From: a virus
Virus record (IMG/VR): IMGVR_UViG_3300043015_002666
Span: 1-64,000 of that record
Length of the DNA: 64,000 nucleotides
Reading direction: 5' to 3' (one strand)
In this document: positions 1-64,000 of the stretch, piece after piece
Position numbering within the stretch: the first letter of the stretch is position 1
Layout of the letters: each line of letters starts with the position of its first letter
Translations under genes and position numbers: made by a program
Notes under the pieces: model-generated
Database searches by the model: none
Seen by the model: the letters and a program-made list of their open reading frames with translations, nothing else
What the model was told of the DNA's origin: nothing

Positions 1-274
1 ATACCGCGCGCCAAAACACCTCATCAGTGAAAAAGAATTCACCGACTACCTTGTCATAAGCCCCATTAAGCTGGCAGATAAAACCACGACGTTGGACCGT
101 ATCAAACGCTATCTTGATTTGGTTCTCTGCATCAAAGTTTGTTAGGTAGTTTTCAACCACGACCGCGCTTATAGCTACCGGCCCGGAGAGATCCACCAGC
201 GTGGTAACGCCTTTTGGTTGGCCTACTTGAAATACGCGCAGTTCGACCGCGCTAAGTGAGAATTGATCATTCAT
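1..274 (-). CDS. hypothetical protein (N-terminal part, runs off left edge)
   Basis: Minus-strand frame open from ATG at 274-272 (MNDQFSLSAVEL...) to the window edge, 91 codons. Absent from the ORF track because it is truncated. Overlaps the upstream stop by 8 nt. Confidence 0.5.
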   Translation of the reverse strand, partial: MNDQFSLSAVELRVFQVGQPKGVTTLVDLSGPVAISAVVVENYLTNFDAENQIKIAFDTVQRRGFICQLNGAYDKVVGEFFFTDEVFWRAV

Positions 275-773
275 GTTCATACTGTCCTAATGCGTTGGCT
301 ACTTCTTGTTTAATCTTGTCGATATCGTCTAGCATGGCGATTGTTCGTAGGGTATTTATCAATGCCTCTTTCTCTGTAGTAAGACGGCCTATATCACTTC
401 GCATGCGTACCGTTCTGTATTCACAGTCGCAATCATCGTCATCATCATCGTCGTCGTCGCCCTCATCATCCATCAGGGCGATCAGTTCTTCATGCTGCAC
501 CACTTGTCGCTGTATATCCCGGAGCGTGCGGAGAATGTCATCCAGCTCCATATTTGGATACTCACGGATAAGGCCCACAAACCACGCCTTAATAAAGCCC
601 TCTTCGCTGCTGGTGGCGTCACGGTCGATAAAGATACTGTGATAGGGAGAGAGGCGACAAAAAGCACACCCAAAGGCGGCGCGCTCTTCATTGGTCATAA
701 GCTCAAGCTGACGCACGGCCAGCTCGATATCTTCTTTGAACTCTTCCCGGTCAGATATATAGGTAAAGATCAT
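267..773 (-). CDS. highly acidic hypothetical protein
   Basis: 168-aa ORF tightly packed with its neighbours. Contains the run DDEGDDDDDDDDDCDCE. No recognisable catalytic motif. Confidence 0.7.
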   Translation of the reverse strand: MIFTYISDREEFKEDIELAVRQLELMTNEERAAFGCAFCRLSPYHSIFIDRDATSSEEGFIKAWFVGLIREYPNMELDDILRTLRDIQRQVVQHEELIALMDDEGDDDDDDDDDCDCEYRTVRMRSDIGRLTTEKEALINTLRTIAMLDDIDKIKQEVANALGQYEHE

Positions 774-1351
774 TGGTTAGCCTCTTCTGGCTCAGTAAGG
801 GAGAGAATCCACTCGCGTAACTCAATCATTTGAGGACAAAACACCATGCTTTTCACGTAGGTATACAGCTTGGAATAATCGTGCTGCTTTCTCTTAATGA
901 AGGCATTGGCGTCCGCTTCAGTCAGGCAGCATGTCACCTCACGAACCACGCGTTGCACTTCTATGCGCTCGATATAACGATCATCTATCCCCAAATCACA
1001 TACATAGGCGTAAGCATCATCTATATGCTCAGCAATGCTGGCCGCGTCCCGGTCGGGCCATTCGACTTTATTGGCTTCGTACCATGCATTGAACTGCTCC
1101 GGGTAGTACTCTTGGATGTGTTCCACCAGCTCGGTAGCGTCGCAGTCTCTATCGGTATAAAGCACCGGGCATTCCAAGCGCCCGGTCGCGTCAATTAGCT
1201 CAACATGATCACCCCGGCCATCGGCGCAGGTAATGTAATCGTCATAGCACACCACCCACACAGGATGGCTGGTGGCGCGGTTGTCCTGCTGGTGCATTTG
1301 CTTGGACATTTCGAGTAGAAAATCTGGTATTACGGTCATTTGCTCTTTCAT
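770..1351 (-). CDS. hypothetical protein
   Basis: 193-aa ORF with a 4-nt overlap to the downstream gene, in a co-directional operon. Confidence 0.75.
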   Translation of the reverse strand: MKEQMTVIPDFLLEMSKQMHQQDNRATSHPVWVVCYDDYITCADGRGDHVELIDATGRLECPVLYTDRDCDATELVEHIQEYYPEQFNAWYEANKVEWPDRDAASIAEHIDDAYAYVCDLGIDDRYIERIEVQRVVREVTCCLTEADANAFIKRKQHDYSKLYTYVKSMVFCPQMIELREWILSLTEPEEANQ

Positions 1352-1365
1352 GGTATGTAGCCTTG

Positions 1366-1527
1366 TTAAATGTTCTTCAGTTGCTTATAGCTGGTGCCAT
1401 ACATCATATTGATGAAACGCTTTGATACGTTCTCGGCTAGGAGCTGGCGTATGCTTTTCTTTTGCTCATCGCTTAGGTGCGGATTACCGATTTCACGCTG
1501 GCGCAGTTTGTACTCTTCAGAGCGCAT
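1366..1527 (-). CDS. small hypothetical protein (53 aa, below ORF-track cutoff)
   Basis: Hand translation gives MRSEEYKLRQREIGNPHLSDEQKKSIRQLLAENVSKRF...KNI*. It fills the gap between the 1536 stop and the 1351 start almost exactly. Confidence 0.45.
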   Translation of the reverse strand: MRSEEYKLRQREIGNPHLSDEQKKSIRQLLAENVSKRFINMMYGTSYKQLKNI

Positions 1528-1535
1528 GTAGTCTT

Positions 1536-1751
1536 TCACTTGGTTTCCTGCTTGCTTGATTTATCCAGACGTTTACGAGCTCTTAAGCCGGTACCGACTA
1601 ACGCACCGTTTAGGTACCAACCGGCACGGCCAATGTTCACTGACACCCATTTAGAGCCGATAGTGACGCTCATAAAGCCTCGTTTGCCAAAGTTAAGGTA
1701 AAGGCCCGGAAAGAGCTTGATACGCTTGTGAAATCGAATTTGTGTAGTCAT
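1536..1751 (-). CDS. DUF4236-like protein
   Basis: 71 aa. The pattern RFHKRIKLFPGLYLNFGKRGFMSVTIG...VNIGRAG...GTGL matches my recollection of the DUF4236 repeat. Confidence 0.65.
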   Translation of the reverse strand: MTTQIRFHKRIKLFPGLYLNFGKRGFMSVTIGSKWVSVNIGRAGWYLNGALVGTGLRARKRLDKSSKQETK

Positions 1752-1761
1752 TTGGGGAGTC

Positions 1762-2079
1762 TTACTTTAGTAATTGATACAAGGCGTTACAGTTAACGCA
1801 GCGACCACGCTTAGAACCCTTTCGAGTCTGCTTAAGTTCGCCATCACATTGCTGACAACGGACCTCGGTCACTCTGGTAGCCATGCGTGCGTTAATGGCC
1901 TCGCTGTTATTCTTTCTCGGTTTAGTTACGTCGTAACCTAATGCCTTGGCTGTCCTGCGGTATTCCTGCTCAATCCATTTTCCATCCGGTTCATGATGCA
2001 AGCCGTCGCCCATCATATCGCCAAGCTTGATAAGATCTCGGTGTAGCCTTCTTTCAGTTTCCGGGGAGAGGTCCGCCAT
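1762..2079 (-). CDS. hypothetical protein with C-terminal zinc ribbon
   Basis: 105 aa with CQQC...CVNC near the C-terminus. Confidence 0.7.
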   Translation of the reverse strand: MADLSPETERRLHRDLIKLGDMMGDGLHHEPDGKWIEQEYRRTAKALGYDVTKPRKNNSEAINARMATRVTEVRCQQCDGELKQTRKGSKRGRCVNCNALYQLLK

Positions 2080-2081
2080 GG

Positions 2082-2342
2082 TTACACCTCTTCGCGCTGG
2101 TGGCGCACTTCCATGCTCTTAACACCGCATTGCTTCAGCCAAAGGCTTAGACGATCTAATCGCCATGTTCTCGGCTCAGGTTTGGCCGCGTGACGGACCG
2201 TAAAGCGCATGCCGGTATCGAGGTTATGAGCGATCACAATAAAACCCTCGTCGGTTTCTTGTGCGCCAATCTGCAAACCTACGCCAGTTGTGGCCTTAAT
2301 GGTTCGCTTAAATTCACCTAATGGCACTAAGCCAACTCTCAT
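2082..2342 (-). CDS. hypothetical protein
   Basis: 86-aa ORF with a GGAGG Shine-Dalgarno 7 nt upstream of the ATG. Confidence 0.7.
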   Translation of the reverse strand: MRVGLVPLGEFKRTIKATTGVGLQIGAQETDEGFIVIAHNLDTGMRFTVRHAAKPEPRTWRLDRLSLWLKQCGVKSMEVRHQREEV

Positions 2343-2409
2343 ACAACCTCCGTTACATTATTTAAAACGTCAATTTATGCCTAATAATATGGCTTTTTAT
2401 GGAGATTTC

Positions 2410-2426
2410 AAGTTTTTATTAGGAAT
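2410..2426 (-). promoter_or_regulatory. copy of the dispersed operator-like motif (ATTCCTAATAAAAACTT)
   Basis: Exact octamer TTAGGAAT at 2419-2426, in the intergenic region 2343-2536. Confidence 0.5.
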
Positions 2427-2536
2427 GAGGGGTGTATGAGGGAATAGCCAAACGAGAAAACCGCGCTTCCCGTGCGCGTGTTCCCTCTTGGCATTAAGTA
2501 AGGGCTTACTTAGAAGGGTAGTTACTAACTGTCTAA

Positions 2537-3391
2537 TTAATTTATAATATCGTCGCCTTTGGGGCGTATTTTCTCTTCGTTCTGACTGCGCTCTTGCTTT
2601 CTCATTTCCCTAATCTTTTCCGCTTCGGCCTCATCATAGAGTAAGCCGTTTAGACCTAATGAGTTAGGAATAGGTACCATGTCGCTGTACACGGAAGACT
2701 TTTCCTTTTTGACGGTCTTAACCGAGAAATCTTGCAATGAAGAGTCCCTGTCTTTTATCGCTATCAAACCGCCAACATTAACGCGCATCTTTTCCATGGC
2801 CTCTGGACCACCTTTAACAGAGAACAAGGCAATCACATCATCATGGCCTTTGGTGCGTATTCGATAAACCTTGTCTGGCTGCTTAGCAAACTGATCACGT
2901 TCCTGCATAAGAGTCTTGATAAGCTCTATTCGCTTTTCCCTACTCTCTTTACGGCGTAGCTTGTTTATCTCGCGTTCGTTACGACGAATGGCTCTTTCGT
3001 ATCGAGCAACAAGATCTAGACCTGTTTTCTTTTGACTGGCTACGGCGGTATTTATCGTAACTTTTAGCTTGGTAACATTCCTAAGAACAACCGGTTTTCT
3101 AAAGGACTGAGAAGACTCAGTAAAATACATTGGAGCCGCTTCTACCAGTTCCTCATTTGCTTTTATTTGCCTATCTATTTTGTCTAATAACTTATTTGCT
3201 GTATCACCTTCGTATACAACAGAAACGATCCTTGAGTCAGCGTAATCGGAATCCATGACACCGCTAACTTTTCCCTCAAATAAAGCGTACCGTTTCATTT
3301 CTTCATAAACATCACGGTCAGCAGCTTCCTTGTTTGCCAATAAATTGCTAACGCGCTCGGCATCAACTACTTTGTGATTGTTATCTTTCAT
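2537..3391 (-). CDS. hypothetical protein, 284 aa (speculative C1-type repressor candidate)
   Basis: Long ORF in an AT-rich stretch with operator-like motifs on both sides. No recognisable HTH. The functional idea rests on size and context only. Confidence 0.7.
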   Translation of the reverse strand: MKDNNHKVVDAERVSNLLANKEAADRDVYEEMKRYALFEGKVSGVMDSDYADSRIVSVVYEGDTANKLLDKIDRQIKANEELVEAAPMYFTESSQSFRKPVVLRNVTKLKVTINTAVASQKKTGLDLVARYERAIRRNEREINKLRRKESREKRIELIKTLMQERDQFAKQPDKVYRIRTKGHDDVIALFSVKGGPEAMEKMRVNVGGLIAIKDRDSSLQDFSVKTVKKEKSSVYSDMVPIPNSLGLNGLLYDEAEAEKIREMRKQERSQNEEKIRPKGDDIIN

Positions 3392-3581
3392 TTTTAACCC
3401 AATTCCTTAAAAGTCTCGACCGGGGTGCATAAGCCCTGCCTACAACAAACTTATAATTTATTAATATTTTATAGTTGTTACATGGAGTTAATGCGAGTAT
3501 AGCAAAGATAATTCCTAAATATATAGCGCCATAATGCCACAAATCAAAAATAATACTTTTTAAAACAAAAAAGCTCACCAA
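3381..3581 (-). CDS. possible small membrane protein
   Basis: 66-aa hydrophobic ORF in very AT-rich DNA, overlapping the next gene's start by 11 nt. Could be spurious. Confidence 0.3.
   Translation of the reverse strand: MVSFFVLKSIIFDLWHYGAIYLGIIFAILALTPCNNYKILINYKFVVGRAYAPRSRLLRNWVKNER
3511..3526 (+). promoter_or_regulatory. copy of the dispersed operator-like motif (ATTCCTAAATATATAG)
   Basis: Exact octamer ATTCCTAA at 3511-3518, upstream of the 284-aa gene. Confidence 0.4.
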
Positions 3582-3626
3582 ATGGCAAGCTTTTCTAAAA
3601 AATACTAATAATAAATAAATACTTTA

Positions 3627-3848
3627 CTAATTCAAAAAGTAATTAGTCAGAAGTTTGTTAATTTTAGTTTCGTCATAAACACAAGACTCAAACAACTCTG
3701 GCTTATGTGTCACCAGATAATTGATACATTCAAAAGTCATGGATTGGATCACTTCCGCGCCACGCTCAAACACATTAAATTTCTCTTCCAAGCCGTCCAA
3801 GAATTCCTCCGGGAATACTTTCAGCAGTTGCTCGTTCATGTCGTTCAT
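3627..3848 (-). CDS. hypothetical protein
   Basis: 73-aa acidic ORF, first gene of a leftward unit. Confidence 0.55.
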   Translation of the reverse strand: MNDMNEQLLKVFPEEFLDGLEEKFNVFERGAEVIQSMTFECINYLVTHKPELFESCVYDETKINKLLTNYFLN

Positions 3849-4114
3849 TTTTATCGTTCTGCCGTAAATTAACCGTTGTTAGCGGTATGCATGTTTATAT
3901 AGTTTCGCACTCTTGTAAATATGGTGTCTTATGATTGCATAGCTAAAGAGGTTTTACCGGGAGGAAGCAAAAGCCCTAAAAATAGTGATAATACTTGCCT
4001 GTATATACATACAGGGGTTTATTCGAACCACGTCACTTTGTGACAAGGTAACTCGTGAAATTATCCGCTTGTTTCTAGGTGTTATACCAGCTACACTTCG
4101 AATCTCATGGTTTA

Positions 4115-4140
4115 GTTTCAGTTCTATGGAGAACTGAAAC
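4115..4140. repeat. perfect 26-bp palindrome, candidate recombinase core site
   Basis: GTTTCAGTTCT-ATGG-AGAACTGAAAC. It can be read as 11-4-11 or 10-6-10. It lies about 480 bp upstream of the tyrosine recombinase gene inside a 770-bp noncoding region. Confidence 0.5.
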
Positions 4141-4618
4141 AAGACTCACCCCACATTTTTAGGGGGCAATCGAAACAAATAGGCTGTAACTCCAATAAAA
4201 ACAGCCACTTAACAGAATGACAGTCAGAACACCCCTACAAAGCCCAATAAAGGGACATTTGGACCTGCATAACTATGCGAGGGACAAAATAAGGACTTTT
4301 TGTGAAGTTTTGGCCCTGTTATTGACTTTATTATTATCACTGTCATCTATATGTAAGATTTGTGTCAGTTGAGATACCGGTGCAGAATAATTTTTACTGT
4401 ATTTGATTAAATGTGACTTTGATCACACGTTGAGCGGTTAAGTTAAAAGTTATACGCTTCAACACCTTATGTTCTCAAATATGAGCCATAACACTTAGCG
4501 GACTATGGCGACAGTTTTATATCATATCTCAGCAACTTATTGCATTGCATGCGTAAGACACGAAATTAACTCGAGCTAACACACTACACACCAAAAAGCA
4601 AAACACGGAGCAATCAAC

Positions 4619-5239
4619 ATGGCAGCATACCCGGCACGAACCAAAGAAGAGCTGGTGGAAATTCTGGAAAGAGTGAGCGACTACAGCCCACTGGTAAAAT
4701 TGTTCATTGAAATGGAAGCGCGCACCGGTTTGCGTTACAGCGACCTAAGCAAGCTAACGTTCAAAGAAATCATGATTAACGGCGTTCCTCGTGAAAGCTT
4801 CCCGGTTATCCAGTCGAAAGCCTTCCATGCTCGCATGAGCGGCAAAGCCAACATAGACGAAGCGACGGCCAAAGCAAAAAGCCGAATTGTGGTCCACGTT
4901 AACGACGAACTGGCCGAACTGATCCGCCAACTACACATCATTAACGGCCATAACAAACTGGTGTTCCAGTCAAACCACCACCACGCCAAAGAAGGGACCG
5001 CCATTAGTAGCCAATACATCAACCGGATACTAAAAAAGGTCGCCGGGGATATGAAATTACCCTTCCAACTCTCCACTCACTCAATGCGAAAATCTTACGC
5101 CAAACTGCTCATTGAGAACGGCGCAGGACTTAATACCATTCGTGACCTGCTAGGGCATTCTGACTCTAAAATCACTGATATGTACCTTAAAACCTTCGAA
5201 AGTGAGCTAAAAGAGCACGCAACCAGCATTAGCTTTTAA
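4619..5239 (+). CDS. tyrosine recombinase, catalytic-domain-only (FimB/FimE-sized)
   Basis: 206 aa with the R (ARTGLRYSDL), H-x-x-R (HSMRKSYA), H (LLGHSD) and Y (TDMYL) signature. No N-terminal core-binding domain. Confidence 0.85.
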   Translation: MAAYPARTKEELVEILERVSDYSPLVKLFIEMEARTGLRYSDLSKLTFKEIMINGVPRESFPVIQSKAFHARMSGKANIDEATAKAKSRIVVHVNDELAELIRQLHIINGHNKLVFQSNHHHAKEGTAISSQYINRILKKVAGDMKLPFQLSTHSMRKSYAKLLIENGAGLNTIRDLLGHSDSKITDMYLKTFESELKEHATSISF

Positions 5240-5294
5240 GCCACCAGCATTGAGGCGGACTATTCCGCCTCTCTCATTCGTTGGCACTCACGTC

Positions 5295-6884
5295 CTACAT
5301 GAGTTCTTCAAAATCCACATCATCAGCAATCCAGTCACCACGCCCTAAATCATCTTGATAGTCGTCGTATTCGTCATACTCAGAATCGGCCTCACGTATC
5401 CAGTCCTCAATCTGTGAACGTTCCTCTACCATATCATCAGTAAGCAATTCATCAGCCGGGACAAAGCCCACAAGCTGCGTAAAACAGTATGTATCCCATT
5501 GGTCGGGCGACTTAATGTTAAGCTTCTCGCGCATTACCTTCTTAGGCATGATCACCCAAGCGCCACGCTCATTAAGCCCACAAGGCACCTTACTGCCTTG
5601 CTCTGCGGTTTCACTTGAATTGTCGGTTGCCATACGGCCTTGGAGAATCGCATCACGCGCCATCACGTTGGCATACGCACGGCGGTTTAAGAATCGCTTC
5701 TTAAGCTGATCAGAGAACATCGGCAAGCCCCAATTAATGCGCTCTACACGACGCCTATGCTTCTCTATCAATAGCGTGGCGGTATCATGGCCCACACCGT
5801 CACTATCCACCGCTATGGTAATGTTTGGATAGAGATCTTCACTACACTCCGCGTTAATCACATCAGCAAAGCGCACCGGGGTAATGTTGGAGTCCATCAC
5901 TAACAGTTTATGATTCACCACCAGCCGGTTAGGCACCTCACCCCACACCTTATTGATATTGATGATCGACTTATCTCGCCCGTTACCCACGTCACACGTT
6001 GCCATCCAGCCCCATCCCTTGGGTAACTGAATGCTACGTTTAGCGGCACGGTCCATATCAGCACGGCCTAGCAGCATCCCGGCAATCGTTGAAGGGAATT
6101 CCCCACGAACCTTGATCAAATACTCTGGCGCTTCACGGCCACCGTATTCAATCAGCTTGGTGCGTATAAACTTGGTATCAACAATCGGACTCTCTTCAGA
6201 GTTTAAGCGGATAGATACCCATTCTTTTTTCTCGGCTAACTTATGGTGCGTATCGTAGAAGTAGCCACTTGGGCGCGTTGGCTGGCTCAATAGCAGCATG
6301 CGGTTATCATGCTGGGTAAAGGCACCGGTCATCACACCAAACGCCTTATCGCTCACACCGGACGCCTCATCTACCACAACGAGGAGGTGCGCTGCGTGCT
6401 CACCGGCTAGGGATTCCTCTTGCCCTAATCGACAGCTCTTAGCGCCGACAGACCATGCCTGTTTGCTCTCATTGGCATAAAACATGGTATCGGTCATCGT
6501 GAAGTACTGCTCTAACCATGGGTACGAGCGGCAAATCGCATTCCAGTGCTTTCTTAGGTACTTCCACACACCGATCTTAACCTGATTGGCGTTGTTGGCC
6601 GTCAGAACGACACGCGCGTCATAGTAGGTTGTGACAAAGGCAATGATCATCCCGGCGGTTGAGTCTGATTTGCCGGTACCGTGACCCGACGTTACCGATA
6701 CCCTAGCCCCTTCCTTGTTCGTCGCGGCAATCACTTCTCGCTGCTGGTTTGTTGGTGGAAAGTCCAACCCTTCAACAAAGAACCGTTGCCAGTCATGGCG
6801 ATATCGCCTCACATAATCCTGATATCGCGGATCGGAAAGTATCGACGTGCGACGACGTGCGCCACTGCCTTTACGCCTAGCCAT
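5295..6884 (-). CDS. terminase large subunit (PacB-like)
   Basis: 529 aa with Walker A SGHGTGKS, Walker B LLVVVDEASG and a C-terminal nuclease-like AVDSDGVGHD. TAATG overlap with the upstream gene. Confidence 0.85.
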   Translation of the reverse strand: MARRKGSGARRRTSILSDPRYQDYVRRYRHDWQRFFVEGLDFPPTNQQREVIAATNKEGARVSVTSGHGTGKSDSTAGMIIAFVTTYYDARVVLTANNANQVKIGVWKYLRKHWNAICRSYPWLEQYFTMTDTMFYANESKQAWSVGAKSCRLGQEESLAGEHAAHLLVVVDEASGVSDKAFGVMTGAFTQHDNRMLLLSQPTRPSGYFYDTHHKLAEKKEWVSIRLNSEESPIVDTKFIRTKLIEYGGREAPEYLIKVRGEFPSTIAGMLLGRADMDRAAKRSIQLPKGWGWMATCDVGNGRDKSIININKVWGEVPNRLVVNHKLLVMDSNITPVRFADVINAECSEDLYPNITIAVDSDGVGHDTATLLIEKHRRRVERINWGLPMFSDQLKKRFLNRRAYANVMARDAILQGRMATDNSSETAEQGSKVPCGLNERGAWVIMPKKVMREKLNIKSPDQWDTYCFTQLVGFVPADELLTDDMVEERSQIEDWIREADSEYDEYDDYQDDLGRGDWIADDVDFEELM

Positions 6885-8314
6885 TATTCGTCCTCTTCCG
6901 TTGCTGGTGGTAAGGCGTCATAAGCGGACGCGTTATCCGGGGAGAACTCTTCAAACAGAGCATCGAGCTCTTTCTGTTTCTCTTTGGCCTTTTGGGACTC
7001 TCGCTCTTCTAAGCCTTCAAAGTATTCAAGCTGGCGACGTTCAAACTCTTCCGGTGATACTTCCCCTTCCAAGATCTCAGGTTCGGCGTTTTCAATCTCA
7101 TCTTTCAGCTCAAGCAATAGGGCCGCTGGTACCTTGGCACCCAATCGCTCGATGTTCTTAGCCGTAGTTAATGCGTCCCAACCGTTGCGCTCGCGTAGCT
7201 CCAATAGCTGAACTATCAGGGCGGTTTCTTCCGCTGGCAGGTAATGCGGCATCTTCATTTCTTCAATGAGCTGCTTTCTATGGTCGAACTGGCGCTTATT
7301 CTCCAAACCAACAAGGCTAACAATGCTGCGCTCCAATTCTGCTAACCGGGGTTCGTAGGCAAAAGTGAGCTCTTTCATTACCCGGTTAAGGTCCACCTCT
7401 TCAGCATCTTCCCCGGTACCTATCATTAATGGCTCGCCCCGGTCGATATAGCCTTGTATCCGATCTACCTCATCGGATAGCCATTTATTCATGCGGTAGT
7501 ACCGGGCGCGCGCGGTTAACAGCTCATCAGCTACGGACAGGGGATCAACCTCGGTCAATATGTCGAGCATTTCCGACACCAGAGTGATCCCGGATGTGTA
7601 TCCGCCATGTCGCATTTGTGGCGGACCTATCGCCCGGTTGAATTCTTGTTTCTTGTTCTGCGTGGACTCAAACCGGGCCGCACTGAAGTGTGAGAACCGG
7701 GTAACTAAATCGTCCTTACCAAGACCAACATCATCGAGCGTGGGCGCGTCATCTTCCGGGTGCGCATGATCAAGATCTTCGACTTCCCCTTCATTTGATG
7801 TTTGTTCACGATTCGACGCTTTTGGCGACTTCCCCCGGCCAGCCTTGCCCGTTGACTTGTTACGACTTTTGCTTGGTTTTTCGTTTTTGATTGCGCGATA
7901 CGTCGATAATTTCTCATCAAAAAGATCAAATAACCGATCAAAGTCAGCCGCGCCTCTGAGTTTGGCTAACTCTCTGCGGAATGAATTGGTGCTTAGGCCG
8001 TTTTCCTGCGCAAAAGCGGTCATGCTCAGTGAAGGGTTTTTGATGGCTCGGCTAAGGAAGTTTCGGACGTGAGAGGCCCATTTTGCTTGAGCTGGCGTGC
8101 GCTTGGCTCGGTCACGCTTCTCTTTATGCTCGTCATTAACCTTTTTACTCTGTGCACTTTTGATCACTTCTTTATCTGGCTTGCGCAAATAGCGGCGAGC
8201 GGACGCGTATTTGAGCCCTGCGTTTTCACAGTACTGCTTAACAGTCAGTTTGGGATTTTCCCCTAACGCCTTGAGATATAAGGCTTGATGCTTTGTATAG
8301 TCAGGTTTAGCCAT
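6884..8314 (-). CDS. putative terminase small / pac-recognition subunit (PacA-like)
   Basis: N-terminal HTH-like KQYCENAGLKYASARRYL and a charged coiled C-terminal half. Translationally coupled to the large subunit. ATG at 8314 is preferred over the TTG at 8332 used by the ORF track. Confidence 0.5.
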   Translation of the reverse strand: MAKPDYTKHQALYLKALGENPKLTVKQYCENAGLKYASARRYLRKPDKEVIKSAQSKKVNDEHKEKRDRAKRTPAQAKWASHVRNFLSRAIKNPSLSMTAFAQENGLSTNSFRRELAKLRGAADFDRLFDLFDEKLSTYRAIKNEKPSKSRNKSTGKAGRGKSPKASNREQTSNEGEVEDLDHAHPEDDAPTLDDVGLGKDDLVTRFSHFSAARFESTQNKKQEFNRAIGPPQMRHGGYTSGITLVSEMLDILTEVDPLSVADELLTARARYYRMNKWLSDEVDRIQGYIDRGEPLMIGTGEDAEEVDLNRVMKELTFAYEPRLAELERSIVSLVGLENKRQFDHRKQLIEEMKMPHYLPAEETALIVQLLELRERNGWDALTTAKNIERLGAKVPAALLLELKDEIENAEPEILEGEVSPEEFERRQLEYFEGLEERESQKAKEKQKELDALFEEFSPDNASAYDALPPATEEDE

Positions 8315-8323
8315 AGTGATAAA

Positions 8324-8513
8324 TGCGCACAAATTTAAAAGTTATTAGGAATTATAAACACGCAAAAGTGCGCACCACAACTACATAAATTGCGCATTAA
8401 CCGCTTCGAACTGCGCAAAACAAAAATAAAATGTGCGCACAATGAGTATTTTGCGTAAAAAATTGCGCATTTCTGCATATGCACCAGAGAAAAACATGTA
8501 ACGCTTTTGCGCA
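8324..8513. repeat. cluster of seven TGCGCA hexamers (candidate pac or regulatory site)
   Basis: TGCGCA starts at 8324, 8369, 8391, 8412, 8434, 8464 and 8508. TGCGTA is at 8452 and TGCATATGCA at 8473. The central copies are about 21-22 bp apart. Confidence 0.6.
8337..8352 (-). promoter_or_regulatory. copy of the dispersed operator-like motif (ATTCCTAATAACTTTT)
   Basis: TTAGGAAT at 8345-8352 in the divergent intergenic region. Confidence 0.5.
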
Positions 8514-8522
8514 CAATTAATG

Positions 8523-8538
8523 TAAAGTTGTTAGGAAT
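8523..8538 (-). promoter_or_regulatory. copy of the dispersed operator-like motif (ATTCCTAACAACTTTA)
   Basis: TTAGGAAT at 8531-8538, lying between the 9-bp inverted repeat CATGTAACG (8495-8503) and CGTTACATG (8545-8553). Confidence 0.5.
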
Positions 8539-8582
8539 TATCCCCGTTACATGAAACGCTCAGCATTTGAGGATAACCCCCT

Positions 8583-8978
8583 GTGTTGATGCATGAAAAA
8601 AAGCGAAAGCAAGCCCTAATGAAAGGAAGTAAAAGACAGGAAAGCTTCAGACAGCGCCAGCGCGATAAGAACCTTTTCCCTCTCCAAGTGCGCATTACTC
8701 GATTTGCGCACCGACAAGCGTTGAAGCTGAAGAAAAAGCGCGGCGGAAAGATCAGTGATATCTACGAAGCGGCCATTCTATCGGCCAGCACGACCGACGC
8801 ACCGGCCATGCACGAACCGTCATTCAAAGAGGAAGACTTAGGTGTGAAGTCGATTTGTCCTTGGGTAAGAGAAGGGACCACGGAACACTTTGAAGAGCTG
8901 GCAACGAACTACCGTTCGACGGTTACGGCCATGAGCGCAGCCCTGTACCAATACTGCAAACGTGAGCTCGATGAATAG
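8583..8978 (+). CDS. hypothetical basic protein, possibly tandem ribbon-helix-helix
   Basis: 131 aa. Two segments fit a strand-helix-helix pattern (FPLQVRITRFAHRQALKL..., KSICPWVREGTTEHFEELATNY...). GTG start at 8583 or ATG at 8589. Confidence 0.55.
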   Translation: MLMHEKKRKQALMKGSKRQESFRQRQRDKNLFPLQVRITRFAHRQALKLKKKRGGKISDIYEAAILSASTTDAPAMHEPSFKEEDLGVKSICPWVREGTTEHFEELATNYRSTVTAMSAALYQYCKRELDE

Positions 8979-9453
8979 ACTTGGCCATGTTGCCGGGGCT
9001 ATCTCTTTCTCCCCGGTCGCCATTACCCCGTTATGGCCTGAATACCCAACTCTAACCGGTTTGTGCGCCGTGAGCCTGATTGTCGGCTCTAATGCGCCCG
9101 ACTGGTTAGAGTTTGGTGTTATCCCGCACCGGACCTTTACCCACGTTTTAACGATTTGGCTCTGTATCGCTCTGTACGGGCTCTTTTCTATTTTGAATGC
9201 AGCATTACTGCACCAGATAGGAATAAACGCAGCCAGCAAGGAAATAGCGGCCATTCTGTTGGGTTTTGGTGCTGGTGGCATGTCGCACTGGCTCGGTGAC
9301 GTCCTCAACATGCGCCCGGTCCCTATCGTTACGCCTTTCGACAAGATAGCCCTTGGCCTGTTTAACAGCGGGACTAATCAACCTTTTACGTGCCTTTTTA
9401 TCTTCTTGGTTTCGTTGGCACTAACAGACTTACAGGAAGCAATCACACTATGA
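8971..9453 (+). CDS. YdjM/DUF457-like membrane-bound metal-dependent hydrolase
   Basis: Motifs HRTFTHVL and GGMSHWLGDVLN in a multi-TM protein parallel E. coli YdjM (HRGFTHSL, GYLSHILADML). ATG at 8971 is preferred. Confidence 0.65.
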   Translation: MNRLGHVAGAISFSPVAITPLWPEYPTLTGLCAVSLIVGSNAPDWLEFGVIPHRTFTHVLTIWLCIALYGLFSILNAALLHQIGINAASKEIAAILLGFGAGGMSHWLGDVLNMRPVPIVTPFDKIALGLFNSGTNQPFTCLFIFLVSLALTDLQEAITL

Positions 9454-10439
9454 ATTACTACCCACTCAGAACGACGCTAAACGACCATTACAAGCCGTTG
9501 TTATGCAAACTTGAAGGCAGTGAAATTACAAAGAAAAGCTGTCTTGAAGACGTGTTAACCATGACAACATTGGCAACATACACCCATGACAGTGAGAACC
9601 AAACGCCAGAAAAGAAAGAAGAGCGAAACACCACGTTCAAGATCATTCTTAAGGAATACATGTTCCTTGCATCTGACCGGCTAACCATCTTCCCTGAATC
9701 AACCGAGCTGCTTGATACTATGCTGCGCTCTAAATTAAACGTGGCAGACTTTGAAAGCCTCATTCCACCGGATTCTGTTTTTGCCGTGGCTATCCCTAAA
9801 GGTTACACCACCCCTAGTGGCACACCTCTCTCATCCTTTATCGTTTCTTGGTGCGATATGGAGCAAGACGTTAAGTTGGCGACAATGGTTCAAGAGGCTG
9901 CGCTTGGCGGCCACCAAAACATTCACTCCGCGTGCGAAGGTAAGACGCTCCAAATACTCAGCTTAAGGGCTACTCACTCTCGCCAGAAGGTAATAGAAAG
10001 CATCCTTAGCACCAATCAGGCACAGCAAGTTCACGACGTTCTTAATGACGTAGACATTACCGAGGATTCACTAGCCAGTGAAATTGATATGAACGACGCC
10101 TACATGGCTAAGGCAATGGTTAAGATAGCCGTCGCCATTGCGGTTTTTAACTCTGCTTACGACAACTTCCTTTCTTCTGGCTTCCCTAAAGGCGTAAAAG
10201 CTGAACGCCTTATTTCAAACGGCACAGTCAAATCTATTCGCATGAGCGGGAAAGGTATTCGTACAGAATCCAACCCTAAAGCCGGTCATATCCGTTCCTT
10301 TCACTTCAGACAGCTACGCGACTCAAAATTCTACAAGGGCGAACATGCAAACAAGCCGGTTGGCTCTCGATGGGTACCAGTTAAAGAGGCTTGGATAGGT
10401 GAAGACATTAACGCCCACACAGCTAAGAACGTAATTTAA
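9450..10439 (+). CDS. hypothetical protein (329 aa)
   Basis: ATGA overlap with the upstream stop and an AGGAAG Shine-Dalgarno. The ORF-track start at 9390 is rejected. Confidence 0.7.
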   Translation: MNYYPLRTTLNDHYKPLLCKLEGSEITKKSCLEDVLTMTTLATYTHDSENQTPEKKEERNTTFKIILKEYMFLASDRLTIFPESTELLDTMLRSKLNVADFESLIPPDSVFAVAIPKGYTTPSGTPLSSFIVSWCDMEQDVKLATMVQEAALGGHQNIHSACEGKTLQILSLRATHSRQKVIESILSTNQAQQVHDVLNDVDITEDSLASEIDMNDAYMAKAMVKIAVAIAVFNSAYDNFLSSGFPKGVKAERLISNGTVKSIRMSGKGIRTESNPKAGHIRSFHFRQLRDSKFYKGEHANKPVGSRWVPVKEAWIGEDINAHTAKNVI

Positions 10440-10447
10440 GGACCAGC

Positions 10448-10636
10448 ATGCACCTAGCAAGAAACATCATCGCCGTAGTCGTTAGCAGTGCTCTGCATAG
10501 CAAACTACTTCACACGAAGTGCCAGGAGGGGGAAAAGCCACCAGCGCACGTTGAATTCCTTACAAAGAACGAACAAGAGCAATGGCTATCGCTCGGCACA
10601 ACCACCAGCATCATATTTAACGAGGAACACCAATGA
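10448..10636 (+). CDS. hypothetical protein
   Basis: 62-aa ORF with an ATGA overlap to the next gene. Confidence 0.5.
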   Translation: MHLARNIIAVVVSSALHSKLLHTKCQEGEKPPAHVEFLTKNEQEQWLSLGTTTSIIFNEEHQ

Positions 10637-11019
10637 ACATCAGCATTCCAACCCGCTTTGGCCTTGGTGAAGAGGTTTATCTAATCAATCCAGAAGCGGC
10701 ATTTGAGCACGGCCATAGTCCTATATTGCTGGCGACCGTGACGGATATCATCTTAGCGCGCGCCGTTATCAGTCAAAAAAGTGAGTTTGCCGTCAGCACT
10801 TACGCAGTGAACGTCGAAGAACACCCGGAGCTTTTGCGTAACGAGCTGAATAAGGAGCTGACTTTAGAGGAAAAGTATCTATTCAAATCGCCTGAAGCGG
10901 CACTTGATGCAATGGAAAGCCAATTGAAGCAGCAAAAAGAGCGATATGAGGGCTACATACAGAATATTGGTGTAAGGCTTAACGACATTGAAGTTACCAG
11001 AGACAACCTGAACGTTTAG
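10633..11019 (+). CDS. hypothetical protein
   Basis: 128-aa ORF followed by a terminator. Confidence 0.65.
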   Translation: MNISIPTRFGLGEEVYLINPEAAFEHGHSPILLATVTDIILARAVISQKSEFAVSTYAVNVEEHPELLRNELNKELTLEEKYLFKSPEAALDAMESQLKQQKERYEGYIQNIGVRLNDIEVTRDNLNV

Positions 11020-11026
11020 ATACAAG

Positions 11027-11068
11027 AAAGGGCCACCAGTTTGGGATTGATGGCCCTTTTGTTTCTTA
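11027..11068 (+). terminator. rho-independent terminator ending the plus-strand cassette
   Basis: AAAGGGCCA (11027-35) pairs with TGGCCCTTT (11051-59), followed by a T-rich tail. Confidence 0.6.
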
Positions 11069-11184
11069 TCTATGTAACCCTCGTCACTGCTTGGGTTTAT
11101 CAAGTCCAAGCTCACTCAGTTAATCACGCTGAATGCCTTATATGAGGTTGTTTCTAATCTACTTGAGGTATTGTGTGTTGTCCA

Positions 11185-11559
11185 TCATAAGTATGATTCC
11201 CTTTGGTCCCATTGTTCTTTCAGGCGCTTTAGATTTCTTAATGCATCTTCAAGGTTAATAATCTCTCTATGCCATTTAAGAGTTAGCTTAGAGCCATTAC
11301 CATCAAAGGCATTGCGAACCTTAGTCATTTTATCGCTCAGTGCCTTTAGTTTCTTCTCTGCTGCTTTCTTCTTAGCTCCGGTCTGCATGATAACTTCAGC
11401 CTCTAACCGGCCTGTTTCCACTGCCATCTTGGTACGCGCTTCTAAGTCCATTGCCATTCTCTCTAACTCTTCTTGAGCGGCTATCTTTGCTTTTCGGTCC
11501 TTAATGGCTTTCTCAGTGGCCGTGATAGGTATTAGGTAGGGATTAAAGGATTTAGTCAT
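11185..11559 (-). CDS. hypothetical coiled-coil protein
   Basis: 124-aa ORF, last gene of the leftward early region. Confidence 0.7.
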   Translation of the reverse strand: MTKSFNPYLIPITATEKAIKDRKAKIAAQEELERMAMDLEARTKMAVETGRLEAEVIMQTGAKKKAAEKKLKALSDKMTKVRNAFDGNGSKLTLKWHREIINLEDALRNLKRLKEQWDQRESYL

Positions 11560-11738
11560 TACTTACCTGCCTTCTTAAAGCCATCACAAACCGTATAGTG
11601 AATGTCTATCTCATCACCCCACGGACTACCATCAGGATCACGTTGGCAATACATACCGCTTTCATCTGCATTCCGGTAGGTACAGTTAGCGCAATTATTT
11701 GGGTTCGCCTTTCTGACGTTCTTTGGAGGATTTAGCAT
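11559..11738 (-). CDS. small Cys-rich protein (59 aa, below ORF-track cutoff)
   Basis: Hand translation gives MLNPPKNVRKANPNNCANCTYRNADESGMYCQRDPDGSPWGDEIDIHYTVCDGFKKAGK*. TAATG overlaps at both ends. Confidence 0.5.
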   Translation of the reverse strand: MLNPPKNVRKANPNNCANCTYRNADESGMYCQRDPDGSPWGDEIDIHYTVCDGFKKAGK

Positions 11739-11950
11739 TACCTCAACCCCATCTGAATTAGCTCAGGTAGCAATACATAGGCACAAAAGCCACCAGCAAG
11801 AAAGCCGCCAATGACGCAAACCATGTTTGATATCTTAGTGAAGCGAATTTGCTCGATAGTGTCTGGTTGGACCGGGCAGTTGTTGATATAGACTCTCTTG
11901 CCCCTTACTTCGACTGTCATGCCGTCTGTTTGAATGATTGAATGGCCCAT
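11738..11950 (-). CDS. small protein with C-terminal transmembrane helix
   Basis: The internal ATG at 11950 has a strong AAGGAG Shine-Dalgarno. The ORF-track start at 12004 would overlap the upstream gene. Confidence 0.6.
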   Translation of the reverse strand: MGHSIIQTDGMTVEVRGKRVYINNCPVQPDTIEQIRFTKISNMVCVIGGFLAGGFCAYVLLPELIQMGLR

Positions 11951-11984
11951 TAGGCTATCTCCTTGCTCGGTTTGGTGTGTAGTT

Positions 11985-12494
11985 TTACAGTTTTCCAGAT
12001 TCAATTAGAACGTTACGAACGGCGATATGGAGTGCGCTTGACGTTTCAGCTTGACCAGAAAGTAAAGACTCACCAATCATTCGGTCAAACATGCTAGATG
12101 CTAGGTTTAGAGCAATCCTCTCCTGTCGTAACATTGCGGCATCTTGTATATCTTTCTTGACGTCAGCATCACCAATAACGCAGCGAGAAATGAACTCTTC
12201 AGACTCAAACAGCTCTTTTAGTTGCTGTTCTAGATGCTTACTTAACTGGTTCCAGACCAGAAGGCGAAACGGACTTACTCTGGCTTTAATAGCTTCTCGC
12301 CTCGAACCGCCATAGGCACCGCCTGATTCCTCAATGGTCCAATAATTGGCGCTGGCCTCTTCGAAAAAGGCGTTAATCTCCCCTTCCACCATCTGAGTTA
12401 TTTTGTCTTCAGGTAGTAAGTTAAAGATTGATACCTTTATCTGCTCGGAAATCTTTTCTTTAAGGTCGCCCATGTTGGCTAGTTGGTTTTGCAT
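11985..12494 (-). CDS. hypothetical protein
   Basis: 169-aa ORF. Confidence 0.7.
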   Translation of the reverse strand: MQNQLANMGDLKEKISEQIKVSIFNLLPEDKITQMVEGEINAFFEEASANYWTIEESGGAYGGSRREAIKARVSPFRLLVWNQLSKHLEQQLKELFESEEFISRCVIGDADVKKDIQDAAMLRQERIALNLASSMFDRMIGESLLSGQAETSSALHIAVRNVLIESGKL

Positions 12495-12568
12495 GCTTAC
12501 CTCTGCTTGGTGTGTAGTTTGTGAGTGAAAGGCCAGCCTTAGCCAGCCTTGGTGTTTAATCTGATTGT

Positions 12569-12847
12569 TTACTTGTCGGAGTAGTCTAGAGTGAATGGGT
12601 TCGCCGTTACATGCTCACCTTTAGTTATCTTTGTTACGCTGCACGCACCCACTGATTCTTTATTGAATGAATCAATGTATTCTTGAGCTTTAGCTTCATC
12701 TTCAAACTCGCGCGTATAACTGGACTCGCAAAGATCACAGCCCTGCTCCCAAAACGAATAATAAACCGACTCACCACCCTCATTTTGGGTGATTTCCATT
12801 AGCTCTGATTGCTCTTGATGACTTTTAATAATTACTTGTTGTGTCAT
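12569..12847 (-). CDS. hypothetical acidic protein
   Basis: ORF 12569..12892. The internal ATG at 12847 (MTQQVIIK) is the likelier start. Confidence 0.6.
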   Translation of the reverse strand: MTQQVIIKSHQEQSELMEITQNEGGESVYYSFWEQGCDLCESSYTREFEDEAKAQEYIDSFNKESVGACSVTKITKGEHVTANPFTLDYSDK

Positions 12848-12901
12848 GTACTTGCCTTTTAACTGCGTTGTTTTTTTAAGTTGCCCTAGCACTCTATAAA
12901 A

Positions 12902-12922
12902 GAGGCTGGTATTTTACCAGCC
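12902..12922 (-). terminator. hairpin between operons
   Basis: AGGCTGGTA-TTT-TACCAGCCT, a perfect 9-bp stem, with CTTTTAT downstream on the minus strand. A near-copy of the operator-like motif (TTCCTAATAAATCTTT, 12924-12939) abuts it. Confidence 0.5.
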
Positions 12923-12958
12923 TTTTCCTAATAAATCTTTGTATTGTTAGTATTTCTA

Positions 12959-13192
12959 TTAGCTACTTTCTAGCTCGTTAAGCTGCTTCTCTATTTTCTC
13001 TGTCAGCTCAGGAAGACCACCAATCAGACCATTCCTATGAACCACCCAGAGAGTTTCCGATTGAGCTTTAAGCCTTACGGCCTCTCCCTCGTCATTGCAT
13101 AGCGAAGCCTCTATCGCTTGCGCTCGCTTAAGTTTTGCTAGTGCCTTGATGTAAGCGAGAATTTCTACAGCCTCTTTGTTGCTATTGCTCAT
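12959..13192 (-). CDS. hypothetical protein
   Basis: 77-aa helical ORF. Confidence 0.65.
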   Translation of the reverse strand: MSNSNKEAVEILAYIKALAKLKRAQAIEASLCNDEGEAVRLKAQSETLWVVHRNGLIGGLPELTEKIEKQLNELESS

Positions 13193-13595
13193 CGCTATTG
13201 TCCTTATTTGCCTCTTCCAGAACTTTAAGTATCAGAACGTTTTCTACATGGTTCGACACGTTATCAACGTCGTTGCTGTATTCATTATTGATGCTATCAA
13301 AGCTTTGCTGGTGCCAGCCTTCAATTACACCTTGTGACACCCACATTTCATCATCACCCCACACCCAATCACCCGGTTTAGCCCCATCGAGATAGCCATC
13401 GTAGTTGATTTCCTGTAGCTCAATCGTGTCTTGGTCCAGTACGCCAAAGTCATTGATACGTGAATGTAGCTTTTCCACCGAATCATTAACGGCCTCTTCA
13501 AAGCTGGCGAACTTTACCGGGTAAGCCAGCTCGCCACCTTCAGGAACGTAGCTCATGATTTCAGACCGGATCTCTTCCTTGGTTATATCGCGCAT
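13182..13595 (-). CDS. hypothetical acidic protein
   Basis: 137-aa ORF. Confidence 0.7.
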   Translation of the reverse strand: MRDITKEEIRSEIMSYVPEGGELAYPVKFASFEEAVNDSVEKLHSRINDFGVLDQDTIELQEINYDGYLDGAKPGDWVWGDDEMWVSQGVIEGWHQQSFDSINNEYSNDVDNVSNHVENVLILKVLEEANKDNSDEQ

Positions 13596-13597
13596 GG

Positions 13598-13753
13598 CTA
13601 TTCCTCTTCGTCTATTTTTGACGTGTGGTAGTTCGGACTGTAGTCAATGTACACCTCGAACTCTCTTTCGCACTCAAAACACTCTTGAGTGCCGCTATCA
13701 GTCTCATGACAGCCGGTTGGTTCGTTCTCATGGCCGCAGTAAGGGCAGTCCAT
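13598..13753 (-). CDS. small zinc-ribbon protein (51 aa, below ORF-track cutoff)
   Basis: Hand translation gives MDCPYCGHENEPTGCHETDSGTQECFECEREFEVYIDYSPNYHTSKIDEEE*. It fits the 13596-13765 gap. Confidence 0.5.
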   Translation of the reverse strand: MDCPYCGHENEPTGCHETDSGTQECFECEREFEVYIDYSPNYHTSKIDEEE

Positions 13754-13765
13754 CGTATCCACGGC

Positions 13766-14068
13766 TTATTCCTCATCTTCGCATACACAACACGTCGAAC
13801 CTAGCTCTTCACAAGCACAATCAATGGTGTCTTGCGTGATCACCTCCAATTGCTCAGGCTTGGCCGCTACCGTTGTGATTTCATCATTAAAACCGTGAAC
13901 CTCTTTGCAAAAGGACAGAAAGGAATTGCGGTCTAATGGTTCTAGAATGCTAACCAATGAGAATTCATTGCCCTCTGATAACTGAGTGAGGTTGGTTGCG
14001 CTCACGACACGAAACGCCCCGTCATAGTCACTATCTTTGATTTTTACGATATCGTTGTTTTCTACCAT
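13766..14068 (-). CDS. hypothetical protein
   Basis: 100-aa ORF. Confidence 0.7.
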   Translation of the reverse strand: MVENNDIVKIKDSDYDGAFRVVSATNLTQLSEGNEFSLVSILEPLDRNSFLSFCKEVHGFNDEITTVAAKPEQLEVITQDTIDCACEELGSTCCVCEDEE

Positions 14069-14071
14069 GCT

Positions 14072-14632
14072 CTAACCCTCCACCAGCGTTGTTTCTTTTG
14101 ACTTAAGGTATTCCTTTAAACCTTCTCTAACTGCCTGAATGATGCGGCACAAGTATTGATAATCCGGGTTTGGCTGCATTGGTATGTCGTACCAGAATTC
14201 ATCACCGAAAACCTCAAACAGTAGATCGCGATTCTCAGCTATCCAAAGCTGCTCTTCACCAATGGCAACATTGCAGTCTAGGTCGCTTACTTTGTCGTAC
14301 AGCTCGCGCGCCTCCAAGTCTTTAATGCTCCCCTCTCTTCGGTCGAGGATGATTTTTGCTTTAAATGCCGCTTCTAGCTTGTCAAAGTCGTAAACCCCCG
14401 GCTTGAGTTGCGGCGCTAGATTGCTCGCCAGATAGTCGTCGTTACAGTCAATAAAGAACTCTTCCAAACTACAACCCATTGACGGCCAAAAGCTAGACCA
14501 CGATTTGCCGAAACACTCTATTGTGATACGGCCACGCTTGGCCCCAAAGTGCTCAAGAAAGACAGTAACCGGATCTAATCTTTCCAGTTCAGTTAACCGC
14601 AAACGTACTACATTGCTTTGCTCTAATTTCAT
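14072..14632 (-). CDS. hypothetical protein
   Basis: 186-aa ORF. Confidence 0.75.
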   Translation of the reverse strand: MKLEQSNVVRLRLTELERLDPVTVFLEHFGAKRGRITIECFGKSWSSFWPSMGCSLEEFFIDCNDDYLASNLAPQLKPGVYDFDKLEAAFKAKIILDRREGSIKDLEARELYDKVSDLDCNVAIGEEQLWIAENRDLLFEVFGDEFWYDIPMQPNPDYQYLCRIIQAVREGLKEYLKSKETTLVEG

Positions 14633-14643
14633 GGTGTGTAATC

Positions 14644-14883
14644 CTACTTCTCTGTCACTCTGAATGTTTCTTTATGGCCGTCTTCAAACTCAACCACCAG
14701 CCTAGCTTTAACGCCTAACACCTCGAACGTGTCCGCCAGAGAATGAATTGTTAGGTTCTCATCGCAAACTCTCTCTTTCTTAGAAACTGCACTAGGAGTA
14801 ATCCCCAACGCTGCTCCCAAATCTGTCTGAGTTAAACCTGACAGCAAACGAACTCGGCGCAAAATGCCTTTAAGCGGCCTCAT
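14644..14883 (-). CDS. XRE-family HTH protein
   Basis: LSGLTQTDLGAALGITPSAVSKKE matches an XRE helix-turn-helix. The start at the internal ATG 14883 overlaps the upstream gene by 14 nt. Confidence 0.7.
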   Translation of the reverse strand: MRPLKGILRRVRLLSGLTQTDLGAALGITPSAVSKKERVCDENLTIHSLADTFEVLGVKARLVVEFEDGHKETFRVTEK

Positions 14884-15166
14884 TGCATTGCCCTTGCTCG
14901 TATTGCTTGAGGAATAACTTACCAAGCGAAGTAAGGCGACTGGCGTCCTTGTTTGCTCTTGGGCCTTCTTTGATAAAGCCACCGTCTACCATTAAGTGGT
15001 AAGCGGTATGCCCGGACCAATAGCCGTTAATTTGGTCAGAGAGGTTTTTGTATAGCTGCTTGCGCATGGCCTGAAGATTCTCAGTAACCGATGCACCAAC
15101 CCAACGGTTAGTAAATAGTTCAAAAATGATTTGGTCGATTGGGTTTGTGATTTGCTCGTTGTTCAT
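14870..15166 (-). CDS. hypothetical protein
   Basis: 98-aa ORF. Confidence 0.65.
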   Translation of the reverse strand: MNNEQITNPIDQIIFELFTNRWVGASVTENLQAMRKQLYKNLSDQINGYWSGHTAYHLMVDGGFIKEGPRANKDASRLTSLGKLFLKQYEQGQCNEAA

Positions 15167-15189
15167 TGTGTGTAGTTCCTAGCTTAGTT

Positions 15190-15336
15190 TCATTCTTCTT
15201 CGATATCGCAGCCGCAACAGCCAGCGCAATCATTGCAACTTTCTTGACCGCAACACTCGCAGTCATAGTAGTTATCATCGGTTACTACCGTATAGCCACA
15301 AAAGCGGCATTGAGTAGCTTCATCTTGGTTATTCAT
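15190..15336 (-). CDS. small Cys-rich protein (48 aa, below ORF-track cutoff)
   Basis: Hand translation gives MNNQDEATQCRFCGYTVVTDDNYYDCECCGQESCNDCAGCCGCDIEEE*. It replaces the antisense ORF 15166..15351. Confidence 0.45.
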   Translation of the reverse strand: MNNQDEATQCRFCGYTVVTDDNYYDCECCGQESCNDCAGCCGCDIEEE

Positions 15337-15343
15337 GGTGTTC

Positions 15344-15814
15344 CTATTTAATTTTATCTAGTTCAATCTGAATGCTGGCTATCTGCTCGGTGAGATCTTT
15401 CTCTTCTTGCTTGAATCGCTCTCTAGCCTCTTTGCGTAACGCTGGCAGACTCTTAAGGCGCTTTGCTTTGCCTTGTAATCGCTCTTCTAGTACTTCTCGC
15501 CTTGTTTTTGGGTATTCAAAACCACTTGTCCAGAAACAACCGGTTCGTACTCTCTCAGCGGTAAGGGCGTACTCGTATTCGCAGTATTCATCGCAGTATC
15601 CAACCTTTGTCGGGTTTACGCAGCGAACGGCGGTCCCGGTATCGTTTAGCCTCATTGGTTCGTCATGGCCGCAATTGGGACAAAACAAATCTTGAGTGAC
15701 GATATCTATATCGTCCGTGCGCCCCTCGTAAGGTTTGCCGCCAATACCCTTAAAAACAGACTCTACAAGCTCAGCCATGCGCTTAAGCTCTTTTTCGTGC
15801 TCAGTCATTACCAT
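15344..15814 (-). CDS. hypothetical protein with zinc ribbon
   Basis: 156 aa with CPNCGH...RCVNP and CDEYC. Confidence 0.7.
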   Translation of the reverse strand: MVMTEHEKELKRMAELVESVFKGIGGKPYEGRTDDIDIVTQDLFCPNCGHDEPMRLNDTGTAVRCVNPTKVGYCDEYCEYEYALTAERVRTGCFWTSGFEYPKTRREVLEERLQGKAKRLKSLPALRKEARERFKQEEKDLTEQIASIQIELDKIK

Positions 15815-16010
15815 TGTCCTTATCGCTCTCTACGGCGTAATCAGGACCATATTTAACGCAGTAGCTTAGAGCCATGATAACCAGCTTAGGCACCTCAAGA
15901 TCGCCGTTGCGGTAGCGTTTAACCGTGGCGTAGTCGATACCTAGAAACTCAGCCACCCCACGGCCAGTAAAACCAGCGGCCTTTTGCAGCCGCTTAAATT
16001 CTTCCATCAT
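15801..16010 (-). CDS. small HTH DNA-binding protein
   Basis: GRGVAEFLGIDYATVKRYRNG. Start at the internal ATG 16010, giving a TAATG overlap with the upstream gene. Confidence 0.6.
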   Translation of the reverse strand: MMEEFKRLQKAAGFTGRGVAEFLGIDYATVKRYRNGDLEVPKLVIMALSYCVKYGPDYAVESDKDNGND

Positions 16011-16249
16011 TAATTTGCCTTGATTGGTTGTTTCGCCCGACCCATTAGGCGAGCAATGGTGTGTTGCGTAAAGTGAACACGTCGGCCCGTTTCCACTTCC
16101 TCGCAAATGAACGAGCGAACCCCAATTAAATTACTGGTTTCCTCGGCCATCACACAAAATAGCTCGCTGCCATCTTCTGAGTAGAACGTATCTGTTACTG
16201 ATACTAAATTTTGCTCTTGTTTTGCTCTGAATTCGTTTACGAATGTCAT
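16010..16249 (-). CDS. hypothetical protein
   Basis: 79-aa ORF. Confidence 0.65.
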   Translation of the reverse strand: MTFVNEFRAKQEQNLVSVTDTFYSEDGSELFCVMAEETSNLIGVRSFICEEVETGRRVHFTQHTIARLMGRAKQPIKAN

Positions 16250-16285
16250 GGTGTGTCGTCCTTATTAATCAAATTTGCTTTGCTT

Positions 16286-16317
16286 GAGATACAATAATGG
16301 GCGCATAGCGCGCCCAT
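16286..16317 (-). terminator. possible terminator hairpin
   Basis: ATGGGCGC (16297-304) pairs with GCGCCCAT (16310-17). The T-rich tail on the minus strand is weak. Confidence 0.4.
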
Positions 16318-16347
16318 GTCAAGCAAACAGTTGAATTTAGACTTAAA

Positions 16348-16605
16348 TCAGTTCTCTTTCTGTTCGGGAACCTCCTTTCTCATTGATATTACAGGCAACT
16401 TGTTGCCCTGCTCTTCTACTCGTTTAGCGGTGCTAGTGATAGCAGCCACCACACAAAACGCCTGACTGATTGCGTCATGGATAATGCGATCAGCCTTGGC
16501 GAATTCCATGCTCACCACTTTAAGATCTTCTGGTAGCGACTCTTCTAACTGATTACGCGACACCATGTATTCGCCTAGCTGGTCCAGCAAGCCTTTAGTC
16601 GCCAT
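16348..16605 (-). CDS. hypothetical protein
   Basis: Start at the internal ATG 16605 (MATKGLLDQ). Confidence 0.55.
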   Translation of the reverse strand: MATKGLLDQLGEYMVSRNQLEESLPEDLKVVSMEFAKADRIIHDAISQAFCVVAAITSTAKRVEEQGNKLPVISMRKEVPEQKEN

Positions 16606-17344
16606 TCGTGACCTCTTCACCCCAAGTGTAAAGCTCGGTGTTTTCCGCCAAAGCAATCACACTCGGACCCAATCCGGGTAACTCTCCATTGCTCAAATCT
16701 CGCAGAACCGGAAAAGAACGGGTATAAGCGTTTAGCTCGTCCGTTGTTTCGGTGATATCGGCCAGTGCCGTATGTGCCAGTTGTTTTTCTGGTTGTGGCA
16801 AGTTTAACGATTGCCAGATAGGCGTGCGAGACAGAACGTTAACCGAGCTCACATCCATTTTGCGATAGCTGAAGTATTCATACAGCTTTGGCATTTGGGC
16901 GTTAATGAAATTCATATCGAAACTAACGTTGTTCCCGTACACCATGGCACCGGTAGACTCTTTGCGGTAGAACTTGCGCACGCCAATAGCTTTTAGCCAT
17001 TCGATAATGTATTCCTCGGCCTCTTCAGTCGTGTCCGCGACATAATCAAACCCTTCGCCGGTCTTGAGGCGTTCAAGCAAACCGCTTTCCTCATGCTGCT
17101 CTAAGGCCCACGGATGGCATCGAGCGCGAGACTCTTCAGTCAGATGAATACCTATCACCACCTGTTCACCTTGCTCTAGGTTAAGCGTGCCGTCCTCTTC
17201 CACCAGCGGGACCACAAAAGCCATTTCTATGATTGGGTAGTACAGCGCACCATGAACACGGCCCACGCCCTCAATCTCTTGGTAGCCATCAAGGCCACCG
17301 GTTTCTAAATCTATTCCAACAATATCCGCGTCGTAATTGCTCAT
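16595..17344 (-). CDS. DEDDh 3'-5' exonuclease (DnaQ/oligoribonuclease-like)
   Basis: Exo motifs GIDLETGGLD, GNNVSFDMNFI and HTALADITET. Start at ATG 17344, an ATGA overlap. The 51-codon upstream extension in the ORF track is rejected. Confidence 0.8.
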   Translation of the reverse strand: MSNYDADIVGIDLETGGLDGYQEIEGVGRVHGALYYPIIEMAFVVPLVEEDGTLNLEQGEQVVIGIHLTEESRARCHPWALEQHEESGLLERLKTGEGFDYVADTTEEAEEYIIEWLKAIGVRKFYRKESTGAMVYGNNVSFDMNFINAQMPKLYEYFSYRKMDVSSVNVLSRTPIWQSLNLPQPEKQLAHTALADITETTDELNAYTRSFPVLRDLSNGELPGLGPSVIALAENTELYTWGEEVTNGD

Positions 17345-17589
17345 GCTAACCCTTCTCTTATCGCTTGGCGGCGACCTAACCGCCAGTAACGTTGACCCAT
17401 TCGTCTTTGATTGGATGGCAAACCGGCCATCGCGTTTTTCACCATCTTTGTCGTTAGGGGATGATCTAACGACTCGTAGCCGTCCAGCCTGAAGCACTCA
17501 GACATGCTCGATACATACGCCCGGTGATTACACTGATTGCAGGGATAAACCTGCTCTTCGTCCTGATAGCCGTTAATGCAGCAACTCAA
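17341..17589 (-). CDS. Cys-rich hypothetical protein
   Basis: 82-aa ORF with CC...CNQCNH. Confidence 0.6.
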   Translation of the reverse strand: MSCCINGYQDEEQVYPCNQCNHRAYVSSMSECFRLDGYESLDHPLTTKMVKNAMAGLPSNQRRMGQRYWRLGRRQAIREGLA

Positions 17590-17873
17590 AACCAGCTCTC
17601 CACGATCACCTTTGCGTCCGCTGGCATGCGTGGCGCTCGATACAAACCGTCCGGGATGTTCTTACGTGCACCATCGAGACTGACAGCGACGGCATGCTCT
17701 TCGCTTGGCTTTACGCCTTCTTTGGTGACGCGGTGCAAGCGAACGACGTACTTATCGCCATAGTCTTCGGTGTTATGCGTGACCACAAAGCTAGGGAATT
17801 CTTGATTGCTGTACGCCTCTTGCAGTAGTTCAGAAAAACGGCCTTTCATTTCGCCTTGGTTCGCTTCGCTCAT
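17586..17873 (-). CDS. hypothetical protein
   Basis: ATG at 17873 forms an ATGA overlap with the upstream stop. Confidence 0.6.
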   Translation of the reverse strand: MSEANQGEMKGRFSELLQEAYSNQEFPSFVVTHNTEDYGDKYVVRLHRVTKEGVKPSEEHAVAVSLDGARKNIPDGLYRAPRMPADAKVIVESWF

Positions 17874-18094
17874 GCTGTTGCCTCGTGTAGTTGTTGTGTC
17901 GCCCATTCATGCGCTTGCTTTTGCGCTTCAGGCGTTGGAAGTTTGCCGGGTAGCTTGATTCGAGTACCAGTATCCCAACCCGGTTTGACTAAGATAACCA
18001 GCCACGCACCGGCCACTAGGCGCAGCGTGCACGCGAACTTATCAAAATCGTGGTAGTAGCTATTTGGCTCGGTGTTGTCCGCTATCCAATTCAT
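17870..18094 (-). CDS. hypothetical protein
   Basis: 74-aa ORF. Confidence 0.6.
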   Translation of the reverse strand: MNWIADNTEPNSYYHDFDKFACTLRLVAGAWLVILVKPGWDTGTRIKLPGKLPTPEAQKQAHEWATQQLHEATA

Positions 18095-18558
18095 TATCGT
18101 GACTCCGGTAGAACAATGATTTCTTGCTCGTGACGACGACTGAAGTAAGCAAGCACCTGCTTTTTCTTAAATTGACGTTTTATGACCTGCCTCTTGCCGT
18201 TATGTGAAAATATCCGTTGCGCTATCTCTGGTGATAACGTCCACGATATCGCGCTTGATATCTCGGATTCGTCATTGATGGCCCGGTAAGCCGTGATTGT
18301 TTCAGGCAATTGAGCAAAGGCTTTGCGCTCGGATGACTTCATTATTTTTTGTCGGGAACGGCGATTACTGCGAAAAAAAGGAAGCCATAACGATTGCTGG
18401 TGAACGGTCCCGGCATCTTTCCAGAGCGTACCTAGCACATTCCAATACGTAGCATCGTCTTGAATCTTGTCCGAAAAGGCACGAAAGGCGACAAAGGCAC
18501 GCGGACCCGGTAAAGCCACCAGCACAGAGACAATTTGCGCGTCGTTAGCATTAGCCAT
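18094..18558 (-). CDS. hypothetical protein
   Basis: 154-aa ORF. Confidence 0.7.
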   Translation of the reverse strand: MANANDAQIVSVLVALPGPRAFVAFRAFSDKIQDDATYWNVLGTLWKDAGTVHQQSLWLPFFRSNRRSRQKIMKSSERKAFAQLPETITAYRAINDESEISSAISWTLSPEIAQRIFSHNGKRQVIKRQFKKKQVLAYFSRRHEQEIIVLPESR

Positions 18559-18853
18559 GCATCACCCCACTTTTGAAAATGTCGATCTGCTCTTCCTCAG
18601 TGCCACACACAGCCGGTTTGGCTGGTTGAACGTCGAGAATGTGAAACCACAAAATTGGGTACTCTTTGCCAGTTCGATCCGCCCGAACAATGACGCGAGG
18701 ATGATCGCCCATACGGTCCTCGATGACCGTACCGATACAATTACGGCCTGAGCGTTGATACTTGATGATTGCGCCACGGCCATAGGTTTTTAACCGGCGC
18801 TTCAGTTCTTGATGAACCTCGTTAAAGAGAACGTGAATAGGCTTAGTGTCCAC
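18551..18853 (-). CDS. hypothetical protein (first gene downstream of the IS)
   Basis: 100-aa ORF with a GTG start at 18853. Confidence 0.6.
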   Translation of the reverse strand: MDTKPIHVLFNEVHQELKRRLKTYGRGAIIKYQRSGRNCIGTVIEDRMGDHPRVIVRADRTGKEYPILWFHILDVQPAKPAVCGTEEEQIDIFKSGVMHG

Positions 18854-18867
18854 CTGAGTTTTCCTTG

Positions 18868-19010
18868 TAAAGAGACTTGACTTCTCCCCTCCCTCACGGA
18901 AGAGGATTCTTAGTTCGACACGCTTTCACTAGGTTGAGTGGAAACACTCAACCCCCGATCCAGTCGCTCCCTGAGATAACCCTGCCAGCCCGACAGTTTT
19001 TATGTTCATT
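18868..19010 (-). ncRNA. putative TnpB guide-RNA (omega RNA) scaffold
   Basis: In TnpB elements this RNA overlaps the tnpB 3' end and the right end. Seen here: GGTTGAGTG-TTTC-CACTCAACC, then TCCTCTTCC-GTGA-GGGAGGGGA with a GNRA loop. Boundaries are not determined. Confidence 0.4.
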
Positions 19011-20065
19011 GCTGCGTTAATATCACGATCATGGTGCGTATTGCATTCTGGACAAGTCCAGTTTCGGATATTAAGCGGCATTGATTCGTGTACGAACCCA
19101 CAACAGCTACAACGCTTTGAGCTAGGGAAGAAGCGATCTATCTCAACGATAGTTCGTCTAGCCCATTCTGCTTTGTATTTGAGTTGGCGAACGAACTCTC
19201 CCCAACTCGCATCAGCGATGTGTTTTGCTAGTTTTGGATTGCGGAGCATGTTCTTCACTTGTAGCGATTCAACACAAACAACTTGGTTTTCGTTTATTAG
19301 TTTGCGAGACAACTTGTGTAAGTTGTCTAATCGACTATCAGCAATTTTCGCGTGTAGACGGGCTACTTTCTGGCGCACCTTAGCGCGATTATTACTGCCT
19401 TTCTTTTTCTTGGCGAGTTGGCGCTGTAGGTATGCCAGTTTGTTTTGGTAGCGTTTGAAGTGGCGAGGATTATCGACTTTCTCGCCGCTATCTGTGATGA
19501 ACAGGTTATTTAAACCTAAATCAATACCAACCGTTTTAGCGGTTACAGGCATTGGTTTAGACTCAAAACGACACAACATAGACACAAAGTAACGCCCTGC
19601 TTTGTCTTTGCTTACAGTTACTGTGGTTGGTGTGCTAGGTAATTCACGCGACCATCTTATGTTCAAAGGATCTTTTGATTTGGCTATGAACAACTGGCCG
19701 TCACGGTATTTGAATGCAGAACTGGTAAGCGTGATGCTTTGCTTTGCATGTTTCTTTTTGAATTGTGGGTATCGAGCGCGATTGCCCCAAAAGTTTTTAA
19801 ATGCAGTTTGTTGATGGCGTAACGCTTGTTGTAGGGGAACGCTAGATACTTCCTTTAACCATTCGGTTTCTGGGTTCTTTTTCAGTTCAGTTAGCTTTGC
19901 ACTGGCTTGGTTGTAGCTGATTGATTCACCATCTTTGTAGTAAGCATCAGTGCGCCAACGCAAGATTGCATTGTAAACAAAACGAGTACAGCCGAACGTC
20001 TTGGTTAGAAGTTCGGCTTGCTCATTGGTCGGGTAAAACCGTTGTTTAATTGCGATCTCTTTCAT
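18929..20065 (-). CDS. tnpB: TnpB (OrfB_IS605) RNA-guided endonuclease
   Basis: 378 aa with the N-terminal RFYPTNEQ...FGCTRFVYN, a zinc finger CSCCG...CPECN, and the RuvC motif HDRDINAAMNI. Confidence 0.9.
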   Translation of the reverse strand: MKEIAIKQRFYPTNEQAELLTKTFGCTRFVYNAILRWRTDAYYKDGESISYNQASAKLTELKKNPETEWLKEVSSVPLQQALRHQQTAFKNFWGNRARYPQFKKKHAKQSITLTSSAFKYRDGQLFIAKSKDPLNIRWSRELPSTPTTVTVSKDKAGRYFVSMLCRFESKPMPVTAKTVGIDLGLNNLFITDSGEKVDNPRHFKRYQNKLAYLQRQLAKKKKGSNNRAKVRQKVARLHAKIADSRLDNLHKLSRKLINENQVVCVESLQVKNMLRNPKLAKHIADASWGEFVRQLKYKAEWARRTIVEIDRFFPSSKRCSCCGFVHESMPLNIRNWTCPECNTHHDRDINAAMNIKTVGLAGLSQGATGSGVECFHST

Positions 20066-20165
20066 GACTTACAAAATACATACTGTTTATGAGGACGGGG
20101 GTTTCGGCCAATTTGACAAAAACGTTACATGCAACCAATCATACACGCTCTTCTAGCCCTGATCA

Positions 20166-20181
20166 ATTCCTAATAGATTTT
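20166..20181 (+). promoter_or_regulatory. copy of the dispersed operator-like motif (ATTCCTAATAGATTTT)
   Basis: ATTCCTAA at 20166-20173. CGTTACATG lies 35 bp upstream at 20123-20131. Confidence 0.5.
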
Positions 20182-20215
20182 TTATATTGCTATATTTTTT
20201 GATGCTTCAGGAGTT

Positions 20216-20244
20216 TATTAAGAAAGGGAAGGGCCAAACGGCCC
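20216..20244 (-). terminator. possible terminator
   Basis: AGGGCC-GTTT-GGCCCT on the minus strand (20229-20244), followed by TTCCCTTTCTT. Confidence 0.4.
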
Positions 20245-20418
20245 TATAAAGGGAAGCTTATCGCCAACGGTCTTTTCTGTTTCGCTTGCGGTCTGACTTG
20301 TTGCCCCGGCTAGTGCCAGTTAAAGCGCGACTCAATACCGCTTTGCCAACATTGACGTGACCAATTGCGCCAACATTGACAGAGCGACCCGGTGAACCGC
20401 CGACCACAATCACTTTTG

Positions 20419-20628
20419 TCACTCTTTAAGCCCTTTGAGGCTTTCCTGTAGCAACACTCCCGCCGTTGCCATGTGCGCGGTAAACTCTACCGGGAGCTCT
20501 TCTGGTAGCTCTTTGCCGTACTCATTCTTATAGGGCTCAATGCGACGCCAGAAAGCACGAATAAAGCCTTCAAAATTGGGATGTTCTTCAATTGGCGCGT
20601 GCGCCCCTTTTGGGTGTGGTTGTGGCAT
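20419..20628 (-). CDS. hypothetical protein
   Basis: 69-aa ORF. Confidence 0.6.
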   Translation of the reverse strand: MPQPHPKGAHAPIEEHPNFEGFIRAFWRRIEPYKNEYGKELPEELPVEFTAHMATAGVLLQESLKGLKE

Positions 20629-20636
20629 AACTCCCC

Positions 20637-20933
20637 CTATGGAATAAACGCGATAATGGCGCTAGTTAGGTTCAACACTGACGGCTCGGTCACATCGTCC
20701 AGCTCTACCGTTTTACCGCCGTTCCCGTCGGAAATACTGACCGTAGGAAGTACCGATTGCGTTAACGCCTCAACAAACGGATCGATATCCGACGCTTGAG
20801 CACACACAATGCTTTCCGGGCCATCCTCGCCAACTTCTAACGACCGGTCATAAGCCGATAACAAAATGTTGTTTTCCAATGCTTGCGTCATGGCGTAGGC
20901 CATCACGTCACGAACCTCTTGAGCAATACTCAT
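20637..20933 (-). CDS. hypothetical acidic protein
   Basis: 98-aa ORF with a TAATG-type junction to the upstream gene. Confidence 0.65.
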   Translation of the reverse strand: MSIAQEVRDVMAYAMTQALENNILLSAYDRSLEVGEDGPESIVCAQASDIDPFVEALTQSVLPTVSISDGNGGKTVELDDVTEPSVLNLTSAIIAFIP

Positions 20934-21529
20934 TATGCTGTCTCCATGTATTTAGTGAATTTCTGGCGTGGTGTGCTTAGTTTGCGGCGAGTAAACAAGA
21001 TCAGAACACTGCCAAAGTTCACCCCCGACTTGCGTGTATGGCCGTCAGCCTCATAAAAGGAATAACGCCCGTTTGGCTCGTAAATCATCGACGCGTAACC
21101 GTCAACAAAGTCTATCCACCAGCCTGATAACAGCTCATAAGGCAATAGCATCATGCCATCCCGGCCCTTAAACATCTCTTCCGTGGCTTTCTGGATAAAC
21201 TCCGGTTTACGGTCGAACGGTGGATTACACCACCAGCCATCTTCCCAATCAGCCTGAAGGCCATCAAAGCCAACGCACGTTGCAGGACCACCGCCGGGAA
21301 CGTTGTTGATTGTGAGCTGTTCTATCCAATTCTTTCGCCCGGCGATCCAGTCTGGCGGCATGAGGTACCGGGAAAACTTCGCGGTTTGTGGCTCGGCAGC
21401 GGCATCAAAGCAAAGCTCTTTACCGGTCGCCTCTCTAAACAGGATTTTTCCATCGTTCACCGCACGCGGATCGGTACCCCATTTATTCTTGATAGACGGA
21501 TCAGTTTTGCTCTTGACCAGAATCGCCAT
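20933..21529 (-). CDS. phage-type DNA N6-adenine methyltransferase (Dam family)
   Basis: 198 aa with KWGTDP, FDAAAEP, GLQADW and the catalytic WWCNPPF, as in small phage Dam enzymes. Confidence 0.85.
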   Translation of the reverse strand: MAILVKSKTDPSIKNKWGTDPRAVNDGKILFREATGKELCFDAAAEPQTAKFSRYLMPPDWIAGRKNWIEQLTINNVPGGGPATCVGFDGLQADWEDGWWCNPPFDRKPEFIQKATEEMFKGRDGMMLLPYELLSGWWIDFVDGYASMIYEPNGRYSFYEADGHTRKSGVNFGSVLILFTRRKLSTPRQKFTKYMETA

Positions 21530-21719
21530 GCTCCCCCCCTTTTAACGCCAGTTCTTTTGCAATAAACAGTTGATCTGATTTCGCTTGTATCGCCGGTTGA
21601 AGGTACAACCCATAGACGGCATAAGGAGCCATCGCTAGAAAGGAAGAGAGGCAAAAGCAAACACAGATACCCACCAACCGAATCGAGTAAGTAAGCAGGT
21701 TAAGTGTGGCGCTATTCAT
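21501..21719 (-). CDS. possible small membrane protein
   Basis: 72-aa hydrophobic ORF overlapping both neighbours. Confidence 0.4.
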   Translation of the reverse strand: MNSATLNLLTYSIRLVGICVCFCLSSFLAMAPYAVYGLYLQPAIQAKSDQLFIAKELALKGGEHGDSGQEQN

Positions 21720-21987
21720 GGATACTCACCCCATCACCCAACGGCTTAAAGTTCAGACTAATGTAGGTCCGCGTACCAGCACACACACCGGCTTTAGGAT
21801 TGAAAACGGTCTTGTTTACCAACGTACCGGTAAAGCGGCCAAAGCCCCGGAACTCTAAACCATCACCGGCAGCGCCCACCGCAATCTGATCCGCCATGGT
21901 TTCAAGCAGCTTCTTGGTTTCCTGCTCGGACAAATCGCACTTCTTGGCAATGCGGGACACCATTTCGCTATGCGTTACGTTCGCCAT
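21712..21987 (-). CDS. HU/IHF-family DNA-binding protein (divergent)
   Basis: 91 aa. MVSRIAKKCDLSEQETKKLLETM...FRGFGRF...NPKAG parallels HU. Confidence 0.8.
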   Translation of the reverse strand: MANVTHSEMVSRIAKKCDLSEQETKKLLETMADQIAVGAAGDGLEFRGFGRFTGTLVNKTVFNPKAGVCAGTRTYISLNFKPLGDGVSIHE

Positions 21988-22274
21988 TACACCATCCCCA
22001 TTACACGACTACGGAACGGCTTGACCGCGTTAAAGTTCAGGTTATGTCGAGACTTGATCACCGCTGGCTCTTTCGTCTTAACGTTTCGGCCCATACGTGA
22101 CGCTTTGAAGACACGCTCAAAACGACCTACGTTGGTAAACAGCACGGCATTGCCGTTTGTCATGGTTTCCACCAGCACTTCATTTAGGTACGTATCTAGC
22201 ACTTTGCGGCATAGGGTTTTAGATAGGCCCGACTGCTCAGCCATGGCTATAGTTACTTCCGCTTTTCCGATCAT
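21987..22274 (-). CDS. HU/IHF-family DNA-binding protein
   Basis: 95 aa and aligns along its length with E. coli HupA (GLSKTLCRKVLDTYLNEV...VGRFERVFKASRMGRNVKTKEP). Confidence 0.85.
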   Translation of the reverse strand: MIGKAEVTIAMAEQSGLSKTLCRKVLDTYLNEVLVETMTNGNAVLFTNVGRFERVFKASRMGRNVKTKEPAVIKSRHNLNFNAVKPFRSRVMGMV

Positions 22275-22531
22275 ACTCCTTTGAACTCCCCGGCTTGTAA
22301 TCGTTGGTTAATGTCTGGCATGGATATGCCTAAATGCTTGAGGTAAAAGTGAAAGGCTTCATGCAAAAATTCTTCGCGGTTCGTGGCACCAGTGAGATGT
22401 ACACCTTCAGATGCGGCGGCGCGCTCGGATTCACTCAGTTTTACACCGCACTTTCTTACGCCAAACCGGTCGAGCTTTTGCTTAAGTTTTGCTTGGCGCT
22501 GCGCTGGCGTCATGGCTTTGGATTTTGACAT
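22271..22531 (-). CDS. hypothetical protein
   Basis: 86-aa ORF, first gene of the operon, with an AGGAAAGG Shine-Dalgarno. Confidence 0.65.
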   Translation of the reverse strand: MSKSKAMTPAQRQAKLKQKLDRFGVRKCGVKLSESERAAASEGVHLTGATNREEFLHEAFHFYLKHLGISMPDINQRLQAGEFKGV

Positions 22532-22548
22532 TGCAGCCTTTCCTACTA

Positions 22549-22564
22549 ATTCCTAATAATTTTA
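22549..22564 (+). promoter_or_regulatory. copy of the dispersed operator-like motif (ATTCCTAATAATTTTA)
   Basis: ATTCCTAA at 22549-22556. A degenerate inverted copy (TTTAGGAAC) is at 22590-22598 and CGTTACATA at 22638-22646. Confidence 0.5.
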
Positions 22565-22644
22565 TGAGATTGTACTCAAAACAAGGTTGTTTAGGAACTA
22601 TGATCAAGGTTCATTCAGGGATTTATTTAAATTTAATCGTTACA

Positions 22645-22673
22645 TAAAAAAAGGCCGACCCAATGGCCGACCT
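22645..22673 (-). terminator. rho-independent terminator
   Basis: Minus strand AGGTCGGCC-ATTG-GGTCGGCCT, a 9-bp stem with two G-U pairs, followed by T7. Confidence 0.55.
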
Positions 22674-22685
22674 CTTTCGATTTGA

Positions 22686-23390
22686 TTATTTGGTTTTTAA
22701 CCGGGAGAAATACCCCGGCAAACCATCCGGTACCGGACCAAACCGGCCAAGCGTACCCAATCGCTTAGCGACGTGATAAAGCGCATCTTCCCATTCTAAG
22801 ATCGGCATGTCATTGAGCTTAGACACCGGCTCCCCGGCTGCATTGGCAAATATCCAAGTCCGCGTCGATTTTCCTTTGGGAATGTGCTCGCCATTCGCTT
22901 TGCAGATCTCAAACGCTTTACTATGCACCACTTTCAAACCGTACAGGTTCGCCAGCAAATCAAGCTTAACCGTTGTCACAATGCCGTCTTCGCCAATCAC
23001 CACCTCGCGCATGATTTCACGGCGGTTCGCTATCACTTCTTTAGTCCATGAGAAGAAAATAAATCGCTCATGCGGTCGCTTGAGATCAAACCGGGCCTCT
23101 AAAAAGCCCATTTCATAAAGCTCTCGAATGGTCCGATAGTTCACTTTGTTAAGTGGTTTTACCGGGCAATAACGCTCTATCTCCGGGTTAAACTCAACGA
23201 CCCAACCACCCAAATACAATTGAAAAATACTCCGCGTGGCAAACTCAGCAGACGGCGCGTAACTCAGCACCATGCCGTCGTGATAAAGCCAGTCACACAG
23301 GAAATTACGAATCCCCTTGGTGCACTTGCGCTTATTAAGCTTAAAGGGCTTGAGCGGTTTTTTCTCATACGTTTGAGATAGCATTGGCAT
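22686..23390 (-). CDS. hypothetical protein
   Basis: Start at the internal ATG 23390 (MPMLSQTYEK), 10 nt after the upstream stop. Confidence 0.7.
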   Translation of the reverse strand: MPMLSQTYEKKPLKPFKLNKRKCTKGIRNFLCDWLYHDGMVLSYAPSAEFATRSIFQLYLGGWVVEFNPEIERYCPVKPLNKVNYRTIRELYEMGFLEARFDLKRPHERFIFFSWTKEVIANRREIMREVVIGEDGIVTTVKLDLLANLYGLKVVHSKAFEICKANGEHIPKGKSTRTWIFANAAGEPVSKLNDMPILEWEDALYHVAKRLGTLGRFGPVPDGLPGYFSRLKTK

Positions 23391-23400
23391 TGACCTTTTT

Positions 23401-24156
23401 TTATGCAATTTCAGGTATGATAGATTCACCATCAAATGATGGCAAATTAATGTAGTCATTTAGTAATTGCCAGCACGCATCAAAGCCTTTCATCGTCACC
23501 ACCAGATAGCCTTGCTTTCTAAAACGTTCCTGCACTTCCTTTTGTTTTTTGCTGGTGGCCCCGGTATCCGTTTTCACTTCCAGCATTAAGCCGTGATACT
23601 TGCCACGCGGCATCATCACCATAATATCAGGCACACCTTCCATTTGGCCTTCGTACATCATGAGGCTTGCTGTTCTGGCGCTACGCAAACCACCATTAGG
23701 CACAGCAAAGATTAATTCGTATTCCTCCGGGAAATAACGCTCCAACATGTAGAACAACCGGACCTGAACCCAATGCTCTTTTAGCTGCGAACTGGTGCGC
23801 TCTTTCTCGTTGCGAATGCCTTGCCCGACGCGGCGCTTGTGCGGCGACGGCACCTGCTCTTTGGTCACTTTCTTGTTAGTGGCAGCAAAAGCAACCTCAC
23901 TATCCGTCTGCATGGCGTGAACCATCCAGTTAGGAATATCAGTTGTATCAATAAACGCGGTTGTCGTCGGAGGCTTCGGAACGATATCTTTTAAACCATG
24001 ACTTACGGAGTTCACCGAACGGTTCATTTCCTTCACCACGCCATCAATATCAAAGTCACCACCATGACCGGCCTTAACGCCCTTTTTCTTCCACTTCTTG
24101 CGCTTATCTACCTGCGCGACCAGAAACGAATTATCAAACCTTGCTGCTTTTGCCAT
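23401..24156 (-). CDS. VRR-NUC (PD-(D/E)xK) nuclease domain protein
   Basis: C-terminal GVPDIMVMMPRGKYHGLMLEVKTDTG...SKKQKEVQERFRKQGY fits the VRR-NUC D...E-x-K core. Confidence 0.75.
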   Translation of the reverse strand: MAKAARFDNSFLVAQVDKRKKWKKKGVKAGHGGDFDIDGVVKEMNRSVNSVSHGLKDIVPKPPTTTAFIDTTDIPNWMVHAMQTDSEVAFAATNKKVTKEQVPSPHKRRVGQGIRNEKERTSSQLKEHWVQVRLFYMLERYFPEEYELIFAVPNGGLRSARTASLMMYEGQMEGVPDIMVMMPRGKYHGLMLEVKTDTGATSKKQKEVQERFRKQGYLVVTMKGFDACWQLLNDYINLPSFDGESIIPEIA

Positions 24157-24209
24157 GCATCACCTACAAAAAGGGCCACTCGATAGCGGCCCTTGGTTAA
24201 TCAATATTG

Positions 24210-24890
24210 TTACGCTTCAGAAACTTCGGCCTCTTCTGGCTCAGCGATCTGCTTTGGTTTGCGCTTCGTTTTCGCACGCTTTGGTTCTTTCGCTTCAGGC
24301 GCTTGGATTTCTTCTTGCTCTGGCTGCTCCGATTGCTGGCTAAAGTTCAGTGGCACATTTTCAATTGCAGCCACCAGCCAGCCACGGTTTTTTACCACGA
24401 CGTCGCGCGCTTTGATCTCTTCAGCACCTTCAGCAAGCAACTTCTCTTCCGTGTCATTCAAAATCGCTTCCACTTGCTCTAACAGAGTGACGCGGAACGC
24501 TCGAACGATACGAGGCAGGCTTTCACCGATAAGCGCGTCCATTGGCTTCATAACGATGTTAAGCGCGATATCTTCATTGCACTGTTTAACTAACTGCTCC
24601 ATAAACTGGTTATCCGATAGGTAATCTAGGAACATATTGACGTGGTAAGTCAGGAAGCCCACCGGCAGGTAAGTCTCGTCGCCGTCATGCACATCTGCAA
24701 AGACAAGGCCAACCTCTGCTTCTGGCTTGCCTAGCTCCTGAAAGAACGACTCACGCGCTTGGTTAATGCAGTGGCGAGCCAACGTCACATAAAACTGAGG
24801 GGCAAAACGCAATTTGCCGTCCGCTGCGATGTGTGCACCTGTTTGTAGTTGGCCGTCTTGCTGTTGCTGTTGCTGTTGTTGCTCTGACAT
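24210..24890 (-). CDS. hypothetical protein with N-terminal poly-Gln
   Basis: 226 aa starting MSEQQQQQQQQDGQ, with an acidic/basic C-terminal tail. Confidence 0.7.
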   Translation of the reverse strand: MSEQQQQQQQQDGQLQTGAHIAADGKLRFAPQFYVTLARHCINQARESFFQELGKPEAEVGLVFADVHDGDETYLPVGFLTYHVNMFLDYLSDNQFMEQLVKQCNEDIALNIVMKPMDALIGESLPRIVRAFRVTLLEQVEAILNDTEEKLLAEGAEEIKARDVVVKNRGWLVAAIENVPLNFSQQSEQPEQEEIQAPEAKEPKRAKTKRKPKQIAEPEEAEVSEA

Positions 24891-25150
24891 TATTTGTTTT
24901 CCTTCGTTTGGATAATCGCCGTTTCGGCTGCTTGATGATATTGAGTGAGTAAGTCTGTAGTTGCTCTCACAACCGGGAATGCCTCACTGAGTAAATAAGT
25001 GGTGTTGCATTGATTGCAATCATGCTGATAACGCTCACCACCCTTATGCATTTGTACTTTCCCATTACGAACAAGGTTAGTGCCGCACGCCTCGCATACG
25101 GCATAAACTTGCTTTGTCATGACAGGAACACTTCGAATAATTACGCTCAT
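24890..25150 (-). CDS. zinc-ribbon protein
   Basis: CEACG...CNQCN. ATG at 25150; the ORF track used GTG at 25156. Confidence 0.6.
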   Translation of the reverse strand: MSVIIRSVPVMTKQVYAVCEACGTNLVRNGKVQMHKGGERYQHDCNQCNTTYLLSEAFPVVRATTDLLTQYHQAAETAIIQTKENK

Positions 25151-25152
25151 GA

Positions 25153-26559
25153 TCACTTACGCTTCTTAGTTTTCTTGCGTGCTGGCTTTTTGGAACCAGA
25201 CGTTTTTGGAGTATTCATTGCGTTGGAGGTGCTTTTTCTTTGCCAGTGCTGATCGCGCACCGGTGGAAACTCGGTACCAAAACGCTTGTTAATTCGGTTA
25301 ATCTGCGCATCTGACGTCGGCACTAAGCGATTGATAGCGTCAATAGACTTTTGAGCCGTGTTGATGATTTCACGCGGAACGTGGTCCATCAGTACGCGAG
25401 TGATATCCAAGGACTCAGGGAAATGGCTATTTTTGATTTCCATGTAAGGCGCAGCTTTCACCACATTTCGAATACGGTGCACGCTACGGTCTACCGCTGC
25501 GCTGTATCGCTCTAGATGCGCATCAATAAAGCCTTCGCGTAAGCCTTCGTGGTGATCTTCACTGATAATTAATGAGCTATCTAAATCTGGCGGAAATACC
25601 AGTTCCTTATTGCTATTCAGGTAAACAAAGTGACCACCGCCAAACTGTTCATTCATTGCAAAACAAACGGCGAAATCAGCATGAGGAATATCTTCAGTTC
25701 TTGCCAGCTCACCCAATGCGCTAGCACGACAAAATACAATCACGCGCCAATCGTCTTTCTCGTAAATGGTTCGTAACTCGTCATACTCGCGGATAAGCGT
25801 TAGATACATGTTGTCATTCGTTAGGCGATCGCATTCCAGCGTTAACAACGTGGTGTAAGCAATCGTGTCTTCAAGCTTGGTTTGAAGCTCATCAAACTTA
25901 CAATCAGAGACAGCCATAAGCTCATCGGCATGAACTTTGATTTCTACCAAGTTCTCAATAGCTTTAGTTTGCTCTTTGTCTTTGGCCTCTAGTATTTGGT
26001 TTCTCTCGTTGAGGCTGGCAATTTTGCCCGACTTCTCTTGCAGCTTTTGCTCAAGCTCTGCAACCTGCTCATGACTTGCGCCCGACTTTTCAGCCAGTGC
26101 GGCCTTAACGCTGTTCTCGATACGCTTAGGCACCCCGGCCAGCTCATCGAGCGCGTGACGGAGTTCGGTTTGTGTCTTAGCCAGTTTTTCTTCTAGCTCG
26201 GTCTTGGCATCAAAGAGCTCGTCATTTTCCGCATTAAGGCGGTCGTTCTCTTTCATGAATCGGTTACGGTCACGACGCATTACATCGGTTTCAGCCTTAG
26301 CGCGATCATGCTTGGCTAAGATATCGTCACGGTCGGCTTTCATTGCGTCGAAAAGCTCACCAAGCTTTTTGTTGCGTGGCGCGGCCTTGGCTTCAAGCTT
26401 GGATTCGAGATCTTCGATAATGAGCTGTTGGAGCTGAATAATTGGAAATTCCAGCTCGTTAATGACGAATGGTGAATCTTTAGGTAAGCCCCAAGGCAAC
26501 TCAACGGTAAAAACGTCGTTCTGCGCTTGGCCTTGTTCGGTTTGTGGTTGTACAGACAT
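25153..26559 (-). CDS. coiled-coil protein with basic C-terminal tail
   Basis: 468 aa with a long heptad-like central region. It sits beside ssb. Confidence 0.75.
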   Translation of the reverse strand: MSVQPQTEQGQAQNDVFTVELPWGLPKDSPFVINELEFPIIQLQQLIIEDLESKLEAKAAPRNKKLGELFDAMKADRDDILAKHDRAKAETDVMRRDRNRFMKENDRLNAENDELFDAKTELEEKLAKTQTELRHALDELAGVPKRIENSVKAALAEKSGASHEQVAELEQKLQEKSGKIASLNERNQILEAKDKEQTKAIENLVEIKVHADELMAVSDCKFDELQTKLEDTIAYTTLLTLECDRLTNDNMYLTLIREYDELRTIYEKDDWRVIVFCRASALGELARTEDIPHADFAVCFAMNEQFGGGHFVYLNSNKELVFPPDLDSSLIISEDHHEGLREGFIDAHLERYSAAVDRSVHRIRNVVKAAPYMEIKNSHFPESLDITRVLMDHVPREIINTAQKSIDAINRLVPTSDAQINRINKRFGTEFPPVRDQHWQRKSTSNAMNTPKTSGSKKPARKKTKKRK

Positions 26560-26605
26560 TTGAAACTACTCTATTTTTGTTAAGCGGGGAGGCTTGTTTT
26601 TTGTT

Positions 26606-27145
26606 TTAAATACAGTTCAGTAACGCGGGATACTGCAATCCGATTGGAGCGAACGGTATGTCATCGTCAAAATCCATCGGCGGCTCGTTATATTGCTGTT
26701 GAGGCTGCTGTTGTGGCTGTTGGTGCTGGCCCTGTTGGCGCTGTTGACCTTGGCCTTGGCCTTGTTGGCTCGGTTGCTGGCCATTGCCTTGAGCACGACC
26801 ACCCAACATCTGCATAACGCCATTAAAGCCCGACACTACCACTTCAGTGGAATAGCGATCCTGACCGTTTTGGTCTTTCCATTTGCGTGTCTTAAGTTGA
26901 CCTTCGATGTACACCTGCGAACCTTTATGCAGGTACTCACCGGCAATCTCTGCCAACTTGCCGTTAACTACGACTTGGTGCCATTCGGTTTTCTCGCGCT
27001 GTTCGCCGGTGGCTTTGTCGCGCCATGACTCGCTAGTTGCCACCGTGAACTTGGCCCACGCTTGATTTTTGTGGTAGCGAACTTCAGGCGCGGAACCTAA
27101 GTTCCCCACCAGAATCACTTTGTTCACCGAACCTCTGGATGCCAT
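26606..27145 (-). CDS. ssb: single-stranded DNA-binding protein
   Basis: OB-fold N-terminus ([11 protein letters not shown]...EWHQVVV), a Gln/Gly-rich linker, and the acidic tip DFDDDIPF. Confidence 0.95.
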
Positions 27146-27447
27146 TACTGGACCTCTTCAATTAATGTGTGCTTGCTTGGAACGTCGTCACCGAAAATCA
27201 GCCATAAAAATGGACGTCCCGTTACTTCAGCAATGGCAAGCAAAGTAAAAATACTCGGCGCGCTTGCGCCATCTTCAATCTTGCTTAACGTCCCACGACT
27301 GACACCGATCTGAGCCGACAATTCCATGATCCGCATTTCCGCCATGATCCGGGCCTTTTTCACTCTTTGGCCCAACTCAAAACGCTGTTCAGTCTTTGAT
27401 TTTTGCGTCACTGTAGAACTCCTGTACGGCTTCAGCGTGCCTTTCAT
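27145..27447 (-). CDS. XRE-family HTH regulator
   Basis: [25 protein letters not shown]. The start is uncertain because the ORF overlaps the upstream gene by 59 nt. Confidence 0.7.
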
Positions 27448-27811
27448 CGTCAGTTCGCGGATCTTCTAACCGGCGAATTTTCGCCAGTTGGTCGCCAATC
27501 CGTTTCTTTGACCAGTCCATACAAGCCGATTGCCACTTAATAACGGCCACTGGATTGCTCAAATCAAACCCGGTACCGAAACACGACGCGCATTCCCATT
27601 GAGAGAAAAGCGACTTCACGTATTTCTTGCCGTCACATGTCGTGCATTTATCTGGCGGATTCGAGATATCGACGCGATCCACGTCTTCCAACTCCATCGA
27701 AACCACTTCAGCTTCTAGGCCCATCGAATCCAGAATGGAGCTGTTATTCTCGTCCCGGTTTTTCTGGCGCTGCACTAAAGCGGCGGCTTTGATGGAGGTG
27801 TTCTCGTCCAT
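27389..27811 (-). CDS. protein with DnaJ-type CxxCxGxG zinc finger
   Basis: CTTCDGKK...CASCFGTG. First gene of the leftward early operon. Confidence 0.7.
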   Translation of the reverse strand: MDENTSIKAAALVQRQKNRDENNSSILDSMGLEAEVVSMELEDVDRVDISNPPDKCTTCDGKKYVKSLFSQWECASCFGTGFDLSNPVAVIKWQSACMDWSKKRIGDQLAKIRRLEDPRTDDERHAEAVQEFYSDAKIKD

Positions 27812-27819
27812 TATGCCAA

Positions 27820-27867
27820 ATTCCTAATAAAAAGTGATATGAGCATAATAAATTATTTGTTAGGAAT
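27820..27867. promoter_or_regulatory. inverted pair of operator-like motifs in a divergent control region
   Basis: ATTCCTAATAAAAAGT (27820-35) faces ATTCCTAACAAATAAT on the other strand (27852-67). The left copy also covers the AGGA Shine-Dalgarno of the 27811 gene. Confidence 0.5.
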
Positions 27868-27959
27868 AGAAAACCCTTGAAGTGTGATAAAAAATTAAAT
27901 ATTCTCATCACTCAAGCAAACGAGCTTCATACACACCAACGAGCATAAGAGAGAAAATT

Positions 27960-28199
27960 ATGACTACACAAGTTAATGAGAGCAAAGCGAAACATGACGC
28001 GATTCAACGTGAAATTGCAGCATTTGAGCAAGGAAAAGCCACAATGATTGATTTGATGGTCCACAACACGGTAGCACTAGGGACCACCAGCATTGAGCGA
28101 GTAGCGGCTAAATTACGCATTCCTAAAGATAAGTTAATTAACTCTTTAACGGCTGGACTATTTAGGATTTCTGGTGATAACATCGCTAACAAGGTATAA
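27960..28199 (+). CDS. small putative DNA-binding protein
   Basis: 79 aa with an HTH-like TSIERVAAKLRIPKDKLINSL. Divergent from the early operon. Confidence 0.6.
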   Translation: MTTQVNESKAKHDAIQREIAAFEQGKATMIDLMVHNTVALGTTSIERVAAKLRIPKDKLINSLTAGLFRISGDNIANKV

Positions 28200-28227
28200 G
28201 AGTGACGTGACTACTTACTCTCCAAAG

Positions 28228-28257
28228 GGCGCTAATTTCGGTTAGCGCCTTTTTTTT
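28228..28257 (+). terminator. rho-independent terminator
   Basis: GGCGCTAA-TTTCGG-TTAGCGCC followed by T8. Confidence 0.7.
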
Positions 28258-28259
28258 GC

Positions 28260-28448
28260 CTATAGATTTAACTCAGCGAGCTTTTTGATAAACTCGGCCT
28301 TCAATTCCTCTGGCATATCTCCGACACGCTTATCAAGAAGCTCCACCAGCAATTGCAATTTCAGCTCGGCCTCATCGCGTTGCGCTAAAACAGTCTTGTA
28401 GCAGTTCTCTAGCTGTTCGTATTTCAAATTAAGCCTCCCATAGCTCAT
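28260..28448 (-). CDS. small coiled-coil protein
   Basis: 62 aa from the internal ATG (MSYGRLNLKYEQ...). The longer 118-aa ORF-track version overlaps the upstream gene extensively. Confidence 0.5.
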   Translation of the reverse strand: MSYGRLNLKYEQLENCYKTVLAQRDEAELKLQLLVELLDKRVGDMPEELKAEFIKKLAELNL

Positions 28449-29481
28449 GATGAATCCAACGAATCTGCACGCGGTTCGCTGTATCGCGGTAATACTCTGC
28501 ACGGCCTTCAGTAACATTTTGGTCTGTAGGCATGGTTTCGTGATAGTGACGCAGGTGCAATCGGCCATTGTTATCGTAGATTGGGATCTCAATGCCCTTC
28601 TCGATGTTGTCTGCACTTAGCTCTAGGGCTTGCTGGTTGGCTTGCTGCATAGCCTCGTTAGCCGATCCACCAAATACACGCTGTTCTAGCTTAGCAATGC
28701 GCTTGGTTTCGCTATGGGCCTTAGCAATGACGCTGTTGAGGTATCGTTTGAATGATTTAGCCAGTTCAAAACCGTGCTTGGCATGAATGGCGATCAGCTT
28801 TTTAGCACCACTGGCGGTAATGAGTCCTTTGCGTGCTGATTGCTGAAGTGTTTTAGCGTCGTTTGCATCCTGTTTGAAATGTTTCACATAGAAAGAATCG
28901 GATGGCGTGCCATTATATTTATTTTCTTCTCTCTCTAGAGAGATCTTTGATCTTTCAAGTCGGCAATCTGGTTTAGATTCAGGTTGTTGTGAGCCCTTGT
29001 GAGCACTGGACTCAGGCGAGTCATCCAGATCAGACCGACCAATTGGCAATGTATGCCTTGTATGATGCTTCATGGCGTAACCAGCGGCGTAGTTAAACAC
29101 ACCGGGGAAGACAGATTGCACGCCATCGAGCACGATAGATACTAGGCGTCGTGTTTGGCCGGTTTCATGGTTGTGGTGATAGTTACGCGAGATAAGGCCC
29201 AACTGCTCAGCGGCTTTAAATCGGTTAGTTAGGGTTCGTTCGCTGATCGGTTTTGTGTTGTAGCTGGTGGATGCCTTGTTGTACATCGAAAGCAGACGAC
29301 CAGTGAAGGCAAAGCACGCGTTACCGTGTTGTAGGATGTGTTCTGAGATAACCTGCATTAAGCACGCGAGCTGGCGCATCTTTTCAGATTGATTGGCTGA
29401 AATGTTTCTAGCTTGGGTTTTAAACCCGGACTTTAGGTAGCGCGGATTCAGTTCCAGCGCATTTTTTAAGCAAATTTCCAT
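28429..29481 (-). CDS. putative replication-initiator-like DNA-binding protein
   Basis: 350-aa ORF with a winged-helix-like segment (ERTLTNRFKAAEQLGLISRNY). It is adjacent to the GATC cluster and DnaA box. The functional call is weak. Confidence 0.5.
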   Translation of the reverse strand: MEICLKNALELNPRYLKSGFKTQARNISANQSEKMRQLACLMQVISEHILQHGNACFAFTGRLLSMYNKASTSYNTKPISERTLTNRFKAAEQLGLISRNYHHNHETGQTRRLVSIVLDGVQSVFPGVFNYAAGYAMKHHTRHTLPIGRSDLDDSPESSAHKGSQQPESKPDCRLERSKISLEREENKYNGTPSDSFYVKHFKQDANDAKTLQQSARKGLITASGAKKLIAIHAKHGFELAKSFKRYLNSVIAKAHSETKRIAKLEQRVFGGSANEAMQQANQQALELSADNIEKGIEIPIYDNNGRLHLRHYHETMPTDQNVTEGRAEYYRDTANRVQIRWIHHELWEA

Positions 29482-29499
29482 GGATTAATCCATACAAAG

Positions 29500-29529
29500 T
29501 TTGCACCAGTGATCTAGCGTTGCTATAAT
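29500..29529 (+). promoter_or_regulatory. sigma70-type promoter with extended -10
   Basis: TTGCAC (29501-06), a 17-nt spacer, then TGCTATAAT (29521-29). Confidence 0.55.
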
Positions 29530-29535
29530 CACCAA

Positions 29536-29634
29536 TGCAAATATCCAAGGCACTACCAATGCCGACACGAACAAGGAGTTGGCGCTCACTTGTTCACTCT
29601 TTTTGAAAAGACCCGCTTGCAGGCGGGTTTTTTT
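29536..29634 (+). ncRNA. candidate ~100-nt small RNA or attenuated leader
   Basis: It runs from the promoter above to an intrinsic terminator: ACCCGC-TTGCAG-GCGGGT plus T7 at 29611-29634. There is an internal 7-bp hairpin GAACAAG...CTTGTTC and no plausible ORF. Confidence 0.45.
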
Positions 29635-29731
29635 CTATCTGCTACTTTAGATCCAATTCCCGATAAGATCCACAGCGGCGGCTATTATGGATCAGCAAAA
29701 TAGATACTTCAACCTGATCTTACAGACAGTT

Positions 29732-29747
29732 ATTCCTAACAAAAAAC
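29732..29747 (+). promoter_or_regulatory. copy of the dispersed operator-like motif (ATTCCTAACAAAAAAC)
   Basis: ATTCCTAA at 29732-29739. Confidence 0.5.
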
Positions 29748-29797
29748 TCTTTTTCCTTCCCTTTATTTCGTCTAAGCTTGTTTTTTTAGCCTCCTGA

Positions 29798-29813
29798 ATT
29801 CCTAATAACTTTT
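29798..29813 (+). promoter_or_regulatory. copy of the dispersed operator-like motif (ATTCCTAATAACTTTT)
   Basis: ATTCCTAA at 29798-29805, abutting the DnaA box. Confidence 0.5.
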
Positions 29814-29833
29814 GTGGATAAGTCTGTTAAAAC

Positions 29834-30181
29834 ATGAATACGACCGAGAACCTAATCAAACAAATCGAAGAGCAAACAAGCGCGCTACAGCGGGACATGA
29901 AGCGCAAACAGATGCCAAAAAAACATGCGCCAAAGCTCGAAAAATCGCTGTTAATAACTTTGTCTGGCTGCGCCTTTAACGTGCATAAACAGACAGATAA
30001 CCAGCTTGTTTTGATTGCCAATGAGAAAGTGAACTTTGAGAAGGGCGTAAACGCTGTTCGAGTGATTAGCTACATCGAAGGCACTTATGACGAAGTGACC
30101 ATTTCTGACTGGAACTGGCGTCCAGTTCGATGGAAGAAAGACAAGTTATTCCTAAAACCGATTGCGCCGACACTAATGTAA
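29834..30181 (+). CDS. hypothetical protein
   Basis: 115-aa ORF with a weak Shine-Dalgarno. Confidence 0.55.
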   Translation: MNTTENLIKQIEEQTSALQRDMKRKQMPKKHAPKLEKSLLITLSGCAFNVHKQTDNQLVLIANEKVNFEKGVNAVRVISYIEGTYDEVTISDWNWRPVRWKKDKLFLKPIAPTLM

Positions 30182-30207
30182 AAAAAATGGGAGCATTGCG
30201 CTCCCAT
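30180..30207 (-). terminator. rho-independent terminator of the portal operon
   Basis: Minus strand ATGGGAGC-GCAAT-GCTCCCAT followed by T7. Confidence 0.65.
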
Positions 30208-30266
30208 CCCAATAACTAAGTAAATCTAATCGCCTTAGTCACTATAAAAAGATCCTTTTTTGTGAC

Positions 30267-31226
30267 TTAGGAGAAGCGGCGTTGCTGCTCAAAGCTCACT
30301 TCACCTTCCATTTTCTTACCACCTAACGCACCCACCGTGACCGTCGCTGGCTGGTAATTTTTGGTTGGTAAATCACTTAATGGCTTAGCGCCCATGGACT
30401 CAAACATCGCGTTAACGACGTCAATGTCATGCTGGCTATTCATGCTTGAAAGGGCGTTTTTCTGCTCTTCACTCATGTAGAACGGCAATTTATTTAGTGA
30501 CTCAAGCAACATTTCTCGAAATTTTGTCTCGTCATTGAGCTTAGATTGCAATTCCATGTTCACGCCTTCCAGATACATCTTATCGCCTTCCAGCTCGGTA
30601 ATGATTTCTGGCGCGATACCAACCGGCTTGTTGAACGAATCCACGATATTGGCCGCGCTGTTTGTGTCGAATCCACCAATGCTTTGCAGTGACTCTAAGA
30701 GCATTTCATCACGCTGATCGGCACTTTCCAGCATCATAGCGGGATGGTCCAGAGACAGGTAGTTAGGGTTTAGCACGTAATCCACGCCGTGGAAGGACGT
30801 TGCAATGGCATTGCTGGCACTGTCACGGCCACCAGTCGCCCACGACCAACCACCAGCCTTACTGCCATGCAGTGACTTAGCTATACGGCCCGTTTCCGTA
30901 TCCAGAAACTCTTCAGTATGCGACACCACGCCATCATCGCTACAGGCAATAGATACCGTGCGGTTTGATGGCACGTTTTCTACTATGACCGGCTTACCAC
31001 CAATGTTAATCACTTCCGTTTCACCGAGCGTGAGCTTACCGGCACGCTGGCGCGGTTGATGGCCGTAATAACCGTAGGCTTCACCCAGACGTAGTGCCTC
31101 TTGCACCGCTTCAGAGGCGAAAAGTTGCTGTACTGCCTGAACGGCATAACGACGTTTGTTAGCACCAATGGCGCGACCGTGATTAAACAGACTAAAACGG
31201 TCGCTTACTTGTTCCAATGCTTTCAT
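30267..31226 (-). CDS. putative prohead protease/scaffold protein
   Basis: 319 aa directly downstream of the portal-like gene, with a helical acidic C-terminal half. The call rests on position, as in portal-protease pairs such as P1 prt-pro. Confidence 0.45.
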   Translation of the reverse strand: MKALEQVSDRFSLFNHGRAIGANKRRYAVQAVQQLFASEAVQEALRLGEAYGYYGHQPRQRAGKLTLGETEVINIGGKPVIVENVPSNRTVSIACSDDGVVSHTEEFLDTETGRIAKSLHGSKAGGWSWATGGRDSASNAIATSFHGVDYVLNPNYLSLDHPAMMLESADQRDEMLLESLQSIGGFDTNSAANIVDSFNKPVGIAPEIITELEGDKMYLEGVNMELQSKLNDETKFREMLLESLNKLPFYMSEEQKNALSSMNSQHDIDVVNAMFESMGAKPLSDLPTKNYQPATVTVGALGGKKMEGEVSFEQQRRFS

Positions 31227-31235
31227 AAAAACTCC

Positions 31236-32891
31236 TTACATATTGGAAATAAAATCAAGAACGACGTTTTTAATCATTCGTTCTATATCATCACTTGGTG
31301 TTAGGCCCGCAGACTCCAAAAGCTGATCGTCGGACTTAACCTTTTTCGCCAGTTCGCTAATGAACACTTTGGATTTTTCCGCGTCGAACTTGAGCACGGA
31401 CGTATAGAAATGACTCTTCAGTGACGGACTTTGAGTAATAGCGGATTGCTCAATCATATCGAGCACGGTTGCAAGCGTTGTCGCGTAGTTGGCCGCGCTT
31501 TCATTGGCTTGGGCTTCTTCCAGTGCAAGCGCCGTATTCACCGAATGGAATTTCAGACGGTACGGACGATTCGCATCGGTCCAGACCTTGCCGTCTTTGT
31601 AGATGGTGTGAATATCAATCGAACGATGGACCGCATCACTCATTGCAGAGCGGATTAAATTGGCGATTAGTGCCGCTTGAATTGACGTTCTGAAGTAACC
31701 GCCCTCACCCAAGCCACCAGCAAGCAAGTCACCAAAACCAAGCATTGACGGATCAACACCTAGTGTCCCGGCCATGCGCTTGAGTTGAAACATAATGTCT
31801 TCAATGTGCGCAATGTTCGGATCAATGCTGAACGTATCAATGTTCAAACCACCTTTGCCCGGTGAAAGTGACGGCAAGATACGGTTAATCACCGTAGGGA
31901 TAACGCCCGACTTATTCGCATGCTTAACAATGTTGTCCCGGTCCTTTTGGAACTGCTGCGCAATGCCGTTGATGTATTCCGCAGCACGGCCAGAGTCGAG
32001 CCCTTCCATTTCCGCTGTAATGATGCGATCAATCATGGCTGCATTCACACGGCTAGCAGAGAGCGAGCGGATAGACTGCCTTAGCAGCGTCCACGACTCA
32101 TAAGCCGACTCTAGAATGCTGGTACCGTAGTTTTGGGTTTCCATCGGTGTACGCGTGTACGCGTCGGAGTAAAGCGAGTATTTCTCACCGCCATAGTTCA
32201 CCGGTTCTTCGTACAAATCCGGTGTGTGCAATGGCATTTTCATTGATACCAGTGACCACGGCTCAGCAAGGCGAACCTGTGCGCCGTCTTGGTGTTCTTT
32301 CAGGTTTTCGGATGTGAACCCGGCGAGCTGGCCTGAACGTTCATATTCTCGGATCTGGCGAGGCATCGTGTAGTAGTTGCACTCAAAGTGCGTAATACCT
32401 TTACCCGGTTCAGCATACGGGCGGAAGTACCCCACACCGTAGATCGCCATGATTCGACCCCAGTTGAACGCGTTACGTGCGATTGGAGTCACAACTTCAC
32501 GTTCTAACTGCTTTACGTACTCTGTATCTTTTTCGTCAATGGGCTCTAGGTACATACACATATCGCCATCGGTTGGCGTAGATAGTGCGTAGGACAAATG
32601 CAGATTTAGCGCAGCACTGATCGTACTGTCTTGGGCCATTTCTTGGAGAATGTCGTATTTAGCAAAGCGGTCCTTTGGCATACGCATGATCGCAACGTTG
32701 TCACCATCCTTGCCGCCAGTCGTGGTCAGTGGGGATTGGTTAGGCGTTTTGTCATGTTCAGTAAAAGCCGTTGCGCTATACCCGGCACCGGACTCAAAAG
32801 AGATCCCGGCGTCCGCGTTATCTTCCTCATTGAAGAAAGGAAACGCTATTTTCATTAGGTTTTTTAGCGAACCATCGCCATTTTGTGCCAT
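31236..32891 (-). CDS. putative portal protein
   Basis: 551 aa. Size and position (head module beside the DarB-like gene) fit a portal. No diagnostic motif could be verified by eye. Confidence 0.5.
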   Translation of the reverse strand: MAQNGDGSLKNLMKIAFPFFNEEDNADAGISFESGAGYSATAFTEHDKTPNQSPLTTTGGKDGDNVAIMRMPKDRFAKYDILQEMAQDSTISAALNLHLSYALSTPTDGDMCMYLEPIDEKDTEYVKQLEREVVTPIARNAFNWGRIMAIYGVGYFRPYAEPGKGITHFECNYYTMPRQIREYERSGQLAGFTSENLKEHQDGAQVRLAEPWSLVSMKMPLHTPDLYEEPVNYGGEKYSLYSDAYTRTPMETQNYGTSILESAYESWTLLRQSIRSLSASRVNAAMIDRIITAEMEGLDSGRAAEYINGIAQQFQKDRDNIVKHANKSGVIPTVINRILPSLSPGKGGLNIDTFSIDPNIAHIEDIMFQLKRMAGTLGVDPSMLGFGDLLAGGLGEGGYFRTSIQAALIANLIRSAMSDAVHRSIDIHTIYKDGKVWTDANRPYRLKFHSVNTALALEEAQANESAANYATTLATVLDMIEQSAITQSPSLKSHFYTSVLKFDAEKSKVFISELAKKVKSDDQLLESAGLTPSDDIERMIKNVVLDFISNM

Positions 32892-33045
32892 CGTGCGACC
32901 TCAGTTAAAGGAACGCGCTTTTCATTGAGCGGGGAGCTTGAAAAGTGTGGTTATAAAATAACTTAGTATCAACTCAAATCCCACACGGCCATTTTTTAAT
33001 AAGCCGTTACATGCAGTTTTGCTCACAAATTAACGTTGCTCAGCA

Positions 33046-33079
33046 AAAAGTTGTTAGGAATAATGCTCGTGTCTATAAA
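33046..33079 (+). promoter_or_regulatory. sigma70-like promoter overlapped by an operator-like motif
   Basis: -35 TTGTTA (33051-56), a 17-nt spacer, -10 TATAAA (33074-79). The motif ATTCCTAACAACTTTT on the minus strand spans 33046-33061. Confidence 0.5.
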
Positions 33080-33154
33080 AGATTCCGAGTTGTAACGAGT
33101 ACCTACTCTTTAATTTAACTAGAGCGTTTTTTTTAGGCGGGGAGCAATAGAAAA

Positions 33155-33183
33155 AGTCGGGCCAAGTGCTCGGCTTTTTTTTT
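33155..33183 (+). terminator. terminator-like hairpin in the leader of the 2219-aa gene
   Basis: AGTCGGGC-CAAGT-GCTCGGCT, 8 bp with two G-U pairs, then T9. It ends 16 nt before the ATG at 33200. Confidence 0.45.
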
Positions 33184-33199
33184 AACTGAGGAAAATTCT

Positions 33200-36100
33200 A
33201 TGTTAGAAAAACTCAGATCGGCAGTGCTCGCAGTAAATAGTCATAGTGAGCTGCTATCGGTCTTTAACACCTACTCCATATCCATCACACCCACCAGCAC
33301 CAAATCAGCCAATGCTCGCGTGAGAGCCAACGAATTAGCGCAGTCTATTCTCAAGCGCGTTAATGGCGACTTCAGCCAAATCACCGACGAAGAACGCGAA
33401 CAACTCCGAGATTACACCGGTTGGGGCGGCATTGGGGGCTCAACCAATGAGTACTACACGCCTAAATGGGTAGCTAGTGCCGTATGGGATGCCATGTCCG
33501 CGTATGGCTTTACTGGCGGCTCAATCCTTGAACCGGCTTCAGGCGTGGGCGTATTCAGCGAAACCAAACCAAATAACGCGTTAATGACCTCGGTCGAGAT
33601 GGACCCGACCAGCTCAGCCATTAACCAGATTTTACACCCGGAAGACAACGTGATCTCTAGTGGCTTTGAGGCCATCGCCATGGACCCGAACGTCGGAGGT
33701 TTTGACGTTGTAACCGGCAACCCGCCATACGGCGATCGTTCAAGCACTATTGCTCAAGATGGCGAATACAAGGACATTAAGAAGAATGAGCAATACTTTG
33801 TACTCCGTTCTATCGACAAGGCTAAACCCGGTGGCCTGATCGCCCTAGTCCTTCCAACTCAAATTTGTGATAGCAGCAAACTGAAGAAATTCCGCACGCG
33901 TACAGCCATGAAAGCGGAGTTCTTAGGTGCGCACCGTCTGCCTTCTGGTGTATTTGATGGCTCAAGCGTAGTGACTGATCTTGTTATCTGGCGCAAACAC
34001 TCTGAAGAGGCCGCAGAGCAGATCGCTAACGCGGACCCGGCAACGCTAACCGAATCTAATGTGCTTTGGTCTGACTGGATCAACGGAAAGTGGTTTGAGC
34101 GTGACGGATTGCGCTTTATCAATGGCTCGCAAACTATCGGTTTCCAAGGCCGCAAGCTGGTGGACCGTGGCAACCGCTCTAATGAGCAAATTGCTAAGGC
34201 ACTCTCCCACAAGTTTGAATCTCGCATTGAATGGGACCAACTGGATACCGTGGAACCTATTAGCGAGCAATACAGCGACGGCGATACCATTTTCCATAAC
34301 GGCCAACAAATGGAATACGACGGCGGCCAATGGCACGCTGTACAAGCTACAGAGCAACAAAAGACCCTAGATGGCGCTACGTATGGCATCGAGCATTTAG
34401 ATAGCATAGGCGACGCCACCAGCACGACTAAGGCCATGAGCCAGCTCACCGCAGAGCAAGCTATCTCACTGAATGACGATTACGGCCATCTTTGCCATGG
34501 TGAATTCAAAACCATCGTAGCCAACATCAAAAAGCTTCCACCACGTTCCCGCGAAAAAGCGTACAAAGGGATCTTGCTTGGCAAACAGATTGAGCAGTAT
34601 CAAAACCTGTTAGACTTGAGCCGAACGGATAGCGATATTGCCCTGAATGACGAGGAAGTTGCCACACTACGCAACAAGCTAGCCGCGAAAGTAATGGAAA
34701 TGCACATGAAGCATGGTCGCAACTTACCGACCGGTATCAAGTCTATTGACGACAAACTTGCCGCGCATTGGATGCGTTATCAGGGCGCAGTCAGTAAAGA
34801 CGGTCAATTGTCCGATCTGTTAACCGGCAATCTCGCCGTAGCTCAGTCAGAGCAATACGATATGTCACGCATTGATGATGTATTGCATTACTTTGAGCAT
34901 GACCGAGGTATGGAAACCGTCAGATTGACGGACATTCGTTCTGTGTATCTCAATGAGGCCGCGCAACTGGATGATGATCAGCTGATCAATCACCTTGCCG
35001 GGATGGAAAACGTCGCCGCTAACCGTGACGGCTCTTTCTCACCTATGCGTATCGCCACCAGCGGAAACGTGGCCGGTAAGAAACGCAATCTCACCGAGGC
35101 GATTGCTCACACGGACAACGAGACATTGCGCGCCAACTTCATGAAACAGATCAACACGATTGAGGAAAAGCGCGACGCTATTCCAATCAACCAGATCAAG
35201 ATGAAGTTAACGGATAAATGGATTCCCAAACACATCATGTTGGAATTCCTACAGGACCAAGGTTACACCGAGTTCCAGTTAGGCCGCTTTGTGACGGATG
35301 AGGACGGTTTTGAAGACTTTGTAACGGATGAGCGAGGCACTACGTTTACCGGGTACCGCTGGCGCGATGGCAAAAAGGTCAGCTCGCAAGGTGAAGAGTT
35401 CGAGCGACAAATTGAGTCTTATCTCAATTCTGGCGCAGTTCGTGGCGGCAGTGACAACGAACAAAAAGCGATTGTTCGTGAGCGTATGCGTAATCTGGAC
35501 CGTGACTTTACCAACTGGTGCGCATCGAGCGTGCACGCGGACGAACTTGAAGGCCAGTACAACGATATGTTTAACGGCTGGATTGAGCCAAGTTACGAAG
35601 GCACCGACATTGACCTTGAAGGCGTATCCGGGGCGATTAAGTTCATGCCTTACCAGAATTCTACTATCCGCAAACACGCAGCGGACGGTAACGGCATTCT
35701 GGCGCTAGGTACCGGCTTAGGCAAAACACTGACTGCGCTTGGTTTGGGCCAATACCTTATCCAGACCAACAAAGCGAGCCGCATTGCTTATGTCATGCCT
35801 AAATCGGTCCTTGATAACTGGCTGTTTGAGTCGGATATCTTCTTTGGTGAATCGAATCTAGGCGACAAGGTATTTATTGGTATTGATATCGAGCGCGACG
35901 ACGGCAACATGGTCCGTGAGGTAGCCCTTGATGAAGATGGCAAGCCTCGCACTGACGCCAACGGCAACGCCATTAAACGACCAAAAGTGAAGGTGAACAC
36001 CAACGGCAAGAAGATTGCTGAACAACTTCACAACCTCGCGCAGAGCTCCGCAAAAATGGTCTTCATGACCAAGGACGTTTACAACTCTATCCCGCTCAAA

Positions 36101-39100
36101 CCGGCTACGATTGCAGATAACGTCGAAAGTATGGTGGATGCTGGCCTTGTTGCTGGCTCAAACAAGTACGCCAAAGAGGCGAATACGTACCGTGAAGCAC
36201 AGAAAAACGCCAAGTTTGAGCAAAAGCACGCAGATGAAGGTACCAAGAAGAAAGAAACCCTCCCTTTCTATGAAGATCTGTTATTTGACAGCGTGATTGT
36301 GGACGAAGGACACGATTTCCGTAACAGCTTCAAAATGGGCGGCTACGGCAACCGACTTGCTTACCTGCCAAACTCCGCACAAGCCAACCGCGCACTTGAT
36401 ATGCAGATGAAAAATAACCACATCAAGTCACGTAATGATGGCCGTGGTGTTTACATGCTGACAGCGACGCCAACGGTTAACAGCCCGGTTGATTTGTTCA
36501 ACATGCTGTCTCAGGTATTGCCACCAGAAACACTGGCAAAAATGGGCATTGTGGACGCGGACGACTTTATTCGTTTGTTTGGTCACACCGGCGAAACCGC
36601 AGTTACCAAGTTATCGGGCGAAGTGGATACGCGCGAGGCATTGCTAGGCTTCCAGAACCTAGACGCACTACGCAATATCTTTAAACGCTACACGACGGCC
36701 ATGTCGGCTGAAGACGTGCGATCTGACGTACACGTCCCTACTCTCAAAGCCATGACCAACGCGGTTGAAATGAGCGAAGAGCAAAAGGCCGTGTATGAAG
36801 AGCTCCGCCAGCGTGCCGACGCACTGAGTAACCCGGACGAACCTGAAAACCAAGATATCATCGAGCAGTACCCGAATGACTCTGTATTCAGCCTGATCCG
36901 CATGATGGACAAAGCGAACACGGATATGGACCTTTACCATGCCGTGATCACTTACCGATTCAAGAAAGGCGATAAAGACAAGCTTCAGGAAGCGATTGAT
37001 AAACTACCGAAAACTATCAAAGTTCGTCAGCCTAAGCTCGATGGCGAAGGCGAGCCGGTCCTTAATGCCGCCGGTCAAATGACCATGGAAGTGGTCGAGA
37101 TTGATGCTAATTACGATCTGGATACGGACGGCAAGTTCTTAACGCTCAAACTCGCGCAAGAACTGGACGGCCAATTCAGCAAGCTATGCAGTGACGCTGG
37201 TCTGAAATTCTCGCACCCGGTATCACCGAAATACGCCAAGTTCCTAGAAAACGCTAAGACGGCTTATCTCGCTGGTGGCAAGCAATTGGTATTCACGGAA
37301 GAGAAAACGCAGCACGTTAAATTGGCTCGTATCATAGCGGACTATATCGGCTGTGATATCTCAGAAATCGGGATCTTGAATAGTGACACGGTATCGGGCA
37401 AGAAAGGCTCTAAAGCGACGGAAGACGACGAAGAGGCGGGATTGGCTGCGCTTGAGAAAGCTTACAACTCAAGCCAATACAAATTCATGATCCTCAATAA
37501 AAAAGGTGAAGTGGGCGTGAACCTGCATCGTGGTACCACGGATATCCATCACCTTACTTTGCCTTGGACCCCATCTAGCTTGACTCAACGTAATGGCCGT
37601 GGCGCGCGTGTTGGCTCTAAAGCCTCTCAGGTGAACGTGCATTACTATGCCGGTAAGGGCTCGTTTGACCAATTCCGCATTGAAACCATCGAGCGCAAAG
37701 CGAAATGGATTCAAGACTTGTTCAATGGTGGCGAAAGCTATGTTGAGAACGGCAGTGCAGACGATGGCAGCGATACCGCTATCATGCTGGCCGCAGACCC
37801 GGAAGCAGCTAAGGCACGTATCGAGCAAGCACGCATCGAGCGCGAGCGTCGAATTAAACGTGAAGAGCAGCGACAGGCCGCTATCAACGTCAGCAAATAC
37901 GTTCAGGCTTCTATTGCTGCAAATACGGACCTAGAACCTATCCGCCAACGCTTAGCCGAGCTGGTGGATGAAATCGACAACCAGACCGAGAAGACCCGCG
38001 ACGCAGAAGAGCGCGCCAAAGGTGAAAAACGCAGTTCGTGGGAGTACAAGCGATTCAAAGATGAAAAAGATCGTCTGTTCACCCTGACGAAAGAGCGTGC
38101 GCAGCTTCAGAAGACCATCAAGCTTTCTGAAGAGGCCGGGAACACCATTAAACGCCTGAAATCCGTGGTTGAGTCTTCTATTCAAGATGGAACACTGGCC
38201 GGTTACGACGATATCACCACACACCCGGAGCTGTACGCGACTAAAAATGGCGTTGTTCTGCGTAAAGGCTACACGTATCACGTCAACGTACCAGCTTACT
38301 ACTGGAAAGAAGACAGCGAGCATGACGAATACATCCTAACGCTGGATGAATTCAACCGCGCTGAAGGGACCGCAACCGGGATCATCGTGAGCAAACCAAA
38401 CGAGGCTAACCCGACCGCCAGCGCAGGTACCCGCAAATCCAATATCGCGTTTGAGAAGTGGTTTAAGTTGGCTGAGGTGAATCATTCCGAGCAGGAACTT
38501 GCTTCACGCATTGCTAGCGGCATTCCGCTCAGTGCTATCCCAAGTACGATTGACCGTGAAACCTTCTTTGACTTCCACAAACGTGGTTTATTGGTGAAGT
38601 ACGGCCACTACACCAAGCCACTGGTTTACGTGGATAACGGTCGCGTAAAACAACTAGACAGTATGGAATTGCCTGACGGCGCATTCCTGATCTACCCGGA
38701 CTCAAGCGACCCATCGCTAATGAAAGCGTTAATCACGCAAGCCACCAGCGATCTAGAGCGCACCGGACGTGTAATGTTTGCTGACCATGGCACTATCCGT
38801 GCTCTAGTTGGCGAAGACTGGATGCAACAAGCGCAAGCCGGTGGTAACACTGCATCACAAAGTGACGTTGTAGCCGCTGTACAAAAAGCGGTTGAAGCGA
38901 CAGAGAGTGACGCGGAGAACCAGAGCGAGCTTAATGCCGGTCTGATTGAGGCCGCAGGGACTTACAGTGTTTCACGCATCAAGTTTGTGGAATGGGTACA
39001 AAATGAAGTAAACGCGATTAAGTGGGACGGCTATTCCAACCGTGACGAAATCAAGACACTCGTATCGGATGCCATGAAAGACTATCGCAGCTCGTTTAAG

Positions 39101-39859
39101 GCGCGTGGTGAAGTCAAACGACAGGAAACCATTGATAAACTGTTTGCAGACTATATCGCCCTACTCCAAAGCGATCCGAGCCGCAAAGAGCGTTTAATCA
39201 AACTGAATGAAGCTATGCAGCGTCGCAAACGTAGTCATGACTTTATGAATGACTTAGACGAACTCTACCCGGATGACAATTCCGCTATTGTGTCTGTTTA
39301 TGCTGACCTGACCATTACAGAGCGTCACTCTCAACTTGAGAACGGCGAGAAACTGCTAGCAACAAGCAGCTATTCACGTCGCAGTGCGCTAGATAAGTTT
39401 GATTCGGTTCGCTTGTCTTACCCGAACGTGTTCAGCCAGAAAATTGATGAACTGTACGGCGAGAAGGAAGTACCAGAGCCAGAGCCGGTGATTACCGAGC
39501 GCCAGCAAGAAAAGATTGAACAAATTCAATCGGTCGATTTTGACGGCATCGAGACACTTAAAACCGAACTGGCTAAGATTGGTATTACGGTCCAACCGGT
39601 GACACAAGACATTTCTTGGAAGTACAAGCGCAAGACTATCTCTATCAAAGCTTACGCGGGTATTGGCCTTCAAGATATCAATGAGAAGCAAGGCGCACTC
39701 GCTAAGCTACTTATGGGATATAAGAACAAGGACAACAAAGAGAAGTACGGCGCACGCTTCAATAGTGACCCTAGTGAAGACTTTGCCGGTGCGTGGTGGT
39801 TCATTGACTCGGAGAGTGATCTAGAATCATTCTACAACGACATTATGGCCGCTGCTTAA
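33200..39859 (+). CDS. giant N6-adenine methyltransferase + SNF2/DEAD-like helicase fusion (P1 DarB-like)
   Basis: 2219 aa. Methyltransferase motif I is EPASGVGVF and motif IV GNPPYG (33719-33730). Helicase motifs are GTGLGKT, DEGH (about 36304), LTATP and QRNGRGARVG. Confidence 0.9.
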   Translation: MLEKLRSAVLAVNSHSELLSVFNTYSISITPTSTKSANARVRANELAQSILKRVNGDFSQITDEEREQLRDYTGWGGIGGSTNEYYTPKWVASAVWDAMSAYGFTGGSILEPASGVGVFSETKPNNALMTSVEMDPTSSAINQILHPEDNVISSGFEAIAMDPNVGGFDVVTGNPPYGDRSSTIAQDGEYKDIKKNEQYFVLRSIDKAKPGGLIALVLPTQICDSSKLKKFRTRTAMKAEFLGAHRLPSGVFDGSSVVTDLVIWRKHSEEAAEQIANADPATLTESNVLWSDWINGKWFERDGLRFINGSQTIGFQGRKLVDRGNRSNEQIAKALSHKFESRIEWDQLDTVEPISEQYSDGDTIFHNGQQMEYDGGQWHAVQATEQQKTLDGATYGIEHLDSIGDATSTTKAMSQLTAEQAISLNDDYGHLCHGEFKTIVANIKKLPPRSREKAYKGILLGKQIEQYQNLLDLSRTDSDIALNDEEVATLRNKLAAKVMEMHMKHGRNLPTGIKSIDDKLAAHWMRYQGAVSKDGQLSDLLTGNLAVAQSEQYDMSRIDDVLHYFEHDRGMETVRLTDIRSVYLNEAAQLDDDQLINHLAGMENVAANRDGSFSPMRIATSGNVAGKKRNLTEAIAHTDNETLRANFMKQINTIEEKRDAIPINQIKMKLTDKWIPKHIMLEFLQDQGYTEFQLGRFVTDEDGFEDFVTDERGTTFTGYRWRDGKKVSSQGEEFERQIESYLNSGAVRGGSDNEQKAIVRERMRNLDRDFTNWCASSVHADELEGQYNDMFNGWIEPSYEGTDIDLEGVSGAIKFMPYQNSTIRKHAADGNGILALGTGLGKTLTALGLGQYLIQTNKASRIAYVMPKSVLDNWLFESDIFFGESNLGDKVFIGIDIERDDGNMVREVALDEDGKPRTDANGNAIKRPKVKVNTNGKKIAEQLHNLAQSSAKMVFMTKDVYNSIPLKPATIADNVESMVDAGLVAGSNKYAKEANTYREAQKNAKFEQKHADEGTKKKETLPFYEDLLFDSVIVDEGHDFRNSFKMGGYGNRLAYLPNSAQANRALDMQMKNNHIKSRNDGRGVYMLTATPTVNSPVDLFNMLSQVLPPETLAKMGIVDADDFIRLFGHTGETAVTKLSGEVDTREALLGFQNLDALRNIFKRYTTAMSAEDVRSDVHVPTLKAMTNAVEMSEEQKAVYEELRQRADALSNPDEPENQDIIEQYPNDSVFSLIRMMDKANTDMDLYHAVITYRFKKGDKDKLQEAIDKLPKTIKVRQPKLDGEGEPVLNAAGQMTMEVVEIDANYDLDTDGKFLTLKLAQELDGQFSKLCSDAGLKFSHPVSPKYAKFLENAKTAYLAGGKQLVFTEEKTQHVKLARIIADYIGCDISEIGILNSDTVSGKKGSKATEDDEEAGLAALEKAYNSSQYKFMILNKKGEVGVNLHRGTTDIHHLTLPWTPSSLTQRNGRGARVGSKASQVNVHYYAGKGSFDQFRIETIERKAKWIQDLFNGGESYVENGSADDGSDTAIMLAADPEAAKARIEQARIERERRIKREEQRQAAINVSKYVQASIAANTDLEPIRQRLAELVDEIDNQTEKTRDAEERAKGEKRSSWEYKRFKDEKDRLFTLTKERAQLQKTIKLSEEAGNTIKRLKSVVESSIQDGTLAGYDDITTHPELYATKNGVVLRKGYTYHVNVPAYYWKEDSEHDEYILTLDEFNRAEGTATGIIVSKPNEANPTASAGTRKSNIAFEKWFKLAEVNHSEQELASRIASGIPLSAIPSTIDRETFFDFHKRGLLVKYGHYTKPLVYVDNGRVKQLDSMELPDGAFLIYPDSSDPSLMKALITQATSDLERTGRVMFADHGTIRALVGEDWMQQAQAGGNTASQSDVVAAVQKAVEATESDAENQSELNAGLIEAAGTYSVSRIKFVEWVQNEVNAIKWDGYSNRDEIKTLVSDAMKDYRSSFKARGEVKRQETIDKLFADYIALLQSDPSRKERLIKLNEAMQRRKRSHDFMNDLDELYPDDNSAIVSVYADLTITERHSQLENGEKLLATSSYSRRSALDKFDSVRLSYPNVFSQKIDELYGEKEVPEPEPVITERQQEKIEQIQSVDFDGIETLKTELAKIGITVQPVTQDISWKYKRKTISIKAYAGIGLQDINEKQGALAKLLMGYKNKDNKEKYGARFNSDPSEDFAGAWWFIDSESDLESFYNDIMAAA

Positions 39860-39870
39860 GCGAACTAAGG

Positions 39871-39894
39871 GAAAGTTTGGCATGCCAAACTTTC
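39871..39894. repeat. perfect 24-bp palindrome; core repeated at 51108-51125
   Basis: GAAAGTTTGGCATGCCAAACTTTC, 12 nt after the stop of the giant gene. It could act as a terminator hairpin or as an operator. Confidence 0.6.
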
Positions 39895-39912
39895 TCTATT
39901 TGAGGAATTTAT

Positions 39913-40320
39913 ATGATTACTAAAGTTGAGTTACCGACGCCTGAAGCACTTAAGCCACTGCGTGACGAAGCGTTAGAAGGCACCACAGCGGACGAATGGA
40001 CGACTAAGCACTTATTGTCGATTACGTCATTACTGAGTGAGCATCCCCTCTCCTATCGCACGTATGGCCCTTACTGGTGGTCGATTAAGGCGCTATTGAA
40101 AGAGCGCGGTTTTGATTACGGCGAAGACGACGAACCGGTCACGCGTGAACACTTCAGCTACGCGGACCCGGTTGATTTGATTTGCGCGGCGTGGGCTTAT
40201 CAACAACACATCGTGGACATGCAGATCATTGGTTTTAACATTCATCCATTCACAATTGATGATGAACCGTTTGATTATTCCATCGAAGACACCGACCTAG
40301 AAGCAGCCCCATACCTTTAA
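39913..40320 (+). CDS. hypothetical acidic protein
   Basis: 135-aa ORF with a GAGGA Shine-Dalgarno. Confidence 0.7.
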   Translation: MITKVELPTPEALKPLRDEALEGTTADEWTTKHLLSITSLLSEHPLSYRTYGPYWWSIKALLKERGFDYGEDDEPVTREHFSYADPVDLICAAWAYQQHIVDMQIIGFNIHPFTIDDEPFDYSIEDTDLEAAPYL

Positions 40321-40406
40321 CCCAAACCGGGACCACCATTGGTCCCGGCTCATTTGCTCACACCCTTACCCACCGTTTTTGTGGATAACCCTTCTTACTT
40401 ATTTTT

Positions 40407-40666
40407 GATATCCGTAATGATATCTAAATTGATATCACAATAAATATCTAAAGTGATACCTTTCTAGGTATCCTTGTATATATCAATCAAGATATCTTTC
40501 TTGATACAAGTAACGGTATCCACTATGATACAACGATTGGTATCATTTTGAGTTTAAGTAACGATATCCATCTAGATATCACTAGGGATATCGAAGCTCA
40601 CACCAATGCAAACAACTACACACTAATATTGATATCAATCAAGATATCCCATTCGATATCTTTGAT
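40407..40666. repeat. upstream centromere-like array: GATATC-type hexamers on an exact 12-bp register
   Basis: Hexamers start at 40407+12n for n=0-11, as GATATC, GATACC, GGTATC, GATACA or TATATC. Further copies are at 40563, 40575 and 40587, and at 40631, 40643 and 40655. A DnaA box is at 40380-40388. Confidence 0.8.
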
Positions 40667-40687
40667 TGAGGTAAAAGGCTGATAAAA

Positions 40688-41473
40688 ATGAGAAAAATCA
40701 TGATTACCGCTAGAAAGGGCGGCGTTTGTAAAACAACTATCACTGTAAACTTGGCTTACACTCTGGCAAGGCTAGGGAAGAAAGTTTTAATTATCGACCT
40801 TGACGCACAGGCCGACTCAACCAAGTTTTATCGCGCTGGTCGTTCGGACTTTTACATTGGCGACGTACTACTTGAGCGCAAATTTGACATAAGAAAAGCA
40901 ATCTACAAGGCGCAGGTAAAAGGCGAAGAGTTGGAGAATTTACACATCATTCCGGGCCGACCTAATGACGAAATGACCGTGCTTGACAGACAAGTTTTCT
41001 CACTAAGTCGAAGCGAAGAGAGGCTAACTTACCAGCTTAACAAGCTCGATACTGACGAATACGACTTCCTACTTATCGACACATCACCAACGGCCACTAC
41101 GCTATCCATGAACGCAACCATGGCGTGTGACGAATTCCTTTTCCCTACCGATTTTACCGGCCTGTCTCTGGATGGCATCGACTCTATTATTGAGCACATT
41201 CAAGATCTCAAGCTGATTGAGGAAGATGAAATCAACTTCCTTGTGGTGCCGTCATCTGTAGATAAGAAGTCGGTTAAAACGGTTCGCTATGGTGAGGAAT
41301 ACATCGCGGCCAAATATCCAGACAACCGAACTAAAACCGTGATCTGGCAAAAGCCAGCCATTTTTAACGAGGCGGTATTGCGATTCCTGCCAATCGCAGC
41401 GATCAGCAATTCCGACATTTCATCTATTCACTACAAAGAACTAGCTCAAGAGGTACTTGATAATGTCCTTTAA
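40688..41473 (+). CDS. parA: ParA-family partition ATPase
   Basis: 261 aa with the deviant Walker A KGGVCKTT, then DLDAQ and IDTSP. Confidence 0.9.
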   Translation: MRKIMITARKGGVCKTTITVNLAYTLARLGKKVLIIDLDAQADSTKFYRAGRSDFYIGDVLLERKFDIRKAIYKAQVKGEELENLHIIPGRPNDEMTVLDRQVFSLSRSEERLTYQLNKLDTDEYDFLLIDTSPTATTLSMNATMACDEFLFPTDFTGLSLDGIDSIIEHIQDLKLIEEDEINFLVVPSSVDKKSVKTVRYGEEYIAAKYPDNRTKTVIWQKPAIFNEAVLRFLPIAAISNSDISSIHYKELAQEVLDNVL

Positions 41474-41873
41474 TCAAAAATTGTACGACGAACTATGCGA
41501 AAAGCGAGCTAGCGGAGTAGGGCTTAGGCCAGCGGAAAAAGCGGAACTCAGCAAGCTAGAAAAAGAGCTACGTCGCAGCAATAAGCCAGCTCAGGAAGAT
41601 AAACAGCCAGAAACAAACATTCTAGGCGCAAAAAATAACAGCGATAATGAGAAATCACCTAAGCTAATTCGCTTTGTTCAAGTGGAAAGACGCGCACTAA
41701 AAACGCGTCGTGAATCATTGTTAGCAGACTCGCCAGACGACGTTAAAGAGGCGTTAGGTTCAGTAAAAGCAGCCAGTGAAGATTTGCTGGTTAGAGCTGC
41801 CGTGCTAAGCCTATCAAGGCTTTCCGACAAAAAGCTCATTGCACTAATGAAAGAAGCTCAAATGAATTCGTGA
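41463..41873 (+). CDS. putative centromere-binding partition protein (small ParB/ParG-like)
   Basis: 136 aa, overlapping the parA stop by 11 nt, with an AGAGG Shine-Dalgarno. Called from position in a type-Ib-like par cassette. Confidence 0.55.
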   Translation: MSFNQKLYDELCEKRASGVGLRPAEKAELSKLEKELRRSNKPAQEDKQPETNILGAKNNSDNEKSPKLIRFVQVERRALKTRRESLLADSPDDVKEALGSVKAASEDLLVRAAVLSLSRLSDKKLIALMKEAQMNS

Positions 41874-42009
41874 TATCTGTGTTGATATCATTTCAGATAA
41901 CAAAAGAGATACCCAAAGCGGTATCTCTTTTTATATCTTATGTGATATTTAATTGGGTATCATTGATGATATATATACAGATATCAATTTAGATATCATT
42001 CAAGATATC
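41872..42009. repeat. downstream centromere-like array: 12 hexamers on a 12-bp register
   Basis: Hexamers start at 41872+12n for n=0-11 (GATATC and variants). The last copy overlaps the stop of the convergent 612-aa gene. Confidence 0.8.
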
Positions 42010-43838
42010 TTTCCTCGCTTGGCTGGCAACGCTGCCGCCGGGGAATAAATCCACTCCATGAAGTCGGCCATTAGCATAGGTACCACGGCACCCAACCCGG
42101 ACCAATCATCACTGTAGTTAGATAGGTAGGCTTGTTTCGCTTCAGACGGACTATGAAAACCGAGCATTACCTTGTGTTCATCAAACGCCCCGGAGTCGGG
42201 ATCGACCTGATTTATCACGTAAGCATACTTAGGCTTTTCATTCTCACCTAAGAACACATCCACTTCGTCACCGTCCGCACCTTGCGAGCCATAGATATAA
42301 CCGTAATGATGATTCATGCGGGTACGCCATTCCACGCCGTTCGCGTCGGTTCCTTTGCGGTCACTGCCTTTTGGATTCTCAATTTCAACCGGCAAACCAG
42401 CAAAGCGCAATGACCCGGTTTGGTAGTCATTGTTTTCTAGCTGTTCCTGCGTGGGTTCTGGCAAGTCGTTTTGTGGGGATGTGGCCGCTTTGTTAGCGAG
42501 CTCATCAATACGTGCTGACTCAAACATAAAGCCACCTTGCCCGGTTTGCTGCTCTTCCAAGCGTTGGCCGACTTGCGAGAGCACTTCAATTAACGTCACC
42601 TCACCACCACCAAACATATCACCAATGGCGCTACCATCTTTGCGGAGCTGTTCATTGATAACGTTCGCCAGTTCTTTAAAGGCTTCAGCCATGCGCTTGG
42701 CACTGCGATTGTTCGCAGAGATAAACCGGGCGAGGGCTTCCACTTCAGGATCGTTGTCACCAAACAACCCCGATTGCGCGATCAGTTCGTTAATGTCCTG
42801 TCCGCTGTCTTTTGCCTGTCTGACAAGCTCAGTCGCACTCACAAGCGAGTTAAGCGCCTTATCGGCTAATGACTCATCTTGCGACTCAACACCGCTTACA
42901 ATGCCATCTGACACCGATTTATGGACCACACCGTCTAGGTACTGCATTTCTACAAACTGACTGGCTGAACTGTTGAGCGCATTCAGAATGTTTCGAATTT
43001 CTGGATCAGGCTCTTCCGCCACCAGCTTAACCAGTCTGTCATTCTTGTACGCCTTGGCAAAGATGGCGTTTTGCATGCGATCTAGTAACTGGCGGGTAGG
43101 GCGACCGTCAGACGTCACCAGACCGGCGGCGGACGTATCACCAAGCGCACGCATGAACGATTGTACAAATCCATCATTACTGCGCGCTAGCAAGCTGCCA
43201 GACTCGGACGGCGAGAGTAGGGCCATCATTTTATCGTCCATGACTTCAGCATCGACCCAAGCCGTTTCTGACGCGCTCATTTGCTGCAAGTCAGAAAGGT
43301 TAGAATCACGCGCAAACGTGGCCCGGTCCATTTCGGTTAATCGTTCACGCACTAACACCGGCTTATCCATTCCTTTCACGACGTCAGAATCAAAGCCAAA
43401 GCGTTGAGCGTTATCAATTAAATACTGGCGATAATCATCACCCTTACTGGTGCTGTAGGCTTTCAAAATAGCCATGGTTCGACCGTTGCCAGACTCCACC
43501 ACCAGATCGGGACCAACAATAGGCGCACCATGCGAACTAAGGCCGCTATCAGTGAGCTGTGCCGGTCGCAGGTTCCCGGCCATCTTGTCAATCTGCATTA
43601 TCGAAGCTTTACGCGTGCGGTCGCGTGGCTGTAATTCTTCCGGGAACGCGGGGTTAATTTTGCCATCTGGCGTATTAGATGGAATAAGTTGATCCGCCTC
43701 GACCAACTTAAACGCGGTTTGGACCTCATCACCTTTGGCCGTGACAACAAAACTATCCCGGCCTTTCTGACTGGCACCGTCAAACAGTGCCAGTAGTTCA
43801 GAGAATGATTTAGCCCGTTGAATTGAGGCTAGAATCAT
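42000..43838 (-). CDS. ParB/Srx-like N-terminal domain fused to an inorganic-pyrophosphatase-like C-terminal domain
   Basis: N-terminus: QPRDRTR...VVESGNGRTMAILKAY. C-terminus: VEIENPKGS..RK, HHYGYIYGSQGADGDEVDVFLG and DPDSGAFDEHKVMLGF, which parallel the E. coli Ppa active-site blocks. Confidence 0.7.
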   Translation of the reverse strand: MILASIQRAKSFSELLALFDGASQKGRDSFVVTAKGDEVQTAFKLVEADQLIPSNTPDGKINPAFPEELQPRDRTRKASIMQIDKMAGNLRPAQLTDSGLSSHGAPIVGPDLVVESGNGRTMAILKAYSTSKGDDYRQYLIDNAQRFGFDSDVVKGMDKPVLVRERLTEMDRATFARDSNLSDLQQMSASETAWVDAEVMDDKMMALLSPSESGSLLARSNDGFVQSFMRALGDTSAAGLVTSDGRPTRQLLDRMQNAIFAKAYKNDRLVKLVAEEPDPEIRNILNALNSSASQFVEMQYLDGVVHKSVSDGIVSGVESQDESLADKALNSLVSATELVRQAKDSGQDINELIAQSGLFGDNDPEVEALARFISANNRSAKRMAEAFKELANVINEQLRKDGSAIGDMFGGGEVTLIEVLSQVGQRLEEQQTGQGGFMFESARIDELANKAATSPQNDLPEPTQEQLENNDYQTGSLRFAGLPVEIENPKGSDRKGTDANGVEWRTRMNHHYGYIYGSQGADGDEVDVFLGENEKPKYAYVINQVDPDSGAFDEHKVMLGFHSPSEAKQAYLSNYSDDWSGLGAVVPMLMADFMEWIYSPAAALPAKRGKIS

Positions 43839-44512
43839 GCGGCTACCTCTTCAGCAATGGCAAGCTCGCTTTGGTGATACTCAAACCATTTAATGGTACC
43901 GGTCTTTAACTCATCAAGGCTCAACTTATCCTTAAGCAATTCAAGTACGCGACGGAATGCGCTTTTATCAACCCCGGTAAACTCACCTAACTTAAATTTC
44001 TCTTCAATCGTCAGCTCTTTATCAGTTTCAGGCTCGTACTTCTTGATAAGCTTCATTGCCTTGGAGCGTTGCGCTCTATTCCACGTCCACGAATCATTCC
44101 CCTGATTTTCGCTTTCTTTACCGGCTTTTTCTTCCCAATAACTATACCCGCGTGATAAACGGCCTTTATAACCGAACTGGATGCCATGCTTAGAACGGAA
44201 AACCACATAGCCATCTTTTTGTTCTAGGACTGAATAATCCGGGTAAAAAGCCATCTCATATTCGTACCAGTTTGGGTAACTCAGAACGACGTCAAACGCC
44301 TTGATCTTGTCGGAACGACCCATTGCCTTAAAGTCGTCGAGAGAAATCACGTCCGCTTTGGGAGTGTTGGACGCTTTGAGTTTTTTCAGGATGGCAATGC
44401 GCTCTTTACCCTTGGCGATACGGTCCTTTAATGACAGTGAGCCATCGCGCAATTCTTTGATTAGGGAATTTAACTGACTGCTCAACCCTAGCTTTGTTTT
44501 TAAATCCATCAT
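43835..44512 (-). CDS. hypothetical protein
   Basis: 225-aa ORF with an ATGA overlap. Confidence 0.7.
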   Translation of the reverse strand: MMDLKTKLGLSSQLNSLIKELRDGSLSLKDRIAKGKERIAILKKLKASNTPKADVISLDDFKAMGRSDKIKAFDVVLSYPNWYEYEMAFYPDYSVLEQKDGYVVFRSKHGIQFGYKGRLSRGYSYWEEKAGKESENQGNDSWTWNRAQRSKAMKLIKKYEPETDKELTIEEKFKLGEFTGVDKSAFRRVLELLKDKLSLDELKTGTIKWFEYHQSELAIAEEVAA

Positions 44513-44742
44513 GACACCTCTACCACGAACCCAAACATGGTCGCCTTAAACATAAAATCTGCCGGGGAAACTTCCGGGCCTTCTGGCATGTGGCCGTATT
44601 CGTTCGGGATATCATCCCAAGGAAAACGCATACCCAAATCATCAAACTCTGGCTCTGCCGGTTCGTTCATATCGTAGCTATCGTAAAACGACACAAAACA
44701 AGTCCGCTCATCGCTACTGGTTAGCTTTAGTCGAATCATCAC
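44509..44742 (-). CDS. hypothetical acidic protein
   Basis: 77-aa ORF in the same operon. Confidence 0.6.
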   Translation of the reverse strand: MMIRLKLTSSDERTCFVSFYDSYDMNEPAEPEFDDLGMRFPWDDIPNEYGHMPEGPEVSPADFMFKATMFGFVVEVS

Positions 44743-45934
44743 TACCTCTTGCCTTGTCGTGTAAGTGAGCTATTACGCCCACAATAAATTCAAAGTGTTC
44801 TGGATCGTTCACGGCCAATCGCCCTCTTGATTCGTTATCAATCAGAGATTCAACCCCCATCGTGATCACTTCTGTAGCCGTGGCACCGTCGATATCAAAC
44901 GGATCGGCATGGTTGTAAAACTTGGTGGCGTAGGGCGTGAATGCGCCGTCATCAATCGTGTATTCACGTTCTGAGTAGTTAATCCCACGCTTAGATCCCC
45001 ACTTATCCTGATAGATATCACGCAGGGAACGGATACCATTAGATTTAGCTAGGCGGTCCTTTAGAAAGCGTTTCGACATTTCGAGCACTTCCGGGTGATC
45101 GTACTCAAGCGAATGGGCCAGCTCATGCCATAGCACACGCTTGGTAAAACTCTCGCCCACACTGATTGAACGCTCACTATTGCGGTAATCTTGGCGCGCT
45201 TTGCGCACCGTAAAGTTGATAGGTTCAGCAGTGAACGCCACCAGCGAATACAGCTCACCGGCTGCGGTAATGAGCTTTTGTTTAGCTCTGCCACCGCCCC
45301 CGGTAAAGTCGCCTTTGCGCTGGCGAGACAAGCGATTGTTTGCCAGCTTATCAAAGCCTGATTGCATCGCTTTCCTTTGGCCGTCCTTAAGACTGACCGG
45401 AGAGTTAAACATTAACTCATTCACTACACCGGATAGCTGGTGGCCCACTTCCTTGTATTTCTCCCGGTGAATATCCCGGACCTCTTCATAAATGCCAAAA
45501 GTGTGGTTATCGTTTGGTTGCGCCTTGTCAGCCCCCACCAGTCGATACACATCGTAAGCTTGCGCATGCTGAGCTATAGCATCGAGCGTGCGTGCTTTCT
45601 TTGGCTTACTCCATCTTTGGGCCTCAATGAGATCCGTGATTCTAGCATTGCCTTTAATGGTTTCGCTTACTTCACTCTTAAGGTTTCGGTCTATCTCAAC
45701 ACCAAAAGAGGCCAGCACATCCCGGCCCTTTTGAGTGACAGCTTTCAGCTCGGTTACTTCGCTATCGGATGGATTCACGCCTTTTCGCCCTGTCAGCTCT
45801 GACAAAATATCAAGACGTTCCTTGGTTAAAGCCATGCGATCAAGAAGAGGCACGTTGGCCCCTTCTCGTTTCAGGTAAACCAATATCTCCACGGCGCGAC
45901 CGGCTTTTTTAACGCGTTCGCTAAGTGGGACCAT
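44714..45934 (-). CDS. zincin-like metallopeptidase domain protein
   Basis: 406 aa with HExxH in LWHELAHSLEY. Confidence 0.65.
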   Translation of the reverse strand: MVPLSERVKKAGRAVEILVYLKREGANVPLLDRMALTKERLDILSELTGRKGVNPSDSEVTELKAVTQKGRDVLASFGVEIDRNLKSEVSETIKGNARITDLIEAQRWSKPKKARTLDAIAQHAQAYDVYRLVGADKAQPNDNHTFGIYEEVRDIHREKYKEVGHQLSGVVNELMFNSPVSLKDGQRKAMQSGFDKLANNRLSRQRKGDFTGGGGRAKQKLITAAGELYSLVAFTAEPINFTVRKARQDYRNSERSISVGESFTKRVLWHELAHSLEYDHPEVLEMSKRFLKDRLAKSNGIRSLRDIYQDKWGSKRGINYSEREYTIDDGAFTPYATKFYNHADPFDIDGATATEVITMGVESLIDNESRGRLAVNDPEHFEFIVGVIAHLHDKARGSDDSTKANQ

Positions 45935-48900
45935 TACACTGTCACCTCCGATTGAAGTTCAACCAAGCGAGCAAACGCGGCTTCTAGTAAGTCGTTATGC
46001 TCGTCTAAGGTACCGGCTGATTCAAAGCTGGCATAAGCAGCCTCAATGTCGGCTTGGTACTGCTCAAGAATCTCAATCGTTGCGTCACCGGAGTAATCAC
46101 GGATAGTGCGTAGCGCATCAGTGTGCACCTGCTCTTCTGAGTTAGTTTCCACTGGTTCAGGCTCCTGTACCGGCTCTGGTTGCGGCTCTGGCTGTTGTTT
46201 TGGTTTATCGTCCGTGTAAGTCTCAATAAACGGTTTCTGACCGCCATTGTGCTCTATACGGATACGCTGAGCGATCTTCATCGCATCATTAATGCTGTAG
46301 CCGTTAACTAGCAACGTGTCGTAGATATCATCTTGACCTTGGTAGTTCATTGAGCCGTCATCATTGAACCACTTAACCGTTGATAAGCCTTTTAGCATGG
46401 CTTTGAACTTCTCGGTTTCAGCGTCCAGCACGTTTTCTACCGGCGGCTCGTTAATACCTTCAATGTAAACACCCGCGTTTACAATCTCTTCCTTACCAAC
46501 CGAGAAAACTTCGTCAGTGGTACCCGCCTCTCTTAACGTGACTCTGGATGCGCCAATATTCACAATCTTGTATTGACCATCGCCCAACGCGATAATGTCA
46601 CCAACCTTGTTGACCTTGTTCGTATTTGTTTCTTCCTCTGGATCGTACCACTGTGCTTCGTGAAGCAATTTAACAAAGTCAGCTTTGCTAATTTCGTTCT
46701 TAAGCATCGCTTCAAAGTTAACGCCTACATGCTTATTCTCGCCTTGGGCCATACCAGCGTTAGAAATCGTTCTGATATCGTAGTCAGACAAATCCAAGTA
46801 GTGAGCAAACAGTTTTTCGCCCTTAGATTTACTGATTGGGTAGCCTTGCTCTACCGCGCTATCAATCATTTCTTTGTACAGGTTGTAAACGCCGTACACG
46901 TAGCCGTTGTACTTAATCTTGTCTTTTGTCTTAGGAACGATATCTTTGAAATCTTTAGTTCCATAAACAAAATTCTCGTCAATGTACTCATCCAGTTTTT
47001 TACTCGTTGCGCCCTTCATGGCTTCGAACTTATCAGGCTCATCGTTAACGCTCATGTAGGCTTTACGGGCCGCATCACTCAATTTCTCTTTTGCATCGTC
47101 GTCCATAAGGTCAAACGCTCGGAGGAGTTCTTGAGGATTTTTCTGACCAACATAGGACCACGACTTACCAAAAAGACCCGGAGTGATAATGTCATATTCG
47201 CGCTGGTTAAAGTCGTACACTTCACCGTTCACTTCAACCACCGGCGCGTTAACGTCGTAACCTTCATTGGCATCTAACCAATACCCAATATCGCTCGCCC
47301 ATTTCTTTTTATGTCTTGCACTGGTGGACGCATTCAGAAGGTCGGCTCTGATTGTATCTGGCACATTGTGAATAAGCGTTTCTGACAGCATTAATTTGCC
47401 ATCTTTAAGTGCTAACGCACCAACCTCAACCGATTTAACTAGCGCACGGATTGCATCAGCAAAACTTGTGCTGTTGTCTTTATGTTGTTTGGTTTCTTCG
47501 CCGCTGTCGTCTAGGCCGGTAATGGCCGGTAAACCTGCCGCCACACGTAGATCGTTAAAACCTTCTTCTTCATCCGTGCCAGCAAAGTGATTAATGGCAC
47601 CCGGATCTTGCAACTCTCCAACGTAAGCCTCTAAAAGAGCGGCCTTAACCTGATCCCAGCCTGATAAACTTTCAGCTCCGGTAATAGGTGAACCTTCGTC
47701 ATAAGTAAGATTAAAAGAGCCATCTTCTTTGTAATGAATATCGTAAGAGCCATAATTACTGCTTGAATCAATCTTGAATAAAGGCGATTCAACGTTAACG
47801 GATAAATACATTTCTTTATCTAGGTTTAGATCTGCTTGATCTAAGCCATGCTTATCAATATTCCAACCTTCAGGCATACGCTTGCCTTTCACTAACGCTC
47901 TTAGCTCTGCAAGGGCTTTCTCGTTCTTAACGCGGACGTCAGAGACAAGAACGTCAATATAACCGGCCTCCTCTTCAATCATGGTTGGTGTCACCAGTGA
48001 TAGGGACGCATTCCAAACCTTAAACGTATCCGGGATGCTTTTACGACGTTCAAACTCATCTTGCTTGCGCAATAGCTTGCTAAACGCTTGCTTAAAGCTA
48101 GATGCAGCTACTTGGAATTTAATGTCTTCCATCTGCTTGGTTGTGATACGATCCGTATTGTTCTCGTCCATCCAGTCATACAGGAATTGACGCACGATAG
48201 TTTCCGCCGAATCTTCGTCGGCCAGTGAAAAATCTTCACCTGACTCTGATAGCGGTCTAAGCTCAAAGTCGCTCACTTGTTTAGGCGTTAACGCTTCTGC
48301 ATACGCGATTGCACCATGGCGAATTGCACGGCCAGCGTTAGGGAACTTAACTTCCGCCTCTTCCGCGTTGAGCACCTTAACAACTTCCGCATCACTTGGC
48401 GTATTCCCCATACCAGCCGGGCGCAATTGCAGGCCGTACCAATGCAGACCGCTTGTGGTTTCTTCTTCCTGTTCGACTACGCCACCAGCTTCGGGTACGT
48501 CGTTGACTTCACCAAGTTTCCAGATTGAATGGCGCTTAGTGAATGCTGGCTTAGTGGCAACTTTGTTGTACTCCGCAATCATGGTTAGCACGTTGTTAAC
48601 TTGCGGCTGGTGGCCTTGACGTTGCAAGGTCTTCAGCTTACCGGCAAGATTGCTCACAAACAGGGAACGGTCAAAACCGGCAAGGTTTGGATCATTGCTA
48701 TCAATGCCAGAGATATTCATAAGAGAAGAAAGCAAGCGAACGTTACCATCTTTGACAACGATATCTGCCGCTGCTTTAAACGCTGGCGAACCGAGCAATT
48801 TACTGTCGGTCGTTTCTGGCTTGTTGTTATCCGGGTTTTCACCGGTACCCGGCACAAACTTATTGGCTAACTGCTTGCGTAGCTCTTCCTGAATGTCGTT

Positions 48901-49641
48901 CTGGTTGGCGATCTGCTTATTGAGCGTATCAATGCGCTTTTGCTTCTTAGCGTTAGCCTCTTCGATGCTATCAAGCTGATCCGACTGAGTATTAATGTTC
49001 GCTTCAATCTCTTCTAGCTGCGCTTGTGTCGCTTCAAGCTCTTGCTTTTGTTGTGCGTTTTGCTCTTGTCTGGCTGCGAATTTCTCCGAGTTCTTTTCAA
49101 CTAAGTTACTCAGCGCAAGGGCCATTTGGGAACGTGAAATATCACGGCCACCTGAAGGCGCGACCGCGTGCGTTACGTCACGACTGTTCACCAAGAATCG
49201 GAACGCGATCAGCGTATCGTCAGCATTGATTTTTAATGGATCATTATCCGGGGCATGAAATACCAGTGACACGCTCTGACCGTCAGAAAGATTCAGCTTT
49301 GCCACTTGAACCGCAACCGAACCGCTTTTACGTGGCTTGCTGATCTCACGCCCTGTTACTTCAATGCCAACCGGCTTAAGGTGTTTGTTTAGCGTATTCG
49401 AAAAACCGATAACGCGAGTCTCTAAACGGGCCGCTTTGGCTTTGATGGCTTCAAGCATCATTACCGGCATAGCGTCAAACTGAGACAAGTACGCTTGCTC
49501 AATGTCGGCCACTTCGACCGACTCAAGCATTAGTTGGTGTTCGTCCGCTTGAAAGATGGCACTTACGGCCTCTTCACTTAACGACTTGGCAAAGTGGTCT
49601 ACGCGGTCCACCACTCGAATTTGATTGGTCTGCAAAAACAT
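45934..49641 (-). CDS. large (1235 aa) putative virion/injected protein
   Basis: Long ORF with a coiled-coil segment. Its N-terminal roughly 200 aa is paralogous to the upstream 205-aa protein. Confidence 0.8.
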   Translation of the reverse strand: MFLQTNQIRVVDRVDHFAKSLSEEAVSAIFQADEHQLMLESVEVADIEQAYLSQFDAMPVMMLEAIKAKAARLETRVIGFSNTLNKHLKPVGIEVTGREISKPRKSGSVAVQVAKLNLSDGQSVSLVFHAPDNDPLKINADDTLIAFRFLVNSRDVTHAVAPSGGRDISRSQMALALSNLVEKNSEKFAARQEQNAQQKQELEATQAQLEEIEANINTQSDQLDSIEEANAKKQKRIDTLNKQIANQNDIQEELRKQLANKFVPGTGENPDNNKPETTDSKLLGSPAFKAAADIVVKDGNVRLLSSLMNISGIDSNDPNLAGFDRSLFVSNLAGKLKTLQRQGHQPQVNNVLTMIAEYNKVATKPAFTKRHSIWKLGEVNDVPEAGGVVEQEEETTSGLHWYGLQLRPAGMGNTPSDAEVVKVLNAEEAEVKFPNAGRAIRHGAIAYAEALTPKQVSDFELRPLSESGEDFSLADEDSAETIVRQFLYDWMDENNTDRITTKQMEDIKFQVAASSFKQAFSKLLRKQDEFERRKSIPDTFKVWNASLSLVTPTMIEEEAGYIDVLVSDVRVKNEKALAELRALVKGKRMPEGWNIDKHGLDQADLNLDKEMYLSVNVESPLFKIDSSSNYGSYDIHYKEDGSFNLTYDEGSPITGAESLSGWDQVKAALLEAYVGELQDPGAINHFAGTDEEEGFNDLRVAAGLPAITGLDDSGEETKQHKDNSTSFADAIRALVKSVEVGALALKDGKLMLSETLIHNVPDTIRADLLNASTSARHKKKWASDIGYWLDANEGYDVNAPVVEVNGEVYDFNQREYDIITPGLFGKSWSYVGQKNPQELLRAFDLMDDDAKEKLSDAARKAYMSVNDEPDKFEAMKGATSKKLDEYIDENFVYGTKDFKDIVPKTKDKIKYNGYVYGVYNLYKEMIDSAVEQGYPISKSKGEKLFAHYLDLSDYDIRTISNAGMAQGENKHVGVNFEAMLKNEISKADFVKLLHEAQWYDPEEETNTNKVNKVGDIIALGDGQYKIVNIGASRVTLREAGTTDEVFSVGKEEIVNAGVYIEGINEPPVENVLDAETEKFKAMLKGLSTVKWFNDDGSMNYQGQDDIYDTLLVNGYSINDAMKIAQRIRIEHNGGQKPFIETYTDDKPKQQPEPQPEPVQEPEPVETNSEEQVHTDALRTIRDYSGDATIEILEQYQADIEAAYASFESAGTLDEHNDLLEAAFARLVELQSEVTV

Positions 49642-50258
49642 TACTGCGCTTCCTCAATTTGTTTTTCTAGATCTTTGGTTTCGGCTTTCTCCGCTGCGAG
49701 CTCTGCCGTTAATCGCTCAATCTCAGAGTCCATAGAGGCGCTTTGAGTGTTTGCAGCTTCCAGTGAGGACGTGATAGCACTCTGATTCTCTTGCAATGCG
49801 GACAGACTTGCTTTGGCTTCGTCTAATCGCTTGCTTACACTGCGCGTTAAGGGCTTGCTGGTTGAAGTGTCTTTTACGGCCTTGTTAGCTTTGCGCGCTT
49901 GCTGCTTATCAAATTTGGCTTGGTTGCGGTTAAGCATGTTTGTCATGTCTTTAGCCAGTTCACGTTCGCTGGTGGCGTCTGGCAATGGCTGCTTAGTCGA
50001 ATTAAGCTGTAGCTGGTAAATGTCGCCTTCAGAGCCGATAAATAGCGTCATGGTCTGGCCGTTCTCAAAAAAGAACTTGGCTTGCTTCACGCGTTGCGAA
50101 TCTTTGCGCTTAGGCTTGTTGTCGGCCTGAATGTCGGTCACTGGCTCACCGGCACGTTTTAACGCGTCCACCAGCGACTTTAAGCCACGTTCGGTCACGT
50201 TATCGTAATCAACGACAACGTAACCGTGATTTTGTCTCGATGCGAATAGTCTACTCAA
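49641..50258 (-). CDS. hypothetical protein, paralogous to the N-terminus of the 1235-aa protein
   Basis: Compare KPKRKDSQRVKQAKFFFENGQTMTLF...KFDKQQ with KPRKSGSVAVQVAKLNLSDGQSVSLVF...KFAARQ. Confidence 0.75.
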   Translation of the reverse strand: MSRLFASRQNHGYVVVDYDNVTERGLKSLVDALKRAGEPVTDIQADNKPKRKDSQRVKQAKFFFENGQTMTLFIGSEGDIYQLQLNSTKQPLPDATSERELAKDMTNMLNRNQAKFDKQQARKANKAVKDTSTSKPLTRSVSKRLDEAKASLSALQENQSAITSSLEAANTQSASMDSEIERLTAELAAEKAETKDLEKQIEEAQ

Positions 50259-50670
50259 TGTAAAAATCCTCTTGGTATTTCGTGACGGTCGGGAATATCT
50301 TGTAAAGCGGATTCAGGCGAGAGCATGAGCGTTCGATCTTGATGTGTAGCTGCCACGCTTGGCCGTGAACCGGCTCCCCGGCCTCTTGCTGTAGCTGCTC
50401 AATATCGAAGGTAAGAAATTCGGAGTTCAGACCATTGACGGAAAAGTCCAAAGAACGGTGATGCGTGATCACGGACGTAGGCCGCTTTTTATTTCTCAAG
50501 GAGTACGTGATTTGGCTACTTGAAAACGCGCGCTTGGCCCGGAAATCAAGTGCAAATCGCAAAGTTTGCTGGTCGTGCATTTCGCTGACGCGCTCGATTT
50601 TCACCGTGTTGCGTTTAAGTAAAAATCGATCAGCGAAGGCTACCCCAATCACTGCCAATTCATAAATCAT
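50251..50670 (-). CDS. hypothetical protein (LydB position)
   Basis: 139-aa ORF with an ATGA overlap to the upstream membrane protein. Confidence 0.6.
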   Translation of the reverse strand: MIYELAVIGVAFADRFLLKRNTVKIERVSEMHDQQTLRFALDFRAKRAFSSSQITYSLRNKKRPTSVITHHRSLDFSVNGLNSEFLTFDIEQLQQEAGEPVHGQAWQLHIKIERSCSRLNPLYKIFPTVTKYQEDFYIE

Positions 50671-50981
50671 TTAGTCTTTCCTCCGAAGTTGAGCGCGCCC
50701 GAAAACCGCTCAATGAAATGTTTTTTCAGTGCAAGTAGTGTGTCTGAACCGTTATTGGACAGGATTAACACCGCCGCACATGTATAGCCTCGATCTATCT
50801 CTTGAGTTTCTCCGATATAGGCCACAATCAACCCCACGATAGCGGCCAAAACCAGCTCCGCTAAGAGGTCAAAGTAACCGTTATATCGTCCTGCGCGTTT
50901 GCCTTGCAGAAAGGAGCCGAAGCCGCTGAAAAACGAGAGAGCTAACACCAACGCTGTAAACCCGATATCAATAACTAACAC
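50667..50981 (-). CDS. small membrane protein, possible holin
   Basis: 104 aa with about 3 hydrophobic helices, first gene of the operon. The position is analogous to P1 lydA at the head of the darA operon. Confidence 0.5.
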   Translation of the reverse strand: MLVIDIGFTALVLALSFFSGFGSFLQGKRAGRYNGYFDLLAELVLAAIVGLIVAYIGETQEIDRGYTCAAVLILSNNGSDTLLALKKHFIERFSGALNFGGKTK

Positions 50982-51013
50982 AGGTCAAACGCTCCCTTTT
51001 AATGGTTATGTAA

Positions 51014-51029
51014 GAATATTATTAGGAAT
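51014..51029 (-). promoter_or_regulatory. copy of the dispersed operator-like motif (ATTCCTAATAATATTC)
   Basis: TTAGGAAT at 51022-51029, upstream of the holin-like operon. Confidence 0.5.
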
Positions 51030-51074
51030 TGACAGGGGATAACAAACTTTAGCGTTACTTATTTTTTAACCAAC

Positions 51075-51125
51075 AAAAAAGGGACTCCGAAGAGCCCCTT
51101 TTGTCACAGTTTGGCATGCCAAACT
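51075..51125 (-). terminator. tandem hairpins ending the tail-fibre operon
   Basis: AGTTTGGCATGCCAAACT (51108-25) is followed by GGGGCTC-TTCG-GAGTCCC plus T6 on the minus strand. Confidence 0.55.
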
Positions 51126-51130
51126 TTTTG

Positions 51131-51574
51131 TTATGGTGTTTGCAACAACGCCGGTTCATCAGGCCAAACAACCGAGTCCGGGAACGTCGATTGCTGCGGC
51201 ACATCGAGCAAGTCTTGGCGGTAGGTTGCTAACTCCTGTTGCTCTTCACTGGTGAACGAGGCCCAGCGAAGCGGATTGGATACGATTACATCTATCTCGA
51301 CAAGCAAGCCGTCACGCTTTGAACGAATTACCATCTCCATTTGCTCTTTAGTCGGACCTGAGTAGTCGGCAATCTCGCCGTAGTCACCTCTTTTCAAACC
51401 TTCCCAAATCACCTTGCCGTGGGTCGTATCGTAGTTTGCGTCCACTGAAAACGGAAGGAGTTCACCCTCCCAAATACTAAGCTCTAGATCACATAGAACG
51501 TGCGTATGCTCTTTATTGATAAATTTAGGGTTCTCTACGCGCAATACATTTGCGCCAATATCTTGCAGTTCCAT
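51131..51574 (-). CDS. tail fibre assembly protein
   Basis: 147 aa. C-terminal YRQDLLDVPQQSTFPDSVVWPDEP is typical of the gpG/U/Tfa chaperone family. It lies directly downstream of the fibre gene. Confidence 0.75.
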   Translation of the reverse strand: MELQDIGANVLRVENPKFINKEHTHVLCDLELSIWEGELLPFSVDANYDTTHGKVIWEGLKRGDYGEIADYSGPTKEQMEMVIRSKRDGLLVEIDVIVSNPLRWASFTSEEQQELATYRQDLLDVPQQSTFPDSVVWPDEPALLQTP

Positions 51575-51583
51575 TTCTTTTCC

Positions 51584-54500
51584 TTACGCTACACGCTGCC
51601 ATAAGGTCATATTGCCATTTGCAATATGACCACGCTGTCTCCACGTCCCCGTCAGCGCAACACCGCCATTTTGGGAATAAACCCCAAAGCTATATGCTGT
51701 GTCCGTTCTGTATGAAATAGTCTCACTAGCTGCCCTTGATCCAGAATACCGAGAGTTAACAGCAACCGTTGTACCTATTGGGAATGATGTATTTGTCGAG
51801 CTGCTTCCGCTATAAACACTATTCCCGGTCGCCGCGACCGCTTTGTCATACGCTGTTTTAACGGCTTTTGCGGTTGCGAAATGAGAAGTTGACGTGCTAC
51901 TTACTGAGCTGGTCACACCGTAGTTCGCAACGTTACTCAGACCGACGTCGGCTTTGCTCGGCTTATTCCCCGGACTGTAAACCCGACCTGAAGAGTCGTT
52001 AACGCTCCCCGACGCTGATACGCTTCCTGTTACAGAAACACCGCCGCTGGTGGTTTCAAATTTCGAACTGCCGTTGTAATACAGTACAGCACCAGCGTTA
52101 TGAGTAGCCAGAAATAGCCATTCATTATCGACATCATTGTAAATACCGGTCTTTGTGCTGCCGTCATGCATAAGCACGGCGCGCCCCTCAATCGAGTAAC
52201 CGCCCCATCCAGATTTACGACCATACGTAGCTACCGTACCATAGTTACCCGTCGCTTCACGCAGGTAGTATGCTGTACCCGCAAAGTAGTGGCGATTTGA
52301 CTTAATCGAGTTAGTGCTACCTTGAATTTCAACGCCTGTACTTGAATAAACCGTGTCGCCCGAATGCCACACAATGTCATACCATGATTCTGAAGTATTT
52401 CCTGAGTTAACGTCTACTGTATCAGCCCATGTCGCAGTTGAAGCGTTGCCGCTTAACGCACCATAGAAAGTAGCCGCCCGAACTACACCATACGAACTGC
52501 CGCCCTGCGCGTAGAATCTAAAATCACCACCTGCACGCATTTGCAGACTTCCTGCATACAGACCTGATTGATGGAACCCAACCGTCGGATATACCGTGTT
52601 TGTTCTGCCATTACCTTTGACCTCAATACCACCGCCGTTGTAGTCGTTGCCTGTACCGTTAGTGATAATTCGTCTTGTGTTAAAGTCTTGGCTGCCACTG
52701 CCAGCTTTATAAGCAAATCGCGAGTTAGACTCTGACTCGGTGAAGTAACGACCATCTAGATGCGTTGAATAGTTGCTCGTATTCAGAACTGTACTGCCAT
52801 TGAATTTCAATGCACTTGCGGTGTTCTGAGAGCCACCCTGAACAGTCAGCGAGTTCAACCCTGCCGCTAGTGTTAGATATTCAGTTGGAGATGCGTTGTC
52901 ATTGTCAGCTTTGATTTTAATGTTACCAATGCTTTCAAATGAAGCATGAGCACCCGCAGCAGTCAGCCAGCTTCTGGCGTCCCCCACATATAATTTCTTA
53001 CCGTCAGATAGCGCCAAGTCGCCATTAATCGCACCGCCAGTTAATTTCAGGTATCTCGTATCGTGAGTATGACTATCATTATTCACGGTTACTGATAAAG
53101 TAGCATTCGCACTACCATCCCAAGATACTGAACCACTTGCATCGCCAGAAAGCGTTAGCGTTCGTGCTGTTGTCCATTTGTCTGCATTCGGGTGATAGTT
53201 GTCTGCAAACAGACGTATTGCTGTTTTATCAGCACCCGCACTCTGACCGCCGAAGAACGCGGCCGTACAATCAAAATCTATACCGATATAACCCCAGTAA
53301 CCATTAGAATTTGGGTGAGCTTGTGTCCACAAATACTTCCACGTATGACCGTATGTCGGTAGACCTGTAATGCTAGAACCTTGCCAGAAGCCAGATTCAC
53401 GACGAAGTGCAGTATTACCCAAAATCGAACTTGGTAAAGAGCGACCGTATGTGCCTAGACCATAACCACTAGGTGCAGCACCAATTTCAGCAAGTGACCA
53501 ACTTACATTCGAAGAGCCATTCACAGGACGAGCAGTATTGCCAATTGTCAGCGTTCGAGCAGTACCCCAGCTAGAGGTTGTAATATTAGCCGTGCCATCG
53601 AACGAGGTTCCGTTGATCGTTCTGGCCGTAGTTAACTTATCCGCATTTGGGTGATATGCATCATGGAACAAGTTTTTCCACGACTGCCACGAACCGCCAG
53701 TATTGCTCCAGCCACGAAACGCCAACATATTGTTGCCGTGACCACCTGCGATCTGCAAACCAGTATCTGAGTTTCTAGCGACAATTAACGAGCCGTAGAA
53801 GTTATTAGAGGGAGCATTTGAACCAGTACCACTTACACCATAGAATCCTGAATCTCTAAAGTTATTGTAATCAGTAACAACACGGCCTTGAACCGGAGCT
53901 GCACCTATCTCAGACAATGACCACGATAAATCGCCGCTACCATCAACTGTCTTGCTAGTATTTCCGATTTTTATAGCTCGACCAGTAGCCCATTTAGAAG
54001 CAGTCGAAGCGTTGCCACTCAATGCACCAGTGAACGTTGATGCTGAAACGTTACCTGTAAACTGAGCTTGACCACGATACATTTTCAGCCATTGTGTAAA
54101 CGCGCCACCTTGCGAAGTAGTATCATAATCACCGAACTGCATGTATTCAGTGCCGTTGTCGTCAGCAGTTGAAAATCTCAAGTAACCTGCATTTGATGCA
54201 CCCAACCATTCGATTGCTGCATCATCATTTGCAGAAACACCGGGGCCAAAACGAAGTTTTGTAATGCCGCCCAAGCTAGTGTGGTTGTGAGAGTTATCCG
54301 CAACGACCGTACTTAGCGTCACGTTCGAGCTACCGTCAATCGACACAGACCCCGTAACATCACCTGATAGACTTAAGATTCTTGCAGTTGTCCATTTATC
54401 TGCATTTGGGTGATATGCATCATGGTACAAGTTTTTCCACGATTGCCACGTACCACCAGTATTGCTCCAGCCACGAAACGCCAACATATTGTTGTTGTGA

Positions 54501-56638
54501 CCACCTGCGATCTGCAAACCAGTATCTTTGTTTTGGGCGACAATCAACGAACCGAAGCTGTTTTTAGATGGAGCATTTGAACCTACATAATTAACACCGT
54601 AGAACCCAGACTCTCTATAGCTGTTGTAGTCATTGACAACACGACCTTGAACCGGAGCGGCACCTATTTCAGCAAGAGTCCACGATAGATCGCCGCTACC
54701 ATCAAATAACTTGCTAGCCTCACCAACGCGGATTGTTCGAGCGGTTGTTAAAGCATCTGCGACTGGATGATAGTTGTCTGCATAAACGCGCTGACTTGAA
54801 TTGACATACATGTTACCAGCGGCATACGTATGCCCCTGACCTTTCACCCAAAACGCGCGACGCGTAAAGTCGTGATTATCTGTAGCAGCGCCCACGAACG
54901 AGATGACGTTAAACGCATCTTCTGCATCATTTGCTGCAATCGCAATCGTCACATGCCCGTTACTTGGCCCTCGAATGTTCAGCGCCGTATCAGATCCACC
55001 GACCACGCCGTCACCCAAGTTAGCTGATTTTACGATAAAAGCCCCGGAGCCAAACTGTGCTTGGTTAAGGCCGAAATCAAGATCTCCCGCCATTGCGTCA
55101 CCAGCACGGTTTACCGCGCCAATTTCTGCCAGCGACCACGACACACCTTTAGATCCATCAACCGACTTGGTTGCATTGCCGATAGTCAGAGCACGCGCCG
55201 TATACCACTTACTGGCAGATACCGCATTCGCCCCCGCATCAAGCTTGCTATTTGCCAAATCGTAGGCTTGCTTAACAGCGTAGGGTGTTGCTGCGTAGGC
55301 TGACGACGTACTGGCTACCGAGTTAGACAACTGAATCACACCCGTCTGCGACGTCGTGGCCGTTCGAACGCCAATAGAGAAGTTCGCGCCAAGCGTACCG
55401 CCTCCGGTGATCGCACCAGACACACTAACGGATGTCGCCTTGTCTGCTTTTGTCGCCAGAGTGTTATTAATCGCATTAATGGCGTTAGCATCATCATTTA
55501 ACTGCGCCGCCAATTCTGTCAGCGTATCTAGCGCCTCTTGCGGGGCATCACCAAGCAATTGGTTATACAAGTTATCTGCGTGCGTCTTAGAGTTAGACTC
55601 TGCCAGCACTGCGCGATCATGCGCTCTCTTGGCTGCGTTAGAACTGGCGTAAACGGTTGAACTGGTGGAAGTGACAGAATCCGAAATATTGCGGTTATTC
55701 GGACTAAATACGCGCTGGTTGTTTTCGTAGATTTCACCAGTAGTTTGAATCTCACCACTCACCAACACACCGGCCTGAGTCGTAGTGAGGCGCACATTAC
55801 TGCCGTTAAACAACTTAACTGACGGCTCGGCACCACCTTGCAGCTTCATAATAGACGCGAGGCCACCCGAACCATTATCAACCTGAAAATCCACCAAGCC
55901 ATTTACTGCTTGTTGTCTGACAATAAGATTGCCGGTTTCATTTTCAACGAACGAGTTTGTACCGTCGTGATAAAGCGTTAGATCGCGAGCGTCACCCACT
56001 GACCACTCAAAGTTATCACCAAGCGTTACATCCCCTTCAACAAAAGAGTCCGCGTCATTACGCACATACTGCTTGTGTGGGTGCACATCGGTAAGGTGAG
56101 ATTCAAGATCGTAACCGCCAAGCTCTCGCTCATCAAAGTTTAAGTGTGCATTGGTTAGCTCAGTCGCACCCGCTGGTACGTCGGCCACACATAAAATCAC
56201 ATGATGCTCTTGCACTTGCGCTTCAGTCAGCACCTTAATGCTGGCCGCTTCAATGTCTGAATCCGAATCCACCTGACTGGTTGTAACGCCATGCTCAAAG
56301 AAAGCCTCAAGAACCACGTAGGAAACTTGACCCGCCGGGATTGATAATGAAATCGGCTTTTGCTGGCGAACGGTTAACAGGTAGTCGTCACGCTCCACCA
56401 GCGCCACACCAAAACTAACCGACTCGCCGGTTTGGTTTTGGGTGTTACTAATGTCAAGCGTAAGACCATCGCCCGGAAAGCACGCAAAACCTCGGAAGAC
56501 CCCGGCGCGTACAATACCGCAAAACTTGCGGTTTAAGCTGGTAGACGTGAACGGCTCTAGATACTGAATATCAGTAACTAAAGGCATGGATGCAGCGTCA
56601 GAGGTTTGAGCTGCAAGTGTGATCATTTCAACTGTCAT
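51584..56638 (-). CDS. tail fibre protein
   Basis: 1684 aa, Gly/Ser/Thr/Asn-rich. It has fibre-type motifs (SSTVYASSNAAKRAHD, AATPYAVKQAYDLAN, ATAKAVKTAYDKA) and internal duplications. Confidence 0.9.
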   Translation of the reverse strand: MTVEMITLAAQTSDAASMPLVTDIQYLEPFTSTSLNRKFCGIVRAGVFRGFACFPGDGLTLDISNTQNQTGESVSFGVALVERDDYLLTVRQQKPISLSIPAGQVSYVVLEAFFEHGVTTSQVDSDSDIEAASIKVLTEAQVQEHHVILCVADVPAGATELTNAHLNFDERELGGYDLESHLTDVHPHKQYVRNDADSFVEGDVTLGDNFEWSVGDARDLTLYHDGTNSFVENETGNLIVRQQAVNGLVDFQVDNGSGGLASIMKLQGGAEPSVKLFNGSNVRLTTTQAGVLVSGEIQTTGEIYENNQRVFSPNNRNISDSVTSTSSTVYASSNAAKRAHDRAVLAESNSKTHADNLYNQLLGDAPQEALDTLTELAAQLNDDANAINAINNTLATKADKATSVSVSGAITGGGTLGANFSIGVRTATTSQTGVIQLSNSVASTSSAYAATPYAVKQAYDLANSKLDAGANAVSASKWYTARALTIGNATKSVDGSKGVSWSLAEIGAVNRAGDAMAGDLDFGLNQAQFGSGAFIVKSANLGDGVVGGSDTALNIRGPSNGHVTIAIAANDAEDAFNVISFVGAATDNHDFTRRAFWVKGQGHTYAAGNMYVNSSQRVYADNYHPVADALTTARTIRVGEASKLFDGSGDLSWTLAEIGAAPVQGRVVNDYNSYRESGFYGVNYVGSNAPSKNSFGSLIVAQNKDTGLQIAGGHNNNMLAFRGWSNTGGTWQSWKNLYHDAYHPNADKWTTARILSLSGDVTGSVSIDGSSNVTLSTVVADNSHNHTSLGGITKLRFGPGVSANDDAAIEWLGASNAGYLRFSTADDNGTEYMQFGDYDTTSQGGAFTQWLKMYRGQAQFTGNVSASTFTGALSGNASTASKWATGRAIKIGNTSKTVDGSGDLSWSLSEIGAAPVQGRVVTDYNNFRDSGFYGVSGTGSNAPSNNFYGSLIVARNSDTGLQIAGGHGNNMLAFRGWSNTGGSWQSWKNLFHDAYHPNADKLTTARTINGTSFDGTANITTSSWGTARTLTIGNTARPVNGSSNVSWSLAEIGAAPSGYGLGTYGRSLPSSILGNTALRRESGFWQGSSITGLPTYGHTWKYLWTQAHPNSNGYWGYIGIDFDCTAAFFGGQSAGADKTAIRLFADNYHPNADKWTTARTLTLSGDASGSVSWDGSANATLSVTVNNDSHTHDTRYLKLTGGAINGDLALSDGKKLYVGDARSWLTAAGAHASFESIGNIKIKADNDNASPTEYLTLAAGLNSLTVQGGSQNTASALKFNGSTVLNTSNYSTHLDGRYFTESESNSRFAYKAGSGSQDFNTRRIITNGTGNDYNGGGIEVKGNGRTNTVYPTVGFHQSGLYAGSLQMRAGGDFRFYAQGGSSYGVVRAATFYGALSGNASTATWADTVDVNSGNTSESWYDIVWHSGDTVYSSTGVEIQGSTNSIKSNRHYFAGTAYYLREATGNYGTVATYGRKSGWGGYSIEGRAVLMHDGSTKTGIYNDVDNEWLFLATHNAGAVLYYNGSSKFETTSGGVSVTGSVSASGSVNDSSGRVYSPGNKPSKADVGLSNVANYGVTSSVSSTSTSHFATAKAVKTAYDKAVAATGNSVYSGSSSTNTSFPIGTTVAVNSRYSGSRAASETISYRTDTAYSFGVYSQNGGVALTGTWRQRGHIANGNMTLWQRVA
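53629..54720. repeat. direct duplication inside the tail fibre gene, offset exactly 759 bp
   Basis: For example, 53643-53767 versus 54402-54526 and 53886-53946 versus 54645-54705 are near-identical at the DNA level. Confidence 0.8.
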
Positions 56639-56649
56639 TGCCGCGCCCC

Positions 56650-57078
56650 TTACACTGTCACAACTACGTCAGAGCGAGCCGTTTCAATGGTAATTTCTAG
56701 CGCGATACCACGATCTGAATACAGCCATACCGGCTGTGTGACAGCGACCGCGATCAAATTGCCGTTCGTATCCTTTACGCCAACGCAGGAGAATTGCTTT
56801 TGCTCTTCCAAAGCGCCTGAAGGAATCGACGTCGTGATAACGATATAGCCATTTACATAGCTATATGCCGCGTCGGATGTGTAAAACACATTATCAACGT
56901 AGGATTTATCAAGGTCGATATCCATAGCACTAGGCACGCCATCGACGGTTTCAATGAGATCGTATCCCCAATCAATCTGGCCGAACTGAAAGTATGGCTC
57001 CTGATTGGGTAGGCTCGACAAAGCCCTTTGATCGTAATATTTATTCAGCAATGTGCTGTTTTTTAAAACAACGGCCAT
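56650..57078 (-). CDS. tail-fibre N-terminal (collar/DUF3751-like) domain protein
   Basis: FSCVGVKDTNGNLIAVAVTQP...ALEITIE resembles the P2 gpH N-terminal segment LGLYDDAGTLIAVANM. Confidence 0.5.
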   Translation of the reverse strand: MAVVLKNSTLLNKYYDQRALSSLPNQEPYFQFGQIDWGYDLIETVDGVPSAMDIDLDKSYVDNVFYTSDAAYSYVNGYIVITTSIPSGALEEQKQFSCVGVKDTNGNLIAVAVTQPVWLYSDRGIALEITIETARSDVVVTV

Positions 57079-57128
57079 AACACCTCACGCGGGTTTGTTA
57101 ATGGCGTTCTTTTAAGCGGGGAAGCGAG

Positions 57129-57983
57129 TTAATAGTAACGTCTATCGAGCGAGATTGCATCACATGGAACACTATCCATTCGTGGTGTGCCATAAATTGG
57201 CGTAGCTTTTACCTCATCGCTCATTGCTGAGTTCTCTGTTACATCGTCTTGCGTATTGCGCGCAACCTCAGTTTCATCATGAACCTGAAAAGGAACATCT
57301 GCGACGTGAGTCGTCACCGAGTGAAGCAAATCAAAGACATCAACAATGCTAATGGAGATATAGTAACTCTGACCATCACAGACAATCCGTAGTGGTACCA
57401 GCGGATAAATAACCCGGCGCACCTTTTCCTCAAACAGTGCGATATCATCCTCTGACACCCCATTTTCACCGCCAGACACGTCGTTAATAGGCACGCGGAT
57501 CACGCCTCGACTGGTCATAAAGAAGTCGTCACGGAGTAAGCCTTGTGGAGCGTAGCTGTCTATCTCATGCTGCGTCACAAACAGCGAGCCATACGGATAC
57601 TTTTCCTGATCAACAGGTGCGTATTGTGGCTCCCATGATACGCGCATTCCGAAAAACTCCCGCGTTAGCGTTGCCACCAGCGGATAAATAGTCTTCTTAA
57701 AGTGGACTTCATCTTGTCGGCGCATGATAACGTGTGGCAAATCCTCTTCCACCACACCATCGGAGATCGGAAAGACTTTGCGCAGTTCTTCGGTATCACG
57801 GAGTAAGTCTTTCACTTCCATGTCGTAAAGCGAGTTGCGCGCCTTAAGCCGGTCTAGGTACCCCTCAACATGATCGTTAATGCCTTGCGCGAGTGCGGAC
57901 GCCAAATCAAGCCAGCTTTGCTCACTGGCTTTAGTGGAAGTTAACTGGCCCTGTAACCACTCTTTCAGTTCAGATAACACCAT
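57129..57983 (-). CDS. putative baseplate protein (gpI position)
   Basis: 284 aa between the J-like gene and the fibre genes. Called from synteny only. Confidence 0.5.
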   Translation of the reverse strand: MVLSELKEWLQGQLTSTKASEQSWLDLASALAQGINDHVEGYLDRLKARNSLYDMEVKDLLRDTEELRKVFPISDGVVEEDLPHVIMRRQDEVHFKKTIYPLVATLTREFFGMRVSWEPQYAPVDQEKYPYGSLFVTQHEIDSYAPQGLLRDDFFMTSRGVIRVPINDVSGGENGVSEDDIALFEEKVRRVIYPLVPLRIVCDGQSYYISISIVDVFDLLHSVTTHVADVPFQVHDETEVARNTQDDVTENSAMSDEVKATPIYGTPRMDSVPCDAISLDRRYY

Positions 57984-57985
57984 AG

Positions 57986-59383
57986 TTACACCTTCGGATA
58001 AGTCAGATTAATAACGGTCGCTGGCGCATCGACGTACTGATAAGTATCAATGGGAACATTTTCTAAAATGCCCGTTGCATCCACATGAAACTTATAAATA
58101 CCGTTGGCCGCCGCCACGGTGTTTACGGCATGCCAAATGTCTTTGAGGTAGACGCTTGACGCTTTCTTAACGTCCTTGCCGTACAGCTTGTTGAGCTCAT
58201 CAATGATCGCTTGCTTACCATCATCAATGTTATAACCGTCGTACACCTCACCTTCCACAACAACGCTTACAGGCGCGTCCTTACGCGTTACAAAGGAATA
58301 GGTTTCGTTATACGCCTCTTTACCAACAAACAAGTTAAGAATGGCCTCACCTAAAGCCTCATCGGTCGCCGTGGAAGAGTACGCACAGATAAAAATATGA
58401 TTGATATTGGTTAAGTCTTTGACACCGGTTAAGACTTCCTGAGCTTTCTCTCCCCACACCTCAATCCAGATAAGGTTAGGGATGTTTGCCTTGATATACG
58501 CTTTGTAATCGCCGTCCCACACCACCTGATTATCGTAAATAGACGAATACAGCGCACCATTACGGATAGATTCAATATCTTCAGGCTCTTCGCCGCCGGT
58601 GATCTGCGTTGCCGTCACAATGGACAAACCATCAGGATCAAAGTTTAAGCCTTGGTTTTCATTGACGGTTAGCTTTTGGCCGTCAAGCAACGTAGTTTCA
58701 CCATCCGTCAGCCACAAATCGATCTCAATTCGGGAACCAATCTCCGGGATCTTGCCGTTGGTATCATTACCAAAGCGGATCGCGTATTCATCCGTGGATT
58801 TGTAAGTTTCCATGTATACCTTAGAATCGCCGTCCGCATTACGGAACTTAAACGAATCTTGCCACTCTTCCCCATCGACACGCACTACCATTTTATGCAG
58901 TCGGTCTGTGTACTCCGACGGGATCACCACGGTTAACCAACTTTCGGCGGTTTCAACCGTGTACGATAGCGTTTCAATACTCACCTGAGACAAGGACAGA
59001 ACGGCGCTTTTCCCGGCACCAATATCAATATGGTCCGTAATGGTGTAAGCCACTTGGTTAGTGGCCGAACACTGCAAAAGTGACGCGGTAGTAATACGCA
59101 CCCCTGTTGTGTTAATGACAATCACGCTACCCGTAGAAGGGCTTGCCTTTCGGCCAATATGACCCCGACTCTCTGCGCCAGCCAAAATGGCCGTGCGCGT
59201 GGTAGCGGTAACGAGAAACGAGTTTTGCAGTGCCTTAGCTGCGGCTTGCTCACAACGTTTAACTACCTGAGCCATAAATACCACTAGGTAAGAAACAAAT
59301 TGCGAACCAATAAAACGCTGCCACCATGTCGATTTACTTAGTGCGGCATCGAGCGTGCTTTTGATTTCGGTTAATGTGCTCAT
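57986..59383 (-). CDS. putative baseplate J-like protein
   Basis: 465 aa following the gpW/gp25-like gene with an ATGA overlap. Called from synteny. Confidence 0.55.
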   Translation of the reverse strand: MSTLTEIKSTLDAALSKSTWWQRFIGSQFVSYLVVFMAQVVKRCEQAAAKALQNSFLVTATTRTAILAGAESRGHIGRKASPSTGSVIVINTTGVRITTASLLQCSATNQVAYTITDHIDIGAGKSAVLSLSQVSIETLSYTVETAESWLTVVIPSEYTDRLHKMVVRVDGEEWQDSFKFRNADGDSKVYMETYKSTDEYAIRFGNDTNGKIPEIGSRIEIDLWLTDGETTLLDGQKLTVNENQGLNFDPDGLSIVTATQITGGEEPEDIESIRNGALYSSIYDNQVVWDGDYKAYIKANIPNLIWIEVWGEKAQEVLTGVKDLTNINHIFICAYSSTATDEALGEAILNLFVGKEAYNETYSFVTRKDAPVSVVVEGEVYDGYNIDDGKQAIIDELNKLYGKDVKKASSVYLKDIWHAVNTVAAANGIYKFHVDATGILENVPIDTYQYVDAPATVINLTYPKV

Positions 59384-59727
59384 AGGGTTACATCCTGATT
59401 AATTGTTGTGGCTACACCACTGATTGATAACTTGATATTCCAACGGTCTACAGACACCGGCTCAACGCGTATCGAGGTAATGGCAACATCAGCAATGTCT
59501 TGCGTCATATCAATGGCGATATGGTTTTCAATCGCCGCTGACGTATCGCCATTCATTGGACTGTGCCGGTACTGTGCAAGGCGATTCCCCCAATGGGGCG
59601 CACCCCATATCTGCCCCTCTGGTGTACTGAGCCATTCAGCCACGCGAGCAAGTTTGGCCTCTCCGCCACTGTAGGTTTGCACCCCATCAATGTTTGCGGT
59701 CAGTTTGTAAAAGACTTCATCAGCCAT
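59380..59727 (-). CDS. baseplate wedge protein gpW/gp25-like
   Basis: 115 aa. VAEWLSTPEGQIWGAPHWGNRLAQYRHSP parallels P2 gpW IGDILRTPVGSRVMRRDYGSLLASMIDQP. Confidence 0.6.
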   Translation of the reverse strand: MADEVFYKLTANIDGVQTYSGGEAKLARVAEWLSTPEGQIWGAPHWGNRLAQYRHSPMNGDTSAAIENHIAIDMTQDIADVAITSIRVEPVSVDRWNIKLSISGVATTINQDVTL

Positions 59728-59732
59728 ATTGC

Positions 59733-62700
59733 TTACTCCAAGTCTGCGCTTTGGCGCTGTAGTGAACGGTCAGTAAAGTTATTTGGAATGCTACCCACCC
59801 CAGGATTGTTTGATTTCGGCTTGGCTGCACTGCCGGTTGACTGGCTAGCGCCCACCTCAACGACGGTTGTGTCTGCATTGGCTTTCTTGATGCCTTTCGC
59901 CAAATCGTCCACGCTTTTCTTATCCAGTTGGATAACGTTAGGCTCTTTGCTCTTCTGTAGCTCCGCTTGCGCTTTTTCGGCCTGAAGTGAACTGACAGAA
60001 CGGTTAGTCTGAACCTTGCTTACACTGCTGGTAGGTTGCAACTTAGTGATCCCGCCCGTAGAGCTCAAGTCAGTCACGCCACCAGAGGAACTCAGGCTAG
60101 TAATGCCACCTGTTGAGCTCAAATCTGTGACACCACCAGTTGAACTAAGGCTAGTCACCCCGCCCGTTGAGCTTAGGTCCGTAACGCCACCCGCAGAACT
60201 TAAGTCAGTAACACCACCTGCGGAACTCAGATCAGTAACTCCGCCCGTATAACCTAAGTCAGTGACACCGCCAGCAGAACCCAAGTCAATCACACCGCCT
60301 TCAGGACTTAAGTTGGTAATCCCACCAGCGGAATTTAACTCAGTCACACCCCCGGACTTATCCAACTTAGTTACACCACCCACAGCGGCCACTTTAGCGA
60401 CTGGCATGCCATCCACTTGTTGCTGTTGTGCGTTTTGGTATCGTTCTTTGGTTTCTTTAATCTTCTCTAGTCGGTCCTCAACACGCTTGGAGCGAGCATT
60501 AGAAGGTTGACTCTCACCTTGCTGAACTTCACTGCTTTCCGCTGAAGAACTCGCTACACTCGATTGCTCGGTCTGCTTCAGTGATTCAGAACGCGCCTTC
60601 ATTTCGAGGTTTTTCTCTTTCTGCTTGGCGACCTTCTTAGCCACGGATAATGGCATTCCACGACCGACCAAACGATCGACTTCATCTTGATAAGAGCTCG
60701 ATGACTGCGACTGACTCACGGTAGCGGCCTTGCTGTCTTCCTGCTTTGATTCACTCGATGACTTGCTGGTAAAGAGATCGTAAATACCTTTCGCAATATC
60801 ACTTGCTTCAAAGGTCATTTTCTCTTTGGCACCTTCGAACCCTAGCGCGCCTAGTGCGTCACCCACCAGACCCGCAGCACCCGACACCAGACCACCCATA
60901 TCAAGCACGGACCCTGCCGCCATGGCGGCTTTCTGTCCGGTTGTCGCCTCTTCCCCTTCTTTGAGGTTAAAGGTTTTCTGTTGGGCCTCTTTGTCGTTAA
61001 ATCCACTGTACGCGTCATAGGCTGCAAGCATAGGCGCAAGGAACGGCACGGCTTTACCTGCCCCTCTGGCGAGTGTCGATACTCCTTTAAAGGCTTTCCC
61101 TGCCATGGACATGCCACCAGCGGCAATACCTGCTCCTTTTTTACCGGTAGCACTTAGGACCGACTTTAATCGGCTAGGGCTTTCTGGCTTGCCAACACTT
61201 ACGCTTCGGCTAGGACGTCCGCGACCGCGCTCGCCACCACCAAACAAGCCACCACGACCACGGCCCCGACGCCCACGACCGGCACGACCACCGCCGCCAC
61301 CGAATAGCGAACCCAAACCGGCCAATTCTGATAAGAGCCCATTATCTTTTCCTTTCGTGTGTGAGCTGATTTCATCCAGAAGAGCAATGATTTCCGCGTT
61401 CGATTGCTTTTGCTCTTCGCTTTGCTCTTGCAAGATCTCTTTGTTGTTCGCTTGCAAGGACTGTTGCTTGGTGATCGACAATAGCGACTCGCCACCGGCT
61501 GGCTGATTAGGTTCAGACTTTGCTTGTGTCGCACCGGTCGCCATACCTGCCATGGCATTACCAAATGACTGCGTAAACCCGGTAGATTGAGCAATGCTTT
61601 GCGAGTCACTGCGATCTGTCAGCTTCGAGTCAGACTGAACCCGGTTCGACTGCTGCGTTTTACTCTCTGCCAGCTCTTTAATGCTGGTGGCTGTGTCACT
61701 TTTCTTTTCTGATTCAGACTGAGCAACGACGCGATCACTCTGCCCGACTGTCTCAAACGCGGAGCTGGCGCGGTCGCTTTGTGTGACCGTATCCGATTGT
61801 GAACGGGTGCTTTCCTGCTTGGAGATTTCAGCTCGTTCACTTCCTTGCGGGACCACTTCGGCGCTCGTAAATGCTTCTTGAGTCTCTTTGTCTTTGCCAA
61901 AGAACCGGCCAAACGAAAAGGCATCACTCGACGTCCACTGCTTTTTGATCTCACTGGTTTTGTCTACAGCGGTATCAATGCCCTGAATGACGTTTTCACC
62001 GACGTTATACAGTTCTTTTGCTGCATAGAACCACGAACCACCAGCAGCGGCCCCGGCTGCGTCGGTCGCGTCATTGTTTGCGGCCTCATGCCCCACATCT
62101 ACAGCGGCCCTGAAGGTGCCCACCACCTTAGTTAGAATCGTGGATTGCTTCTCAGACTCACGCTCTTTGGCAATATCGGCTGCGGTCTTTTGGTACCGGG
62201 CGCTTTCTTCCTTGCTGGCGTAGGTACCATTGCCACGACGTAACCGGCCCTTTTCATCTTTCCAGAAATCATCAAACGCGCTAAAACCGTCTGTAATGGC
62301 TTTTTTAAGTGAATCCGTATCAACATCAGGCGAATCAACGTTAACGCTCACAGGCTGCGATTCTGACGCATCCTTGCGGTCATTTTGGCTAGCTGGTGGC
62401 GTAACTACGACCGTAGGCGCTTTCGGATCGGATTTTGGTCCTTCCTGCTGCGCTGGCTGCAAGCTGTCTGCGACCGACGACGGATTCGTTAATTGCGGTT
62501 CAACGGTCCCGGCCTCGCCTTCCTCTGCTTGAGTAAAACTATCTTGCTGCTTGCGCTTTACCAGTTGCGCGGTCACTTCACCACGACGGGCTTTAGCGTT
62601 GTTTTTTTTGCGTCTTTTGGGTTTGTTATTAGGAATTGAAGGGGCTTTTTTGCCACCTTCCATCACCTGATTCTCACCACTGGAAACCACACCTACCCCG

Positions 62701-62816
62701 ACCGGCTGATCGAGCTTGGCGCTAATCTCAGACAACACCTTTAATTCTCGGTCGCTGGCGTGCTTTATCGAATCAACCACCAGCGACAAATCAATCTCTT
62801 CGTGTTCAATTGCCAT
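59733..62816 (-). CDS. putative tape measure protein
   Basis: 1027 aa located between the chaperone-position ORFs and the baseplate genes. It has Gly/Ala-rich hydrophobic segments (AGIAAGGMSMAGKAF..., GLVSGAAGLVGDALGALG), a Gly/Arg tract and a C-terminal repeat array. Confidence 0.6.
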   Translation of the reverse strand: MAIEHEEIDLSLVVDSIKHASDRELKVLSEISAKLDQPVGVGVVSSGENQVMEGGKKAPSIPNNKPKRRKKNNAKARRGEVTAQLVKRKQQDSFTQAEEGEAGTVEPQLTNPSSVADSLQPAQQEGPKSDPKAPTVVVTPPASQNDRKDASESQPVSVNVDSPDVDTDSLKKAITDGFSAFDDFWKDEKGRLRRGNGTYASKEESARYQKTAADIAKERESEKQSTILTKVVGTFRAAVDVGHEAANNDATDAAGAAAGGSWFYAAKELYNVGENVIQGIDTAVDKTSEIKKQWTSSDAFSFGRFFGKDKETQEAFTSAEVVPQGSERAEISKQESTRSQSDTVTQSDRASSAFETVGQSDRVVAQSESEKKSDTATSIKELAESKTQQSNRVQSDSKLTDRSDSQSIAQSTGFTQSFGNAMAGMATGATQAKSEPNQPAGGESLLSITKQQSLQANNKEILQEQSEEQKQSNAEIIALLDEISSHTKGKDNGLLSELAGLGSLFGGGGGRAGRGRRGRGRGGLFGGGERGRGRPSRSVSVGKPESPSRLKSVLSATGKKGAGIAAGGMSMAGKAFKGVSTLARGAGKAVPFLAPMLAAYDAYSGFNDKEAQQKTFNLKEGEEATTGQKAAMAAGSVLDMGGLVSGAAGLVGDALGALGFEGAKEKMTFEASDIAKGIYDLFTSKSSSESKQEDSKAATVSQSQSSSSYQDEVDRLVGRGMPLSVAKKVAKQKEKNLEMKARSESLKQTEQSSVASSSAESSEVQQGESQPSNARSKRVEDRLEKIKETKERYQNAQQQQVDGMPVAKVAAVGGVTKLDKSGGVTELNSAGGITNLSPEGGVIDLGSAGGVTDLGYTGGVTDLSSAGGVTDLSSAGGVTDLSSTGGVTSLSSTGGVTDLSSTGGITSLSSSGGVTDLSSTGGITKLQPTSSVSKVQTNRSVSSLQAEKAQAELQKSKEPNVIQLDKKSVDDLAKGIKKANADTTVVEVGASQSTGSAAKPKSNNPGVGSIPNNFTDRSLQRQSADLE
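60030..60380. repeat. 13 tandem 27-bp repeats encoding the nonapeptide GGVTDLSS(A/T)
   Basis: Unit 13 (GGITKLQPT) spans 60030-60056 and unit 1 (GGVTKLDKS) spans 60354-60380. All units are in frame. Confidence 0.9.
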
Positions 62817-63039
62817 TTTTAATTTTGTCCTTCAGTGATTCATCCAGTTTTATAGCGAGCCCTTCCGGTGTACCCATAATGGCATCCACCGGCTGACCGC
62901 CATAAATCGTCATGTTCTCAATGAGAATTTGCCAACCGGCCTCGTTATAGCGTTGCAATGAAGTCGTTAGCCCGAAAGGGAACAAGCAATAGCTTGCCTT
63001 GGTCCTCCCCTTTCTCGACCGCGACCTTACAGTTTTCAT
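62806..63039 (-). CDS. possible overlapping ORF upstream of the tape measure gene (frameshift product?)
   Basis: 77-codon ORF overlapping the 273-aa gene by 95 nt in the +1 frame and the tape measure gene by 11 nt. Its status is uncertain. Confidence 0.3.
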   Translation of the reverse strand: MKTVRSRSRKGRTKASYCLFPFGLTTSLQRYNEAGWQILIENMTIYGGQPVDAIMGTPEGLAIKLDESLKDKIKNGN

Positions 63040-63766
63040 GCTCGGCCACCAGCATGTATTTGCCGTCGGCGTAGCGCGTTAGCAAACCGTGTTGCTGCTT
63101 ACGAATGCCGATCTCAACATTGGCAAAGAACGAACGAAATTCCGTATCGACGGCCATCTTGCGGATCTGCTCTATCTTGTACTGGTAGGCGGATTGCTCA
63201 TCTTCCGGTTGGTTCGGGAACGTCACTTGATGCGCGATCTGACTGAGCTTGAAACTAAAGTCGGCTTGCTTGCGCTCTTTGGACCCTTCCGGGTATGCCT
63301 TAACACCTTCCGCCGCCATTTCCAGCGCTTCGCACGCCTTACCATTCAATGGCGATACGACAATGCCCTTAATCAATCGACCGGCTACGCGAGCATCAAA
63401 CTTGTGTTCTGGCAGTTGGTCAAACGCGGTTGAGGTGTTAGCGAGCGTATGCGCGTTGATATCAATGTAATGGTCCTCTTTGCAGTGATCACACTGGTAG
63501 CTCACCGTAATTTCCGGGTATTCACGCGTAGACACAAAGATCCACCATAGTGCCGTGCGTCGGTCTTCGCCGGTCCAGTTGGCCGAATCAAAGATCTCAC
63601 CGCTTTGCTTGCTGGTGTCTTGGATCTGGTTAAGGTACTGCGTGGTGTGCATTTCTTCTTGCTCTGGACTGAGCTCGGCAAACGTCAATGCATCATCAAC
63701 GGTCGGGACGCGGAAATACACCACGCGCTTGATATTGGATGGTAAAGGGAATGGAGGGACTTGCAT
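62945..63766 (-). CDS. hypothetical tail-module protein (chaperone position)
   Basis: 273-aa ORF with a TAATG overlap to the upstream partial gene. Confidence 0.7.
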   Translation of the reverse strand: MQVPPFPLPSNIKRVVYFRVPTVDDALTFAELSPEQEEMHTTQYLNQIQDTSKQSGEIFDSANWTGEDRRTALWWIFVSTREYPEITVSYQCDHCKEDHYIDINAHTLANTSTAFDQLPEHKFDARVAGRLIKGIVVSPLNGKACEALEMAAEGVKAYPEGSKERKQADFSFKLSQIAHQVTFPNQPEDEQSAYQYKIEQIRKMAVDTEFRSFFANVEIGIRKQQHGLLTRYADGKYMLVAEHENCKVAVEKGEDQGKLLLVPFRANDFIATL

Positions 63767-64000
63767 TAGAATACCTTCTTACCTACTGAACTGAATTTTT
63801 GGAAAACGAGCGGGAACGAGGCGACCGTGTTGATATCTTCACGCGACCACGTTACATCCCCTTTTTTGGTTGGATAGACCTGATAGGACTTGTACAGGGT
63901 TTTATTACCCTCTTCGTCTATCGTGTACAAATGGATTTCAAACACGTACTCGGACGGGATATTGATAGTGCCATCTTGGTTTTTAACTCGCGCTAGTCGT
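63766..64000 (-). CDS. hypothetical tail-module protein (C-terminal part, runs off right edge)
   Basis: Hand translation of the minus frame is open for 78 codons (...NQDGTINIPSEYVFEIHLYTIDEEGNKTLYKSYQVYPTKKGDVTWSREDINTVASFPLVFQKFSSVGKKVF*). Not in the ORF track because it contains no Met. Confidence 0.5.
   Translation of the reverse strand, partial: RLARVKNQDGTINIPSEYVFEIHLYTIDEEGNKTLYKSYQVYPTKKGDVTWSREDINTVASFPLVFQKFSSVGKKVF

What the first reader, a model, noticed from the sequence alone, without database searches (positions are those of the whole stretch)
42000..43838. ParB/Srx-like domain fused to an inorganic-pyrophosphatase-like domain
The N-terminal third carries a ParB-superfamily signature (QPRDRTR...APIVGPDLVVESGNGRTMAILKAY).

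The last roughly 120 aa reproduce the family-I pyrophosphatase active-site blocks:
- VEIENPKGS..RK, compared with IEIPAN..KYE
- HHYGYIYGSQGADGDEVDV, compared with CNYGYINHTLSLDGDPVDV
- DPDSGAFDEHK, compared with DEAGEDAK

ParB-family domains bind or hydrolyse nucleotides (CTP), or act as nucleases. Coupling one to a PPi-hydrolysing module, inside an operon of putative injected proteins, suggests nucleotide-processing chemistry directed at host defence or signalling nucleotides.
Basis: partly seen in the sequence, partly recalled or inferred. Interest (0 to 1): 0.65.

Follow-up and report, generated by a model that had tools for sequence, protein, structure and literature searches.

The report
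P1-type DdrB with pyrophosphatase-like tail
This gene is the DdrB (capsid-internal "defence against restriction") protein of a Vibrio-type P1-like phage-plasmid, in which P1's C-terminal peptidase is replaced by a catalogued phage pyrophosphatase-like module, so it is a new member of a known protein family.

Summary
ORF 42000..43838 (-), 612 aa, carries Pfam ddrB-ParB (aa 35-166, E 2e-39) and Pfam InPase (aa 465-597, E 9e-52).

Both domains were defined by Iyer et al. 2017 (PMC5512222), as was their use in phage "polyvalent proteins". That paper also proposed the idea that the InPase attacks PPi or infection-induced nucleotides.

Residues 9-441 are 60% identical to phage P1 DdrB, a head-internal Dar protein. 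The window holds the whole Dar set: Hdf, DarA, DdrB, DarB and Ulx, plus portal and Pro in P1 order.

The InPase replaces the region that in P1 DdrB leads to a metallopeptidase. That peptidase is here a separate upstream ORF (44714..45934). Some relatives have ParB+InPase+peptidase in one chain.

The InPase keeps the metal-binding DxDxxD, Glu, Tyr, Lys and an acidic pair. I found no conserved equivalents of R43, Y141 or K142 of E. coli pyrophosphatase.

The InPase is a promiscuous module: about 12,000 cluster representatives, mostly inside giant proteins. A dedicated chemical coupling between ParB and PPase is therefore not supported. No activity has been tested for either domain.

Verdict: new member of a known kind, low to moderate interest.

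The parts
42000..43838 (-). ddrB-like gene, 612 aa: ParB-like domain + helical core + InPase
   Evidence: ORF. Pfam domains. aa 9-441 are 60% identical to P1 DdrB, E 3e-175.
43764..43838 (-). N-terminal leader helix (aa 1-25, ...AKSFSELLALF...), possible capsid-targeting segment
   Evidence: An amphipathic motif recurs at the N-terminus of DdrB homologues. Its resemblance to the DarB N-terminus is not significant (E 0.056). The role is inferred.
43341..43736 (-). DdrB-type ParB/Srx-like domain (aa 35-166), with invariant LQPRDR (aa 69-74) and ESGNGR (aa 115-120)
   Evidence: Pfam PF18763, E 2e-39. Invariant columns. In the model a strand at 113-116 is followed by a helix at 118-129. Weak Foldseek hits to ParB-N.
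42516..43340 (-). All-helical DdrB core domain (aa 167-441), shared with P1 DdrB, no known family
   Evidence: 60% identity to P1 DdrB up to ...FES at aa 441. Helical in the AF2 model. No Pfam hit.
42447..42515 (-). Linker and pre-InPase helices (aa 442-464), conserved with stand-alone InPase proteins
   Evidence: Stand-alone InPase proteins share the D..AN.AATSP.N..PEPT.AQ extension. pLDDT is low at aa 432-441.
42048..42446 (-). InPase (family-I-pyrophosphatase-like OB-fold) domain, aa 465-597. The DxDxxD motif lies at 42258-42275.
   Evidence: Pfam PF18823, E 8.7e-52. pLDDT 86-93. PPase hits by profile and by fold. Invariant R494, Y512, D522, D524, D527, Q544, D553, E554, K556 and Y571. DGDEVD confirmed by translation.
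41902..41931 (.). 12-bp-stem hairpin flanked by an A-run and a T-run: likely bidirectional terminator between the dar operon and the convergent par operon
   Evidence: Terminator scan. Sequence.
43835..44512 (-). 225-aa ORF with a DdrA-like N-terminal leader, translationally coupled to ddrB by a 4-nt overlap
   Evidence: ORF. Leader HMM E 1.1e-8. Leader and tail are conserved in the V. parahaemolyticus plasmid.
44509..44742 (-). 77-aa ORF of the operon, function unknown
   Evidence: ORF. A 76-aa ORF occupies the same position in L002 and L004.
44714..45934 (-). 406-aa ORF homologous to the C-terminal metallopeptidase part of P1 DdrB (WHELAHSLEY HExxH motif)
   Evidence: BLASTP to P1 DdrB aa 643-993, E 1e-11, with HExxH aligned. 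phrog_2299 positions 641-994. 43% identical ORF in plasmid CP194407.1. DdrA-like leader E 2e-4.
45934..49641 (-). DarA-like protein, 1235 aa
   Evidence: Pfam DarA_N E 2.7e-29 and DarA_C E 7e-9. phrog_1926.
49641..50258 (-). Hdf-like protein, 205 aa
   Evidence: phrog_1620, E 2e-44. PF18788 in L002.
33200..39859 (+). DarB-like methyltransferase-helicase, 2219 aa
   Evidence: phrog_1685 with E reported as 0. Pfam Eco57I methylase and SNF2.
39913..40320 (+). Ulx-like protein, 135 aa
   Evidence: phrog_1629, E 1.1e-30.

Best explanation
The gene encodes the DdrB component of a P1-type Dar (defence against restriction) system in a P1-like phage-plasmid of Vibrionaceae.

Inferred by homology to P1: the protein is made late from the hdf-darA-...-ddrB operon. 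It is loaded into the procapsid after Hdf and DarA, helps load DarB, and is ejected into the next host together with the DNA.

Domain roles:
- The N-terminal ParB/Srx-like domain plus the helical core (aa 1-441) form the conserved DdrB chassis.
- The C-terminal InPase module (aa ~442-605) is an interchangeable cargo of the "polyvalent protein" kind.

I predict the InPase is an active, divalent-metal-dependent phosphoanhydride hydrolase. It keeps the metal and nucleophile machinery and the electrophilic-phosphate site of family I pyrophosphatases. Conserved equivalents of the leaving-group-site residues R43, Y141 and K142 were not found.

Most likely substrate and timing (inferred, not shown): PPi, or the terminal pyrophosphate of a nucleotide-type substrate, hydrolysed in the freshly infected cell. 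The enzyme would act independently of the ParB-like domain.
For: Shown here:
- Domain assignments.
- 60% identity to P1 DdrB over aa 9-441.
- A complete Dar gene set in P1-like synteny: Hdf, DarA, DarB, Ulx, portal and Pro (P1 map).
- Tightly overlapping ORFs from hdf to ddrB, ending at a terminator-like hairpin.
- The same architecture and synteny in about 85-96 kb Vibrio contigs and plasmids.
- The InPase catalytic set is invariant across stand-alone and fused homologues of 33-60% identity: near-invariant E487, then R494, Y512, D522, D524, D527, D553, E554 and K556.
- PPases are the only solved relatives by profile and by fold.
- Modularity: relatives carry no C-terminal module, a peptidase region, or InPase plus peptidase.
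- InPase is also fused to a portal C-terminus (9b41) and sits inside giant proteins.

From the literature:
- P1 DdrB is a head protein (39 peptides) that aids DarB incorporation (PMC9024508).
[quoted passage not shown] Packaging order is Hdf/DarA first, then DdrA, DdrB, DarB and Ulx (PMC12810830).
- Both domains and the injected-effector concept come from Iyer et al. 2017.
Against: - No biochemical data exist for any DdrB-ParB or polyvalent-protein InPase domain. I found none in the library.
- Virion packaging of this particular protein is inferred only from P1.
- The equivalence of D553/E554 to D97/D102 is ambiguous.
- The absence of R43, Y141 and K142 equivalents rests on weak alignments and on domain length, not on a 3-D superposition. 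Other invariant residues (Q544, Y571, W504) could substitute for them.
- Foldseek E-values to PPases are modest (about 1e-2).
- In P1, ddrB is non-essential, and its own contribution to anti-restriction is indirect.
Confidence: 0.75

Rival explanations
1. The ParB-like and InPase domains are a dedicated two-step nucleotide-processing machine. For example, the ParB-like domain would release PPi or a pyrophosphorylated product, and the InPase would then hydrolyse it. The target would be host immune signalling nucleotides.
For: - Both domains sit in one polypeptide, and the pairing is conserved in roughly 50 clusters from Vibrionaceae elements.
- The ParB/Srx motifs LQPRDR and ESGNGR and the PPase catalytic residues are all invariant.
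- Iyer et al. proposed nucleotide-type substrates for InPase.
Against: - The DdrB chassis occurs without InPase in P1 and in many relatives.
- InPase occurs without DdrB-ParB in most sampled proteins and on portals.
- The domains are separated by about 275 aa of helical domain plus a low-confidence linker, and pTM is 0.43.
- From general knowledge, characterised ParB/Srx NTPases release Pi rather than PPi.
Confidence: 0.1
2. The InPase-like domain is catalytically dead, or is used structurally. It might act as a packaging, oligomerisation or capsid-docking module, with its resemblance to pyrophosphatase being a relic.
For: - It is fused to the inner (C-terminal) end of a portal protein, where it is disordered in cryo-EM.
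- It falls below the Pfam threshold for true pyrophosphatases: PF00719 scores 12 bits against a cutoff of 23.5.
- Conserved equivalents of three substrate-binding residues of Ppa (R43, Y141, K142) were not found.
Against: - The residues that are invariant over 33-60% identical homologues are the metal-binding and catalytic ones: DxDxxD, E487, Y512, D553, E554 and K556. This is not expected for a scaffold.
- The domain also exists as small stand-alone proteins of 150-250 aa.
Confidence: 0.1
3. The ParB-like protein is the centromere-binding partner of the neighbouring ParA and serves plasmid partition of the prophage.
For: - The gene ends 127 bp from the convergent parA-orf138 operon.
- GATATC iterons overlap its stop codon.
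- It carries a ParB-superfamily domain.
Against: - It is on the opposite strand, inside the late dar operon.
- It is 60% identical to P1 DdrB, not to P1 ParB.
- It has no detectable HTH or ParB C-terminal domain.
- ParA already has its own downstream 138-aa partner ORF, flanked by iterons.
- In the V. parahaemolyticus relative a genuine P1-type ParB (PF08775) sits next to ParA, in addition to the DdrB-InPase gene.
Confidence: 0.03

Closest known systems
Phage P1 DdrB (P1_gp022, 995 aa), Dar anti-restriction system
   Same: - aa 9-441 are 60% identical, covering the ParB-like domain and the helical core.
- Same operon (hdf-darA-...-ddrB) and the same set of Dar partners.
- Expected to be a capsid-internal, co-ejected protein.
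   Different: - After the ...FES junction (aa 441), P1 has about 200 aa of unknown sequence plus a C-terminal HExxH metallopeptidase.
- The window protein has an InPase module there instead.
- The peptidase homologue is a separate ORF two genes upstream.
- No clear DdrA orthologue is present. Only a DdrA-like leader is found, on two ORFs.
InPase domain of phage polyvalent proteins (Pfam PF18823; Iyer et al. 2017), e.g. the C-terminus of Pbunavirus portal gp19 (PDB 9b41 sequence)
   Same: - Strong profile match (E 9e-52).
- About 50% identity to the portal-fused copy over 124 aa.
- Same invariant residues.
- Virion-associated context.
   Different: - Here it is fused to a DdrB chassis rather than to a portal or a giant multi-domain protein.
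- The upstream GNYKKG motif is degenerate in this clade (NDYQTG).
Family I soluble inorganic pyrophosphatase (E. coli Ppa, M. tuberculosis Rv3628; Pfam PF00719)
   Same: - Similar OB-fold core: the top-50 Foldseek hits are all PPases.
- The motif YG(Y/F)I..T.G.DGD..D aligns residue for residue.
- Counterparts of E20, Y55, D65, D67, D70 and K104, plus an acidic pair for D97/D102.
   Different: - Only 15-20% identity, and below the PF00719 threshold.
- About 40 aa shorter. There is a 10-residue deletion before the YGY strand, and the segment carrying Y141/K142 appears to be missing.
- R43 is not conserved.
- The substrate may therefore differ.
ParB/Srx superfamily N-terminal domains (chromosomal and plasmid ParB CTPases, sulfiredoxin, pNOB8 ParB-N 5k5d)
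   Same: - A strand followed by a Gly-x-x-Arg helix cap (ESGNGR), plus an upstream (N)P...QPR motif.
- The best, though weak, structural matches are ParB-N domains.
   Different: - No HTH or dimerisation domain, and no sequence-level match to ParB.
- A lineage-specific extra helix with invariant Tyr (Y128, Y136).
- Biochemical activity is unknown.

Membership tests
DdrB-like ParB domain (Pfam PF18763) / P1 DdrB orthologue | Profile match above the curated threshold | tested here: met
   134.9 bits against a 27.6 cutoff, E 2e-39. 60% identity to P1 DdrB aa 10-442.
DdrB-like ParB domain (Pfam PF18763) / P1 DdrB orthologue | Highly conserved active-site Arg, and a conserved Tyr in the family-specific helix (Iyer et al. 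2017) | tested here: met
   R120 in ESGNGR, plus Y128 and Y136, are invariant in 34-, 29- and 7-sequence alignments reaching 41% identity.
DdrB-like ParB domain (Pfam PF18763) / P1 DdrB orthologue | Late-gene or virion context next to darA/hdf | tested here: met
   Located in the hdf-darA-...-ddrB operon. Portal, Pro, DarB and Ulx are nearby.
DdrB-like ParB domain (Pfam PF18763) / P1 DdrB orthologue | Incorporated into the capsid and needed for DarB loading | not testable with these tools
   Known only for P1 (PMC9024508).
ParB/Srx superfamily | ParB-N alpha+beta fold | tested here: inconclusive
   AF2 model of the N-terminus has pLDDT 81. The top 3 PDB hits are pNOB8 ParB-N, but at E 0.09-0.25 and TM about 0.3. 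Weak BFVD hits go to ParB/Spo0J/Srx-named proteins. There is no HMM or hhalign hit.
ParB/Srx superfamily | GxxR motif at a strand-helix junction | tested here: met
   Strand at 113-116, then G117-N-G-R120 at the start of helix 118-129.
ParB/Srx superfamily | NTP binding or hydrolysis, or DNase activity | not testable with these tools
   Needs biochemistry.
InPase domain of polyvalent proteins (Pfam PF18823) | Profile match above the curated threshold | tested here: met
   175 bits against a 26.8 cutoff, covering 133 of 135 profile positions.
InPase domain of polyvalent proteins (Pfam PF18823) | Conserved acidic residues for two-metal catalysis | tested here: met
   D522, D524, D527, D553 and E554 are invariant, and E487 is nearly invariant.
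InPase domain of polyvalent proteins (Pfam PF18823) | Lacks an insert present in all solved cellular PPases | tested here: met
   A 10-residue gap relative to M. tuberculosis PPase lies between the second and third strand region and the YGY strand. The domain is 135 aa against about 170 aa.
Family I inorganic pyrophosphatase (Ppa, Pfam PF00719) | Profile match above the curated threshold | tested here: not met
   12 bits against a 23.5 cutoff, E 0.18, covering only 28 residues.
Family I inorganic pyrophosphatase (Ppa, Pfam PF00719) | Full active-site set: E20, K29, E31, R43, Y55, D65, D67, D70, D97, D102, K104, Y141, K142 (E. coli numbering, from general knowledge) | tested here: not met
   Counterparts were found for E20, K29 (as R494), Y55, D65, D67, D70, K104 and an acidic pair. 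No conserved counterpart was found for R43, Y141 or K142, and E31 is unclear. These are alignment-based results, not a 3-D superposition.
Family I inorganic pyrophosphatase (Ppa, Pfam PF00719) | OB-fold core similar to solved PPases | tested here: met
   All 50 best Foldseek PDB hits are PPases, with prob up to 1.0, target TM 0.41-0.45 and E about 1e-2.
Polyvalent protein (Iyer et al. 2017) | Two or more effector-type domains in one virion- or transfer-associated polypeptide, often with a zincin peptidase | tested here: met
   DdrB-ParB plus InPase in a late operon. The peptidase is encoded as a neighbouring ORF and is fused in homologues P0036 and P0046.
P1-type Dar system | Presence of Hdf, DarA, DdrA, DdrB, DarB and Ulx | tested here: met
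   Five of the six are clearly present. DdrA is represented only by a DdrA-like N-terminal leader on the 225-aa and 406-aa ORFs.

The most novel reading that the evidence does not exclude
The polyvalent-protein InPase keeps the metal centre and the electrophilic-phosphate site of pyrophosphatase, but conserved equivalents of the leaving-group pocket residues were not found. It may therefore not be a PPi-ase at all. It could be a virion-delivered hydrolase for a nucleotide-linked pyrophosphate, such as an alarmone, an immune second messenger or its NTP precursor, or a modified (d)NTP. It would arrive with the DNA and blunt nucleotide-based defence before any phage gene is expressed. DdrB would serve as one of many delivery chassis for it.
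Probability: 0.15. Interest if true: 0.7.

Novelty: new member of a known kind. Interest (0 to 1): 0.27.

Why it matters
**What is already known.** Both domains are in Pfam, and the concept was published in 2017. The annotation itself (a DdrB-type polyvalent protein carrying an InPase module) therefore adds little.

**What is still open.**
- No InPase or DdrB-ParB domain has ever been assayed. Yet InPase has about 12,000 cluster representatives, mostly in giant injected phage proteins.
- This 612-aa protein, with its 150-250-aa stand-alone relatives, is one of the smallest natural contexts of the module. It is linked to the genetically tractable P1-type Dar system, which makes it a convenient entry point for finding the substrate.

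**What the comparison clarifies.**
- DdrB is a chassis with an exchangeable C-terminal slot, with the junction at ...FES.
- Dar-operon proteins share a DdrA-like N-terminal leader. This bears on the open question of how P1 targets cargo to its capsid.

Tried and rejected
- **Near-identical DNA.** Megablast of 40000-50000 found nothing in the phage collection. In the plasmid collection it found only fragments of about 100 bp in Vibrio plasmids. The element itself is not in those collections.
- **ParB homology by sequence.**
  - A 7-sequence DdrB-ParB profile against PDB found no ParB.
  - hhalign against B. subtilis Spo0J gave no meaningful alignment.
  - The superfamily link therefore rests on Pfam, on Iyer et al. 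and on weak fold hits.
- **PPase alignment.** hhalign of the InPase profile against the E. coli Ppa sequence alone aligned only the 26-residue YGYI...DGDxVDV block. A global alignment was ambiguous around D97/D102.
- **NCBIfam.** It gave no name for the protein or its neighbours.
- **Shared DarB/DdrB capsid-targeting motif (S.SELL..F).** The leader HMM hits window DarB only at E 0.056 and does not hit P1 DarB. This is not significant.
- **Antisense iddB-like ORF.** It is conserved, but 27% (window) and 8% (P1) of synonymous shuffles keep the frame open. It is probably a by-product.
- **ParB-like protein as the partition protein.** Rejected; see the rival explanations.
- **Literature.** A search for experimental work on phage InPase found none.
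Full report
**1. Observation**

The window has an ATG-initiated ORF at 42000..43838 on the minus strand, 612 aa.

Pfam assigns two domains, both far above their curated thresholds:
- ddrB-ParB (PF18763), aa 35-166, E 2e-39.
- InPase, "Inorganic Pyrophosphatase" (PF18823), aa 465-597, E 8.7e-52.

**2. What the element is**

The neighbourhood is a phage P1-type late region.
- On the same strand, with overlapping start and stop codons, lie:
  - an Hdf homologue (49641..50258, phrog_1620, E 2e-44);
  - a DarA homologue (45934..49641, Pfam DarA_N and DarA_C);
  - a 406-aa ORF, a 77-aa ORF and a 225-aa ORF;
  - the gene in question.
- On the other strand lie:
  - a 2219-aa DarB-like methyltransferase-helicase (33200..39859);
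  - an Ulx homologue (39913..40320).
- Upstream lie the portal and Pro homologues, in the P1 arrangement (P1 map).

Residues 9-441 of the protein are 60% identical to P1 DdrB (E 3e-175).

Where the element sits in public data:
- There is no near-identical DNA in the phage or plasmid collections.
- The exact protein occurs on Logan-assembled contigs of up to 86 kb.
- Proteins of 62-86% identity with the same two Pfam domains occur on 85-96 kb Vibrio contigs and plasmids.
- One of these is V. parahaemolyticus plasmid CP194407.1, which has the same gene order.

The window is therefore a P1-like phage-plasmid of Vibrionaceae, and the gene is its ddrB.

**3. Anatomy of the protein**

AlphaFold2 with a 34-sequence alignment gave mean pLDDT 77 and pTM 0.43. 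The low pTM means the arrangement of domains relative to each other is not defined. The model shows these parts:
- A short N-terminal helical leader (aa 1-25).
- An alpha+beta domain (aa ~28-166).
- A long all-helical domain (aa ~170-430).
- A low-confidence linker (aa 432-441).
- Two short helices, followed by a beta-rich domain (aa 475-605, pLDDT 86-93).

Homology to P1 DdrB stops exactly at ...FES (aa 441). From there on, the sequence is shared with stand-alone InPase proteins of 150-250 aa, including the pre-domain segment D..AN.AATSP.N..PEPT.AQ.

**4. The C-terminal slot is exchangeable**

The following variants occur among relatives:
- P1 DdrB continues after FES with about 200 aa of unknown sequence and a C-terminal HExxH metallopeptidase.
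- Many relatives of about 440-500 aa stop shortly after FES.
- The Vibrionaceae group has InPase.
- P0036 and P0046 have ParB, helical core, InPase and metallopeptidase in one 1017-1031-aa chain.
- Others have an LPD3-type insertion in the helical domain, or N-terminal extensions.

In the window the peptidase is not lost.
- The 406-aa ORF at 44714..45934 aligns with P1 DdrB aa 643-993.
- The HExxH motifs superpose: WHELAHSLEY against WHELGHHLEY (E 1e-11; phrog_2299 positions 641-994).
- A 43%-identical ORF sits at the same place in the V. parahaemolyticus plasmid.

Relative to P1, this DdrB is therefore both a fission and a module-swap variant.

**5. Is the C-terminal domain pyrophosphatase-like, and is it likely active?**

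*Sequence and fold evidence for the relationship:*
- The only solved-structure sequence match is the C-terminus of the Pseudomonas phage Pa193 portal gp19 (9b41, E 3e-30). That part of the portal (aa 529-765) has no cryo-EM density (PMC11042391). No structure of this domain type therefore exists.
- A profile of 25 InPase domains hits cellular family I PPases: M. tuberculosis 4z70 at E 1.8e-4, with E. coli and others more weakly.
- hhalign against the verified E. coli Ppa sequence aligns the YGYI..T...DGDxVDV block (prob 90%).
- All 50 best Foldseek PDB hits of the model are family I PPases (prob up to 1.0, target TM 0.41-0.45, E about 1e-2).
- Pfam's own Pyrophosphatase model is not reached: 12 bits against a cutoff of 23.5.

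*Conservation.* Across fused and stand-alone homologues of 33-60% identity:
- Invariant positions: R494, Y512, G513, G520, D522, D524, D527, Q544, D553, E554, K556, Y571.
- Nearly invariant: E487 and W504.

*Mapping to E. coli PPase.* This uses mature numbering. The residue roles are recalled from the PPase literature and were not tested here.

| InPase residue | E. coli PPase residue | Basis |
|---|---|---|
| E487 | E20 | alignment |
| R494 | K29 | tentative |
| Y512 | Y55 | alignment |
| D522, D524, D527 | D65, D67, D70 | alignment |
| K556 | K104 | alignment |
| D553-E554 pair | D97/D102 | exact register ambiguous |

I found no conserved counterpart of R43. The roughly 40-aa region that carries Y141 and K142 appears to be absent.

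*Inference.*
- The two-metal centre, the general base and the electrophilic-phosphate site are kept.
- Conserved equivalents of the leaving-group pocket residues were not found.
- This fits an active phosphoanhydride hydrolase whose leaving group need not be orthophosphate.
- It rests on alignments, not on a 3-D superposition. I could not read the model coordinates.

**6. Is the N-terminal domain ParB/Srx-like?**

*Evidence for:*
- The family assignment is solid.
- The motifs LQPRDR (aa 69-74) and ESGNGR (aa 115-120), with Y128 and Y136, are invariant down to 41% identity. This includes copies embedded in 3,000-aa virion proteins of Aeromonas and Pseudoalteromonas phages and in an epsilon15-gp16-like protein of an Alcaligenes phage.
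- In the model, GNGR caps a helix directly after a strand. That is the ParB/Srx arrangement.

*Independent tests of the superfamily link are weak:*
- The three best PDB fold hits are pNOB8 ParB-N, at E 0.09-0.25.
- BFVD gives a few low-significance hits to proteins named ParB, Spo0J or sulfiredoxin.
- Profile and hhalign searches find no ParB.

I rate the fold claim as plausible but not established here.

**7. Mechanism**

*Known for P1, from the literature:*
- The six Dar proteins are capsid-internal, and DdrB was detected with 39 peptides (PMC9024508).
- They are loaded in the order Hdf/DarA, then DdrA, DdrB, DarB and Ulx, and are co-ejected with the DNA (PMC12810830).
- DdrB aids DarB incorporation (PMC9024508).
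- ddrB is non-essential on a permissive host (PMC10695390).

*By homology, the window protein most likely behaves the same way.* The ParB-like plus helical chassis provides the Dar function. The InPase is an extra enzymatic cargo, delivered into the cell at the moment of DNA entry.

*Published proposals for the cargo's role* (Iyer et al. 2017):
- Hydrolysing PPi to favour early polymerase and nucleotidyl-transfer reactions.
- Destroying a nucleotide-type molecule made in response to infection.

Nothing here discriminates between them. The missing leaving-group residues mildly favour a non-PPi substrate.

*Chemical coupling between the two domains is unlikely.*
- Each domain occurs widely without the other.
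- The InPase profile finds 12,212 cluster representatives at E <= 1e-3 and 8,733 at E <= 1e-30. Most of the best 150 hits lie inside proteins of 1,000-6,000 aa.
- Ten sampled members carried GNAT, PBECR3, LPD5 or no recognisable partner. None carried DdrB-ParB.

**8. Comparison with what is known, and novelty**

Both domain families, the term "polyvalent protein", the association with a zincin peptidase, the portal fusion and the functional hypotheses are all in Iyer et al. 2017. The protein meets the tested criteria of these groups:
- PF18763 (ddrB-ParB).
- PF18823 (InPase).
- The polyvalent-protein class.
- The P1 Dar system.

It does not meet the criteria for a canonical Ppa. It is a new member of a known kind. 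The two-domain DdrB-plus-InPase form is common in Vibrionaceae P1-like elements.

I found no experimental characterisation of either domain. That is the remaining interest.

**9. Side observations**

- **DdrA-like leader.**
  - A roughly 45-aa N-terminal leader heads some DdrB homologues.
  - An HMM of that leader was searched against 300 sequences (all window ORFs plus the P1 Dar proteins). It recognises only the 225-aa ORF (E 1e-8), the 406-aa peptidase ORF (E 2e-4) and P1 DdrA (E 8e-4).
  - This suggests a shared docking or targeting element in Dar-operon proteins. A 2022 P1 study reported not finding one by BLAST.
- **Putative partition centromere.**
  - The parA-orf138 operon is flanked by GATATC repeats spaced 12 bp apart, a likely partition centromere.
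  - The window has 53 copies against 10.4 expected.
  - One set overlaps the ddrB stop codon.
- **Terminator.** A hairpin at 41902-41931 looks like a bidirectional terminator.
- **Antisense ORF.**
  - An ORF antisense to ddrB is 61% identical to P1 IddB and is also open in the V. parahaemolyticus plasmid.
  - Synonymous shuffling keeps it open in 27% (window) and 8% (P1) of trials.
  - It is probably a by-product of the sense sequence.

Noticed in passing
window 40407-40660 and 41872-42009: GATATC hexamers at 12-bp spacing cluster on both sides of the parA (40688-41473) and 138-aa ORF (41457-41873) operon. The window has 53 copies against 10.4 expected. This is probably the partition centromere (iterons) of the phage-plasmid. 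The last three copies overlap the stop codon of the ddrB-like gene.
   Followed up: partly
window 43835-44512 (-), 44714-45934 (-); P1 ddrA (L001 8596-8961): A roughly 45-aa N-terminal helical leader is shared by four groups: the 225-aa ORF, the 406-aa peptidase ORF, P1 DdrA, and the N-terminal extensions of some DdrB homologues (P0032, P0045, P0048, P0059 and others). An HMM of the leader hits only the two window ORFs and P1 DdrA among 300 sequences (E 1e-8, 2e-4 and 8e-4). It may be a common Dar docking or capsid-targeting element.
   Followed up: partly
window 44714-45934 (-): The metallopeptidase part of P1 DdrB (HExxH) is encoded here as a separate gene upstream of ddrB. This is conserved at 43% identity in V. 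parahaemolyticus plasmid CP194407.1. Other relatives (P0036, P0046) have ParB, InPase and peptidase in one chain.
   Followed up: yes
window 42973-43407 (+), antisense to ddrB codons 144-289: This ORF is 61% identical to P1 IddB, the annotated gene internal to ddrB. It is also open in the V. parahaemolyticus plasmid. Synonymous-codon shuffles keep it open in 27% (window) and 8% (P1) of trials, so it is likely a by-product of the conserved sense sequence.
   Followed up: yes
window 41902-41931: A perfect 12-bp-stem hairpin flanked by an A-run and a T-run lies between the convergent par and dar operons. It is a likely bidirectional intrinsic terminator.
   Followed up: no
window 43764-43838 (-) and 33200-33280 (+): The N-termini of the DdrB-like and DarB-like proteins share S-x-S-E-L-L-x-x-F (AKSFSELLALF and NSHSELLSVF). 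In P1, the DarB N-terminal 30 aa are a capsid-targeting signal. The leader HMM gives only E 0.056 for window DarB and no hit to P1 DarB, so the similarity is not significant.
   Followed up: partly
window 45934-49641 (-): The DarA homologue is 1235 aa, against 639 aa in P1 and 1698 aa in the V. parahaemolyticus plasmid. The extra roughly 770 C-terminal residues have no family hit. This may be another variable cargo region of the Dar system.
   Followed up: no
homologues P0004, P0030, P0059: Some DdrB homologues carry an insertion of about 230 aa in a loop of the helical core, at the window protein's aa ~320. In P0059 it is annotated PF18798, a large polyvalent-protein-associated domain. This marks a second permissive insertion site in the chassis.
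   Followed up: no
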